From Octopus sinensis (taxonomy: Eukaryota), in the NCBI RefSeq assembly GCF_006345805.1, contig NC_043007.1:61256001-61320000 (forward strand): DNA of 64,000 bases, in the 5' to 3' direction. Under the pieces are notes generated by a model that searched no databases, was not told the origin of the DNA, and saw only the letters and a program-made list of their open reading frames with translations. The position numbers and the translations under genes are program-made. This document shows, piece by piece, positions 1 to 64,000 of this stretch. Each line of letters begins with the position of its first letter. The stretch's first letter is position 1.

Positions 1-843
1 ACTTGACATGAGCCGGCCAGGCAGAAGACTACCTCAGGCTACTGTGTCTGTTTTGGCAGTGCTTTATGGTTGGATGCTCTTCCTAAAACCAGCCACTCTG
101 TGGAGTAGACTGAGTGCTTTTTATGTGGCACCAGTACAGGTGAGGTCAGTTTTGGCATGGTTTTTACAGCTGGATGCCCTTCCAAATGTCAACCACTTTA
201 CAGTGTGGACTGGATGTTCTTTACGTGGCACCAACACTGGCAGGGTCACCAAGGAATTTTGAGAGGAGAGGAGGCATTGGAGGAGGTAATCTTGTGTCTG
301 ATAATGTGAGGTTAGAGTGAGACAGAGAGGCAGAAACAGGTGTCTTGCTCTAGAGGAGGTATATGGTTATGGGAGAGAGAGAAAGAGGGAGAAGGAGAAA
401 GAGAGTGAGAGAAAGAAAGAGGGGGAAGGAGAAAGAGAGAGAGAAAGAAAGAGGGGGAAGGAGAAAGAGAGAGAGAAAGAGGGGGAAGTAGAGAGAGAGA
501 GGTGTGCTGATGTAAAAGAGATACTTGGTTACCTAGCCAGAGGAAAAAGCAAGAGAAGGAGAGAGAGAGAGTGAGAGAAATAGCAAAGGTACAAGAGAGA
601 GCAGGAGGTAGATGGTAGTGAAGTGCTATAGTATACTCACAAGTAACAGGGATCAGAACATTGATGGGATGGTAGAGTAAGGAAGGGAGAGATAAATGGT
701 GGCAATTGCCAAGGCATGTCTTCAAGGTACAGAGGTCATAATATATATAAATGTCATCATCATCATTGTCGAATTTCAGTATATATATATATATGATGAG
801 GATTTTATGGTGGGTAAAAAGACAGAAAAATATTGCGGCTTAC

Positions 844-930
844 CATATTCATTATCATCACCAACATTTTCGTTTGTTTGGGTAACATTTGAAACTTCAG
901 CAACATTTGGATCTAACTCTTCTGTAACTT
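844..930 (-). CDS. DNAAF3: DNAAF3 exon 12 (EVTEELDPNVAEVSNVTQTNENVGDDNEY), acidic linker
   Basis: 87-nt phase 1-1 open exon, AAAAG acceptor, GTAAGC donor; corresponds to the variable linker region. Confidence 0.7.
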
Positions 931-944
931 CTTTTAAAGCATGA

Positions 945-1015
<71 letters not shown>

Positions 1016-1447
1016 TGATAATAGTCCTATGGGGTTGACTGACTATGAGATTGAAGAAAGACAACCAGATACTATCATTCTGGACAAAGTGTCAAAAGAG
1101 TGCATCATCAAAGATGTGGCTGTGTCTACTGATATGTTAAAGAACAGGTAAAAAATTAGAAATTTCTGAAACTTAGTAAGGGAAATGCAAAGGTTGTGGA
1201 GGGTTTCTGCAAAAGTAATCCTAGTCGTTATAAGCATCCTGGATACTGTTAGCATCAGACTTCATAGTTTCCTTAATGAGAGTGGACTAACTATGAGAAT
1301 TTCATCAATACAGAAATATGTTCTTTTAGGAAGAGCAAAGATTGCTAGAAAAGTCCTTGATATCTAAGGAAACTAGTTGTGACCCAGTAACAAAGACACT
1401 GATTCCAAATGTAACACATTTGTGCATACCATTAAATAATAATAATG

Positions 1448-1498
<51 letters not shown>

Positions 1499-1834
1499 GT
1501 TTCAAATTTTGGCACAGGGCCAGCAGTTTTTGAAGGGAAGAGGAAGTTGTTACTTGGCTGGAACTTATTCTAACAACCCTGATATGATAAAAGGCAAAGT
1601 CGACCATGGCAGAATCTGAACTCAGAACGTCAAGATGGATGAAATGGTGCTAAGCATTTTGTCTCATGTGCTAATGATTCTGCCAACTCTCTTACTTATA
1701 ATGGTTTCAAATTTTGGCACAAGGCCAGCAGTTTAGTGAAAGGGGTAAGGATTACATCAACCATATGCTCAACTGTGGTGTGCTAATTATTCTGCCAGCT
1801 TACTGCCTTCAGGTTGACGATGATGATGATGATG

Positions 1835-1871
<37 letters not shown>

Positions 1872-1888
1872 TAATTGTGGTGATGATG

Positions 1889-1923
<35 letters not shown>

Positions 1924-4900
1924 ATACTAGTTGTAATAATGCTGGTGGTAGTGAAAATATTGGTATTTGTAGTAATAACAGTAATAATATGTCAGGTCAC
2001 TTTTTTAGTGCTACTGGTAACATATTATCCAGTACAATCTGTTTCATGGTCTTGCAGCTGGCAACTAAACTGACAACCCTACCAAGTGCTTGCTTGGTAA
2101 TGAGGGTGACTTTTGTTGGACACTCTACAGAACAAGAAACAAAACTGTGCTGTTATTGAATTGAGGAGAGGGTGAAAAGTAGACAGCAATGGAGTACAAC
2201 TTCCAGATGATAAGTGCATAGGAGAAGTGATTGGAGAGGGTTACAGGTATCCTAGTGTTTTACAATTAGGCCTAATGATGAACACCAAGGCGAAGGAAAA
2301 CATTTCCAATCTACACAGACAAGAAGCTGCAATATAACTGATCAGATATCATTCTTCTATGGACCTTCATCTGCAGACCAGAATATTGTGAAGACAGGAT
2401 GAAAAAGTTGGGAAGTACCAAGACTTAGCATTTGAAGTGAAATACATCCACAGAGCCTCAAAAGTGAGTGCGCTATTGTGATCAATGCACTTTGGATCAT
2501 GTCAAAGAAAGCAATATTCTGGTATCAAAAGCAACAAATATCAAACTTCATAGGATGTACTTGGTTGGTGGCAATAAGTAGAACAGCATATGTGATGAGA
2601 AAAGTGTTGCATCTCTAAGCTTCAGGATGGAGCTGAGATGTGACATAGATAACTCAGTAAAAGATAGAATAATAAATATCATCATCAGCAATAACAACAG
2701 CAGCAGCAGCAATGTAGATACAAGGCCTTAAATTTGAGGGATGAGGCTAGTCAGTTAAATTGTCCTCAGTACTTGACTGGTACTTGATCTTAGACACTGT
2801 GGGAAAATTGTTATCTCTGCCCAGTGCAGTTTGGACAAAGGCACAAAACAAATGTTGTTAAATGTGTGATACCAACAGAAATAACTGGTGGTAGGTCTGG
2901 TTGGTTGTAGGTAAAGATGGTGAGCTTCTCAGCTAAGTGTCACACACCTCTTTATGGTTGTGGGGAGGTCATTGATGATAAGCATGTAAACATAAGTTGT
3001 ATAGTGTTAGATACAGATCAGGGAATCAAACAACAGTCTCCCTTAGTCTAGCAAACCCAACTCCAATGCACAGATTGTACCAGACAAGCTCAATCAAATG
3101 CAGAAAGTAGTTATCATTGAGTAATGTTGTCATGGATAAACTGTGATATGCCTGAAGAAAGAATATGGGATGGATCTACTTTATCAAGACTAACCTTAGC
3201 TAAACAACAACACCAGCAGCAGCAGCAGCACCACCACCACCACCACCACAGCCGCAGCAACAACAACAATAACAACAACAGCAGCAGCAGGTATATCTAT
3301 TCCTAATGAATCATGAAAAATGAAAGCACAGGCACTGCTGTGTGGTAAGAAGCTTGCTTTCCAACCACAAAGTTCTGGGTTCAGTCCCACCATGTAGCAC
3401 CTTGGGCAAGTGTCTTGAGCTGACCAAAGCTTTGTGAGTGGATTTGGTAGACAGAAACTGAAAGAAGTCCATCATATATGTATGTATTTATGTATGAGTG
3501 TCTTTGTGTCTGTGCTTGTTCCCCACTGGTGTTGGTGTGTTTATGTCCCCATAACTTAGTGCTTTGGCAACAGAAACTGATAGAATAAGTACCAGGCTTT
3601 AAAAAGTAATAAGTACTGGGGTGATTCATTTGACTAAAAATTCTTCAAGGCAGTGCTCTAGAATGGCCACAGTCTAATGACTGAATCAAGTAAAAGGTAA
3701 AAGAAAAGGTAAACGAATAAAACATTTTCAGGAGAAACTCTTACCTGTAACTTTATTGTCAGTAGTATTAGTTTCTTTGGGAGGAATATAAGTCTCCCCA
3801 GTCATTATTGTATGAAACATTGAAGTAAGGTTATGTTCAGTAACATTTCGAGCAGTCTGCACAGAAATATATAATTACAACCAGAATAACTATTTTTCAA
3901 AATATCATGTATTGTCTTACTTTTTTTAAAAGAAAATTGTTATTTTACAGACAAAGGAAGTAAAATGGTAAATGCTTAATAACAGCCTATCACAAATATT
4001 TGTTCAGATTTTAGCCAAGAATTTTGATTCAGGATAGGAAGATTGAACAATAACACTGTGGGAAATTATAAGACAGGAAAAATTAAACTGAAATAATTCC
4101 AAAAATTAGTGAAATTCTGACATTTTGAGTTCAAATCTTGCCAAGGTCAACTTTGCTTTTCAGCCTTTTGGGGTTGACAAAATAAAGTACTTGCTAGGTA
4201 GTTGTTGGTTGTCTCTTCAGTTCAAGAAAGACAATTTCTTAATTTCTTCCTGAACGACCTGCACAGATGATTTGTTTATAGAGATTAAATGTTTGTGTGG
4301 TGCATGAGATCACTCTCTCCATCAAATATTACAATCATGAGTGCAACACCCTAACCATTAAGCCATACATCTTCAGACAAGTACCAGTGAGGTAGATAGG
4401 GTAATATAATTGATAAGAACCCTAAAACCAGATAAAGTGGGATAAGATATTTAGTTGCATTGTTATCTTTTACTGGTTTCAGTCACTGGTCTTTGACCAC
4501 ACAGGAACATTCACTTTTTCACCTTTTTAGGATGCAATTAATTACATTGACTCCCAGTATTTTGATGAAAGGCAATATGGACTAGAGTATAATTTGAACT
4601 CCAAACATAAAGGGACATAATCAAATACTCCTAAATGTTTTGTTTGATGCTCTACCAGTTCTGCCATTCACTCACCCTGATTTCAATTGTTGCCAAGAGT
4701 AATTTTTGCCTTTCATCCTTTAGGAGATGATTGATAAAATAAATATCAGTCAAGTACTGAGAATAATTTAATTCATTGGGGCCCCTCAAAATGTCTGTGG
4801 TCTTGTGCTGTTGTTAAAAGTTATTAGGTAGAGGGGCTACCACAGAAATATACAAGATTCAACAGGCACTTCCATATTTCATCAATATCTGAGATCCGGA

Positions 4901-7900
4901 GGTAAATTATTCCACATAGTTATTTCAAAACAATTACAATACAATGTTTCCAATAGGTATTATATGAATTGTCCTCTGCTGTACTGTACCATAACATAGT
5001 ATTCCTTACCAGCTTTTACTATGTTAGCATTCAATCTGAGTTCAGCAACCATTCATTTTGAGAGACACTGTTTTATATACTACTTACCTTTCTGTAGTAT
5101 CCATTGAATTTTTTGAATAGTTCTTTAAAGTCACTTTCAATTCCCATTGCAATATATGGTCCAACTAAAATATCTCCCCAGTAACCTCTCAGATTTATTC
5201 TTTCGCCATTCTGTAAAATAAAAGGAAACAAATTTGAATCAAGATAAAATTTCTGATTTGAAATGGAAGCCAAAAATTTTTGTTAGCGGTAATTGACAAA
5301 AATTCAATGCTTTTTGTATAATTTTTATAATTTTTCTGTCAAATCCAGGAATTGAAATCCAGGAATTGAACTCACAATCGTCAGATCACGGGTTCAATTC
5401 TTGGACTTGGCAGCATGTGTTCTTCAATAAAAAGCTTTATTTCACATTGCTCCAGTCTACTCAGCTGTAAATAGGTAACTTTGAGATGGATTAGAGGGAG
5501 AATGTTGGCCTGTTAGTCTAGCCAGCAGGATGACATCATTCAAAAGCTAAAACAATCCAAAGTGCATTCTGATCAGTGATGTATAACAACATCTGATAGT
5601 CTAGTTGACCATGTAGTCCAGTTGACCATGTGGTCACATGGTATATATAATCATTTACTTGTTTCATTCATTTGACTGTAGCCATGTTGGAGCACCCCCC
5701 ACTCCAGCATGGCTATAGTTCGTACTACTGTAGAAAATCTGTCAGAACAAATTCTGTCTGACCCATGCAAGCATGGAAAAGTGGACAGTAAAATAATGAT
5801 AATGATGATGATAGTGGTGGTGATAATGTTGCTGCTGGTATTGATGATGATCATGATGGTGATAAAAATGAAGTAAAATGAGAAACTAAGAAGCTTAAAA
5901 CATTCTACTTCGTTTAGACTCATTGACTTAATTTAATTTAATTTTAATTAAGCATAAGGTAAAGTTTTGTAGAGAGGAATATGGTCATTTGAATTGATCT
6001 TCTAAGAATATTATTAATTTATTGATTCTATAATGATTGAAATCAGAAATAGCATGTGAACTCATAACAATGAGTTATTGAACTAAATTCTAATAAAACA
6101 TTCTGTAAGTATTTCTGCTGCTTTCCTAACCAACTTCTCTAAATTGAGATTCAACAATTTTGCAGAAATAGATAAATGTTGATATTATAAACTAGTAGCT
6201 TAACTGAGAACTCTTGTTCTTTCTTTTGACAGGAAAAACAGTCTGGAGGACACACACACACACAGTATCATCATAATCATCATCGTTATTGTCATCATCA
6301 TTTAAAGTCCATTTTTCCATGCTGGTACAGGTTTGAAGGTTTGACAGGAGCTGGCAACCCAGAAAACTTCACTTGGCTTCCCTGTCTGTTTTGGCATGGT
6401 TTTTTTATAGCTGGATGTCCTTCCTAACACCAACCACCTTACAGAGTGGACCTGTATGTACAAGATATTTAATCTATGGAACCTACCTTCATCAGAATTA
6501 TTCCTGAAGCTAGGGTTGTATTGGGTAAAACATAGTCACCATCGCGGTTCTCAAATGCCACTCCAATATTTCTCCACTTCTTGTATTCATGCTTATCTAT
6601 TACATCAGCCTGTTCAGTGTAGCAAAAACGAAAATAAAAAGAAAAGACTATTATCAAGATTGCAAATGTTATGACATAAAACATAAACATATTCAGAAAC
6701 TGCATGTGGTTCATATAACTTTGAACATGTGAAAATACTCCTGCCCCACCACTGCCTCCAGTGCCCCGGCTACTCCATTACCTACTTTTTATTGTTTGCA
6801 AAAAGAATTCATTCCATTTGCCAGCCTTCATCTGTTTCTAAGGTAATATTTCCCCATGGTTGGAAATATTTTCAGGGAAAATTAGAAGCAAACACTGTTT
6901 GTTGGATGGTGATGCTTATTTAGAACCATTATGTGATGTCAAGACAGAAACACAAACACAAACACATCAGTGCATGCACACACACTTATAACATACATAC
7001 ACATCACCATATATCACCAGTACCTTATTTCTCATCATTTAATATTCATGTGCCATGTTGTCATGAATTGGTTGGCATTAGGAAGGGTATCCAGCCATAG
7101 AAACTTTGCCAAAACAGGCAGCTGGGACTTGGTGTGGCACTGGATTGCCAGTTCCTGTCAAACTGTCCAACCTATGCCAGCATGGAAAACAGACGTTAAA
7201 TGATTATGATGATATATAAATATGGTGACTAAACCATAAGATCCATACCAAGGTGTTTTCAGTGATGGAAAGCAATTGATTATATGGAGGACTGGGTAGC
7301 AGGTAAGAAGTAATTAGAAAAACAGCCCTAATGTTATGCTCATGACAAAAATGTTATTCAACCATTTCTTCGATACTAGTTAGTTGCATTGCCAAAAGAT
7401 GGGAATGTGTTCCTCCTCAAACCTCTGACCTTGAATGTAACCAGACCTTAAGATCAACATCATAGCTTCAGTCATGTAAAACGGAGATAAAAGTTGACTT
7501 CTATCACAATTTTACTTCTATTAGTAATCACTAAAAGCTACTTGGCTACTATGGTGTGGACTCGTTTAGTTTCCTACACACACATACACACACACACACA
7601 TGCACAAACATATAATATTATATTAATACCCTATTGTTATACTTGGGAATGGTCATATTTTGCCAATTAAACACACACACTAAATGTTTGTTCTTTACTT
7701 CAGCATAATTATTATTATTATTATTATTTTAGTTCTTTTGTCAAAGCTCTTTCATCACACATCCTGTGATCTCTTCAGTGACTCCTCTTGTTCTGTCTTT
7801 TTGTAGTTAATTGACAAAATATGACCATCCCCAAGTATAACAATATCTGTTTCAAAACACAATTTCACATCAAGAATCTTTCAAAACAAATATATAAATG

Positions 7901-10564
7901 TAATATATTAATACCCCTTTTTCAACAAGTCTCATGTGATAATCCCAGTCAAAAGCATTCATTTTGGTGTCATATCTCGTTTGTAGGTAGCTTCGTAATC
8001 TGGTCTCCCTATCAAATAAATACCATATTTCTTTGCATATAATATGCCTCACTGATTATGGGCAAAAATATCACTTATATATAATACACACTGGCTTTTC
8101 CTTAGTAATATGATGTATAGAAAAAAATGTTTAACCCTTTAGCATTCAGATTACTCTATCAAATGTAATGTTTATTTACTCACATTGTTTTGGATTAATC
8201 ATGGATTAACTCATAGCTTTGAGATTTAAATGATGTGTGATTGTTTTTAGAATGACATTGTAATGTAGGTGTGAAAGGCTACATCTGGTTGGTTTGAGCA
8301 TAAAACAGGTAAAATATTTGGGCTGGATACGGCAAGTTTAACTGCTAAAAGGTTAATCAAATTTATTGTTATTAGTGTATAGATGGATTAAGTAATACTT
8401 TGCTTCATTGAAATATAGGAATATATGCAAGAAAGAATTAAGTAAAGGAAAGTAAAACAATAAGCTCATATATCCTAAACAAAACAAAAGGTAATTTCAA
8501 AAGTGACTTTTGAATTTTATCAGTGTAGGCTGCAAAAGTGTATGTTGTAAAGTTAAAGCTATGAAAAGTTTCTTTTTATATAAATTAAAACATGACATTT
8601 TAAGTTTTCAGAAAGTGAAAAGAGCCTCTTAAACACTCTTTATTCAGTATTTTGTATGTAATTTCATGGAACATAAATTATGCTGGCATTGTACATTTAT
8701 AGTATTTCTATCTCATGATAATGACAAACAGCCTCACCTCCAAAACTGAGATTTATTGCTATCAAATCTTAGTTTTATTTTCTGACTACTTATATCAACA
8801 ATTATGAGTCAAATTGTAGTTAATAAGACACCGATCAATGCAATCACTGATGTAGGCATACAAATTTTCACAACTGGGACAAAGGAATCCCAAGGAATTC
8901 TTACTATCAACCTTTAATGCAAAAGGATATAATAGACATAATGCAATATTTAAACACTTTCATTATACTTCAGTTTAAATTCTTTCTTTATTGAATGCTT
9001 TCAATATATGAGGGGTGTATGAAAAGTTTTGAGCCTAACTTTGAAACAGGGCTGCTAGGTAGCTGAAACAACTTTTTTCTGGTAAGTACAGTCTTTTCGG
9101 AGTATTCTTACTCATTTTCATGATTCTGATATTTAAATTCTTTTTGTTACAGATTTTTGAATAAACAAGTGTCGAGGTTACAAGGAAAATGGAGAAAACT
9201 GAGTATCGTGCTGTCATAAAGTACCTTCATTTAAAAGGCATGACTCCATCAGAAATTAATTTAGATATGGTGAGAACCTTAACAGACAATGCTCCTTCAT
9301 ATGCAACAGTTAAATACTGGGTAAATGAATTCCAGCGTGGCAGGGAGAGTGTAGAAGATGATCCCAGACCGGGGAGACCTCCAACTGCAACCACCGGGGA
9401 CAACATTGACCTTGCTCTTGGTATGATAATGCAAGATTGTTGAATATCCTGTCATCAGATAGCCAAGAGACTGGGCATCTCAACTGAAAAAGCAGACAAC
9501 ACTGTCACAAAAGAACTTGGGTTCTCAAAGGTTTCTGCAAGGTGGGTCCCTCACCTTTTAACTCCTGAACAGAAACGCACCAGGTGCACTTTGTCCACAA
9601 GCAACCTGGAACTGTTTGAAGCCGATGAAGAGAATTTTCTTGTTCGTTTCATTACTATGGACGAAAGTTGGGTTCATCACTACTGGCCTGTAACAAAAGA
9701 ACAATCAAAGCAGTGGAAGCACACATCTTCTCCTACCTCAAAGAAAGCCAGGGTCATTCCTTCAGCTGGCAAGGTCATGGCGTCAGTTTTTTGGGGATTC
9801 TCAAGGTGTCTTGCTGATCAATTACATTGAAAAGGGTCACACCATGACAGGGCTGTATTATTCTCAGCTACTGAAACGCCTTCGAGAAGCAATAAAAAAA
9901 AATGGTCAGGAATGCTCACCAGAGGAGTCCTTTTTCATCACGACAATGCTCCAGCCCACACCTCAGTGGTTGCCATGGCAACAATTCGTGATTGTGGATA
10001 TGAACTTGTTCCCCATCCACCTTATTTGCCACTCAGACTATTCCCAAAAATGAAAAAAGCCCTGGCTGGTCGCCATTTTGTCAGTGACAATAATGTTATA
10101 GATGCTGCAGGTTGTTTCTTGGAGTCTCAAACAAAAGAGTTCCTCTACGCCGAGATAATGGCACTTCAACCTCGCTGGAGAAAGTGTTCAGCCATCAAGG
10201 GGGACTATGTTGAAAAATAAATCATCAGAAGTCTTCTACTATGTTTTGTCTTTTTGAGGCTCAAGACTTTTCTTACACCCCTCGTATATATATATATATA
10301 TATAAATATGGTGAGGTGATCCCCTTCGGTCAGACACTGACCATGGGTTTGCACCCAAGAGAGTTACCCTCTGAGGCACAAGTCAGGGCAAGGTTGTTTT
10401 ATGGAAGACCAGCAGTCGGCCATGCATACCAGCCTCCCCTCTCCACGTCACCGATGTTGTCCAAGGGAAAGGCAAGGGCCGATACAGCTTGGCACCTGTG
10501 ACGTCGCAACTCATTTCTACAGCTGAGTGAAGTGGAGCAACGTGAAATAAAGTGTCTTGCTCAA

Positions 10565-10625
<61 letters not shown>

Positions 10626-13600
10626 GTAACATTTGTACAATGTTCTGCATTATGTGTTTAATTTTTCCTTTGGCTCTTAGAGCTGCTATTACTGTGTCCT
10701 TGAATGGTTCACCATTTCTGGGTATTAACCTGCATAGGCCGTCAGCTTTTTCAAAGGCAAATATTCCATAGCATAGTTGTAGTTTAGTAGTATGGTGCCC
10801 CATCGCCGCAAACTGTTTGCTGTATGTACTGGGATTCTTTTCTTGGATCCATAAATCATTAGCAACAAGTGATGGTCTGTTTGTAGTCTAAACCGTCTGC
10901 CTGGCATGCTAACGATTCTGCCAGCTCGCTGCCTTATATATATCTATATATATAAAACTGTAGTTGTGTGAGTGTCTGTCTCCTACGATTTAGATTCCTA
11001 ACTCCTCCCACATTTTGCGGTGCAGTTTAACCAAATTCGGGTATCTTATAGTAGTGATTCATATCGAGCCCGTCTGAGTATTAGCGCGCGTCTATGATTA
11101 GTCTACGATTTAAAAAATAATTTAACATAATTTTTTATTCCATTTTAATGCATAATTTTTCGTGTGTCGATGGCGGCGGAGTTGGAATCCATGGTCACAC
11201 CTGCACCTGTGTTGCTTCTCCCCCTTCTTCCCTCCCTCGTGAAGCTGTGGGGAAGGGAGTTTAAGGAAATCAACGTCGTAATGCATTGTCAAGGAGACCA
11301 GCGTTCTTTTAGAACAACGACTTCCTGGCTTGAAGACACCAAAACAGAAATGGCTAAGAAAGCCCGAATTGGCATCTATAAAAGAAGTAACTCTCTAAAA
11401 ATGCTTATATAGTTATTTCCCTTACAAACCCGAGCAACGCCAGGCGATACTGCTAGTATGGCATATATATTTCCGTCACTGGACAAGACACTGGTTTGTT
11501 GTAGGATTACTAATTTTTTCCTGCTGAGTGGACTAAAGTAATGCATCACCTGGTCCAAGAATTTAAAACACAATCTTATGATCATAAATATTCAACACCC
11601 TAACCATTAAGCCATGCACCTCCACATACACACACACACACACAATGGGCTTCTTTCAGTTTCTTATTTCTTTATTGCCTACAAGGGGCTAAACTCAGAG
11701 GGGACAAACAAGGACAGACGAAGGGATTAAGTCGATTACATCGACCCCAGTGCATAACTGATACTTAATTTATCAACCCCAAAAGGATGAAAGGCAAAGT
11801 CGACCTCAGCGGAATTTAAACTCAGAATGTAATGGCAAACGAAATACTGCTAAGCATTTCGCCCGGCGTGCTAACGATTCTGACAGCTTACCGCCTTCTT
11901 TCAGTTTCTGTCTACCAAATTTGCTCATAAGGCTTTGGTTGGATTGCAGCATTGGAGTCATTTGCCCAAGGTGCCATGCAGTGACATCATGTGGTTGGGA
12001 AGCAAAATTCTCAACCATGCATCCAATCATCTATTAAAGACATGAAAGATAATTTTCCTCCTGTATGGAAATCTTATCAAAGCTAACATTAACAACAGAC
12101 TATAGAATTAGGTGTGTTGCCTGTAGACACAAAAAGAACACTAATGGTCAATATGAATTCATTAAATATTAGTTGATAGTTCAATACTTAGTATACTAGC
12201 CAAAGATTGAAGCCTGGTGCAGCCATCTGGTTTGCCAGCCCTCAGTCAAATTGTCCAACCCTTGCTAGCATGGAAAGCAGACGTTAAATGATGATGATGG
12301 CGATGATGATATGATTCAATATTTTAAATAATTTAGATGCTGATATCTTTGTGCAAACAGGAATGAAGATAATGGAAAGTGAAAATTAATGTGATTTAAA
12401 GGTCAAATAACAAGAAATAAACTTACCAACACATGCTAATATCAAACAAATTTTTATCTGGGTTTCGCCAGAATTTTAGAATCCCTTCAAGGTAGTCTCT
12501 TTCTTTGAACTACTATGTCAAATAAATACAGGTAAATTATAGGTATCTTTATAAAAATAAAAGAAAAAAATTTCAAACAAAAACAACAAACAATGGTCTA
12601 ATATCTTCTATCTGTTTCAGTCATTAGCCATGCTGGGGCACCACCCCTGAAGAACTTTTAGTCAAATGAATCAACCCCAGTACTTATTTTTTTTTAAGTC
12701 AGATACTTATTCTATTGGTCTCTTTTTGCTGCTGAACCGCTAAGTTATGTGGATGTAAACAAACCAACACCAGCTGTCAAATGGCGGTGGTGGACAAATA
12801 CAAACATAAACACACATACACACACACAATGGATTTTTTTCAGTTTCTGTCTGCCAAATACACTCACAAGGCTTTGGTCACCCAAAGGTTATAGTAGAAG
12901 ACACTTGCTGAAGGTACCATGGAACCATGTGGTTGGGAATTTCAGAAATTCCAACAGTTATCTTTTTGATCCGTTAGTTCCAATGACAACACAATGTTGA
13001 GTTCCTGTCATTTTCCTCCAAACACTAACCTGTATCAATTCAAATAATAACATCAAGTGATCTAATCTTAATTTTCTATTAATACTCCCCACAAAACTTA
13101 ATATATTATAGTTCTTCCTTCTCAAATACAGTAATTTCATAAACTCTATATTTCTCATGCTACACTTCCCTAAAGGCTGCAATTAACTTTGGATTCGCAG
13201 AAATATGTGTCATTTCATAAAATTTTGCTAGTTATGAGGATGATTTGAACTCAAATATAAATTGCTTTTTTTGCACATTGGTACAAAGCAGTAGTGCATT
13301 TATTCAGAAAGGAGAATGATCAATTAGAAACCTGGGTACTTATTTTATTGTATTGACTCCAAGAAAGTACAAGGCAATGTCAAATCAAATAAAACTGAAT
13401 ACAGAGACACCAATTTCAATACTGTTAGACAGTTAGTCTAGGTGTACATTGTTTTTGTCTGTCTGTCTCTTTCTCACTACCAAACTGTTATATAGATGAA
13501 ACTATGGTAAAATTTATTACCTTTAACCTTGATATGTCAACAATAGGTAACTTCTCTTTCAAATAATCAAAGTCAGTTATCATCCTGAAAAAGAAAGAAA

Positions 13601-16600
13601 AAAAAAGAATAAAAGTTCAAAACATAAAAGGAGTCTCATAATTACAAGGGTTGAAATAAAAACTTTCCCTCCCAAGAAATGTGCATCTCTGAAATTACTT
13701 TGTAGTGATGCCAGGTTTTAGACGCCATTTTGGGATGTTCATCGGCGCATGTGCAATGATTAGTGTCTTCTGGTAGGCCTACCGGATGTCCCTTATGCGC
13801 ATGCGCAATAATCAGCAGCAATTAGGTTTTACCGCTATTCGGATGTTGACGAACACAGATGTGACCAGACAAAGCTCCGAGTGGAGGCAAACCAGACTTG
13901 GCGGGCCGCAGAGAATGTTTTCAACAGTTGTGATTTAAACCAACTCTGCTGCTTACTACCCCTGGCGTTCACGCTACCGATGTCCAGAGATGAAATGTTT
14001 ATTTCGGTGAAAATAAACTATTATTGTTATTTGTTCGGAGATTTGTGTTCCTGTTATTTTTCCTTTCTACAACATTGTAGGGAAATGTGTGAGGCACCCA
14101 ACCAATGCAAATATCACACATAAAAGAATCCTACAACTTCCTTGCTCTAAGTTATTTTTTTTCCAATCACAAATTCACAGGATTAAGCATTAAATATCAA
14201 AACTTCACCAAGCAATCTTTGTTTCTCAGTATAGGAGAACCTAAAATGGTTGTTATCCAACATCCACTTTGCCTTCTCAGATTAATCTCAAGAATTTAAA
14301 CAGATCACAAATTAATACAAAAAAACCCCATCAAAACACAAAGAGAAATGGCTAAGTAGACAAAGTACAAGATTAACAGTTCATGAGATCAAATCTATTT
14401 CTCATTTAATTAGATGGTATTATGCTCAAGAGCCTTTAATGCAATAATTTTCAGCATTTTCCCACTCATAGTACATCAAATAAGATGCTAAAGAATTATA
14501 GTACACCAGCAACCATTTAAAAGTTTTATTTAAAAAATAGTTGCATGCTTTGCACTTTACAGTAAAGAGATACACATGCAGTGGTGTGGTGCATAAAAAA
14601 CAACCAGGTTTTCTAAATATCATGGTGCTCACAACATACCTAAAGATCATATATGGCACATAAGTGTGCTGTGGCACAATTGTTGAAAATGGACATAAAA
14701 CAGATGAATGGAAGCTATAATAGGAAATGTAAAGTCTAAAGCAAATGATTTGGTAAAAATTATAAATAAGGAAATTCTTAGAAATATCTAGGGAAAAAAT
14801 GACAAATAAAGAAAATTTGAAAGTTTTTGAAATTTATTTTTATCACCTGATGAATTCATTGCATATTTTTTGTAAATATGTGACTGATTGTTTTCGAATT
14901 AAAGTATTTCCATATAACTCCAGGTACAGCTCCACTTTATCTGGAAAGATGTGATACAATATTATATGGCATGATATAAAAAATATTATAATGTCACAGG
15001 ATGTACATATGCTTTATGATTTTACACCTGATATCCCCCTCCTTATGCATGTACACATGTATATTATGACTCATACATTGTTCACTTTCCTGACTTTTGT
15101 ACATAATTCTATGTACTGTATATGCACCTTTGATAAGTTGTACCTGAGCACTATACACAATAATTTCATTATCATTATTATATTATTATTGATTCATTTG
15201 ACACTTTTACTGGTCTCAGCCACGTGGCTATGGCCATGCTGGTACACCACCTCACGTGTTTTTAAGTTGAAATTTTACCAACATCAAACATTTACCTTTC
15301 AGCTCTTTGGGAGTTACATACTGGAACCCATGAATGCTCTAATCAACTGAGCTAACCATGCCTATGCTGGCCATAGAGCCATTTTAAGGAAGTTTATTGG
15401 AGGATTTGTTAGAGTGTTGGACAAATACCTCTCAGTTATTGTTTGTATTCTTTGTGTCCAGAATTTGATTTCCTTAGTCAAAGGCAGTGACTTGGCAGAA
15501 CAATTAGCATGTTGGGCAAAATGATTAGTGGCATTTCGTCTGTCTTTACATTTTGAGTTCAAATTTTGCCAAGGTTGATCATTTCAGAGGTTGATAAAAG
15601 AAGTACCAGTTGAACAATGGGGTTGATATAATTGACTAGCCCCTCCCCCAAACCTGCTGGTCTTGTGCCAAAATTTGAAACCAATATTTCTTTGACTAAT
15701 AAATAAAGTGCCAGCAAAGAACTGGAGTTGATTCCTCTTTCTCTCTCTCCACCCCCTCCCTTTCACAGAATCCACCATGCTGCACTGTGGAAGAATTGTA
15801 AAGGAATATGCATAGAGTTCCTTCCCTCCAAGAAATCAAATAAGGTTGAAATAGGGGCTAGCAACCTCTTCTCAGCTAGCATGCTAGAAAAGCCATTAAA
15901 AAAAAGCCAGTGCACAGGACTGATGTGTTCTATAGTAGAGAATTATTAGCATTGTCATCACCATCATTGTTGCAACCACAATGCCACTGCCACTGCTGCT
16001 GTTACCATCACCACCACCACCACCACCACCACCACCACCGTCATCGGTTTAAATTTACTGTCCATACTCATATGGGCTGGATGGGACTGCTCACTTAGAT
16101 AGTTGTGGACCTCACCTAGTTTACATTTATTTTATTCTGGTTGGGTCTATGATTGGTTGCCCTTCCTAACACCAATAACTTTACAGAGTGGACTGGATGC
16201 ATTTTTCATACAATCAGCACTATAGAGGTGTCATGTCCTCACAACCTCACACTTTATGCAGTGTACTGGATATGTCTTTTCTCTTCACTCATCCACCTCT
16301 TTATAGAGTGAGGACCTGAAGATAAATTTATCTAACTTTACCTATTCCTTATTACTAGCACTGCCATGCTGTATCCTTGTTAATAATGTCTGTTATTTAC
16401 AGTCTAGACTCTTTGAGTAAAAGCGAAATTTTTTTGAAAGCCAGGATTCCAAAAACGTATGAGTGAGTGGTGTCAACATCTCAACTGATTAGGCTTCATT
16501 TATTCCCCATGCAAATTTATATTAACATGAAATATTGAAAGGAAAAATAATTTCAAGTAGAGAGTTCTACTTGTTTTACTTTAAAGGAAGACAACTCTGT

Positions 16601-18403
16601 TATCTCTGCTTTAAAAAATGAGAACACCAACTTGTTAGTCTTAATTTTAACCCTTTAGTATTCAGATTATTCTGTCAAATGTAATGCTTATTTATTTACA
16701 TTGTTTTGAGTTAATAATGTATTATATTGCAGCTTTGAGATTTTGGTGATGTGTTTGTATATATTTAGAATGACATTTTAAGGTAGGTATGAGAGGCCAG
16801 ATCTGGCCAGTTTGAACATAAAACAAGTAGAATATTTTGGCCAGATATGGCTGGTTTAAATGGTAAAGGCTTAAATCTACTGCAATTGTTTCATTTTGAC
16901 TCAGAAGAGCAAATGATTTTATATTACCTCAGTTCACCTAGCTTTCAAGAATTTCTGAAAATGTTATCTGAAATAAACTAGTATCCTCTCCAGTGGAAAC
17001 TTATCACTAAACAACTAAATATTAAAATGAAAACTAAGTATTGACCCTTATAAACTTCTTAAAACATTAGTTTTCAGTTTCATTTAATACTAACAAAGCT
17101 ATAAGGCAACAAGCTAGTAGAATCATTAGCTTAGTGGCACTTCGTCTGTTTTACATTCTGAATTCAAATTCTACTGAGGTCGACTTCATCCTTTTGGGTT
17201 CATAAAATGAGTATAAGTTGAACACTGGGATTGATGTAATCGACTTATCCTTGTATCAAAATTTGAAGTCAATATTAATAAAGATATTTTCATAAAAAAA
17301 TTAAACTTAGAAAAAGAGAAATAATAATATATTAGGCTAAGATACCTTGAAGTCCAAGCAGTTTGGGTGACTGTAATGCAATTGCCAAGAGTAATAAATG
17401 TCTGGCATAGATTTCAAGACGGCTTTCCAGAATGTAAAACTAGAATTAAAAAAATAGAAACAAAACAGAATTAAATTTTTAGTCAATTCAAAGTAAAATG
17501 TTTGTAAAGACTCAACATTTGTTTATGTTAAGATGTAACAGAACAAAATCAGTGGAAGTAGATTTTCACTATTACAATTAACAAAAAATAACCAATTAAT
17601 ATCTTCACCATGGTAAATTAGTAACTTATGCATAAAAATCTGGCATTATTGGGAGATATTTAGCGACATTTTGTCTGTCTTTATGATTTGAGTTAAAATT
17701 CCTCCGAGGTCGACTTTGCCTTTCATCGTTTCTGAATCGATAAATTAAGTACCAGGGTTGATGTAATTGACTTAACCCCTCACCCAAAATTTCAGGCCTT
17801 GTGCTTATAGTAGAAAGGATTATTGAGAAGACCTGTCAAGCCAAATGAAATTATAGTCATGTAACTAGTACCCATGCTGGTGGAACGTAAAGAGCACTGT
17901 TGGAGTATTGGGCCTCACAGAGGTAAAGTGGCTAAGTTCTTTTCAAGCATTGGGTCTTATGGAGGCAAAAGTGGCTGAGTTCCTTTCGAGTGCTGGGTTT
18001 CACAAAGGCAACATGGCCAAGTTCCTTTCAAGCATTGGGCCTCACAGAAGAAAGTGGCTGAGTTCCTTTTGAGTGTTGGGCCTCATGGAAGCAAAGTGGC
18101 TGAGTTCCTTTTGAGTGTTGGGCCTCACAGAGGCAATGACTGAGACCTTTGACATTATGTCATGCTTGAGAAGAAGACCTATTAAGACCTATCGCAGCCA
18201 TGGCAGATACCGGTGTCATGCAAATGGCATCCATGCTGGTGGCGCATAAAAGCACCCATTACACTCTTGGAGTGGTTGATGTTAGGAAAGATATCCAGGT
18301 GTAGAAAACCATGCCAAATCAGACTGGAGTTTGGTGCAGCCTTCCAGCTCACCAGCCCTGGTCAAACTGTCCAGCCTATGCCTGTATGGACAAAGGACGT
18401 TAA

Positions 18404-18436
<33 letters not shown>

Positions 18437-21400
18437 GTGTCTGAACATGTTGTGTGAATAAGCAACTGTTCAAAATGGTACCTTGATAGACTGAATTATT
18501 GAGAGTTAGGCATCTCTGATTTGGTGTAGATTTGTTGCCTCCCTAATAACGTGTTGAACTCTAGCTCTGATATGATAATGTTACTACTCTGTCTCAGTGG
18601 TTCTCAATTGGGGGTTCATATGACCCTTGGGGATCCATATAAGATTTTGCTGTTAAAATCTAAGTACAATAAATTGCTTATACTTCTGCAATACACAAAA
18701 TATAGTATTTTTTCATATAATTCCTAATAATATTATAATAATTTAATTATAAAAATACAGCATGATTTTTTTTAATACACATTGAATGGCTATGGAGGTC
18801 CAGTAGAGTAAAATAGAAATCAAAGGGTCCATAGGCAAAAAATGGATGAGAACCACTAGTCTATATTATGATAGAAGATATTTACTGATATGGCTATGCG
18901 GTCAAGTTTATTTCCTAACAATATGGTTCTAAGTTCAGTCTCACTGTGTGGCACCTCAAGCAAATGTCTTTTACTCTAGCCTCGGGCTGACCAAGACCTT
19001 CTGTGTGGTTTAGGTAGACAGAGATTGAAAGAAGCCAATCAAATACCATTACTTCTACTACCATCAACATCACTATCATCATCATCATTTTAACATCAAC
19101 TTTTCTTTTCCATACTTGTATGGTTTAGATGGAAATCATTGCAACAAATTTTCTACAGATTAATGCTCTTCCTGTTGCTTACCCTCCCCTGTTTCTAAAC
19201 AAAGTAATATTTCCTCATGAACCAATATGTTTTACATCTGTCACATGAATTCGTGGACAAAGAATAATTATATTAAATAAAATCTCTTGTTAGTGTATAG
19301 AATAAACATATTTAACATAGGAGTGTTAAATTAGATGTCTCTCCCTCTCTTTTGTTTAATTTTCAAAATAGCAAACCTCTTAAACTTCTTTTCTATACAA
19401 ATTGATTAAAATGTGATATGCAAGAGAGACACTTAGAGTATTGTTTTTCTCTCTCAAAATATTACAACCTTTTCTTTTGCAAAAGATCAAGAAAGTATGT
19501 TTTCCTGAAGATTGTAATGATTATGAAATAATGGGATGAAATAAGAACTTACATGCAGTTTTCTATTTAGCTGTTTGTTTGAACAGGTAACTGTTTTGAA
19601 AACATGTCGTAAATCAGCAGAACCGATTAGCAGTATATTCACAGGATCTGGGCAAAATAACATTACATACATAGAAACATCGTATATATGTATAGGTATA
19701 TATATATGCATAGGTATATACATACAAGGGTTGGACAAAATAATGGAAACACCTGTCATTATAGCATCATAATTTTGAAATATCTATAAAACCATCAAAA
19801 ACTTGTTTATTTTTTATATTTTTTGATTTATTATTAGTGTTGCTTAATGTTTTGCTAAAATTGCTGTTTCTTTTCAGATATCATCAGTAAAAGGTAATTA
19901 AAAAATTAATTAAAATGACAGATCTATAAGACTTTCAAAGGGGTCAAATTGTTGGTGCTTGTATGGCAGGTGCTAGTGTAATCAAAATAGCTGGAATGTT
20001 TGGTGTATCAAGAAGTACTGCCGTGAAAGTAATGACAGCCTTTGAGAAAGAGGGAATAACCTTGTTGAAACAAAATTCTGGAAGAAATCCAAAACTTTCA
20101 GACAGGGACTGTCGGACTCTTATGCAAATTGTTAGAAAGGATCACAAAAGTACAGCTCTCAAAATTACTGCAGAGCTTAATGACCACCTTGAGAACCCAG
20201 TTTCCACAAAAACTGTTTGCCAGGAGCTGCACAAAGCCAGATTTCATGGGAGGGCTGCAATCAGAAAGCCACTACTTTCAAAAACAAATGTTGCGAAGCA
20301 TTTAGAGTGGAGTAAAAACCTACAGAATTGGTCCCTAGGAGCAGTGGAAGAATGTTGTTTTCTCAGACGAGTTATCCTTTACCTTATTTCCGACCACTGA
20401 CTGAGTATACGTGTGGAGACAGCCAAAAGAAGTATTTGACTCAGACTGCCTTCTTCCAATTGTTAAACATAAAAAATTCTTAATAGAAAGACAAAACCCA
20501 GATATAGGAGCAGCTTTAACACACACACAAACACAAAGCTTATGTCTCTAGCAGTTTGTAACTTGTTATTGTTACTGTAGTGTGCCCCTAATGAAAGCAC
20601 TTAGTTCTCACTGGCCAAGTCCACTATTTTCTGAGTAGGATGAATTTTACTATTTGTTTCGGTTCTGTTAGGAATGCTACATCATCTGGAAACATTATCT
20701 GTAAGAGAACCTTGTCCTAATCAAGAAAAAATTTGTCTTGTTTGTTTTGTTTTGTGACACTAAACAAAAGCTAGGATTGCTTGAAGCAAAAAAAAAAAAA
20801 AAAATCCTATCTACCATGCAGGACACCACACAGGTTAGCAACTTTCATAAGGATCTATAGTGTAGATTGAATTAACAGTCCCTAAAATGCCCTACTCCAA
20901 ACTGTGTTGGTATACAAGACATTTTTAATGTTAATTGAAGCATAAGAACTGAATGACAGAATACCACCACTGATTGAAAAAAAAAAGAAAAGAAGGAAAA
21001 TACCGTTTTCATTTGAATTATCTTCCAATTTCAACTTTTGGAGTTTATTTTCAGGTTCTGAAACATTAATAATAAAATAAAATAAATCAGAATCAATGAA
21101 ACAGAAGCAAAAAACCAACACTCTCCTTCAGCTTCTGGAAATACTGTGAATGAAGAGCAGGAATATTAATATTAAATTTAAAAATTAGAAAGTTCAGTCC
21201 AAATAGACAAGGATGGCGACTGTAGTACAGAAGGTAGAGATTCATGGTAGATAGTTTCTTATCAGCCATTTCCCATTCTGTTCACCTCTAATAGTACAAT
21301 AATTGTTTATATTTTATTCCTCCAGGGTTGGCAAATGAAGTGAAATCATCTTGCAACACTTATGTAGTGATCACCTGAGTAAATTTTGTCAAGTAGTCTG

Positions 21401-22006
21401 CAATTCACTCTGTAAAAGTAGATTCTTCTTTAGGCTACAGATCACAGCAAGAAATTTTAAGGTGAATAATAAAAAGTAAATGGCTCAATCAAGAACTGAA
21501 TCAACAATGTAAAGTCAGCTGGCTTAGAGTTTGTTTCAACTAAACTTCCATTAAAAAGTATTTAAAAAATGACAGTATTGACTTTACAAACCTTCTCTTT
21601 CTCTGGGAAATAAAAAGCACACAAACAGTGAATGGTTTGTTTACTGATTTCTATATCAGAATGAACAGTTTTCAGCTTAGCTCTGAATACCCAGGAATGT
21701 TCATCACAAAGGAGACCAAATGAGGATGAAACACCATGTCTGATGATTGACCAATGATAGATTCTGAGTGAATTCTGTGTTTTTTTTAACGTACATACCT
21801 CTTCGATAAGTTTCTCTGAGACAAAATATTACATAGGCCCAGGAGTGGCTGTGTAGTAAGTAGCTTGCTTACCAATCACATGGTTCTGGGTTCAGTCCCA
21901 CTGCATGGCACCTTGGGCAAGTGTCTTCTATTATAGCCTCAGGACGACCAAAGCTTTGTGAGTGGGTTTGGTAGACGGAAACTGAAAGAAGCCTGTCGTA
22001 TATATG

Positions 22007-22067
<61 letters not shown>

Positions 22068-23483
22068 ATATGTTTGTGTGTCTGTGTTTGTCCTCCACCC
22101 ATATCGCTTGACAACGGATGGTGGTGTGTTTACGTCCCCGTAACTTGGCGGTTCGGCATAAGAGACTAATAGAATAAGTGCTAGGCTTTCAAAGAATAAG
22201 TCCTGGAGTCGATTTGCTCGACTAAAGGCAGTGCTCCAGCATGGCCGCTGTAAAACGACTGAAACAAGTAAAAAAGCTAGTGCTGTTCCACACTTGTATT
22301 CACATAGTAAATGTTGTACACATCATTACTATGCTATTATAACCACTTTTCTCAAGTGCCTGAAATTGTGTGCCTAGTTTTCTGTTGTATGGCCATGCGA
22401 CAATGCGTGAATACTAGTGAGTGAAAGACAAACCTAAGCCTTACAACTATGGAAACCACTACAGGCTACCAATGAAGGTTCCTGCATTACTGAGGATTAC
22501 ATGAACTTTTCTGCCTCTTACTAGCTTAAAGATTTCTGAGATATTTTGAATAATTAGAAAATTACTATTTTTAAATGGATAATTAGAAAATTACTATTTT
22601 TAAATCTCACAACGAGAGATATTCAGCAACAGTACTTTGGAGTAAAGATTTTTGTCAAGGACGAATGTTGCTGTAATTTAACCCTAGGAGACATCGTCTC
22701 CAGCTAGCTATACAACACGATCTGTGTCCTTATATCTTTGAACAAGGGATTCCCAAGACTCCTGGGCTAAATTACAGCAACATTTGTCCTCAACCAAGAC
22801 TGCCATGTTATGTTGGCAAAAATCTTTACTCCTAACAAGATAATGAACTGGACATTTGAACCAATATTCTGTCTCTTCTAATACAAGTCAGTTTGTCTCA
22901 GATTAATGGCAAAAGACCAGATGGTATGACTTTGTATCCTTGGAGGAAGAGACACTGTATACTCTGGGATATTGCAGTGGTGGATTTTTTTGCTGCAAGT
23001 CATATCGTTAATTGTAGTGTTTTTATGGATTCTACTGCTTTATCGATAGAACAGAAATTCTTAAATATTTAGTATAATCCACAAACTATGCATTTTCAAC
23101 TAACTGAAACCACTAGTGGTTGTGGTCCTTTAATAGAATATATTTTTGTCTGAGTTTTGTTTAAAGTTAGAAAACAAGAAGGCGCACGGCTCCGTGAAAG
23201 GACCTTACCAACCATTGTATGGGACAGTACTGTCAATGGCTTCTTATGTCTCTGCTAATCTATTTTCCAGTGAGCTGTTTTTATTTTTTTTCAATTACTA
23301 TGCACTTATATTTTATACAAACTATCGGGGACACAAGCGAAAAGAATAAAGACGCACAGTACTGTTCCTAAAAGTAAACATTAACAGAAAAATCAAAATT
23401 AGAATTACTGCTTTACCTGATTCTAAAAGATTAATACATGGACTGTATCCCCAGAAAGATATATTACCGTAGCCATCAATCAT
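844..23483 (-). CDS. DNAAF3: Dynein axonemal assembly factor 3 (PF22 family), spliced, 3'-incomplete (runs off the left edge)
   Basis: 12 exons with GT-AG sites and consistent phases: 23483-23417, 21057-21004, 19647-19553, 17439-17346, 14940-14847, 13584-13521, 12509-12427, 8008-7915, 6609-6487, 5210-5088, 3856-3745, 930-844. The joined translation has recognisable DNAAF3 motifs: [80 protein letters not shown]. Confidence 0.95.
946..1020 (+). repeat. (AAT)n microsatellite
   Basis: Direct reading. Similar tracts at 1435-1497 and 1834-1920; (TA)n at 10569-10621, 22011-22054, 31548-31606 and many more. Confidence 0.95.
1025..1435 (+). mobile_element. 3' fragment of an R4/Dong-like non-LTR retrotransposon (restriction-like endonuclease domain)
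   Basis: RQPDTIILDK..KECIIKDVAV ... MQRLWRVSAKVILVVI ... SIQKYVLLGRAKIARKVLDI*; flanked by (AAT)n on both sides. Confidence 0.7.
2080..2640 (+). mobile_element. Second decayed R4/Dong-like non-LTR fragment
   Basis: RT-region remnant (GVQLPDDKCIGEV.GEGYRY) joined to an REL remnant (EKVGKYQDLAFEVK). Confidence 0.55.
3745..3856 (-). CDS. DNAAF3: DNAAF3 exon 11 (TARNVTEHNLTSMF...DNKVT)
   Basis: 112 nt, GTGCAG acceptor, GTAAGA donor; conserved TA..VTEHN. Confidence 0.9.
5088..5210 (-). CDS. DNAAF3: DNAAF3 exon 10 ([25 protein letters not shown]...YRK)
   Basis: 123 nt, TTACAG acceptor, GTAAGT donor. Confidence 0.93.
6487..6609 (-). CDS. DNAAF3: DNAAF3 exon 9 ([20 protein letters not shown]...SGIILMK)
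   Basis: 123 nt, CAG acceptor, GTAGGT donor. Confidence 0.93.
7915..8008 (-). CDS. DNAAF3: DNAAF3 exon 8 (WETRLRSYLQTRYD...[12 protein letters not shown])
   Basis: Phase-2 Trp codon split completes exon 7; GTATTA donor; 94 nt. Confidence 0.93.
9009..10284 (+). mobile_element. Full-length mariner element (irritans/Hsmar2-like TIRs) with inactivated transposase
   Basis: 28-bp TIRs (TGAGGGGTGTATGAAAAGTTTTGAGCCT, 3 mismatches) with TA on both sides. Transposase 9189-10220 has WVPH-LL, ITMDESWVHHY and HHDNAPAH, an in-frame TGA at 9441-9443, frameshifts, and a deletion of the YSPDLAPSD motif. Confidence 0.92.
10622..10900 (-). mobile_element. Gypsy/Ty3 pol fragment (RNase H C-terminal region)
   Basis: GRRFRLQTDH.LL..IYGSKK.IPVHTANSLRRWGTILLNY ... 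ADGLCRLIP. Confidence 0.85.
10943..11456 (+). mobile_element. Non-autonomous Helitron
   Basis: 5' A|TC start, 3' CTAG|T end, subterminal hairpin CCCGAGCAACGCCAGG; no TSD. Confidence 0.75.
12427..12509 (-). CDS. DNAAF3: DNAAF3 exon 7 ([27 protein letters not shown])
   Basis: TAG acceptor, GTAAGT donor, 83 nt. Confidence 0.92.
13521..13584 (-). CDS. DNAAF3: DNAAF3 exon 6 (MITDFDYLKEKLPIVDISRLK)
   Basis: Long polypyrimidine tract plus CAG acceptor, GTAATA donor, 64 nt, phase fits. Confidence 0.9.
13701..14074 (+). mobile_element. Putative solo LTR
   Basis: TGTAG...CTACA(ACA) termini, CpG-rich relative to flanks, AATAAA near the 3' end; TSD imperfect. Confidence 0.4.
14847..14940 (-). CDS. DNAAF3: DNAAF3 exon 5 (DKVELYLELYGNTLIRKQ...EFIR)
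   Basis: TTCCAG acceptor, GTGATA donor, 94 nt; conserved LE.YGN.LIR. Confidence 0.92.
17346..17439 (-). CDS. DNAAF3: DNAAF3 exon 4 (FYILESRLEIYARHLLLL...LGLQ)
   Basis: TTCTAG acceptor, GTATCT donor, 94 nt; conserved YARH..L..GLQ. Confidence 0.92.
17910..18145 (+). repeat. About 42-bp minisatellite, about 5.5 copies
   Basis: Unit GGGCCTCACAGAGGCAAAGTGGCTGAGTTCCTTTYRAGYRTT, degenerate. Confidence 0.85.
18595..18858. mobile_element. hAT (Charlie-like) MITE
   Basis: Termini CAGTGGTTCTCA and TGAGAACCACTA; no clean 8-bp TSD seen. Confidence 0.6.
19553..19647 (-). CDS. DNAAF3: DNAAF3 exon 3 ([19 protein letters not shown]...RKLH)
   Basis: CCCAG acceptor, GTAAGT donor, 95 nt. Confidence 0.92.
19725..20470 (+). 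mobile_element. 3'-truncated Tc1-like element
   Basis: TA then CAAGGGTTGGACAAAATAATGGAAACAC left TIR; ORF 19963-20400 has Tc1/Tc3 helix-turn-helix features (GRNPKLSDRD, RKPLLS) and continues by frameshift into FSDE...VYVWR. Confidence 0.85.
21004..21057 (-). CDS. DNAAF3: DNAAF3 exon 2 (EPENKLQKLKLEDNSNEN)
   Basis: 54-nt phase 1-1 exon, TTTCAG acceptor and GTATTT donor; fits between exons 1 and 3 but lies in a poorly conserved region. Confidence 0.7.
21836..22275 (+). repeat. tRNA-headed SINE family A, near full-length copy with an internal (TA)n/(GT)n tract
   Basis: GGCTGTGTRGTAAG..GCTT.C..CCAA.CACATGGTTCTGGGTTCAGTCCCAC head and GTAAAA tail. Other copies: 3326-3712, 36228-36645, 38465-38845 (+); 12605-12935, 42137-42504, 43173-43540 (-). 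Confidence 0.85.
23417..23483 (-). CDS. DNAAF3: DNAAF3 coding exon 1 ([22 protein letters not shown])
   Basis: ATG at 23483, 67 nt, donor GTAAAG; matches the DNAAF3 N-terminal G.G...WG.SP motif. Confidence 0.9.
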
Positions 23484-23860
23484 TTTTGTAAAAAACAACT
23501 ATATTATTAAGAGCATAAAAGTGTATGAAACGAATTAACGTGAGCTTGAATTTGTTGTGATATATTGCTTAGCAACCTACCATTCTGCATAAAAAAATAT
23601 CATGAATACAAAAACGTGTAAATCTCATTATGAAAATTATTTCAAGTAATAGATATTTAAAAGTAAATTTTTAATGTATTAAAATATTTTAAAATTTTAT
23701 TAGTTCTAAGAATAAAGAATTCTGTTTGCTGCGAGCTTAATGTTATGGTTTTATCGTTCCCGCTTTTGGAATTTGTATCTTAATTTCTGCTTCATTCCTC
23801 AAAGATAACTGATTATTTATATTCATTTTAAAATTGTTTGTTAATATCTTTTTAGACGAA
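23484..23860. promoter_or_regulatory. Shared bidirectional promoter and 5' UTR region, DNAAF3 <- -> CWF19L1
   Basis: Divergent ATGs 377 bp apart with no recognisable repeat between them. Confidence 0.75.
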
Positions 23861-23883
23861 ATGGAAAATAAACAATTGAAATT
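23861..23883 (+). CDS. CWF19L1: CWF19L1 coding exon 1 (MENKQLK-L)
   Basis: ATG GAA AAT AAA CAA TTG AAA TT followed by GTAAGT; the phase-2 end matches the exon 2 start. Confidence 0.85.
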
Positions 23884-26800
23884 GTAAGTAGTGACTATTG
23901 CTGTTACTGTTGTTTTTATTTGATCGATTTTCATAATATATTCAGTAGCGTGAACACGTTTAAGTCCGACAAACTTAATGAACTGAAGGGAAGACGTAAG
24001 GAGATGGAGTTTCTTCTCCGCACTTGATTGCTATTCTAGAAGTCAAGCCACAGTTTCGTTGATTTGAGAGTACTTTCAGGATATGAAGTACAAAGATACT
24101 AAATATCGGGAGAAAATTTACCAAGCTATGAAGAAGCTTATCAATTTATGTTGAGCGAAGAACTTCGGCATAACTACAGATTTCTGCCCCACCGACTTTG
24201 GATTATCTGTCAAGTACTCAGTTAATATATATTTTCATAATGTTTTCTAGGAGTTAATGGAATCGTGGAGGTAAAGAATACGCACACCACCCGTTTTCGG
24301 CGTAACCCTAACCCTAGCCCTAAACTCTGGGTGTGCGTATTCTTTACCTTCGCCAATGGAATTATAACTGAAATAAAATTATGAAACACTATAACTGTTA
24401 GAGTAAAACTTTCGGCAATTTTTCGTTTTATGATTGAGAAAGTAAAACTACTTAACTCGGAAGAGATTGGCTTAATGAAATGAAAGTAATATACGGCAGT
24501 ACTCAATTAAATCTCGGCCATACACTGAATGTGAAATGATGTACCATAGCACACGATTAATCTCGGCCATAAATGAAACTGGAAGTTTATTTCGGCATCA
24601 TAAAAGGATTGTGGGGTTCTCGGGATAGTGGAACGTCACAGCCTTTGATGTATTCTTGTGCCTGTCTCGACGTGCCCCCCCCCCCTTACAATCTGTCATG
24701 GCTCAGCACATGTTGACAAGGACCCTGCATGTAAATGATGGAAGGCGTGCTTACCAATTGCTGCCATACCACTCAATGATAAACTGAAATCAATATCTCA
24801 ATGATTCTAACAATGCAACTTTACACACAAATACCAAGGGAGGAACAGAGATTAAAATCAAAAACAAATATCGTGCCATGCATTTGGACACCAGGCAATC
24901 TCTTTAATACCAATTTGTAGGAATTTTGTAGGTATTCTTGTGAATAGAACACATGCATTTGGGAGTACTGGTTTCCCCCACATTACAGCTATTTCAGGTT
25001 ACTAAAATTAAGTATGGCCACTAGTTTTGGGATATGGGCTGTAATTTCACCCTTATAGAAACAGATAAATTTTAAGAATTTAAAAATGATGCTTTCTTCT
25101 TAGCTTAAAGCCCACTTCAAAGTAGTTAATATTTTGTAAAACTATAATCGCAATACATTAATACATATATGTATATGTGTGTGTGTGTATGCATGTATTT
25201 GTATATGCATCACTATAAGCACTTATGGATTGTGAGATGGGATTTTTCACCATGAATATTTGTGTATATTTTCTTGAATCACTATATCTATCTGTCTATT
25301 TATCTATCTATCTACCTGTCTATCAGTCTACCTACCTATTTAAATGAATCTTTACCATCACCACTATCTATTGTCAGTACCAACATAACTGCCATCAACA
25401 CCAAAATCAATATAACCACCACCATTACCAACCTACTAAGTCCTTAACGATTGACAACAATAAGATGAACAAGCAACTCCATCTAAAGTGATCATGAGAT
25501 AATGTTGTACCTTAGTGTGTTTTAAAAGTTGAATAAAATGTTTTTTTTATCTTAGATCAGTGAGGATTGACTTTAGACTAAACAGGAATAACAATACAAT
25601 TAATAAGAACAGTATGACTACCATCATCAACAGTGCTAGTCACCACCACCAAGTTTTGAATAACTGGCAACAACAATAATAATATTAGCATGACATAGCT
25701 ACCTGTAGCTACATGTGTTGTATGTCAACACAGTATTGTGTGTCTATGTGTGAGTAGAGAGTGGAATTTTTATGGCTCATGTCAATGGTACAAAGAATTT
25801 TAGTATCCATAAGTTTGGTAATCATTCAACTAACTGTCATCATGCAATACTTCCTCTCACCTCTCCTTCACTCTTTTACTTCATTTCCATTCTTACAACT
25901 ATAGGAATAAAACAGCATTTTTTTGTTGTTTCACAAAAGTTTTCTGGTGTTTTTTTTACTACATGTTTGTCATGGATAATTGTTTATCATCATTACTATT
26001 GGATTTACCTACAGTTCAAAATGTCTGGAAAAAAGCTATCATTTGGAACTAAAGGCAGTAGTGTGAGAGGGTAATATAAAAGGCCTACACTGGATATTAA
26101 ACTTGATGTTTTAAAAAGGCTTAATCCAGGAGAAAAAAATTAGCTGCATTGACAAAACAGTAAAGCTTGCATTATCTACATGGAGAGTAATATGTGACAT
26201 TAGAGAGAAAGTACATTAACTATGTTGATGAAACTGTACTTTTCCGGAGGCTCATGTCTGTTAGAACTTCGATTTGTTAAGAAGAAAAATCATCCCTAAG
26301 ATTTAAGGCTTCTAAAAAAACCATCTAGTGCTTCTGGGAGGAAAGTCTTTGGGTCATGCAAAGCTTAATTTACCTGTGAGTTGGTCTTCAAATAAAAAGG
26401 TGTGGATGACGAAGAGCCTGTTCAGAAAGTTGTTTATAAAGATATTTTTTCCCTGCTGTATAGTACCAGATATAATATTTCCAACAAAGCATTGCTCCTT
26501 TTAGATAATGCAACAAACCACTTAGTGAATTTAAATGAACTTTCTGATAATGTGAAGGTAGATTATATCCCCTGATAATACAACTTTTTTGCTCCAGCCA
26601 ATAGATCAAGGTGTGATAGCTAACTTCAAAGCATATTATCTGAGAACTTCAAATAACTTATGAAAGCAATTGACAGGAAACATAAACCTGCAATTAGAGA
26701 CTTTTAGAAGTTCAACATACTAAATGCTCTGGACAACATAGCTGAGTCATGAAACTTTGAATGGTGCTTGTAAAAATATATGGCCAGATTGTATCCATGA

Positions 26801-29800
26801 CTATACAAGTTTTTCATGAGCTAAATGTCTACATCAGATTTGGAAATCTGTTGTGACAATTGCAAATGAAACAAGGCTTGAAGGAGTCATGGAGGATAGT
26901 GTAATTGAGTTTCTCGTATTCCTTTGGAGAAAGTATATCTAAAGAGAAACTGATGCTGTTAGAACAAGAGCAAGCTGAGAATACAGATGTATGCAAATTC
27001 AATCAACTCCACTTAAATTGTCTGCAAAGAATATTGCTAAAGGTTTGGTACTTATAGAGGAAGGTCTGCAAGTTTCTGCTGACAACAATCTTAATTGTGA
27101 ACATTACATAAAAATTATAAGGAGTTTACAATGAGCTCAGTTTCTACACTGAGCTGTATAAAAATATAATGCAAACATAAATATCAATATATTTTAAATA
27201 AGTTCTTGCTCCTTAATTAAATGATGATGATGAACTATAAAATAGAAGATAGTATTCCTCATCCTCCCATTAACTCATTCCACTATCACCATTCTTCACA
27301 TAGTAGTCAACATTGTTTATAGTAAGAACATACCCTATTACAATATTGTGATTCTTATTCATTCCATAATGTATTTCTTCTCTTCAAATGCTTTTATGTA
27401 TAAATATGGCTGGTGCCATGTTAAAAGCACTGGTATTGGTGCCACATAAAAAGTACCCAGTACACTCTGTAAAGTGGTTGGCATTAGGAAGGGCATCCAG
27501 CCATAGAAACCATGCCAGAACAATGGAGCCTGGTGTGGTCCCTGACCTTACCGGCGCCTGTCAAAGTGTCCAGCCCATGCAAGCATGGAAAATGGACATT
27601 ATATGATGATGATGATACTGTTTATATTTAGAAATTATTTTCATGCATAAAAGTGTTTAATTGGATTTACTTAGAAAAACGAAGGATGCTGTTGACATTG
27701 CCAGATTTTGAATGTAGAAAAACAGAAGTGAATACTCTAAGACATTTTAGTGTAACACTTGCACTGCTCTTTAGTTTCTCACAGTTGAATAAAATAATCA
27801 TTTGTTTACAGTGAACTTGAAGCTTGAATATTACTCTTACATTTTGTTTAGCATTTATTCATTTTTATATACATGCAGAATTTAATTTCAGATATCAGTG
27901 AATCTTTTCTTTATTTTATTTTGCAGATTAGTTAGTGGAGATGTTGAAGGAAATTTTAAGACATTATTTTCAAGAGTTGCCAACATCCAGAAAAAGAATG
28001 GCCCATTTGATGTAAGTATTTGTGTTTAATAGACCAGTTGATAGTGAGAGAAATATATTGACATGTTTGTAATTTGAATTAGGACACCAAAAGTATCTCA
28101 ATGGACCAGAGTGGCTTGTTGCCAAAGAAAGATTTGAGCTGAGCACATGGCTAGCAAAACTATTGTCAATTAGAAGTGAAATATATTTAAACATTAGAAA
28201 GCTTCACTGTTGGTGAAATAAGAATGTAAACTCCTTTCTATACAATTGATGTGTGTTAAAAAATTAAAAAAAGTGAATCTTCTGATGGACTGTTTCATAG
28301 TTAATTGCTCCTCAGGGAAGACATACCCAACTTCCTTCCCTAATAATTTGGTTCATTTGCCATATAAAGCAATTACAAATTAATGCTAGCACATTAGTGA
28401 ATAGCCTAATTTGCATATTTATACTTTTGATGGCTTGTCATTTGTTTAACAGTATCTATTTTATACATAATACCGCATAAATCAAAACTGAAATAAATCT
28501 AAATATTAGAAAACCTAACTGTAGATGCAATAAGAATTCTTTCTGTTGTCAAATAAATCTCTTTCTTAAATACCTGTTTACAGTTAGAAGAGCGGCTCCA
28601 TGGTTTATTAAATTTGTACAAAGTACAGAATGTACTGATGGTGATGAGAAAACCATCATTTGATAGCTACAGCAATGCAAGGCAACACCTTGTGACCAGT
28701 GTTGTATAACAACATCTGATAGTCTGGTTGATACAGTGATCATACAATGTAGGAATAGAACATAAGAAGTTGCTGAGAAAAAGGCTTTTTGTTTTGCATT
28801 TGTGTATATGTTGTCAAAGATTTCAAGAGTGAGAATTTGTTATTAAGGTGTAGCAAGAGACAAACATGTTGAAAAACTAAGTTTCTTGATTGATATTCAT
28901 GATGTCTATTATTATTACTGTATTATCTATGTAGAAGCTAAGTGGTTGGCCGGATAATGAATGGGACTATCTTGGTCACGTGTCAGTTGTTCAAATCTGT
29001 TGCAAACCTTTTTTTTTTATTTTTACAAAGTTTCTTGGTAGGACATTATATTTTTATATAATATTTGTTTATCTGATTGTGAGATTTTCTGAAAAGTTAC
29101 TTGCAATAGGGTACACCCAACTCCCCCAAATCTTGGCAGTGTAAAACTGCAGCATATGTAATTAGATATCAAAATTTTGAGTTAGTGGTTAATAATGGAT
29201 ATCCAAATATTCTTTTCTACTCTAGGCACAAGATCCTAAGAAAGCTCTACTTTAGGCACAAGGCCCAAAATTTTTGGGGAGGGGAGGCCAGTTGATTAGA
29301 TCAACCTCAGTATGAACTGGTACTTAATTTATCGATCCCGAAGGGATGAAAGGCAAAGTTGACTTCGGCAGAATTGAACTCAGAATGTAAAGACAGACGA
29401 AATACCGCTAAGCATTTCGCCCGGCGAATGGATATCCAAATATTATGATTGTTTTATTTTACTTTTGATACTAATATTATTGAAAAAGGCATAGACACTA
29501 TTTAGTCTCATTTTCACTCCCTATAATATTTTTGTCACATGTCTAAAGAAATCATTATTATACCAAGTTATTTGTAAGTTAGTTTAATCATACTTTAATT
29601 TCTAACTAGCTGAAAATGCTAGAGAAATAAATAGCTGTTATATTTCACTCAGTTAATTCCAAGATTACATAAATATATATATTAACTGTTAAAAGTGAAT
29701 AGGAAATAGAAAGAAGTGAAAACTATATCAGAAAGGTGCTCCTCTTTATTCCCAGTTTTATCAAAGTCTACATTTTCATTTATCATACATTTGTAAATAA

Positions 29801-31525
29801 CAAACTTTTGTTGTGTTATTGTATGTAAATATCATGCTTTTTTCTTCTGTTTTGGTATTGGATTTCAATAGCTATTATTATGTGTTGGAGATTTTTTTGG
29901 AAATGAGAATGAAGAATGGAACCGGATTTTGAAAGGAGAACTCTCAGGTAATTGCTTTGCTTATGATTAATTCAAGAAAATGAATTCTGGAAAGAAATGT
30001 CTAGATGGGCTATTTTCATTCAAAAGCTATTAGCATGGTTCACTCAAAAACTGAAGAATGTGAAATAAAAAAGAAAGAAACATAGCAATGGTGTTGCCAT
30101 AGTGTGCAAACCAGCTGGGAAAAGTTTTATCAAAATTGATTCACAGAAAACCGAGAAATCCTAAATTTCACTCCTAAGCTATTAGCATGGTTCTAGGTGC
30201 ATGTGTTTTTGGGTGTATGTGTTTGAGTGTGTATGTATGTATGTCATAGTCATCATTATCATCTATCTGCTTTCCATGCTGGCATGAGTTGGACAATTCA
30301 ATAATATCTAATGGGTTGTTGAACAATGTCTTCCTCTTGTGTCTTGGTTTTAGTTATAGCACAGTTTCTGTGATTGGATGCCCTTCTTAACACCAACCAC
30401 TGGGTGATTGTCTTTCATGGCACAAGCACAAGTGAGATTATTTACAAGACTAAAGAACCTCCTTAACTGAGAGGAAATGTTTGTAGAGCGGAAGGTTGTT
30501 TTATATGCGAGGTGTTGAGCAGTTAAAACATGCTTGGAAAGAGAGATAAATAGTGGTGGTAGTGGTAGTGGCAGTGACAGTGGTGGTGGCATGTATGTGT
30601 GAATTTAATTTCTGCAAGTATATAAATATATATTGATATCAATATTTATTTCCAGTGCCCATAACAGTACTTATTTTGGGAGCTAATCAAGATGCCCATT
30701 GTTCATATTATCCCGAAAAAGAAGGAAGTGAACTCTATGAAAATATATTATATCTTGGTTTGTATATTTCTTCTTTGTTAATGATAAATATGTTACAACT
30801 TAGAGACATAGTCAATCATCATACATCCTTTATTAATTTGTTTAATTTTTAATCTGTTTAACTAAATGGAGAAAAAAATAAATAATGGGTGTAAAAAAAT
30901 GGATACAGAGTGTCTTGTATTTTTTAACACTTTAGCATTTAAACTGGCCATGTCTAGCCTAGATATTGTACCTGTTATATGTTCAAACCAGCTAGATCTG
31001 GCCTCTCACACCTACCCTACAATGTTAGTCTAAAAAATATAGTCACATCATTGAAATCTCAAAGCTTCAAGATAGTATGTGATCAATTCAAAACACTGTG
31101 AATAAGAATTACATTTGACAGAATGATCTGAATGTTAAAGGGATAAAGAAACAATGATAATCAGTAAGAACAGAAAAGCATTACAATTGCGAAATAAAAG
31201 TGAAAATATTGCATCAAGGTTCTTTTGTTGGCCAAGCAGTTATGTGGGCCAGTGTTATGCAACACATGTTATGCTTACACATGCATGTGTGAATGTGTAT
31301 ACATACATACATACAAACAAAAACATACATGTGCAGGTGAGAAGTTTGCTTCCCAACTGTGGGCTTGGGTTCAGTCATATTGAATGACAACTTGGTCAAG
31401 TGTCTTGTACTTGCTCAAGATGTTGCACAGTGGGACTGAGCTGAAAACCATATGGTTAGGAAGTGATCTTAACCACACAGCCATGCCTGCACTGCTCTCT
31501 GTCTGTCTGTCTGTGTGTGTGTGTG

Positions 31526-31609
<84 letters not shown>

Positions 31610-34106
31610 CAAAATGGGACAAGAATGCAAAACATCTGGACAGCTAGGTGATACGGAAAGAGACAACTTGACCCGTCCTTGTTTACTTTGTATCGTCTAT
31701 CTGGATGTTTTGTTGTCCCTATTTTTGTTTCACCTAGCTGTCTGAATGTTTTGCGTTCTTGTCCCATTTTGTATTTTCTATATATATAGCGGTGTGCGTA
31801 CACTTTGCTCTCTCTCTCTCTCGCTATATATATATATATAAATCAAGGTGTATAGTATTAGGAAGTTAATTGTCATGTGATGAGTCACCTATACTGCTAA
31901 GTGCTTTATAGATGCGAAACCAATGGTCACTAGCTGACTGCCTATAACAATTAACTTCCTAAAAATATATTACTGCTTTAATGGTTTACAGTGTGTTTCT
32001 TTTGCGAATATATGAACTACTGACAATATATATACACACACACACACGCATGCACACACACGCACGCATGCACACACACGCGCACACGTCTGTCTGATAT
32101 TAGCCCACAGGCTCATTAGGCTGGAACTTATCCTGGATTCCGTGGTGTATAATTGACAGAGAGTGCATACTGAGGTTTGGAAAGAATATGCAAAATGGAT
32201 TGTTGAGCAATGAATGCTTATGACTTCTTGCTTTTGTTTTAATTTGTTTAGGCAAACAAGGAGTATTCACCACTAGTTCTGGATTACAGATTGCGTATCT
32301 GAGTGGCAGGCAGTGTGACACTAATTACGGTTTTACTGTAAATGATGTTGATGATCTCATTAATTCAGTATCCTCAAGCAAACAATTCAAAGGAGTTGAT
32401 ATATTAATTACATCTCAGTGGCCAAAAGGAGTTGAAAAATATGCTGGAGATGTGGTAAGTTCTTACTAATGATGTTTTTTTTTTCTGTATTGTGATTCTC
32501 TTTCTTATCTTGTTTCATCTTCATCTCTTCTTTAGCACAATAATTGTAGTAAAGTTTGAATTATGGCATTATTTGAAGGATTAAATTTGTAAAGTTCTCA
32601 TATGTGAGGTGGTGCTGAAAAGTTTATGGCTTTGGGTAAAAGAAAATACAAGAGGATCAGTTAATTATGATTTTATTCAACATATTCCCCTCTCAGATTC
32701 ACACAATTATTGCAGCAGTCCTTCAGTTTTTCTAAGCCCTGTAAAAAAACTTGGAAGGTTGGGCCTCAAACTAGGCCTTTCGCGATACCCTTAAAACTAG
32801 TAACTTTTCAGCACTCCCTTTTATATATATGTTTGTATATTTATGTGTGTGTATCTGTATATATATAATACAGTCTACATAATTGTAGTCTGTATTGAGT
32901 TGTTATTTGAACTAAGCCTTCTTAGATCTATAGTGGGTATATTCATATACATATATGAATGATGACGACAGTGATGATGATATATATATATATCATCTTC
33001 TAAAGTCCAGCTTCCATGCATGCATGATATATATATGCACATACATATATTATATATATATATATATATGCAAAACATTTTCTATTTTTTTAATATTGCA
33101 GGAAGGTGTTAATTCAGATCAATGTGGTTCTCAACTTATTTCTAAATTGGCCCTTAAATTACGACCACGGTATCATTTTGTTGGTTTGCAAGGAATTTTT
33201 CATGAAAGATTACCATACAGGTAATTATTTATTTGGTTGATTATTTTAATTTTTGACTAGGAAGTGTGAAGTAAACACATCTCATGGTTTCATCGTTATA
33301 TAATCTGCTTTACATTGATTTTTTCATAACATCACTGGAATAGTTTGTTTCTGAAAATGTATTATATTTTTAATACAGGTTGATGGCGCAGAGGCTAACA
33401 GTAATCTCCCTTGTATTGGGAAGGCTTATAGGACCATCAATTTGTTTAATGTCTGTTTTCCCATTCCAGCATAGGTAGAATGAAGGTTTCTTTTGAGGTA
33501 TTATTTTAAAACTGACGGCTATATCTGTCACTAATCCTTACCAGTTTTTCAAGCAAGAGATTCTAGTTCTGCTTGACTTTGAAAGTACATCACTATGGAG
33601 TGCTTTGTTGACAGGGAACATAATGTTCCTGCTTTTGCTTGAGCAATTTCATGTTAGCACATTTCAGACTGTAAACATTCACATACAGGCATATGCACAT
33701 TTGCACTCTCTCTCTCTCTCATCCCCCCCACATGCTGTCTCTCTCTCTCTCTCTCTCTCACACACGCACACTCACAATTAGTTTGCTTCCTAACCATGTG
33801 GTCTGGGTTTATCTTACTGTGTGGCACCTTGAGACTGTGGCCGAAGATGATCAAAGCATGAGTGAATTTAGTAAATTTAGAAATTTGTTGTGTGTGTGTG
33901 TATATATATATATATTATATATATATATATATATTATATATATATATATAGGGAGTAAGAGAGAGAGAGAGAGAGAGATAAAGAGCATAAGTGTAAAATA
34001 ATATAAACATGCACACACATACACACATTCATTCCTATATATATGTATTCATTACATATAAGATGAGGCTATTTATTCCATAATTGCAACAGATAGATGG
34101 ACACAC

Positions 34107-34147
<41 letters not shown>

Positions 34148-37100
34148 AGAAACATGGGCATTTTCTTTACTCTGTGATGGGCAATATTGTCCATAGTGAT
34201 TTGCATTGGACAAGAAGGCTGAGGGTGTCCTTTGTTAGCTGCTCTCCACCTATCTACTACATGGGTTGGACAGTTTAACATTCCATTCTTAGTGGTAAGA
34301 CCATTGTGGATCTACTTCTAGCATAATAGATGTCCACATAGTGGTCATCCCTCTTATATGTATGTAATATAATTTTCCACTGGTTTTAAATTGATATTAA
34401 TCAAATTAATATTCAATTTTTCACCATTATTATTTTAAATATATATATATATATATATATAACATTATTGGTGAATTGAAGAAATGGAGCTGAACGCAGA
34501 TTGAAATTCCAACGGATTTCCTTTTTTCTTCCTGAAGAGAAAGACACAATATGGTCCCATTATTCAATCAGATTTTGGTAATTTGTGCCTTTCGAAACAC
34601 GTGTAGAATGAAATAAAACGATTTCTGTTCAATCTGCGTTCAGCTCCATTTCTTCAATTCACCAATAATGTTTTAATTTCAATTATCCGCACCAACGCAC
34701 GGTTGCAACGCCAGATGGTTGTACCTCCAACCGTGCTGTTCACTGCTGTGATTTTTGCTACTAAGGTATCGGTTAAACTTTTGATTAATCTACTACAAGA
34801 TTATTCATCTTTCTATTTCACATAATATATATATATATATATATAAAATCAATTATCAGAACTCTATGTCTGTCTTCCATGCTGGCATGGGTTGGACAGT
34901 TTGGCAGAAGCTGGAGAGCTGCACCAGGCTCCATTGTCTGCTTTGGCATGGTTTCTATGTCTGGATGCCCTTCCTAATGCCCACCATTTAACAAAGTGTA
35001 CTGGGTACTTCTTATGTGGCACCAGCACTAGTGCTTTATGCATAGCACCAATACCAGTGGGGTCACCGAGTAACTTGCAAAACAAAGACTGCTCAGCTGG
35101 GAGAAAGTGTGGCTTTGTACCAGATGAAGGGTTAGAGTATAATAGAGGGATAGACACTGGTCTCGTACTATAAAGAAGAGAATAAAATATTAGGCAAGTT
35201 CAAATGGTAACATGTATGTAAATATGCAAAGGTACAATAAACATTACAAATGTACAGAAAATAGATTCCATCGAATTCCAGTGGGGAAAACTAGAAGTAG
35301 TTGATAGCTTCTGTTACCTAAGTGATCAAGTCAGTAGCGGAGGTGGATGCTGTGAGAGCATAGCTGTGAAATATAAGAATAGGCTGGGTAAAGTTCAGAG
35401 AGCTCCTACCTCTGGTAACAAAGGGCCTCTTCCTCAGAATAAAAGGCAGACTGTATGATGCCTTTGTGTGGACAGCTGTATTCCATGGCAGTGAAAAATG
35501 GTCTGTAACGGCAGAGGATATACAAAGACTTAAAAGAAATGAAGTCAGTATGCTTCACTGGATGTGCAATGTCAGCATGCATGTAATACTGAGCGTAAAT
35601 GTCTTGAAAGAAAAACTAGGCATAAGAGGCATCAAATGTGGTGTACAAGAGTAACAAATATGTTGGTATGGTCATATGATGTATATGGATGAGGACAGCT
35701 GTGTAAAGAAGTGCTGAGTTCAGACTGTGGAGGGAACCTGTGGAAGAAGTAGACTCAGGAAGGCATAGGACAAGGTAGTGAAGCATGATCTTTGAATGTT
35801 GGTCTTAATGGAGGTGATGACAACTGACTGAGACCTTTGGCCATATGCTGTGCTTGAGAAAACTTGTCAAGCCAAGTGAGATCGTAGTCGTGACCATTAC
35901 CAGTGTCATGTAAATGGCACCTGTGAAATCATAATTGTCGCCATTGCTGGTAGTGTGATCTTCGAATGTTGGGCCTCGCAGAGGTGATGACAAGTCACTG
36001 AAACCTTTCATGATATGCTGTGTTTGAGAACACTTGTCAAGCCCCCCAAAATTGTATTTGTGGCTGTTGCCAGTGTCATGTAAGTGGCATGCATAAAGCA
36101 CCCATTAAACTCTCAAGTGGTTGGTGATAGGAAGGGCATCCAGCCATAGAAACCATGCCAAATCAGACTGCAGTCAAACTCTAACCTATGCCAGCATGGA
36201 AAGCAGATGTTAAATGATGATGAAGCCCAGGCATGGCTGTGTGGTAAGAAGCTTGCTTCCCAACTACATGGTTCTGGGCTCAGTCCCACTGCATGGCACC
36301 TTGGCAAGTGTCTTCTACTGTAGAATTGGGCTGACCAAAGACTTGTGAGTGGATTAGGTAGACATAAAAATGAAAGAAGTCTGTTGTATATATGTACATA
36401 TATATATATATGTATCTATGTATGTGTCTTTGTGTCTGTGTTTGTTTCCCATCACCACTACAATCAATGTTGGTGTGTTTATGTCCCTATGTATTAGTGG
36501 TTTGGCAAAAAGAAACTGATTAAATAAGTACTAGGCTTCACAAAAAATAAGTACTAGGGTCAATTCATTTAACTAAAAAGTTCTTCAAAGCAGTGCTCCT
36601 GTATAGTCACAGTCTAATGACTGAAACAAGATAAAAGGTAAAAGATATATATATATATAAAGCTGAAATGTGAAAAAGTTGTTTGATTTTTTGGTTATTT
36701 GTCTCATTTTGGGATGGGAACAGTTTAAGGGGTGGTAGGTAGGGTCAGATTGGTGCCAAAATTTACACTGGGGGTAAAATAGGGTGGGCAATGGTGTGAC
36801 AAGGGTTGCAAGTCACTCGGGGCTACCGTTTGGTTGCCATGGTGAGGAATATGGGAAAAATTGAGTTTTATGGGTTAGACAGGTTGCGCTGTTTGAATAA
36901 TGGTGGCTTTTCATGTTGCTGCAGGGGCTAGAGGCAGTTATCTTTAATTGTGGGTGTAAAAATTGGGAATTTGGAAAGTGGGCAATAAAAAGAACCAGGC
37001 AAATAAGACAAACAAAAGGAGACAACACGCACAAAACAACACCACTACCACCAAAACCCGAGCGAAGCACGGGTCAAAATAGCTAGTATATATATATATA

Positions 37101-38905
37101 TATATGACAGACTTTCATATAGTTTTTGTCTGTGAATTCCACTTTCACAACATTGCTCAGCCCAGAGTCTTAGTTGAAGGGACCTGCCCAAGGTGCTGTA
37201 TAGAAGGACTAAACCCCAAATGATGTGGTTGCAAAGCAAGCTTCTTAATTATGCAATTATACTTCTTTATTATGCAACATCTATCTGTTGCAATTATGGA
37301 ATAAATAGCCTCATTTTTAACTGAACCTAAAATATTCATAAGTACAAATTTATTATGATAAAGCTGTGTTTTCTCAATATTGTATTATAGAACTAGAGAC
37401 AACTGTTGCTTGAAGGGGTTCTACTTGTTTTATCTTGCTTATCTATATGCTTTCAATTTTACTTGCTGTGAGTTAGAATTCACTGCAAATCAAATTGAAA
37501 GCCTATGATTAGCAAACCAATAGAAAAATAGATGATGATGATAATTGTAATATCAGCCCTTTTATAAATATTGAAGAAAGTGTTTTGATTATAATATGCA
37601 GGAAAGGTGATTTGAAAAGTGTCTGACCTGGACTAGTTAGCTAATTCAGTTAGCAGATTAAACAATGTTTGGAATTTAGACTCAAAAGGCCCAAACACTT
37701 GATAATATAAGATGTTTCATTTAGCACTTCAGGGTTTGTGTTGATTCCACCTTGTTTGGCAGGTTCAAGTTATTGTCAAAGCAAACAGTTATTTTTAGGA
37801 ACTGAATTGGCTAAAATATTGAAAAAATAGAAAATTATTAATTTTACTTTCTCTATGTATGTGTATGTTTATGAATACACACACACACACACACACAAAC
37901 AGAGAGAGAGAGACAGACAGATATATACTGTTGCCATTATGTTAAACTGTCGTACGTTCAAGTTTGACCAAGTGCGTTTTTTTCAATATTTAATTTTGCT
38001 TGCAATAGCCTGTTCTTTTAGTCAAACTATTGTGTTTCCAGCTGCTTCAGATGAAAATTGTCAAAGTGTAGTACAATGGATTAGCATTTTCCAAAAGTGT
38101 AGTAAGCTCCACATATGACAGTTTTGCAAAAGTATTTCTGAATGAAAATGTCACACATGCATGGAGTTATGATTTTATGTACCCAACAAAGTATTATTGT
38201 TAAGCTGAAACCATTGCTAATGTAAAAAGAAATGGAATGGTAAAACTATTCTTTCATTTTCTGAAAAAGCAACATTTTGGTCTTATGACATTTTCGCATA
38301 ATAGCATCAATATATTTCCTAAACTGCATAGTTTTGGGTTCAGTCCCACTGTGCAACATTTTGGGTTAGTGTCTTTTAATATAACCCAGGGTTGACCAAA
38401 GCCTTCTGCATGAATTTGGTAGACAGAAACTGAAAGAACCCTATTGTATGTGTGTGTGTGTGTATTGTGTGATAAGAAGTTTGCTTCCCAACCACATGGT
38501 CCTGAGTTCAGTCCCATTGCATGGTATTGAGAGCAAATGTCTTCTACTATAGACTTGGGCCAACCAAAGCCTTATGAGTGGATTTGGTTGACAGAAACTG
38601 AAAGAAGCCTGTTGTATGTGTGTGTGTGTGTGTGTGTGGTGTGTGTGTGTGTGTGTATACACACACATCTATGTGTGTGTCTTTGTATTTGTGTTTGTTC
38701 TCCATCACCACTTGACAGTCAGTGTTGGTGTGTCTACGTCCCTGTAACTTAGTGGTACCAGGTTTAAAAAGAAGATAAGTACTCAGGTCAATTCGACTGA
38801 AATTCCTCAAAGCAGTGTTCCAGTATGAAACAAGTAAAAGATAAAAGATATGTATGTATATATATATATATATTGGCTAAACTGGCAAAATGACCATTCC
38901 TAAAT

Positions 38906-38983
<78 letters not shown>

Positions 38984-41900
38984 TTAGTGAGGGAAGAAAT
39001 GGAGCTGAACGAAGATTTTACAAAATTCCTTTTTATTATTTTCTACACATGTTTCAAAGGCTGCAAATTCCCTAATTCGGATTGAATAAGGAGACTATTT
39101 TGCAGCTTTCTCTTCAGGAAAATCCAGGAACTTAAATCTCCAAACAAATGCGCAGCAAGCTTTTCGAACAAACGCTCCCTAGGAGCCCATGGTATGAATG
39201 GCACAAAACTGTCTCTCAATATGCGTTGACGTCAGGGTGGGTGAAGGCCGACGAAAAAGTCCGTTGAGATAATTCGAGGTCAAATTCCAGTTAACATTGG
39301 GTAATATATATATATAGATATATATATGTATATATATCATCATCATCACATTCTTTGACCAGAGCTGGGAAGCTGCACTATGTTCCACTCTGATTTGGCT
39401 TGGTTTCTACTGCTGGATGCCCTTCCTATCGCCAACCATTTTACAGTGTGTTCTGGGTGCACTTGACATGCCACAAGTATGACCATTCCTATGTGGCACT
39501 AGCATGAGTGCTCACCATGTGGCACTGGCATGAGTTCTTGCAGGCTGATCATGTTCACCAGGAGGTGTGGCTTTAACACTTCTGTTGTGGAGGATGGGTC
39601 TTCTTGAGTACAGCAAGGTGCCAGGTATCTCGGTTCTTTGTTATCTCATCTGAAAGGTTCAGTTTTCTGAGATCATTGTTCAGTACCTCATCCCATATCT
39701 TCCTGGGTCTCTCTCTCTGTTTATATATATATATATATATATCACCGTGACCGACCAGGCTATCAGATGTTGCTACACATCGCTGGTCACAATGCACTTC
39801 ACATTGTTTTAGCCTTCAAATGACGCTACCCCGCTGGCTAAGCGAGCAGACCAACAGAAGAAAGACTGAGAGGAAGTTGTGGCGAAAAAGTACAGCAGGG
39901 ATCGCCACCACCACCTGCCTGAGCCTCGTGGAGCTTTAGGTGTTTTCGCTCAATAAACACTCACAACACCCGGTCTGGGAATCAAAATCGCGATCCTACA
40001 ACCACGAGTCCGCTGCCCTGACCACTGGGCCATTGCGCATCCACATATATATACTTTATTTAAAAGCAGCAGAAATATAACAAAAGCTGTTACTCGGAGT
40101 TTCACATTTCCGTTCGTCGGACAAAAGCTGTCCGCCGAACGGGAACGTGAAACTCTGAGTAACAGCTTTTGTTATATTTCTGCTGCTTTTAAATAAAGCA
40201 TATTACTCTACCTCTGGTATTTGAGTACTCTTTTTTCTACCTTCTTTCACATCTATGTGCTTACTTCGGTATATATATATATATTATATATATATATATA
40301 TATATGTGCCGGTGGCACATAAGAAAACCATCCGAACGGGACCGTAGCCAGTACCGCATCGACTGGCCTCCGTGCTGTGGGCACGTAACAAACACCGTCT
40401 GAGCGTGGCTGTCTGCCAGCCTCGTCTGGCACCTGTGTCGGTGGCACATAAAAACACCATCCGAGCGTGGCCGTCTGCCAGCCTCGTCTGGCACCTGTGT
40501 CGGTGGCACATAAAAACACCATCCGAGCGTGGCCGTTCGCCAGCCACGTCTGGCACCTGTGTCGGTGGCACATAAAATCACCCACTACACTCTCGGAGTG
40601 GTTGGCGTTAGGAAGGGCATCCAGCTGTAGAAACACTGCCAGATCTGACTGGCCTGGTGCAGCCTTCGGGCTCCCCAGACCCCAGTTGAACCGTCCAACC
40701 CATGCTAGCATGGAAAGCAGACGTTAAACGATGATGATGATGATGATGATATATATATATATATATATTATATATGCTTTTGGTATTTAGTTATGGCTCT
40801 TTCTGTTGTGTGTTTAAATTCTACCAAGGTTAATTTTTTCCTTTTATCTTTTTGTGGGTTAATAAAATAAAGTACCAGACAAATACTGGAGCATTATAAT
40901 CAAATGTAGCCCTTTCTTCAATTGTGAGGCTTTATGCTTATGTAAGAAATCAATATTCTCTGATTGTAGGAACCACAAAGTGCTCCGAGAAACTGCCCTA
41001 CACTGTACCAGGTTCATCAGTTTAGCAAAAGTCTCCAACAAACAGAAACTGAAGGTAAAATATTGAGATTTTGAATTTTATGATAATTATATATTTTTAT
41101 GTAGAAGTACAAGAACCATAGATGGCTGCTGCTACATGCAAACATGAAAAAATTGACATTTAAAGAGATGAGTTACTGTGGGCGGTTGGCCTGTTAGAAA
41201 TAGCAGCTAAAGCTGCTTTGAATCCTGCTACACTATCTTGGTCAAGGATGGGAATATTTGATAATGACTGTGACGCTGTCTGGTGAATGGTTATGACTGG
41301 AATGTCTTTAATCCCAGGTCTCTGCAGAATCAGAGCTGACATGGTGCTACACAACAGTATGACAATTGACATTTAAATGATAATGATGGAAGCAGAGCTG
41401 CAAATTCTACTTGATTCTAAGAATAGACGGTGTGGAGAGAACCACATATATACACAGACATCTTAAAAGTAAATAGACATCCATTTCATATATATATATA
41501 TATATATATATAAATATAATATAAGATCATGGGATCAAGGTGTAGGAAGAAAGTTACCTTCAAGTAATCCGTAGTAAATATAAAAGAACAACTTTGAGGG
41601 ACAATACTGGTTTATTGAGATAGAAGGTTGTGGATTTTTACATATTAAAGAACAATAAGCTGAAAAAACATTCTTTTTATATTCCACAGTAGGTGACCAG
41701 GGTTGCTCTCCTCAGGCCAAGGACATCTTGATTAAATTAAAGGTTACATTGTCACAAGGATGTACATGTTGACACATGGAAAATTCACTCAGAATGTATA
41801 TGTGCTTTCTACACATTCTGATTGAATCTTCCATGTGTCAACACGAACATCCTTGTGACACTGTAACCTTTAATTTAATCAAGATGTCCTTGGCCTGAAG

Positions 41901-42505
41901 AGTAGCTGGTGGTATACACCTCGCTTGGATTTTTACTACTTCTGAGGTTCCGCCTGCTATGGAACATATGTAGCTTGGATCTTATGTACTCTATTCTATG
42001 ACCCTTGTATAAATATATGTATACAGTAGTCCCCTGGTATTTATGGGGCTTACGTTCCTAGAACACCTGCGAATATTGGATGTGGTCTATAAAAATGCCT
42101 CTAATATCAAAATATAATGTAAAATATTATATATATACTTTTACTCGTTTCAGTCATTTTGACTGCGGCCATGCTGGAGCACCACCTTTAGTTGAGCAAA
42201 TTAGCCCCAAGACTTATTCTTTGTAAGCTTAGTACTTATTCTATTGGTCTCTTATGCCGGACTGCTAAGTTATGGGGTCGTAAACACACCATCATCGATG
42301 TGTATAAACATATACACACGTATATACATATATATATATATACGACGGGCTTCTTTCAGTTTCTGTCTACCGAATCCACTCACAAGGCTTTGGTTGGGCA
42401 GAAGCTATAGTAGAAGACACTTGCCCAAGGTGCCATACAGTGGGACTGAGCCTGGAACCATGTGGTTGGTTAGCAAGCTACTTACCACACAGCCACTCAT
42501 GCACC

Positions 42506-42536
<31 letters not shown>

Positions 42537-43541
42537 TATATATATATAAATATAAATATAAGATCATGGGATCAAGGTGTAGGAAGAAAGTTACCTTCAA
42601 GTAATCCGTAGTAAATATAAAAGAAACAACTTTGAGGGACAATACTGGTTTATTGAGATAGAAGGTTGTGGATTTTTACATATTAAAGAACAATAAGCTG
42701 AAAAAACATTCTTTTTATATTCCACAGTAGGTGACCAGGGTTGCTCTCCTCAGGCCAAGGACATCTTGATTAAATTAAAGGTTACATTGTCACAAGGATG
42801 TACATGTTGACACATGGAAAATTCACTCAGAATGTATATGTGCTTTCTACACATTCTGATTGAATCTTCCATGTGTCAACACGAACATCCTTGTGACACT
42901 AACCTTTAATTTAATCAAGATGTCCTTGGCCTGAAGAGTAGCTGGTGGTATACACCTCGCTTGGATTTTTACTACTTCTGAGGTTCCGCCTGCTATGGAA
43001 CATATGTAGCTTGGATCTTATGTACTCTATTCTATGACCCTTGTATAAATATATGTATACAGTAGTCCCCTGGTATTTATGGGGCTTACGTTCCTAGAAC
43101 ACCTGCGAATATTGGATGTGGTCTATAAAAATGCCTCTAATATCAAAATATAATGTAAAATATTATATATATACTTTTACTCGTTTCAGTCATTTTGACT
43201 GCGGCCATGCTGGAGCACCACCTTTAGTTGAGCAAATTAGCCCCAAGACTTATTCTTTGTAAGCTTAGTACTTATTCTATTGGTCTCTTATGCCGGACTG
43301 CTAAGTTATGGGGTCGTAAACACACCATCATCGATGTGTATAAACATATACACACGTATATACATATATATATATATACGACGGGCTTCTTTCAGTTTCT
43401 GTCTACCGAATCCACTCACAAGGCTTTGGTTGGGCAGAAGCTATAGTAGAAGACACTTGCCCAAGGTGCCATACAGTGGGACTGAGCCTGGAACCATGTG
43501 GTTGGTTAGCAAGCTACTTACCACACAGCCACTCATGCACC

Positions 43542-43575
<34 letters not shown>

Positions 43576-46500
43576 AATGTTTAATAATAATTTAATAAAA
43601 AATAAAGTAAAATGTATGGTTACTCACCAATAATGAATGATATTGATTTAAGATGATGATGAAAATAATGACGGTAGTGCCTGCACAGCAAAGATTTAAA
43701 GCTCTTCAGGTAAAGCATCTTCTTCAAGTGTTTTAGGAGATGTATTTTCCTGAGTGGCTATCTTGGTGAGCTTGAAGTACATTGTGATGGGAAGTTGCTG
43801 TCACTGTTTCTTCATGGTGGTGAGGAGAGTTTTATGTCTGCGTGGCAGTATTGATACCATTTTTAAATTGGAGAGACCAAACCATATAGGGATCCCATGC
43901 TTTCGTCTTCCCTTGCCGTTCCTTTGCTATCCTTAAAAGGTTGGACAATGTTCAATTGTCATGCCCACCTCATCCTCCTCTTTCTCTGGATCTGGTGCTT
44001 CCTCCTCCTCTTCACTGGCAGACTTAGTTAACTCCAACAAATCTTCATCTATCAGGGTTTCAGAGTGGGCATCGATGAGATTGTTGATCTCATTTTGTGT
44101 GATGTCGTCAAAACCATCGCCTCCAAGTTCTTTTGCCAGTTTCACCGTATTGTTGACAGCCTCGTGCTGAATATCTTTAGGTGAGAAGCTCTCATAGTCC
44201 TGGACACACTCTAGCCACATCTTTTAGCATGCGATGAGGGTTTCATTTTTCATGTCTTTAAGAGCAGTGTCGATGACTGACAGGCATGTTGCAATTGTGA
44301 AGTTATGCCAGTACTCCTTTAACTTGAAATTCTTATCTGAATCCATTGCATCCGCAAAGTGTAGAAAAGAGTTCCAAGTGTAAAGTGTCTTGAAAGCACA
44401 GATCACGCCTTGATCCATAGACTGGATGAGGGAGTTGGTGTTAGCAGGGAGGAACTTGACTTGGACTCCCTCGTGATTCAAATTCAAAGAGTGACCACCA
44501 GCATTATCCATGACGAGCAACACCTTGAATTCTATGCATACGTTTTGGAGGTATTCCTTGGCTTGAGGGATGAAGCAGTGGATAGGCAGCAAGTTTTTAT
44601 TCTTATTTTTGAAAGCCCTCAAGTTTGTGGATTGTAGATAAATCCTGGTTTCATCATGAAGCCAACAGCATTGCCACACATAATTAGTGTCACTCTGTCC
44701 TTCTGTGCCTTAAATCCTGGAGCTCTGGCTTCATCTTTTCACTCACAACCAAGCCTGTGCCTGTATGATATTTATATATGTGTGAGTGTCTCTCTATATA
44801 TATCTAGGCATCTAATTACTTTTGAGGTGTCTGTGTATATATATATACATATATGTATATACACAGACTGGCTCCTGTGCAGGTGGCACATGAAAAGCAC
44901 CATTTGGGCGTGGCTGTTGCCAGTACCACCAAACTGGCCCTAGAGCTGGTGGCACGTAAAAACACCCACTACTCTCTTGGAGTGGTTGGCGTTAGGAAGG
45001 GCATCCAGCTGTAGAAACTCTGCCAGATCAGATTGGAGTCTGGTTCGCCAGACCTCAGTCAAATCGTCCAACCCATGCTAGCATGGAAAGCGGACGTTAA
45101 ATGATGATGATGATGATATATGTATATGTACACCCTATTTCTGTTGATGTATGAGAGTCCTGCTGCTAAGACTTATTGATGTTGAAAGGCACCACTACAT
45201 ATCTGTCACCTTCACGTAGTGGTATGTGATAATGCAAATACTAATAATAAATATTGCCAATAGAAACCATAAACTCATCACATACACAGGTAATATTTGC
45301 AAGACAAATGTCAGTAGATGACCAATACAATCAGAGGCCTTTTGGATATCACTGGAGAGGGTAGCAGCTGTCAGTGACACATGAGGAACAGGTGTTAGGT
45401 GAGACAGAGACTTCCATGGCAGTTTGGTACCATCATCATCATTATCATTTAACGTCTGTGTTCCATGCTAGCATGGGTGGGATGGTACCACAAAAGCCGG
45501 GCAGGCTGAAGCCTGCACCAGACTTCTGTGACTGTTTTGGCCTTTCCTAACACCAGCCTCTCAGCAGAGTGGACTTAGTGTTTTTATGTGGCACAAGCAC
45601 AGGCAAAGGGTATAGATAAAAGAGGAAACTAATTTCTTTGATGAGATATTGGTTTCAAATTTTTACACAAAACCAGCAAGTTCAGGGGAGAGGATAAGTC
45701 GATTATACTGACCCCAGTGCTTCACTGGTACTTATTTCATTTGAAAGGATGAAAGGCAAAGTCAACTATGCTGAAATTTGAACTCTGAACATAAACACAG
45801 ATGAAATGCTGCTAAGCATTTTGCCCAGTGTGCTAATGATTCTGCCAGTTCATCGCCTTCTTTGATGAGATATTAACTCCAATACAAAAGTCCTTTAGAT
45901 AAAACCAAACTGTTTTCTGTCTCCTCTTTTAACTTTTTCTAATGAATTGTAGAGCACCTGTGTACTGTATACAATAAGTTCATTATTATGTTACTTAAAG
46001 GTTTAGATGTCAAATACAGCTAAGACAAAAGTAAGAATGGGGCATCTGGAGACAACCAGAGATGGTAATGATCAAAATGTTATATAAAATTCAAAATTAT
46101 AAAAGATGAAATTAATAGCCTGGAAAATTTAAATGATTATCATCTTAAACAATTTGAAATATTTAAATATAATTTTTTCCAGTTCCTTTATGCTTTTCAC
46201 ATTGAGCCTCTTGTAAATATGGACAACACAGAATTAACAAAACAACCTGAAGATGCCACTGAATGTCCTTACCAGTTGTCTCAGTTAGAGGACAGCAATG
46301 TAAAAGATGTAAGTGGTTAATGTTTTACTTTCAGATCTAACTGCTGTTGTTTATTTTGTAATTTTGTTGGGAGAGAAAGAGTGAGAGAGAGAGAGAGTTA
46401 CAATTACTATCATTCAGATATAAAAAACAATTGTTTCAATTTCATGAACATATCCAAATTAGCAAAGACTTTACCAACTGTGATAAATGGATAAAATAGT

Positions 46501-49500
46501 TAAATAGCATTAAAGAAAAAAAGCCAAATTCTGTGAACAATGTAAATGTTTCAAAAAGTTTTTGTGTTATGCAGGTGAGCAGTTAGGCAAAAATTTATAC
46601 AGTAATGTCATAGATGAAAACGAAGATAAAAGATATTATATTACCTTACATAAGTTGTTAAATGATCCTGTAATATTTCAGAGATTTTCCTTTTAAAACA
46701 GAAGAAAGAAAATAACAAGTTCAGAGAAATGTTTTGTTACCAGTAGGCCATTTTACTTCTGTACTTTGTAGATCTTTTTAACAGTAGAATATAAGTATTG
46801 ATATAGTGTAACATAGCAGAAGGTTAGCATAAGTTTAATTTCCTATAATATCTGGACACTTTTATAGTTTAACATAATATATAATCATTGATATTGTAGT
46901 ATATAGACACAGTTGTAAGTCAACAAGTGTATATTTGCAGTACTTCAACTTATTATTTTATATAGACACTAATATAAGTGTCATTTAACTACTTAAGAAT
47001 GATTATTTCACTGCTGTAAATAGCATGAGTACAATGTACTTGGTTGGTTAGTTTAAATACTGAGTTTGAATGTTCCTGTATGTTTGAAAAATTCAAATCA
47101 ACTCCATTGCATTGCTATACAAAAAGGAAATTTTCAATGGAATTTCAGTGGCCAAGTGGTTTACAGAGGCTATAATACAGTTGGTTAGTCTAGTTCTATA
47201 GCAAGTAGATATCAGTGCCTGATACTGTTTTTTCTTTTCTAGGAAGGTCAACAATTCTTTTTTGATATGAAGGCTCCATTAGCAAAAGGACAGAAAAGAT
47301 CTAAGGATGATGAAGACAAACAGAAGAAAAAGCACAAACCAGGTATATATCTTCATCATGATTATCATTCTTTAATACTGTCTTCTGTGCTGGCATTAGT
47401 TAAATGGTTTGACAGTATCTGATGAACCAGGAGATTGCTTCAAGCTCCAATGTTTGCTTTAGTTTGGTATCTCTGGCTGGATGTCCTTCTTAATACCAAC
47501 TACTTCACAGAGTGCACTGATGCTTTCTTGTTGAACTGGCACTAGTGAAGTCACCAAGTAACTTGTATAACAAATCCCTTCAATTGAGTGGTGTTATAGT
47601 GGAGAGAGAGGTGGCTTTATGTCAGATGTTGAGAAATTTAAAGCATATTTGAGTAACAGAAACAGGTGTCTTGCTATAGAAATTGATTGATTGTTTACAC
47701 TGCCATTACATTTACATATATTTTTTTCTTTTTGCCCTTTTCATAAACTTAGTATAATAGCATATATATGTAACTGTGTATAATATATATGTAACTGTGT
47801 ATAATAATTATCAAGTTGTCGTCATGATGGATTGGCAAAATGATTAGAACATCAGACAAAATGCTTTGTGGTGTTTACTTATGGCCATTTATGCTCTGAG
47901 TTCAAATCTTACTGAGGCCAAATTTGCCTTTCATCTTTGCAGAATTCATAAAATAATGTACCAGTCAAGTACTTGAGTTGATTTAATATTTCTATAAAGC
48001 ATCCAAGCTGTGAATGGAATTATAAAAAAGTAAAAGAAATTTAAGATACAAGTATTCAACATACCCTTTTCTTTATTCAAACTTTGTCACTGTCCTTACC
48101 TACATAACTATTACCTTATATATATGTTCATGCTGAGCCAATGAAGGTCCTGTTTTTAGTCTCCCATCTTGTTAGAAGCTGGACTACCTTAAATCATAGG
48201 ACTGTTCGATCAAGGTTGACCTGGCTTAAATGCCAACATAAAATAACTAAGGACAAAATAATTATTTTACATTGAATTTCTTTGCAAACTCTTAACATTT
48301 GACTAGACACTATATTCCTTCCTTTTGCAATACAACTGTACTGATTATGGATTTGAGCTTCTATTCAGATTTAATTTCTTGTCTGTTCTGTTCATACTAT
48401 TGAACAAGCCAATGAGAGAGCCTTTATTTGGTTGCTGAACCTGATAGAAATGACAGTCAAATCTCTCTCATACCCTGCTGTTTTTGAAATAGAAGAACAC
48501 ATTACACAGTATAGTCCTAATTACATAAAAAGATTGAAGGACCGCTGTTAGTATGCCTTTGATTGCTGTCCTACTGAACAAATATATGGCATGGAATTAT
48601 TGTTGCACCATGCTTCAATACTTTCACTTGACTCATAGTATAGAAGTAACAGCATTGATGAAGTTTAATCAAACAAACAACACTAATGTTTCATATTTGT
48701 TATTGTAGCACAACCATCTGGCCCTTGTTGGTTCTGTTTACGTGGAGAAAAAGTGGAGAAACAATTGGTTGTTAGTGTTGGAGAGACAGTGAGTGTATTT
48801 CTATTTCTGCTTATAGATATTTGCATTACACCACACATACACAATTGCATGCACACATGCTATATATATATATATATAATACAAATAAGAAAATGGAGAT
48901 ACAAATTTAGTTTCTTCATCAACTTACGGATATTAGAATGTTGGATTATTTATTCATTTAGCAAAATGAGAACCTCAATAGCATACATATATATCTTATA
49001 AGTCAATACATATAAGTAAAGAATACAAATTATCTTATATGTATTGAATTATAAGATATATATGTATGCTATTGAGGTTCTCATTTTGCTAAATGAATAA
49101 ATAATCCAACATTCTAATATCCGTAAGTTGATGAGCAAACTAAATTTGTTTCTCCATTTTCTTATTTGTATTATAAATTTACAGTAAAAATATTTCTTTA
49201 CCTTCACCCGTTTAATACAATAAATGAGTTAATTGCATTGCAATTAAAAACATTCATGTATTAAGAATCTGGGTACTTTACCAACAGAATATTGGATAAA
49301 TACTATCCCATAGTGGGTTATACCCATAACCCCTATCTTACTTTGTATTATATATATATGACCAACTTCTTACAGTTTCCATCTACCAAAATCACTCATA
49401 AAGCTTTAATCAACCTGAAATCATGTGGTTCCAAAGCAAACTTCTTAACCATGCAATCATGCCATATAACTAATCAGAATGTACTAATTGTAGAATTCTC

Positions 49501-52500
49501 AGTGAATTGTTGGACAAAATACTCTCAATATTTGTTTCGACTCTCTGTGCTTTATGTTCAAAATCCTGCTGAGGTCAACTTAGCTTTTTATCCTTTTGTG
49601 GTCGATAAAAATATGCCAATCCAGGGTAGCAAATTGACAGAATTTGTTAGAGCGTCAGATGGAACACCTTATAGTATCTGTTCTGGCTCTGTACATTCTG
49701 AGTTCAAATCCTGCCCAATCCCTGGAAATAGGTATTTCTTTTAGGAGTTGCAGCTTTGTAGCTAACAGATAAAATCTGCTAGTTTGAAAATCCAATAGAA
49801 AGCTTAGTTTCCTTGGTTCAGTTGGAAGATTCACTATCAGTGCTACCACTGCTACTGCAGCCGTCACTGCCATCAGCAGCAGTAGCACCACCACCACCAC
49901 CACCACCACCACCAGGCTGGTGATCAGGCTGCTTATGTCCTTGAGAAATTATTGCTAGAGTATGTTATAGCATTGTGAAATGGTACCAACAGTACAAAAA
50001 CTGTTGCTTTCTAAATATTTGAGGTTTTAAGTCTTTCTCGCAGAAGTTAGTCAGGGAGATTTATAATAGCAGATTTATGGGAGAATCAACAGCTTCTATA
50101 GCAGAACCCTGAGAACCATTGAGAACATCAGATGAAACTATCATGTTTTCAACAAAAACTTGTGTGCAATCACGCATCAGCTCACAGCCTTTCACCTCAT
50201 AGCTATCTGTTGCATGTGCTGGTACAGACATATCCTCTATCTCCTGCTGGATCGTCCTACCAGGGTTTCACTCTTATTTGATTCAAGAGCTGTGGACTGG
50301 AAGAGGCCTGGTGGCAGGCCCATCATCAGATGGCTGGATGTGATTGGGGAAGATTTCCAGAGGCTCAATGCCACCTTGGAGGATGCAAAGGAGCTGGCAC
50401 AGGACTGCCAGCGGTGGAGAGTGCCAGTGGATGTGGTCACTTCTACACATGAGGACATCTCTGGAACCACTAGCATGGGTTGATCCCAGCCTCATCAAGT
50501 GAAGATTTATGGGGAGTTTACAATTGTTTATGATTTACGGAGTTTTCTAGGACATAAGCAGCTCAATCTAATTTCAAAAGAATGCTGACCTCATCTGTTG
50601 TGTTTTTATGTTTTACACTGTTTTAATCATGTCTAATTGTGATTGTCCTTGGTGCCCTTTTACCCTACACACACACACATACACACATGTACATTAGTGC
50701 ATACATATAAACAGCTCACACAGACATGCACACTTAGATATATTTATTTTCTCTATAGATTGGTTCTGAGCTCAGAATCTTATATCAGTGTGTCAGTGTT
50801 CTTTCTCACTTTACCACTGTGCTGGTGTATTTTCTATTTTGACTGTTGCATTTTATTTACAATTTAGCTATGTCTGTATTTCATTTCTTTGAATCAAAAT
50901 TTTGAAATGTTTTCACTGTCAATATTATTTTATTGTCTTTGCTGTTTTTTATGATCTAACAAATGTTGTTTTTCCAGACATACATGGCTTTAGCAAAAGG
51001 AGCCATGGTTCCAGATCATGTTCTTATCCTCCCAATTGGTCATTACCAGTCTACTGTGGTGGCTCCAAGTGAAGTTGTGGAAGAAATTGAGAAATATCCT
51101 TTTACCGTTTTATTTACTCACAGCAAGCATCATATTTTCTGGTATACAAGTCAATGTATATATGTGATTCCATGTGATATGGTTTGTGTGTGAAATACTG
51201 GAGAGCCCTTATTTTTCCAAATCCTGCTGCACTTTTCATGGAATTTTTAGTTCTGCAAAGTTGTCTTGGTGTATAAGTTCATCTACCTTTTTTAACTGTA
51301 AATTTTGGTCTGAAAGATTCGTCTTGCATGCTTGAAAGTATAGTATCAGACATTGACTATGTTTATAAATAGCTTAAACAAATTACATCACACATTTAAA
51401 AGATAATTCAATCTCTTTTTACCTCAATATACACTCTCTCTCTCTCACACACACACATGATATATTTATATCTATTTAGCCTTAACAATGCGCCAAATAT
51501 AAGTCCAATTTAAGAAAATATTTCAAATGTGTGGGGAAAGTTGTAGTTTTCTTTGAACGAAATTACAAGACATCACATCTTCAGATACAGGTAAGAAAAG
51601 TTTATATTTCTATACCTCTGTTTGTCTGTTGTTTATCTCTCTCTCTGACTAGGTGCAGGCATGGCTGTGTGGTTGAAAAGTTTGTTTTTCAACCACATGG
51701 TTTTGGGTTTGATCTGAGATGCATAGGTTAGTGGTTAGGGTATTTGGCTCATGATCATAAGATCATGAGTTCAAAAACAGGCGACATGTTGTGTTCTTGA
51801 GTGAGTCATTTTATTTCACATTGCTCCAGTCCACTCATCTAGCCAAAATGAATAGCCTTGTCACATTCTGAGTCATACTGAATCACCCTGAGAACTGTTA
51901 AAGGTATATGTGTCTGAAGAGTGCTCAGCCACTGCACATTAAATTTCATGAGCAGGTTGGTCTGTTGACGGGATCAACTGGAACCTCCATTGTCGTAACC
52001 AACTGAGTGCCAGTTCTCACTGCTTGGCACCTTGGGTAAGTGTCTTGTATCAGAGTGCTGGCAAAACATGGTCTTGTGAATGAATTTGGTAGACGGAAAC
52101 TGATAGAAGTCTGTCATATGTGTGTGTGTGTGTGTGTGTGTGTGTTAGTGTCTCCTTGTTGTGACTCCATGTGATAGTTGTAAAGGAATGTCACCATCAT
52201 ATAAGCAGTGTTCTTTGTTTCCAATCTTCTGTGAAAACATGTCTGGTCTTGGGAAATATTATCTTACTTGAAAACAAGTGAAGGTTGGTGACAGGAAGGG
52301 CATCCAGCTATAGAGAATCTGCCTCAACAAATTCCACTTGACCCATGTTAACATGGAAATGTGGTCATTAAAAAGTAATATTGTTTGTGTCTCCATGTTG
52401 TGACTCTATGTGATATGGTTTGTGTGAGAAATATTGGAGAGCCCCTCTGGGCTGATTGAAAAGGGTTCTGGTCTCTCAACTGAAAGATCAACAGTTGATA

Positions 52501-55500
52501 TTCTATCTTTTACAAAGACATTTAGCTGCTACTGGTTCAGTTCATCTAGCTGTAAATAGGTACCATTAAAGCTACATCAAACGAAGTAGCCTCCATATGG
52601 TTGCTTGACATGCTAAACATAACTACCAAATTTCCTGGAAGTCACTGTCTAACATCTTAGAAAAGGAGATATTGGATAATGTGAACATGGGTTCTCAGCA
52701 TGTAGGGAAATGACAGGGTGATCACTGCTGGAATGCCTTTAATCATAGATCTGCTCAGTTAGGCTGACTTCTGGTTAAACATCAATAACAATATGTTTAA
52801 GTAGTGAAGGACGCTGTATCATGAACAAATGTTCTTTGGTTTCTAATACTGAGTTAAGTCTGATTATGAGAAAAATAACCTCACAATTTGTATGAATAAT
52901 ATTGGAGAGCCTCTCTCTTGTAAACATGACAATGTGGTGAGAGAAATAATGCTAAGTTTTCATCATCATTATCATCATCACTCCTCTATATCAGGAATAT
53001 TTTTTTGCATCACTTAAAGATGTCATTATAGTTGCCTGTAGATATCTATGAAGATGTGATATTTTTTTATATAGGTTATTATCTATTTTAATTCTTGTTT
53101 TTATTTATATTTTTGTTGTTGCTTAAATAATAATAAATTGACGATCTACTTTTGTTTAGCCTATTGTTTAGTCTGTTCTTTAGTATATTGTTTTGCCGAT
53201 TTTTAGCCTATTGTTTCTTAGGTAAAAATATTACTTATACAATGTTGTTATGTCTATTTATCTTCATTGTTTCTACATGTTCTTTCCCTAGGCCATTCCT
53301 GTCCCTGCAGATCTTGCATGTAATATTACCGACACATTTACAGAGTTTGCAGCTGAGGAGTCCATTGATCTGAATGAAATACCAAAGCATTCTGATTTAA
53401 AGCAGGTAAGAATGGAAATATCTAATAAAGTTTACTGTAGTTCAGAGAAAGTCGTTGGTGAATTGACAGGCTGTTTGCTATACAAGCAGGACGGATGGTG
53501 GCTTGTATCTCAAAGACACTTGACATTCAATAATCCACTTCAACTTGTTTATGTAGGATACAGTAAAAGTAAAACAGTAAAGTTACCTTCTTGAGTTACA
53601 CTGGCTCATAAGGGCCAGTTTCCCGGTTTCAAGGTATATATATTCCCCATCTGGATGGGATGCCAATCCATCACAAGATTCCTCATTTTTGCCAGCTGAG
53701 TGGACTGGAGCAACGTGAAATGAAGTGTTTTGTTCAAGAACACAATGTGTTGCCCAATCCAGGAATTGAAATCACAATCTTGTGGTCATGAATCCAACAC
53801 CCTAACCACTAAACGATGTGCCTCCACTAGAGCACAGTAGTGCAATCTAGTTCCTTTCTATAAATATATAAGGGTTCTATATTGAAAAATGAGCTAAGAT
53901 CAGTTGGCTATCCCTATCTGTGGAGTTTATTGGTAAGACACATGCGGTTATGAAAACCCAGTTGGCTCTATTTATCACACTTTATAATGTGGCAGTCTGG
54001 TAGAATAATTAGTATTCCAGAAAAAATGCTGCTAAGCATTTTGTCTGTCTTTATGTTCTTAGTTCAAATTCTGCTGATCATCTTTGTCTTTCATCCTTTT
54101 TGGGGTTGATAAAATAACTACCAGCTGAATATCTGGAGTTGTTGTAGTTGACTAGCCCCCTCCCCACCAAAATTTCAGGCCCTATGTTTATAGAAAAAAG
54201 AATGTGAACTAAACAGAACAGGAAGAAACATGTGGATGGGAGAGTTGCTGAAGAGGTCACAGATGTGTGATGAAAGATTTCCAGACAATGGACTTAAGAT
54301 AAAATAAGAACAATAATGAGTGAAGAATGAATATATAATGTGTGTTTATTTAGCAAGAAAAAAAAAAACGACCATCCCAAAACATAAAAATATCTGTTTC
54401 TATACATGATTTCACATGAAGAATCTTGCAAAGCAAATTCAGAAATGTAATTAGCTCACATTGTTGAGAAACTAAGTAATATAGAGAAAAACTGAGATGG
54501 ATGGAGTATATTTAGTTGTTCAAATTTGGGAAAGCATCTGGTTGTAAATTATTGATGTTTCAGCAAATCATACAGATACCTGACATTGTAAACTACTGTA
54601 AACCATGCTATTAAAGATAATAATTGAGTTAAAATGGTTGAAATAAAATCCTTTCTTTTGGTATGGATTTCTTTTATCTTTAGTTTGTAGCAAAAATATT
54701 GATACAAACTGATAGTTAATTTATACAGCTTTTTAGGCTATTATGACTTTTATGCTTCTCCATCTCAACTGGGAGTGATAAGGCCTTCCAGGAGCTACAC
54801 TGGAGTTTTTTAGAAGACATGTAAAAAAAAAAAACAAATGAAAGTAGGGCTACACAAAATTAACTAACAGATATATGACCACCCTGTCCTTGTATTTCAA
54901 TTTTTGTCCTAATTTCAGCAGCATAAATATTGAATATCAATAGTTATAATTTGTTTTCTTTCACTTCTTACTTTCTTAAATCTTACTTTATCTAGGTAAC
55001 TTACCTGTTACAAAAGTTTGCAATCACTGTGATATTTTAAAGAGAGGTGATCTTTTGTTGGTCACTAACAACAACAGTGCAGTCAGATAACAAAAAAACT
55101 TGCTTGCTTACATTAACCACAAGGTTCATGCTCAATAAAGTTCAAATCATAAGAATATTTTTGTTGCTTGTATTTCTATCTTTATATGTTGCTTATATTT
55201 TTATATCTTATCTTTTAAGAATTATATTTATAAATAAAGTATATATTAAAATTAATGTTTGACAGTTTTTATAGCTTATAACCTATTTATGTCTGTATAG
55301 AATTTATTTGCTAATTTCATTTTATTTACTTAGAAATGGTTGTTTTTGTAAGCTACCAGCAACACATTATTATTTATGTGGCACAATTACAATTAGTAAA
55401 CATTGCAAATGGTAAAATATTTTTTTTCAATAGCATTTATAGTATAAAGGATGTAAAATCAGTTGTAATTCAAAATTTGATTCTGTACTTGGGCTCACTA

Positions 55501-55927
55501 CTTGCTCACAACTGTAATGAAAAATAAAATATCAGTTATTGATTGCTTTCAAGAATTTGTATATTTTTGGTTACCAATTATTATTTCCAGATTGTTAATG
55601 TTGAGGCGCCATATTTCTATGCAGAAATACCAACAGGAGAGAAGTTTCTCTGCAGGATATCCAAAGGTTTCCCCTTACAATTTGGCAGGTAATTGTAAAA
55701 AGGTTATTAATTTTCATGCAGTTGAGATAAATTTGTTGTCGTATTGACATGTTAGAGTTTCAAAATTTTTGTTTATTTTCAGAGATGTTTTGGCTTCACC
55801 AATGCTGCTTAATATGCCTGAACGCATCGACTGGAAGAATTGTACAGAAAGTCAAGAAAAGGAAAAACAAATGGCTCAGGAATTTAAGAAAAAGTTCAAA
55901 GACTTTGATTTTAATTTTAGCTCTTAG
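23861..55927 (+). CDS. CWF19L1: CWF19-like protein 1 (metallophosphoesterase-like N-terminus plus CwfJ C-terminal domains), complete, 521 aa
   Basis: 15 exons: 23861-23883, 27927-28011, 29872-29947, 30656-30757, 32252-32454, 33102-33220, 40970-41054, 46183-46308, 47243-47342, 48709-48788, 50978-51093, 51497-51590, 53292-53405, 55591-55688, 55783-55927. Total 1566 nt = 521 aa plus stop. Motifs: [53 protein letters not shown]...[32 protein letters not shown]. Confidence 0.97.
26021..27180 (+). mobile_element. Decayed pogo/Tigger-type transposase
   Basis: CENP-B-like N-terminus (KLDVLKRL), [12 protein letters not shown] and [15 protein letters not shown] remnants with frameshifts and stops. Confidence 0.75.
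27927..28011 (+). CDS. CWF19L1: CWF19L1 exon 2 ([28 protein letters not shown])
   Basis: TTGCAG acceptor, GTAAGT donor, 85 nt. Confidence 0.95.
29212..29426 (-). repeat. SINE family B, 5'-truncated copy with an 18-bp TSD
   Basis: GAGGTCRACTTTGCCTTTCATCC core; TSD AATGGATATCCAAATATT at 29194-29211 and 29427-29444. Other copies: about 1495-1700, 11645-11897, 45650-45860 (-); 15500-15700, 17640-17830 (+). Confidence 0.85.
29872..29947 (+). CDS. CWF19L1: CWF19L1 exon 3 ([16 protein letters not shown]...)
   Basis: TAG acceptor, GTAATT donor, 76 nt. Confidence 0.93.
30656..30757 (+). CDS. CWF19L1: CWF19L1 exon 4 ([11 protein letters not shown]...ENILYLG)
   Basis: TTCCAG acceptor, GTTTGT donor, 102 nt. 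Confidence 0.93.
31858..31962 (+). ncRNA. Degenerate hammerhead motif flanked by a 19-bp inverted repeat
   Basis: GTGATGA...CTATA/TATAG...CGAAA-CCAATGG-TC between TTAGGAAGTTAATTGTCAT and ATAACAATTAACTTCCTAA. Confidence 0.45.
32252..32454 (+). CDS. CWF19L1: CWF19L1 exon 5 ([18 protein letters not shown]...[21 protein letters not shown])
   Basis: TTTAG acceptor, GTAAGT donor, 203 nt. Confidence 0.95.
33102..33220 (+). CDS. CWF19L1: CWF19L1 exon 6 ([10 protein letters not shown]...RPRYHF...ERLPYR)
   Basis: TTGCAG acceptor, GTAATT donor, 119 nt. Confidence 0.95.
34529..34608 (+). ncRNA. Minimal type-I hammerhead ribozyme motif
   Basis: CTGAAGA 34532-34538; stem II GAAAGACACAA/TTGTGCCTTTC; GAAA 34594-34597; palindromic ACACGTGT stem III; GUA cleavage triplet ending at 34605; short stem I TTC/GAA. 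Confidence 0.7.
35270..35900 (+). mobile_element. RTE-clade LINE 3' fragment
   Basis: [10 protein letters not shown]..., [19 protein letters not shown]...[19 protein letters not shown]; frameshifted; continues into a SINE-like tail. Confidence 0.85.
36646..37086 (+). mobile_element. Non-autonomous Helitron (second family)
   Basis: 3' CCCGAGCGAAGCACGGG hairpin followed by CTAG|T; 5' TATATATAAAGCTGAA end blends into a TA tract. Confidence 0.65.
39038..39123 (-). ncRNA. Minimal type-I hammerhead ribozyme motif (same family as 34.5k)
   Basis: Minus strand: ATTTTC-CTGAAGA-GAAAGCTGCAAA...TTTGCAGCCTTT-GAAA-CATGTG-TA-GAAAAT. Confidence 0.72.
39742..40044 (-). repeat. tRNA-derived SINE family E, well-preserved copy
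   Basis: The minus strand begins GTGGATGCGCAATGGCCCAGTGGTCAGGGCAGCGGACTC (A-box-like); tail shared with fragments at about 5500-5640 and 28640-28750. Confidence 0.7.
40081..40171. ncRNA. Pair of opposite-strand variant hammerhead motifs inside a fold-back
   Basis: Plus: CAAAAGCTGT-CCGCCGA-ACG GGAA CGT-GAAA-CTCTGAG-TA-ACAGCTTTTG. Minus: TGT-CCGACGA-ACG GAAA TGT-GAAA-CTCCGAG-TA-ACA. Confidence 0.55.
40390..40575 (+). repeat. 62-bp minisatellite, about 3 copies
   Basis: Unit AAAAACACCATCCGAGCGTGGCCGTCTGCCAGCCTCGTCTGGCACCTGTGTCGGTGGCACAT. Confidence 0.9.
40970..41054 (+). CDS. CWF19L1: CWF19L1 exon 7 ([21 protein letters not shown]...)
   Basis: TGTAG acceptor, GTAAAA donor, 85 nt. Confidence 0.93.
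41521..43541 (+). repeat. About 1.04-kb near-identical tandem duplication (41521-42505 and 42558-43541)
   Basis: Offset 1036-1038; only a 1-nt and a 2-nt indel noticed; (TA)n at the junctions. Confidence 0.95.
41708..41902. repeat. About 90-bp-arm inverted repeat (duplicated at about 42746-42938)
   Basis: Arms 41708-41797 and 41813-41902. Confidence 0.9.
43060..44700 (-). mobile_element. Decayed pogo/Tigger-type element interrupted by a SINE
   Basis: ORFs 44224-44679 ([29 protein letters not shown]) and 43933-44220; terminal TA-CAGTAGTCCCC at 43060, duplicated at 42024. Confidence 0.8.
44870..45117 (+). repeat. SINE family D (RTE-type tail: GGAAGGGCATCCAGC...CCATGCTAGCATGGAAAGCGGACGTTAAATGATGATG)
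   Basis: Many copies: about 7060-7215, 18140-18435, 27400-27617, 40575-40750 (+); 8-350, 34850-35160, 56850-57030 (-). Confidence 0.85.
46183..46308 (+). CDS. CWF19L1: CWF19L1 exon 8 ([10 protein letters not shown]...[10 protein letters not shown]...)
   Basis: TTCCAG acceptor, GTAAGT donor, 126 nt. Confidence 0.93.
47243..47342 (+). CDS. CWF19L1: CWF19L1 exon 9 ([10 protein letters not shown]...KKKHKP)
   Basis: TTCTAG acceptor, GTATAT donor, 100 nt; basic NLS-like stretch. Confidence 0.92.
48709..48788 (+). CDS. CWF19L1: CWF19L1 exon 10 ([27 protein letters not shown])
   Basis: TGTAG acceptor, GTGAGT donor, 80 nt. Confidence 0.95.
48875..49175. repeat. 142-bp-arm inverted repeat (17-nt loop)
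   Basis: Arms 48875-49016 and 49034-49175 are near-perfect reverse complements. Confidence 0.92.
50160..50500 (+). mobile_element. RTE-like LINE 3' end fragment
   Basis: [23 protein letters not shown]...AQDCQRWR is typical of an RTE C-terminus. Confidence 0.75.
50978..51093 (+). CDS. CWF19L1: CWF19L1 exon 11 (TYMALAKG...[12 protein letters not shown]...EEIEK)
   Basis: TTCCAG acceptor; followed by the U12 donor ATATCCTTT; 116 nt. Confidence 0.93.
51094..51496 (+). other. U12-type (minor spliceosome) intron with AT-AA termini
   Basis: 5' end ATATCCTTTT; branch site CCTTAAC at 51480-51486; restoring the reading frame requires the 3' end ...GCCAA at 51496. Confidence 0.85.
51497..51590 (+). 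CDS. CWF19L1: CWF19L1 exon 12 ([10 protein letters not shown]...[14 protein letters not shown])
   Basis: Preceded by the U12 branch point CCTTAAC and an AA 3' end; GTAAGA donor; 94 nt. Confidence 0.9.
53292..53405 (+). CDS. CWF19L1: CWF19L1 exon 13 (AIPVPAD...[10 protein letters not shown])
   Basis: CCTAG acceptor, GTAAGA donor, 114 nt. Confidence 0.93.
55591..55688 (+). CDS. CWF19L1: CWF19L1 exon 14 ([18 protein letters not shown]...FPLQFGR)
   Basis: TTCCAG acceptor, GTAATT donor, 98 nt. Confidence 0.95.
55783..55927 (+). CDS. CWF19L1: CWF19L1 last coding exon ([18 protein letters not shown]...[10 protein letters not shown])
   Basis: TTTCAG acceptor, TAG stop at 55925-55927. Confidence 0.95.
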
Positions 55928-55945
55928 CACATTTTTAAAAAAATG

Positions 55946-55951
55946 AATAAA
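55946..55951 (+). terminator. Candidate polyadenylation signal of CWF19L1
   Basis: AATAAA 18 nt after the stop codon, followed by T/GT-rich sequence. Confidence 0.5.
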
Positions 55952-57189
55952 TTGATTTTAATGTCTTTTATTGGTTTGTGTTTTGGCTTGTTAAAGAAAT
56001 GGCTACTTGTCTGTTGGAATAGAATCTGTTGCAGATACCGACAACTTTTTTCTTTCTTATATGCTTTGATGGGCCTAACAGAGTCACTTGTGTGTGCGCG
56101 TGCACACACACACACACACACACACACATCACATCACATCACATATTCAAAACTTCCAAGAAAAACAGCCTGTTTGGAGTGAGGCTTTTTTACCCAACAA
56201 CATTCCATAACCACTTGAGTACCATTGAGTTGTGATCTCCATATATCATGTCTGCTGTTACTGCAGTGAGCCAGTGAGGGGCTCTTGCTGTGCTTATCAA
56301 ATGTGCTAGAAATGGCAGCTAAATTTTCCTCAAAATGCATGCAGCTATTGATACATTCTGGTACATTCACACACACACACACACTTATGTATTATACATT
56401 CACACATAGATATATGGAAGCATACATACAGGTGTGGATGTCTTGACAGGAGTTGGCCAACTAGAGAGCTGCTTGAGTTCCATTTATTTGTTTTGGCATG
56501 GTTTCTACAGCTGGATACTCTTCCTAATGCCAATCAGTTTACAGAGTGTACTGGATGCTTTTACGTGGCACCTGCACAGATGCTTTTACATGGCACTGGA
56601 ATTGGCACTTTTATGCGGCATTGTGTGAAGGTCATTAAAACTGTCATTATTATCCTCATCATTGTCATTGTTTCAACATTCTCTTTTCCAATTTTGCATG
56701 GGTTAGACTGAATCTATTGAGGCAGATTTCCCTTCCTCTCACCAAATATTTCCAAGCAAGGTAATATTTCTTAATGGCTGGTTATGTTTTCATGGAAGAT
56801 TGGAAATGAAGAACACTGCTGTATAACAATGACACGTCATCATCATCATCATATTATGTGTATTGTCCATGCTGGCATGGGTTGGACAGTTTGATCAGAG
56901 TTGACAAGCTGGGGAGCGGCACCAGATTCCAGTTTGATTTGGCAGGGTTTCTACAGCTAGATGTTCTTCCTAATGCCAACCACTTTACAATGTGTGCTGG
57001 GTGCTTTTATGTGGCACCACACAGGCGTTTTTACAACTATTGCTTGATGTCAAAGCAAGGAGAGAGTAATTAAAACTTGATTTTAATTTTCAGTGCCAAC
57101 TTTAAAACATCAGGCTGAGTAAAAAGTAAGCAACGTTTGAAATATGAAGTTCATCACAACATATTTCAACAATGCAGAAATTTTATTAA

Positions 57190-58190
57190 TCAGAGTAATT
57201 ACCATTACAATCAACACATTTTTGCTAGTCAGTTACAAGTTTGTTTATTCCAGTAACATAAAAATCTGGAGTTCTGGAGCTGATGAACTCTTTGAATGCA
57301 CTTTCAGCATTGGTTTGATTTTTGAACTCTTTCTCTCACAGGAAACCATCACGCTGCTTAAACAAATTGGTAGTTGGTAGGAGAAAGGTCTGAGGAATAA
57401 GCTGGATGGGGAAGAACTTCGCAGCTAAGTTCCCTCAACTTCTGGATCATCATTAGTGAAACGTGTGGTTGAGCATTGTCATGAAGACTAATTGGCCCTC
57501 TTCTGTTGGCTAGTCTGGGACAGAGGAGTTGCAGTTTTTCATTCATTTTTGCAATTTCACGGCAATATGTTTCTGCAGTAATGGATTTTCCGGGTTTTAA
57601 GAAGTTATAGTGGATGAGTCCAGCAGTACACCACCAAACAATCATCATAACCTTTTTGAAGAGTTTGGATTTAGGGAAGGTTTCCAGTGTAACCATTGCA
57701 AAGAACATTTTTTATTATTGCACAGAATCCACTCTTCATCACAAGTTACAATATGGTTGAGAAATGGATTGGTCTGGTTATGGAGAAGTGACAAGCAAAT
57801 TTCATATCTGCACATTTTCTGATTTTCCTTCAAATCATATGGTACCCATTTGTTGAACTTTTTTGATTTTCACATCACATGCAAATAGTTGCAGGCAGTT
57901 TTCTGGCTAACCTGAAGTTCTTTTGCCAAGTTCTTGAGTGGTTTTACATAGATCTTTCTCAACAACAGTCTTTAATTGACCGTCATCGATGTTCACTATG
58001 CTCATGATCTCCAATGCTCAGGTCTCCACTGCGAAATCATTTAGACCATTTTTGAGCTGACCACTCACTGGTCATTTCACTTTTCATTGATCGTGAGCAG
58101 TTTCAGCTGCTTTATGTTCTTGTTTGAAGTTGAATAGCAAAATTGCTCAAAAATCACGCTTTGACAGTTCCATTTCGGATGATTGTAACA
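57190..58190 (-). mobile_element. Decayed mariner transposase (Hsmar1/SETMAR-like)
   Basis: Fragments KAAETA, IVTCDEEWILCNN, LHDNAQPH and HPAYSSDLSPTNY; many stops; ends approximate. Confidence 0.8.
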
Positions 58191-60114
58191 ACAGTGGAAA
58201 AATATCAATGTTAATTCATTGAAGCATTTGGGCAAGTCTATGTCTGTATTATTAGACATTTGCAAAATGCTTAAAAAAGTTCAAAACTCTGCAAAAATCT
58301 GGTACAAATTCTTCATGGTTCAAAATGTTGCTTACTTTTTACTCAACCTGATACATCATAAAAACTTTAAAATTGTAGGATTCAGTGTTTCATGGAAAGA
58401 CAAGAATGATTCCAGTGTATCCTGTCTTATATGATGAAAGAAGGATAGAACAAATTATATTTAGAAACAAATATTTTCCTTAGAGAAGAGAAATGAGAAA
58501 TAGATATGAATCAGTATCTCAGGCAAGTTCTGATTCTGTTATACATGAGCATGCAAATGTCATGACAGATTTGACTGTAGGATACCACCTAAAGAATGTC
58601 TTCCTGAGAACATATGCCGAGTGGATTTGAAGTCAGTACTGCAAGCCACTGAAACACTTGTCTGTAGTCACTGATTCTGCTGTTTGTAGAAATGAGCTGT
58701 GAGCTTTGCATGATGCCTATTTACATTATAGCTAAGCTAGATGAAATAGGCTCATTTTACACTTAAACAATTTTGCCAAGACCTCAGTACAGTGCCATTG
58801 AGGGGATATGAATTATACATTCCATTCACTAGCACTCTGAATTCATGTCGATTCAGTCAGAGAAAACTTTAAACATTTTAAGAAAAAGCATACAAAAATG
58901 AAAACTCATATCATTTGTATTTGTTTTATTGCTAAAGCTTAAAAAAGTAATGACACTACACACGATTTCTGCAAAAGTTTCCAATTTTTTTTTTTTTTTA
59001 GTTTTATCCTTCAGTTCAAAATGGAATTTTATATTGGAGTATGTACATAGTTCAAAGCAGGTATTATTTATCTGTAGCTATTTCTCACAATGTAATTCTT
59101 CCTGTTGATTTAGATAAAGCATTTCATGAGTAACAAGACAAAATCTTGAATTCCTGTTTGTTAAATAGTGAAGTAAAAACTGAAATAGAATTCATGAGAA
59201 GTCTTTCTACCACATTTGAACCTTGTGAAGGAATTAGAGATTTTGGGTAAAAGTCTTGACTGTTTTAGTATACAAATTCATCCTCCTCGCTATTACCTGA
59301 AAAGATAAAAGACTGGTTTAATCAATATGTCTTGACTTGCACTCCTATTTGTCAAATTCAATGATCACTTCAAATAGATTTTTTCATACAAAACCTGATA
59401 GTAAGACTATATAGGAAATCAGTATTTTGTATGCTTCTATCATTAGTAATATTTAGTATCTGTTTTGTTTTGTTGTGTAACTGCTGGAAAAGAAACTTTT
59501 TTTCACTTGCAGTGGTTTAGCAGATCTAAATTTTTATATCTGGTTTTATTTACTCTTAGGCCAAATATTGCCTGATTTTTGTGTCTCATAGAAAACTTCC
59601 TTCATTTAATTCCACTCCCAATCCATGTAATTATAAGAGAAATAAAATTGGTTAATCTTAAGCTGACTTTAAGAACAGATAATCCTGAAAACTAGTATTG
59701 TCTCCCACTATATTACCTAACTATATTACTTACCTGTATTAGTTTCTAGTTTTGACAAATTTTGGCAAGTTTGGTAAGTCAATTACATTGACTCCAGTGT
59801 CCAACTGGTACTTATTTTATTGACGCAGAAAGGATGAAAAGTGAAGTCTACCTTGGTGTAATTTGAATCACTTACCTATGTTACCTACTAATACTATATT
59901 AAGTCTTTCAAGATCTTCTGTTTTACTTAATCTAAGTGGTGCAATTTCCAATTGGTTGCAACACCTTGCATCTGCACACACACAGACACACAGATAGACA
60001 CACACATACAGATAGACAGACAGACAGACATGCACACACACAAAACATTGCATCCTTGTTAAAAAAATACAAACAAAAACAACAAGCAACAATTCACAGA
60101 AATTCTGTCACATT

Positions 60115-60148
60115 CTGATGATGGGCAAGACCCAGAAACATGCATGTC
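60115..60148 (+). ncRNA. Minimal hammerhead core
   Basis: CTGATGA-TGGG CAAGA CCCA-GAAA-CATGCATG-TC with palindrome ACATGCATGT; stem I poorly paired. Confidence 0.6.
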
Positions 60149-60491
60149 TCTAGATGCAGGCCTAGCTGTTGGGGGTGTTTGTCTCCCCTTCGTAAATATA
60201 TAAGGACACAGGAAATGTATCAAGGCCGACAGGAAGCGTCGATGCTTCCTAGGGCTAAACAGCGGTGGTATAATTCCCTTACAGGACTGACACGTTAAGT
60301 TGACAGTATACAACCACTCTATGTATTATGCATATTATGAATTGTGTTCAACTCCATTTGAATTTAACTTTGTCTTTCATCCTTTTGGGGTTAATAAAAT
60401 GAAGTAATAGTTAAGTATTGCAGTTGATGGTGTCTGCTGTCTCCCCCCACCCCAAATTGCTGGTTTTGTGCCTGAATCAGAAACTATTATG

Positions 60492-61466
60492 TTTATTGTG
60501 AATACCATGTTACAGCTATTGTCAAGGTGTATTTAAACAATTTTTTATGATTGAGAGGCAACATTTTTGTTGCCATATTTCTGTTGAAATATGCTACCTT
60601 TGTTTCAGTTAATTTTGAAACTGATGAAGAATTTGATAAAATAACTGTTGTCATTAAGTTGGTGTTTGGAATATTGATTAACATGGAATTTTGGAAAATG
60701 TTATTTAGATTGCTTTAAAACATGGAGTTTGTATGAAAGAACCAAAAGCAGCTTCAGGTAGCGTTGACACTGTCTAGTTAGTGATGCATTTCGAATTTAA
60801 TATTTCTTCCAATTTCTATTAAATCTACTCTTGGATTGGTTCATCACTCTAGACTTCTAGACTTTGTTGTTAACAAATTCAGTTTGAAAGGATCCTGTTT
60901 GGAAGGATTTACTGCTATCTTTTAAAATCTTTTGCATAAATGGACTCATTATTTCTTAAACATGTTCCATTACTTTCAAATCTCACTAATTTCTTTGTTT
61001 CTATCACATGAACCTTTCATCTTCAATTGCGCACCAATGCACGAGTACATATTTAGGGTGTATAACAGCTGACCTTAAGTTCTTAACCATTCTTTGGAAG
61101 ACATTTACCCATTAAACATCTTATTTGTTCATTGTGTCTAAATTAGATGGGTAAAGAACTTAAATGGAATTAGTAGAGCTGCTATGTAACTAATTGTTAG
61201 AGCGATTGTTTTACTGGAAAAGAGATAAAAATATTTAAAAGAGAAGGCAGGTGTGGTCCAAGTTAATGAATGGTATCAAATAAGGAAAAAGTAAACAAGA
61301 AAAATTTTTTACTGCAAATTTGGAGCAAACTAACTTATTTTGTGCTTAGTATTTCAAACTTATTATTTAAATATTGAGAACTTACGAGAAGAGTGCAGAA
61401 GTAATCACTGACCTTCCAAAGCATACCAAGATGAAGTCATTTTCTTAGCTTGCTCACCAGTACACG
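60492..61466 (-). CDS. Candidate last two coding exons and 3' UTR of an unidentified convergent gene (...CTGEQAKKMTSSWYALEVKQSL*)
   Basis: Exon 61466-61413 (TTACAG acceptor, GTCAGT donor, phase 1-1) and exon from 61213 (TTCCAG acceptor) with TAA at 61199-61197; about 700 nt free of recognisable repeats, then AATAAA at 60497-60492. No homology recognised. Confidence 0.4.
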
Positions 61467-64000
61467 CTGTAACAGAAATAGAATAAACAATAATTATTTT
61501 TACAATTGATCCATTTTTATTTCTCCAAATTTTGTTGATAAAATCCATATTTGCAAACCCCTCTATTTCTTTTCACTGAATTCGTTTACTCAGATTTCTA
61601 CATTGGTAGCCCATGGTTGTTGAGCAAACTAAGTTTTGGCTTACTGATGAATATATCTTTTAAAAATATTTTCACAAGGATTAAAAATTGCAAATACAGG
61701 AATAAAATATTTATAGCGATTTTACCAGCTAAAGAGAAGAGTTCAAACAATGTTGAAGCTTCAAATCTTTTCATTGATATGAAGTTAGAGAACAACTGTA
61801 TCTACAAAAGTGGCAATGATTAGAACATTTTTATTACAAATGGGCTTAAAAGCCTCACTCTGTGCAGGGCTAATTGGGCCTGTGCCCCAAAACTAAACAG
61901 AGTTAATAGCATGACTATAATATGTCTATAATGACTATATGTTCTTGTGGTGTTTGATCAGAGGTTGAGGACGGTGGAAAATTAATTCTGTAATGCAATC
62001 ATTCTATTGTTCCACTCCCAAGTTGAATTCCAACTGTTGGCCAATTTGTCCCAAAGTTCTTATCTCAATGTAAAATTAATGAAGTGAATGTCATTTATCT
62101 CCCCCTTGATCTCTGAAGTCATCTGACAAATGCTACCAAGATGGAGTGAATCAGCCAAGCTTTACCTGCTAGAAATAGCAACTGAAATATTTTAAAATCA
62201 GATCCCAATGCTGGATGTTCAAAAACCAAATGAGGAACAGATTTTCAATCCTGGGATCATCCTGATTCCAAAAAGGTATAATATGTCTATGTAGAGCAAA
62301 TGTAGGCTGAGATACAGGGGTCCCAGATGGACAGAGAGAATTTCGCATTAATATAGACCAAAAGTTCTCAATAGGGGCCATATACCCCACCCCCAGGGGA
62401 TGGGAGTTTGGAGCTCGAGGGGGCGTTTTGAAGGGGCACGGGGGGGGGGGCGTTTAGAGACTTGGGGGCACTAGGGGGTCACTGGAAGACCCTTGTACGA
62501 GTATTAGCTATATTTTCATATCTCTGTGACAGTTTAAAAAACCATGCCTTTTTGTTTCAAAATTTCAAAAACTTACAAAAAACACTTTTTCCAATTTGAC
62601 GACATGAAGCAAATTCCCAGTACCATGTGTAACTGGTGTAACTAAAGTGAAACCTCCAAAACAAAAATAAAAACTAAAAACAGATAAATAGTGACATGGT
62701 TAAAAGAAAAAAGGAATGAATAAAAACGAAATGCTGAATGTGTGTGTGTGTGTCTGTGTGTGCGCAAATATATAAAGAATAGTGGTCAGAATTTTGGATC
62801 AAAACTAGCTTTTGGGAGTGGCTGATAGGTAAGTATTTGTGTATGTGTGTGTATGTATGGGTATGTTTGTATGTATATGACTGTGTATTGCCATTTTGAA
62901 TTGGCCCCTGGCTATTAAAGACCCAATCATACTCACACACACACACACACACGCATTTGTTTTAGGTTTTGTACCCATTTGAACTGCAGCTATACACCAG
63001 ATAACATGGTTAAAGTCTTATGTTCTGAAATATAAATTTTGAATTTGTTTTAATTATAAAATTAACCCCAGCTAAAAGCATATCTTTTGGCTTTGGAAAA
63101 TAGAACCTTTTCTTTCTCTTTCTATATTTTTTGTTACGTTAGAATTTCCCTGTTTTGATCAGGATTTTCCAATTTTCTGTATCAAACAATGAACAGAGGC
63201 ATTAAAAATATTAAATTCAGAGCCAAATAAAATCAAAAATGTTAATTGTAATCGTAATGATGGAGAGGAGTAAACATTTTCCCCTTCCTTAATACTAACA
63301 AGAGCATAGTATGAGGGAGATTTGGATGTTATTTTTAGCAAATTGAACAACCACACAGAGAGTACCTCATTTGTTGATGTGTATAAGTAAACAAAAACTA
63401 AAGGAAAAACAGCACCTTCACACTTCATTCATTCCACTCTCCGTTCTTTTGTTCCCACTCTCTCACATTTCTTGGCCTTCTCTTCATTCTCACCTTCCCC
63501 CTCTTTCACTTCACTCTGTCCCTTTCATTTTTTCTTGTTTCTTGTTTCTTTTTTTCTCGCCACTCCTTAATTCTTCTCTCCCTCTGCCACTACCGCTCTC
63601 TCTTCTCTCCCCACATGACCAGTGTTCGGCCAAGCCTGACCTTTCTTTCTTGGTTCGACTGCCATCCGTGCAACATTTATATTTCTCCCTGTGCCTGTCA
63701 AATCATATGTCCCTGCCATAAGGCTTTACTTCCACACATGCCAGCTTAATTTAATTCATTCTTAGTCGAAAGACACCCGTTGTTAATGTCCTGTTATTTG
63801 TATTTGTGTACCATTTCTCCGTTTTTTTTCTGTCCTTGTTTTCGTATACATTCGCTGCTTTCTTCCAAGGAATCTAGTGCTCTTTGCTTAGTTTTTTCGT
63901 GGGGCTGGCCAGATTGGAGCAATCTCGAGTACAACCAGCCAAAATTGCAAAGATAATCTGGAACTCAACTAAGGAAAGAAAACTCCGAATGACCCGTCCT

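Follow-up and report, generated by a model that had tools for sequence, protein, structure and literature searches.

We found that the CWF19L1 gene in the 64-kb window (the whole stretch of 64,000 nucleotides that was analysed) is interrupted at 51094-51496 by what is, judging from sequence comparison, in all likelihood a U12-type intron of the A-type class with AT-AA ends. It appears to be an old and stable orthologue of introns in other animals rather than a recent lesion or a product of sequencing error. The features of the intron are as follows:

51094..51496, + strand: the intron, 403 nt, phase 2, with AT-AA ends and U12-type signals
51094..51102, + strand: U12-type 5' splice site ATATCCTTT, agreeing at 9/9 positions with the consensus [AG]TATCCTTT
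51479..51486, + strand: branch-point box GCCTTAAC, agreeing at 7/8 positions with the consensus TCCTTAAC
51495..51496, + strand: 3' terminal dinucleotide AA, at the sole junction that gives a gap-free EKYK

At the 51093/51094 boundary the exon ends in ...GAAGAAATTGAGAA and the intron opens with ATATCCTTTTAC (ATATCCTTTTACC), and at the 51496/51497 boundary the intron end ...TTTAGCCTTAACAATGCGCCAA is followed by the exon start ATATAAGTCC. The perfect U12 donor that the first-pass annotation had read after ...GAG AA is borne out by ATATCCTTTT, which lies directly at the exon end and agrees at all nine consensus positions. Its CCTTAAC at 51480-51486, 10 nt before the 3' junction, was likewise recovered, with the ten bases AATGCGCCAA reaching up to 51496. 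The presumed branch A is 51485, and its distance to the last intron base is 11 nt; the optimum for U12 branch-to-3' splice site spacing is 11-13 nt (PMC3584512). The stretch from the box to the 3' end, AATGCGCCAA, has no polypyrimidine tract, and the pyrimidine fraction is 0.56 over 18 nt (-20 to -3). With the donor ATATCCTTTT, no tract and a terminal CAA, the intron lacks the donor, tract and YAG of U2-type introns. The donor ATATCCTTT is identical in a close relative (L001-3), in the species represented by L004-13, in L016 and in L017.

Counts of these motifs were rejected as evidence, since both occur at or below chance frequency across the window (ATATCCTT, 2 copies in 64 kb against 3.8 expected; CCTTAAC, 4 copies against 7.5) and placement alone is informative. 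The sole + strand ATATCCTT of the window marks the exact point where homology ends, and homology resumes 10 nt after one of the four CCTTAAC copies. From the window rates, we estimate the joint chance of both placements at roughly 1e-7. A second ATATCCTTT at 8922-8930 on the - strand has no exon or open reading frame upstream and was dismissed as a chance match. A (CT)n(CA)n microsatellite at about 51435-51458 falls within the intron, the branch box following ~25 nt further downstream.

The position of the junction was derived at the DNA level from protein conservation. As the first-pass annotation had claimed, 51093|51497 is the sole 3' junction that restores EKYKSNL, giving an ungapped, conserved EIEKYKSNL within the CwfJ_C_1 domain. 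Sliding the junction produces neither GT-AG nor AT-AC, also as had been stated, the shifts from -2 to +4 yielding AA-CC, AA-CA, AT-AA, TA-AA, AT-AT, TC-TA and CC-AT. The first two bases of the intron are thus AT and the last two AA, because the donor is fixed by ATATCC and only 51496|51497 restores the conserved frame. We also paired all donors in 51030-51139 with all acceptors in 51420-51559. Of the GT-AG, GC-AG and AT-AC pairs, fourteen leave the frame open; every one of these (14/14) inserts or deletes residues relative to the homologues, while the aligned homologues have no gap in the junction block (10/10). The least bad canonical pair, 51107/51503 (EKYPFTSNL), was rejected for its donor ACC|GTTTTA, the lack of a pyrimidine tract and the absence of its GT from the closest relative, where L001 reads ACCTTTTTT. 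A transcript contig (P0071) that matches the Tegillarca model outside the gap of that model reads straight through the site as ...EIDQYKSSLKK, which indicates that a bivalve uses this junction position in vivo. This contig supports the position of the junction, not its dinucleotides. Protein searches for the spliced product of the window gene itself returned nothing above 70% identity, and the searched collections yielded no transcript from this species or its genus.

The gene around the intron is, from its domains and alignments, CWF19L1. Pfam matches CwfJ_C_1 (E=1.3e-20) and CwfJ_C_2 (E=5.5e-11) were obtained on the joined exons, and joining 51093 to 51497 gives a CwfJ_C_1 match with E=4e-17. 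The top named relatives of the gene are all 'CWF19-like protein 1'. An N-terminal metallophosphatase region resembling Dbr1 is the mark that separates CWF19L1 from CWF19L2. The exons at 32251-32463 and 33126-33221 could be aligned with the N-terminal portion of CWF19L1 as modelled in Pinctada and Tegillarca; these short pieces gave no Pfam match. The window gene resembles CWF19L1/Drn1 in having both CwfJ_C_1 and CwfJ_C_2, together with an N-terminal region that can be aligned with CWF19L1 models from molluscs. The yeast orthologue of CWF19L1 is Drn1, a protein that boosts lariat debranching and binds spliceosome components (PMC4105757). Six upstream CWF19L1 exons were located by tblastn in the window between 32251 and 48789, and the exons nearest to the intron are:

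end at 48789, + strand: previous exon, ending in ...GGAGAGACA (GAGACA) and followed by gtgagt, an ordinary donor
50978..51093, + strand: exon upstream of the intron ('exon 11' of the first-pass annotation), from tblastn to mollusc and vertebrate CWF19L1, within CwfJ_C_1
51497..51590, + strand: exon downstream of the intron ('exon 12'), completing the K codon, with gtaaga directly after it
53292..53405, + strand: next exon (...KHSDLKQ), with ordinary AG and GT at its flanks
55591..55689, + strand: next exon, with ordinary AG and GT at its flanks
about 55781-55880, + strand: exon carrying CwfJ_C_2 onward, from continuation of the domain

The exon at 50978-51093 is preceded by ttttccAG, and its last two bases, AA, begin the K codon. 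Exon 12 ends at 51590 and does not run on beyond it. The remaining CWF19L1 splice sites that were read are all ordinary GT-AG. An Rfam search of the 64-kb window returned no matches.

We then investigated the same position in other organisms. Short read-through open reading frames ending in 'EKYPF', the translation of AA|ATATCCTTT, led to contigs of other species, and a metagenome contig scan added 80 loci; the junction was placed at each locus by the same codon rule. The orthologous intron, which the earlier reading had proposed to check in other molluscs, is U12-type at the same codon and in phase 2 in about 25 other sequences. In these ~25 distinct sequences, the donors are of the form [AG]TATC[CT]T and the boxes CTTAAC or CTTGAC. 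The states found at this position are:

AT-AA: L004-L013, a mollusc-like species, in 10 independent assemblies (10/10 with AA)
AT-AA: L023, Biomphalaria glabrata, in the chromosome assembly GCA_025434175.2
AT-AG: L016, Meretrix (run: PMC12229300)
AT-AC: L017, a eukaryotic locus with an 84-nt intron
GT-AT: L018 (887-1162) and L070/L072, two insect-like metagenome hosts, with GTATCCTT...CCCTTAAC + 9 nt...AT
U12-type GT-AG: L015, L041, L050, L083, L088 and about 18 related hosts with GTATCTTTT donors
U2-like GT-AG: L014 (6103-6468), L065, L091 and L093, at the same codon
no intron: vertebrates (P0001-3, P0029, P0034-38 and others), several other taxa, and the plant Cichorium (L024)

Within the L004-L013 set, L011 is a polymorphic variant of the species and keeps the AA. 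The branch-to-3' distance is 11 nt in all three AT-AA introns, namely those of the window, of the L004-L013 species and of Biomphalaria, the last with the box GACTTAAC. In the U12-type GT-AG set, a CTTAAC or CTTGAC box lies 10-15 nt from the 3' end in every case. With GT-AT, the insect-like hosts add a second rare end pair to this position. Among the U2-like introns, the L014 donor GTATGCTTTT is two bases away from a U12 donor, and L065 retains a relic TTCTTAAC 22 nt upstream; from these remnants, the two look like U12-to-U2 conversions at different stages. Five loci (L033, L082 and L084-L086) are intronless here and have a short intron ~10 codons upstream, between block residues 27 and 30.

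On this distribution, the intron dates back at least to the common ancestor of its lophotrochozoan and insect-like carriers. An origin before animals was considered and rejected, the plant homologue (Cichorium, L024) having no intron at the site. The AA end is common to a gastropod and at least two other mollusc-like lineages, and is therefore regarded as old and stable and not as a private, recent lesion. The first-pass annotation had proposed a drift from AC to AA. The AA end itself stands, but recent local decay does not, since two other mollusc lineages have the same end at the same 11 nt, and the source may have been either AC or AG. Compared across carriers, the intron has repeatedly undergone loss or conversion, in line with the standard model of how minor introns evolve. 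That orthologous minor introns switch subtype and convert from U12 to U2 is reportedly also described by Lin et al. 2010. In the model of subtype switching and U12-to-U2 conversion by Burge, Padgett & Sharp 1998, as far as it is cited in PMC3584512, minor introns change in these ways. The position studied here resembles that model in showing AT-AC, AT-AA, AT-AG, U12-type GT-AG, U2-like GT-AG and precise loss, and differs from the classic conversion pathway in the GT-AT of the insect-like hosts, which forms an extra branch.

The removal of this intron can be pictured from established knowledge of minor splicing, with dependence on U11/U12 and the identity of the branch A taken as assumptions. 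U11 and then U6atac would pair with ATATCCTTT, and U12 would pair with GCCTTAAC, bulging the A at 51485. The 3' site would be set mainly by its distance from the branch point, so that cleavage would fall 11 nt downstream, after AA, the terminal A being tolerated where C is usual.

We considered four other accounts of the AA end. An assembly or sequencing error at base 51496, with a true intron ending in AT-AC or AT-AG fashion, would find some room in the fact that the closest relative's contigs (L001-3) cover no more than the first ~80 nt of the intron and so miss its 3' splice site, and that the exon-12 read-through open reading frame has no match on record elsewhere. It is very unlikely, however, because it would require the same error in two other lineages: the same AA at the same 11 nt is present in the 10 assemblies of the L004-L013 species, in the L011 variant and in Biomphalaria glabrata, and it is not credible that this one base was wrong three times over by coincidence. 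It is also very unlikely that the mRNA mainly uses another junction, be it the AG at 51514 (which deletes YKSNLR), the AA at 51502 or the cryptic GT-AG pair 51107/51503. These alternatives keep the frame open, U12 3' site selection is error-prone (PMC3584512), and in the Tegillarca model predictors picked such a cryptic pair (GHYQST|SSLKK). Against them, all put insertions or deletions into a block that is gap-free in every homologue. The AT-AG acceptor at 51514, which keeps the frame at the cost of 6 residues, lies 29 nt from the branch A, far outside the 11-13 nt optimum, and the GT at 51107 is absent in L001 and has neither a U2-like context nor a polypyrimidine tract. The predictor's cryptic pair is moreover contradicted by the Tegillarca-like transcript P0071. 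Minor use of alternative sites, such as 51514 or a CAG in L004, is possible. This CAG stands 3 nt upstream of the AA and offers an in-frame AT-AG alternative that adds one N, and judging by it, an AG-ended isoform is possible in that species.

Removal of the intron by the major (U2) spliceosome, or decay of the intron that leaves the gene a pseudogene, is extremely unlikely. U2-dependent introns with non-canonical ends do exist (PMC1557818), and four orthologues (L014, L065, L091 and L093) have been converted to U2-like GT-AG. The donor of the window intron, in contrast, is a perfect U12 site and a poor U1 site, no polypyrimidine tract is present, and a U12 branch box stands at the right distance. 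Every mapped CWF19L1 exon is open and conserved and has good flanking sites, which speaks against a pseudogene. Finally, ADAR might edit the terminal A to inosine, so that AI would be read as AG by the spliceosome. An AA-to-AI edit of this kind makes a 3' site in mammalian ADAR2 pre-mRNA, some molluscs (the coleoid cephalopods) edit RNA heavily, and the repeats of the window resemble what we take to be cephalopod SINEs. We nevertheless regard editing as hardly conceivable here. The duplex around the 3' site is not unusually stable (z = -1.54), AT-AG is itself a disfavoured U12 combination (PMC3584512), the snail Biomphalaria has AT-AA as well, and mammals and plants splice AT-AA introns without editing (PMC1557818, PMC10639083). 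An AT-AA intron handled by the minor spliceosome is accordingly the reading that we retain below.

AT-AA minor introns form a class that is already known, and the CWF19L1 intron is a further, ordinary case of it. Sheth et al. 2006 listed 8 such introns across four species, some of them conserved between human and mouse (PMC1557818); the known cases include human and mouse RASGRP4 and FLJ21106, and human MSH3 (PMC1557818). In a survey of more than 3000 genomes, AT-AA outnumbered every other non-canonical type of minor intron, in animals and in plants (Larue & Roy 2023, PMC10639083). The statement that AT-AA is rare, with which the intron had originally been singled out, therefore holds for its absolute frequency, yet AT-AA leads the non-canonical types of minor intron (PMC10639083). 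Non-canonical ends make up ~3.8% of conserved animal minor introns, and molluscs are comparatively rich in minor introns (PMC10639083). AT-AN introns have been treated as one 'A-type' class that, in human cells, is less efficiently spliced and depends on CENATAC (PMC8280824). The window intron resembles the known AT-AA introns in its ATATCCTT donor, in a TCCTTAAC-type box placed 10-13 nt before the 3' end, in lacking a polypyrimidine tract and in ending with A where C is usual. Its AA is conserved among related species, as that of RASGRP4 is in human and mouse. It differs from RASGRP4, FLJ21106 and MSH3 in gene and in phylum, vertebrate CWF19L1 being intronless at the site. It differs from the known cases also in that its orthologous position spans nearly the whole known range of end pairs in one data set. 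No paper connecting CWF19L1 with a minor intron came up in the literature searched, which fits the lack of an intron at this site in vertebrates.

Slow splicing of the intron might be rate-limiting or autoregulatory for CWF19L1, which is itself spliceosome-associated. This is speculation, and the idea draws on one observation, that human A-type introns are spliced less efficiently (PMC8280824). A stronger version, in which AT-AA and the 11-nt spacing have been held since before the mollusc classes split, while elsewhere among animals the intron switched subtype, was converted or disappeared, and in which a slow A-type throttle on a debranching cofactor has been selected, is unlikely. If true, it would mean a feedback loop between intron turnover and the activity of the minor spliceosome.

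The intron has practical consequences for gene models. The Biomphalaria CWF19L1 annotation is split in two at the intron (L023 9130-10072): model 1 ends at 9252 by read-through into the intron, and model 2 (P0022) starts at 10001, inside the next exon. In the models for Pinctada, Tegillarca and Batillaria, the exons on either side are missing or shortened, while the Lottia model is intact, and the mollusc protein records P0022, P0082, P0086 and P0092 are broken at the intron. The intron thus defeats gene predictors, and annotations of mollusc CWF19L1 must therefore allow AT-AN introns. This finding puts one more conserved AT-AA minor intron on record. It also provides a series of AT-AC, AT-AA, AT-AG, GT-AT, U12 GT-AG, U2 GT-AG and loss at a single position, and this end-pair series is a possible natural test set for the effect of the 3' terminal base on minor splicing.

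Other features of the window were noted in passing. Transposase fragments lie in and around the introns of the gene, at 19963-20400 (+), 44224-44679 (-), 57358-57708 (-) and 9189-9443 (+); the types are Tc1-like HTH_Tnp_Tc3_2, pogo/Tigger-like DDE_1, mariner Transposase_1 and, by eye, a mariner-like N-terminal open reading frame. A low-complexity open reading frame with long runs of D and N (1714-2073, +) is probably simple-repeat DNA and not a gene. A SINE-like repeat with the core GCAGGCATGGCTGTGTGGT occurs at 3328, 31472(-), 36227, 42484(-), 43520(-) and 51655, that is, in six copies at <=3 mismatches against none expected by chance, and one of these copies lies just downstream of exon 12.
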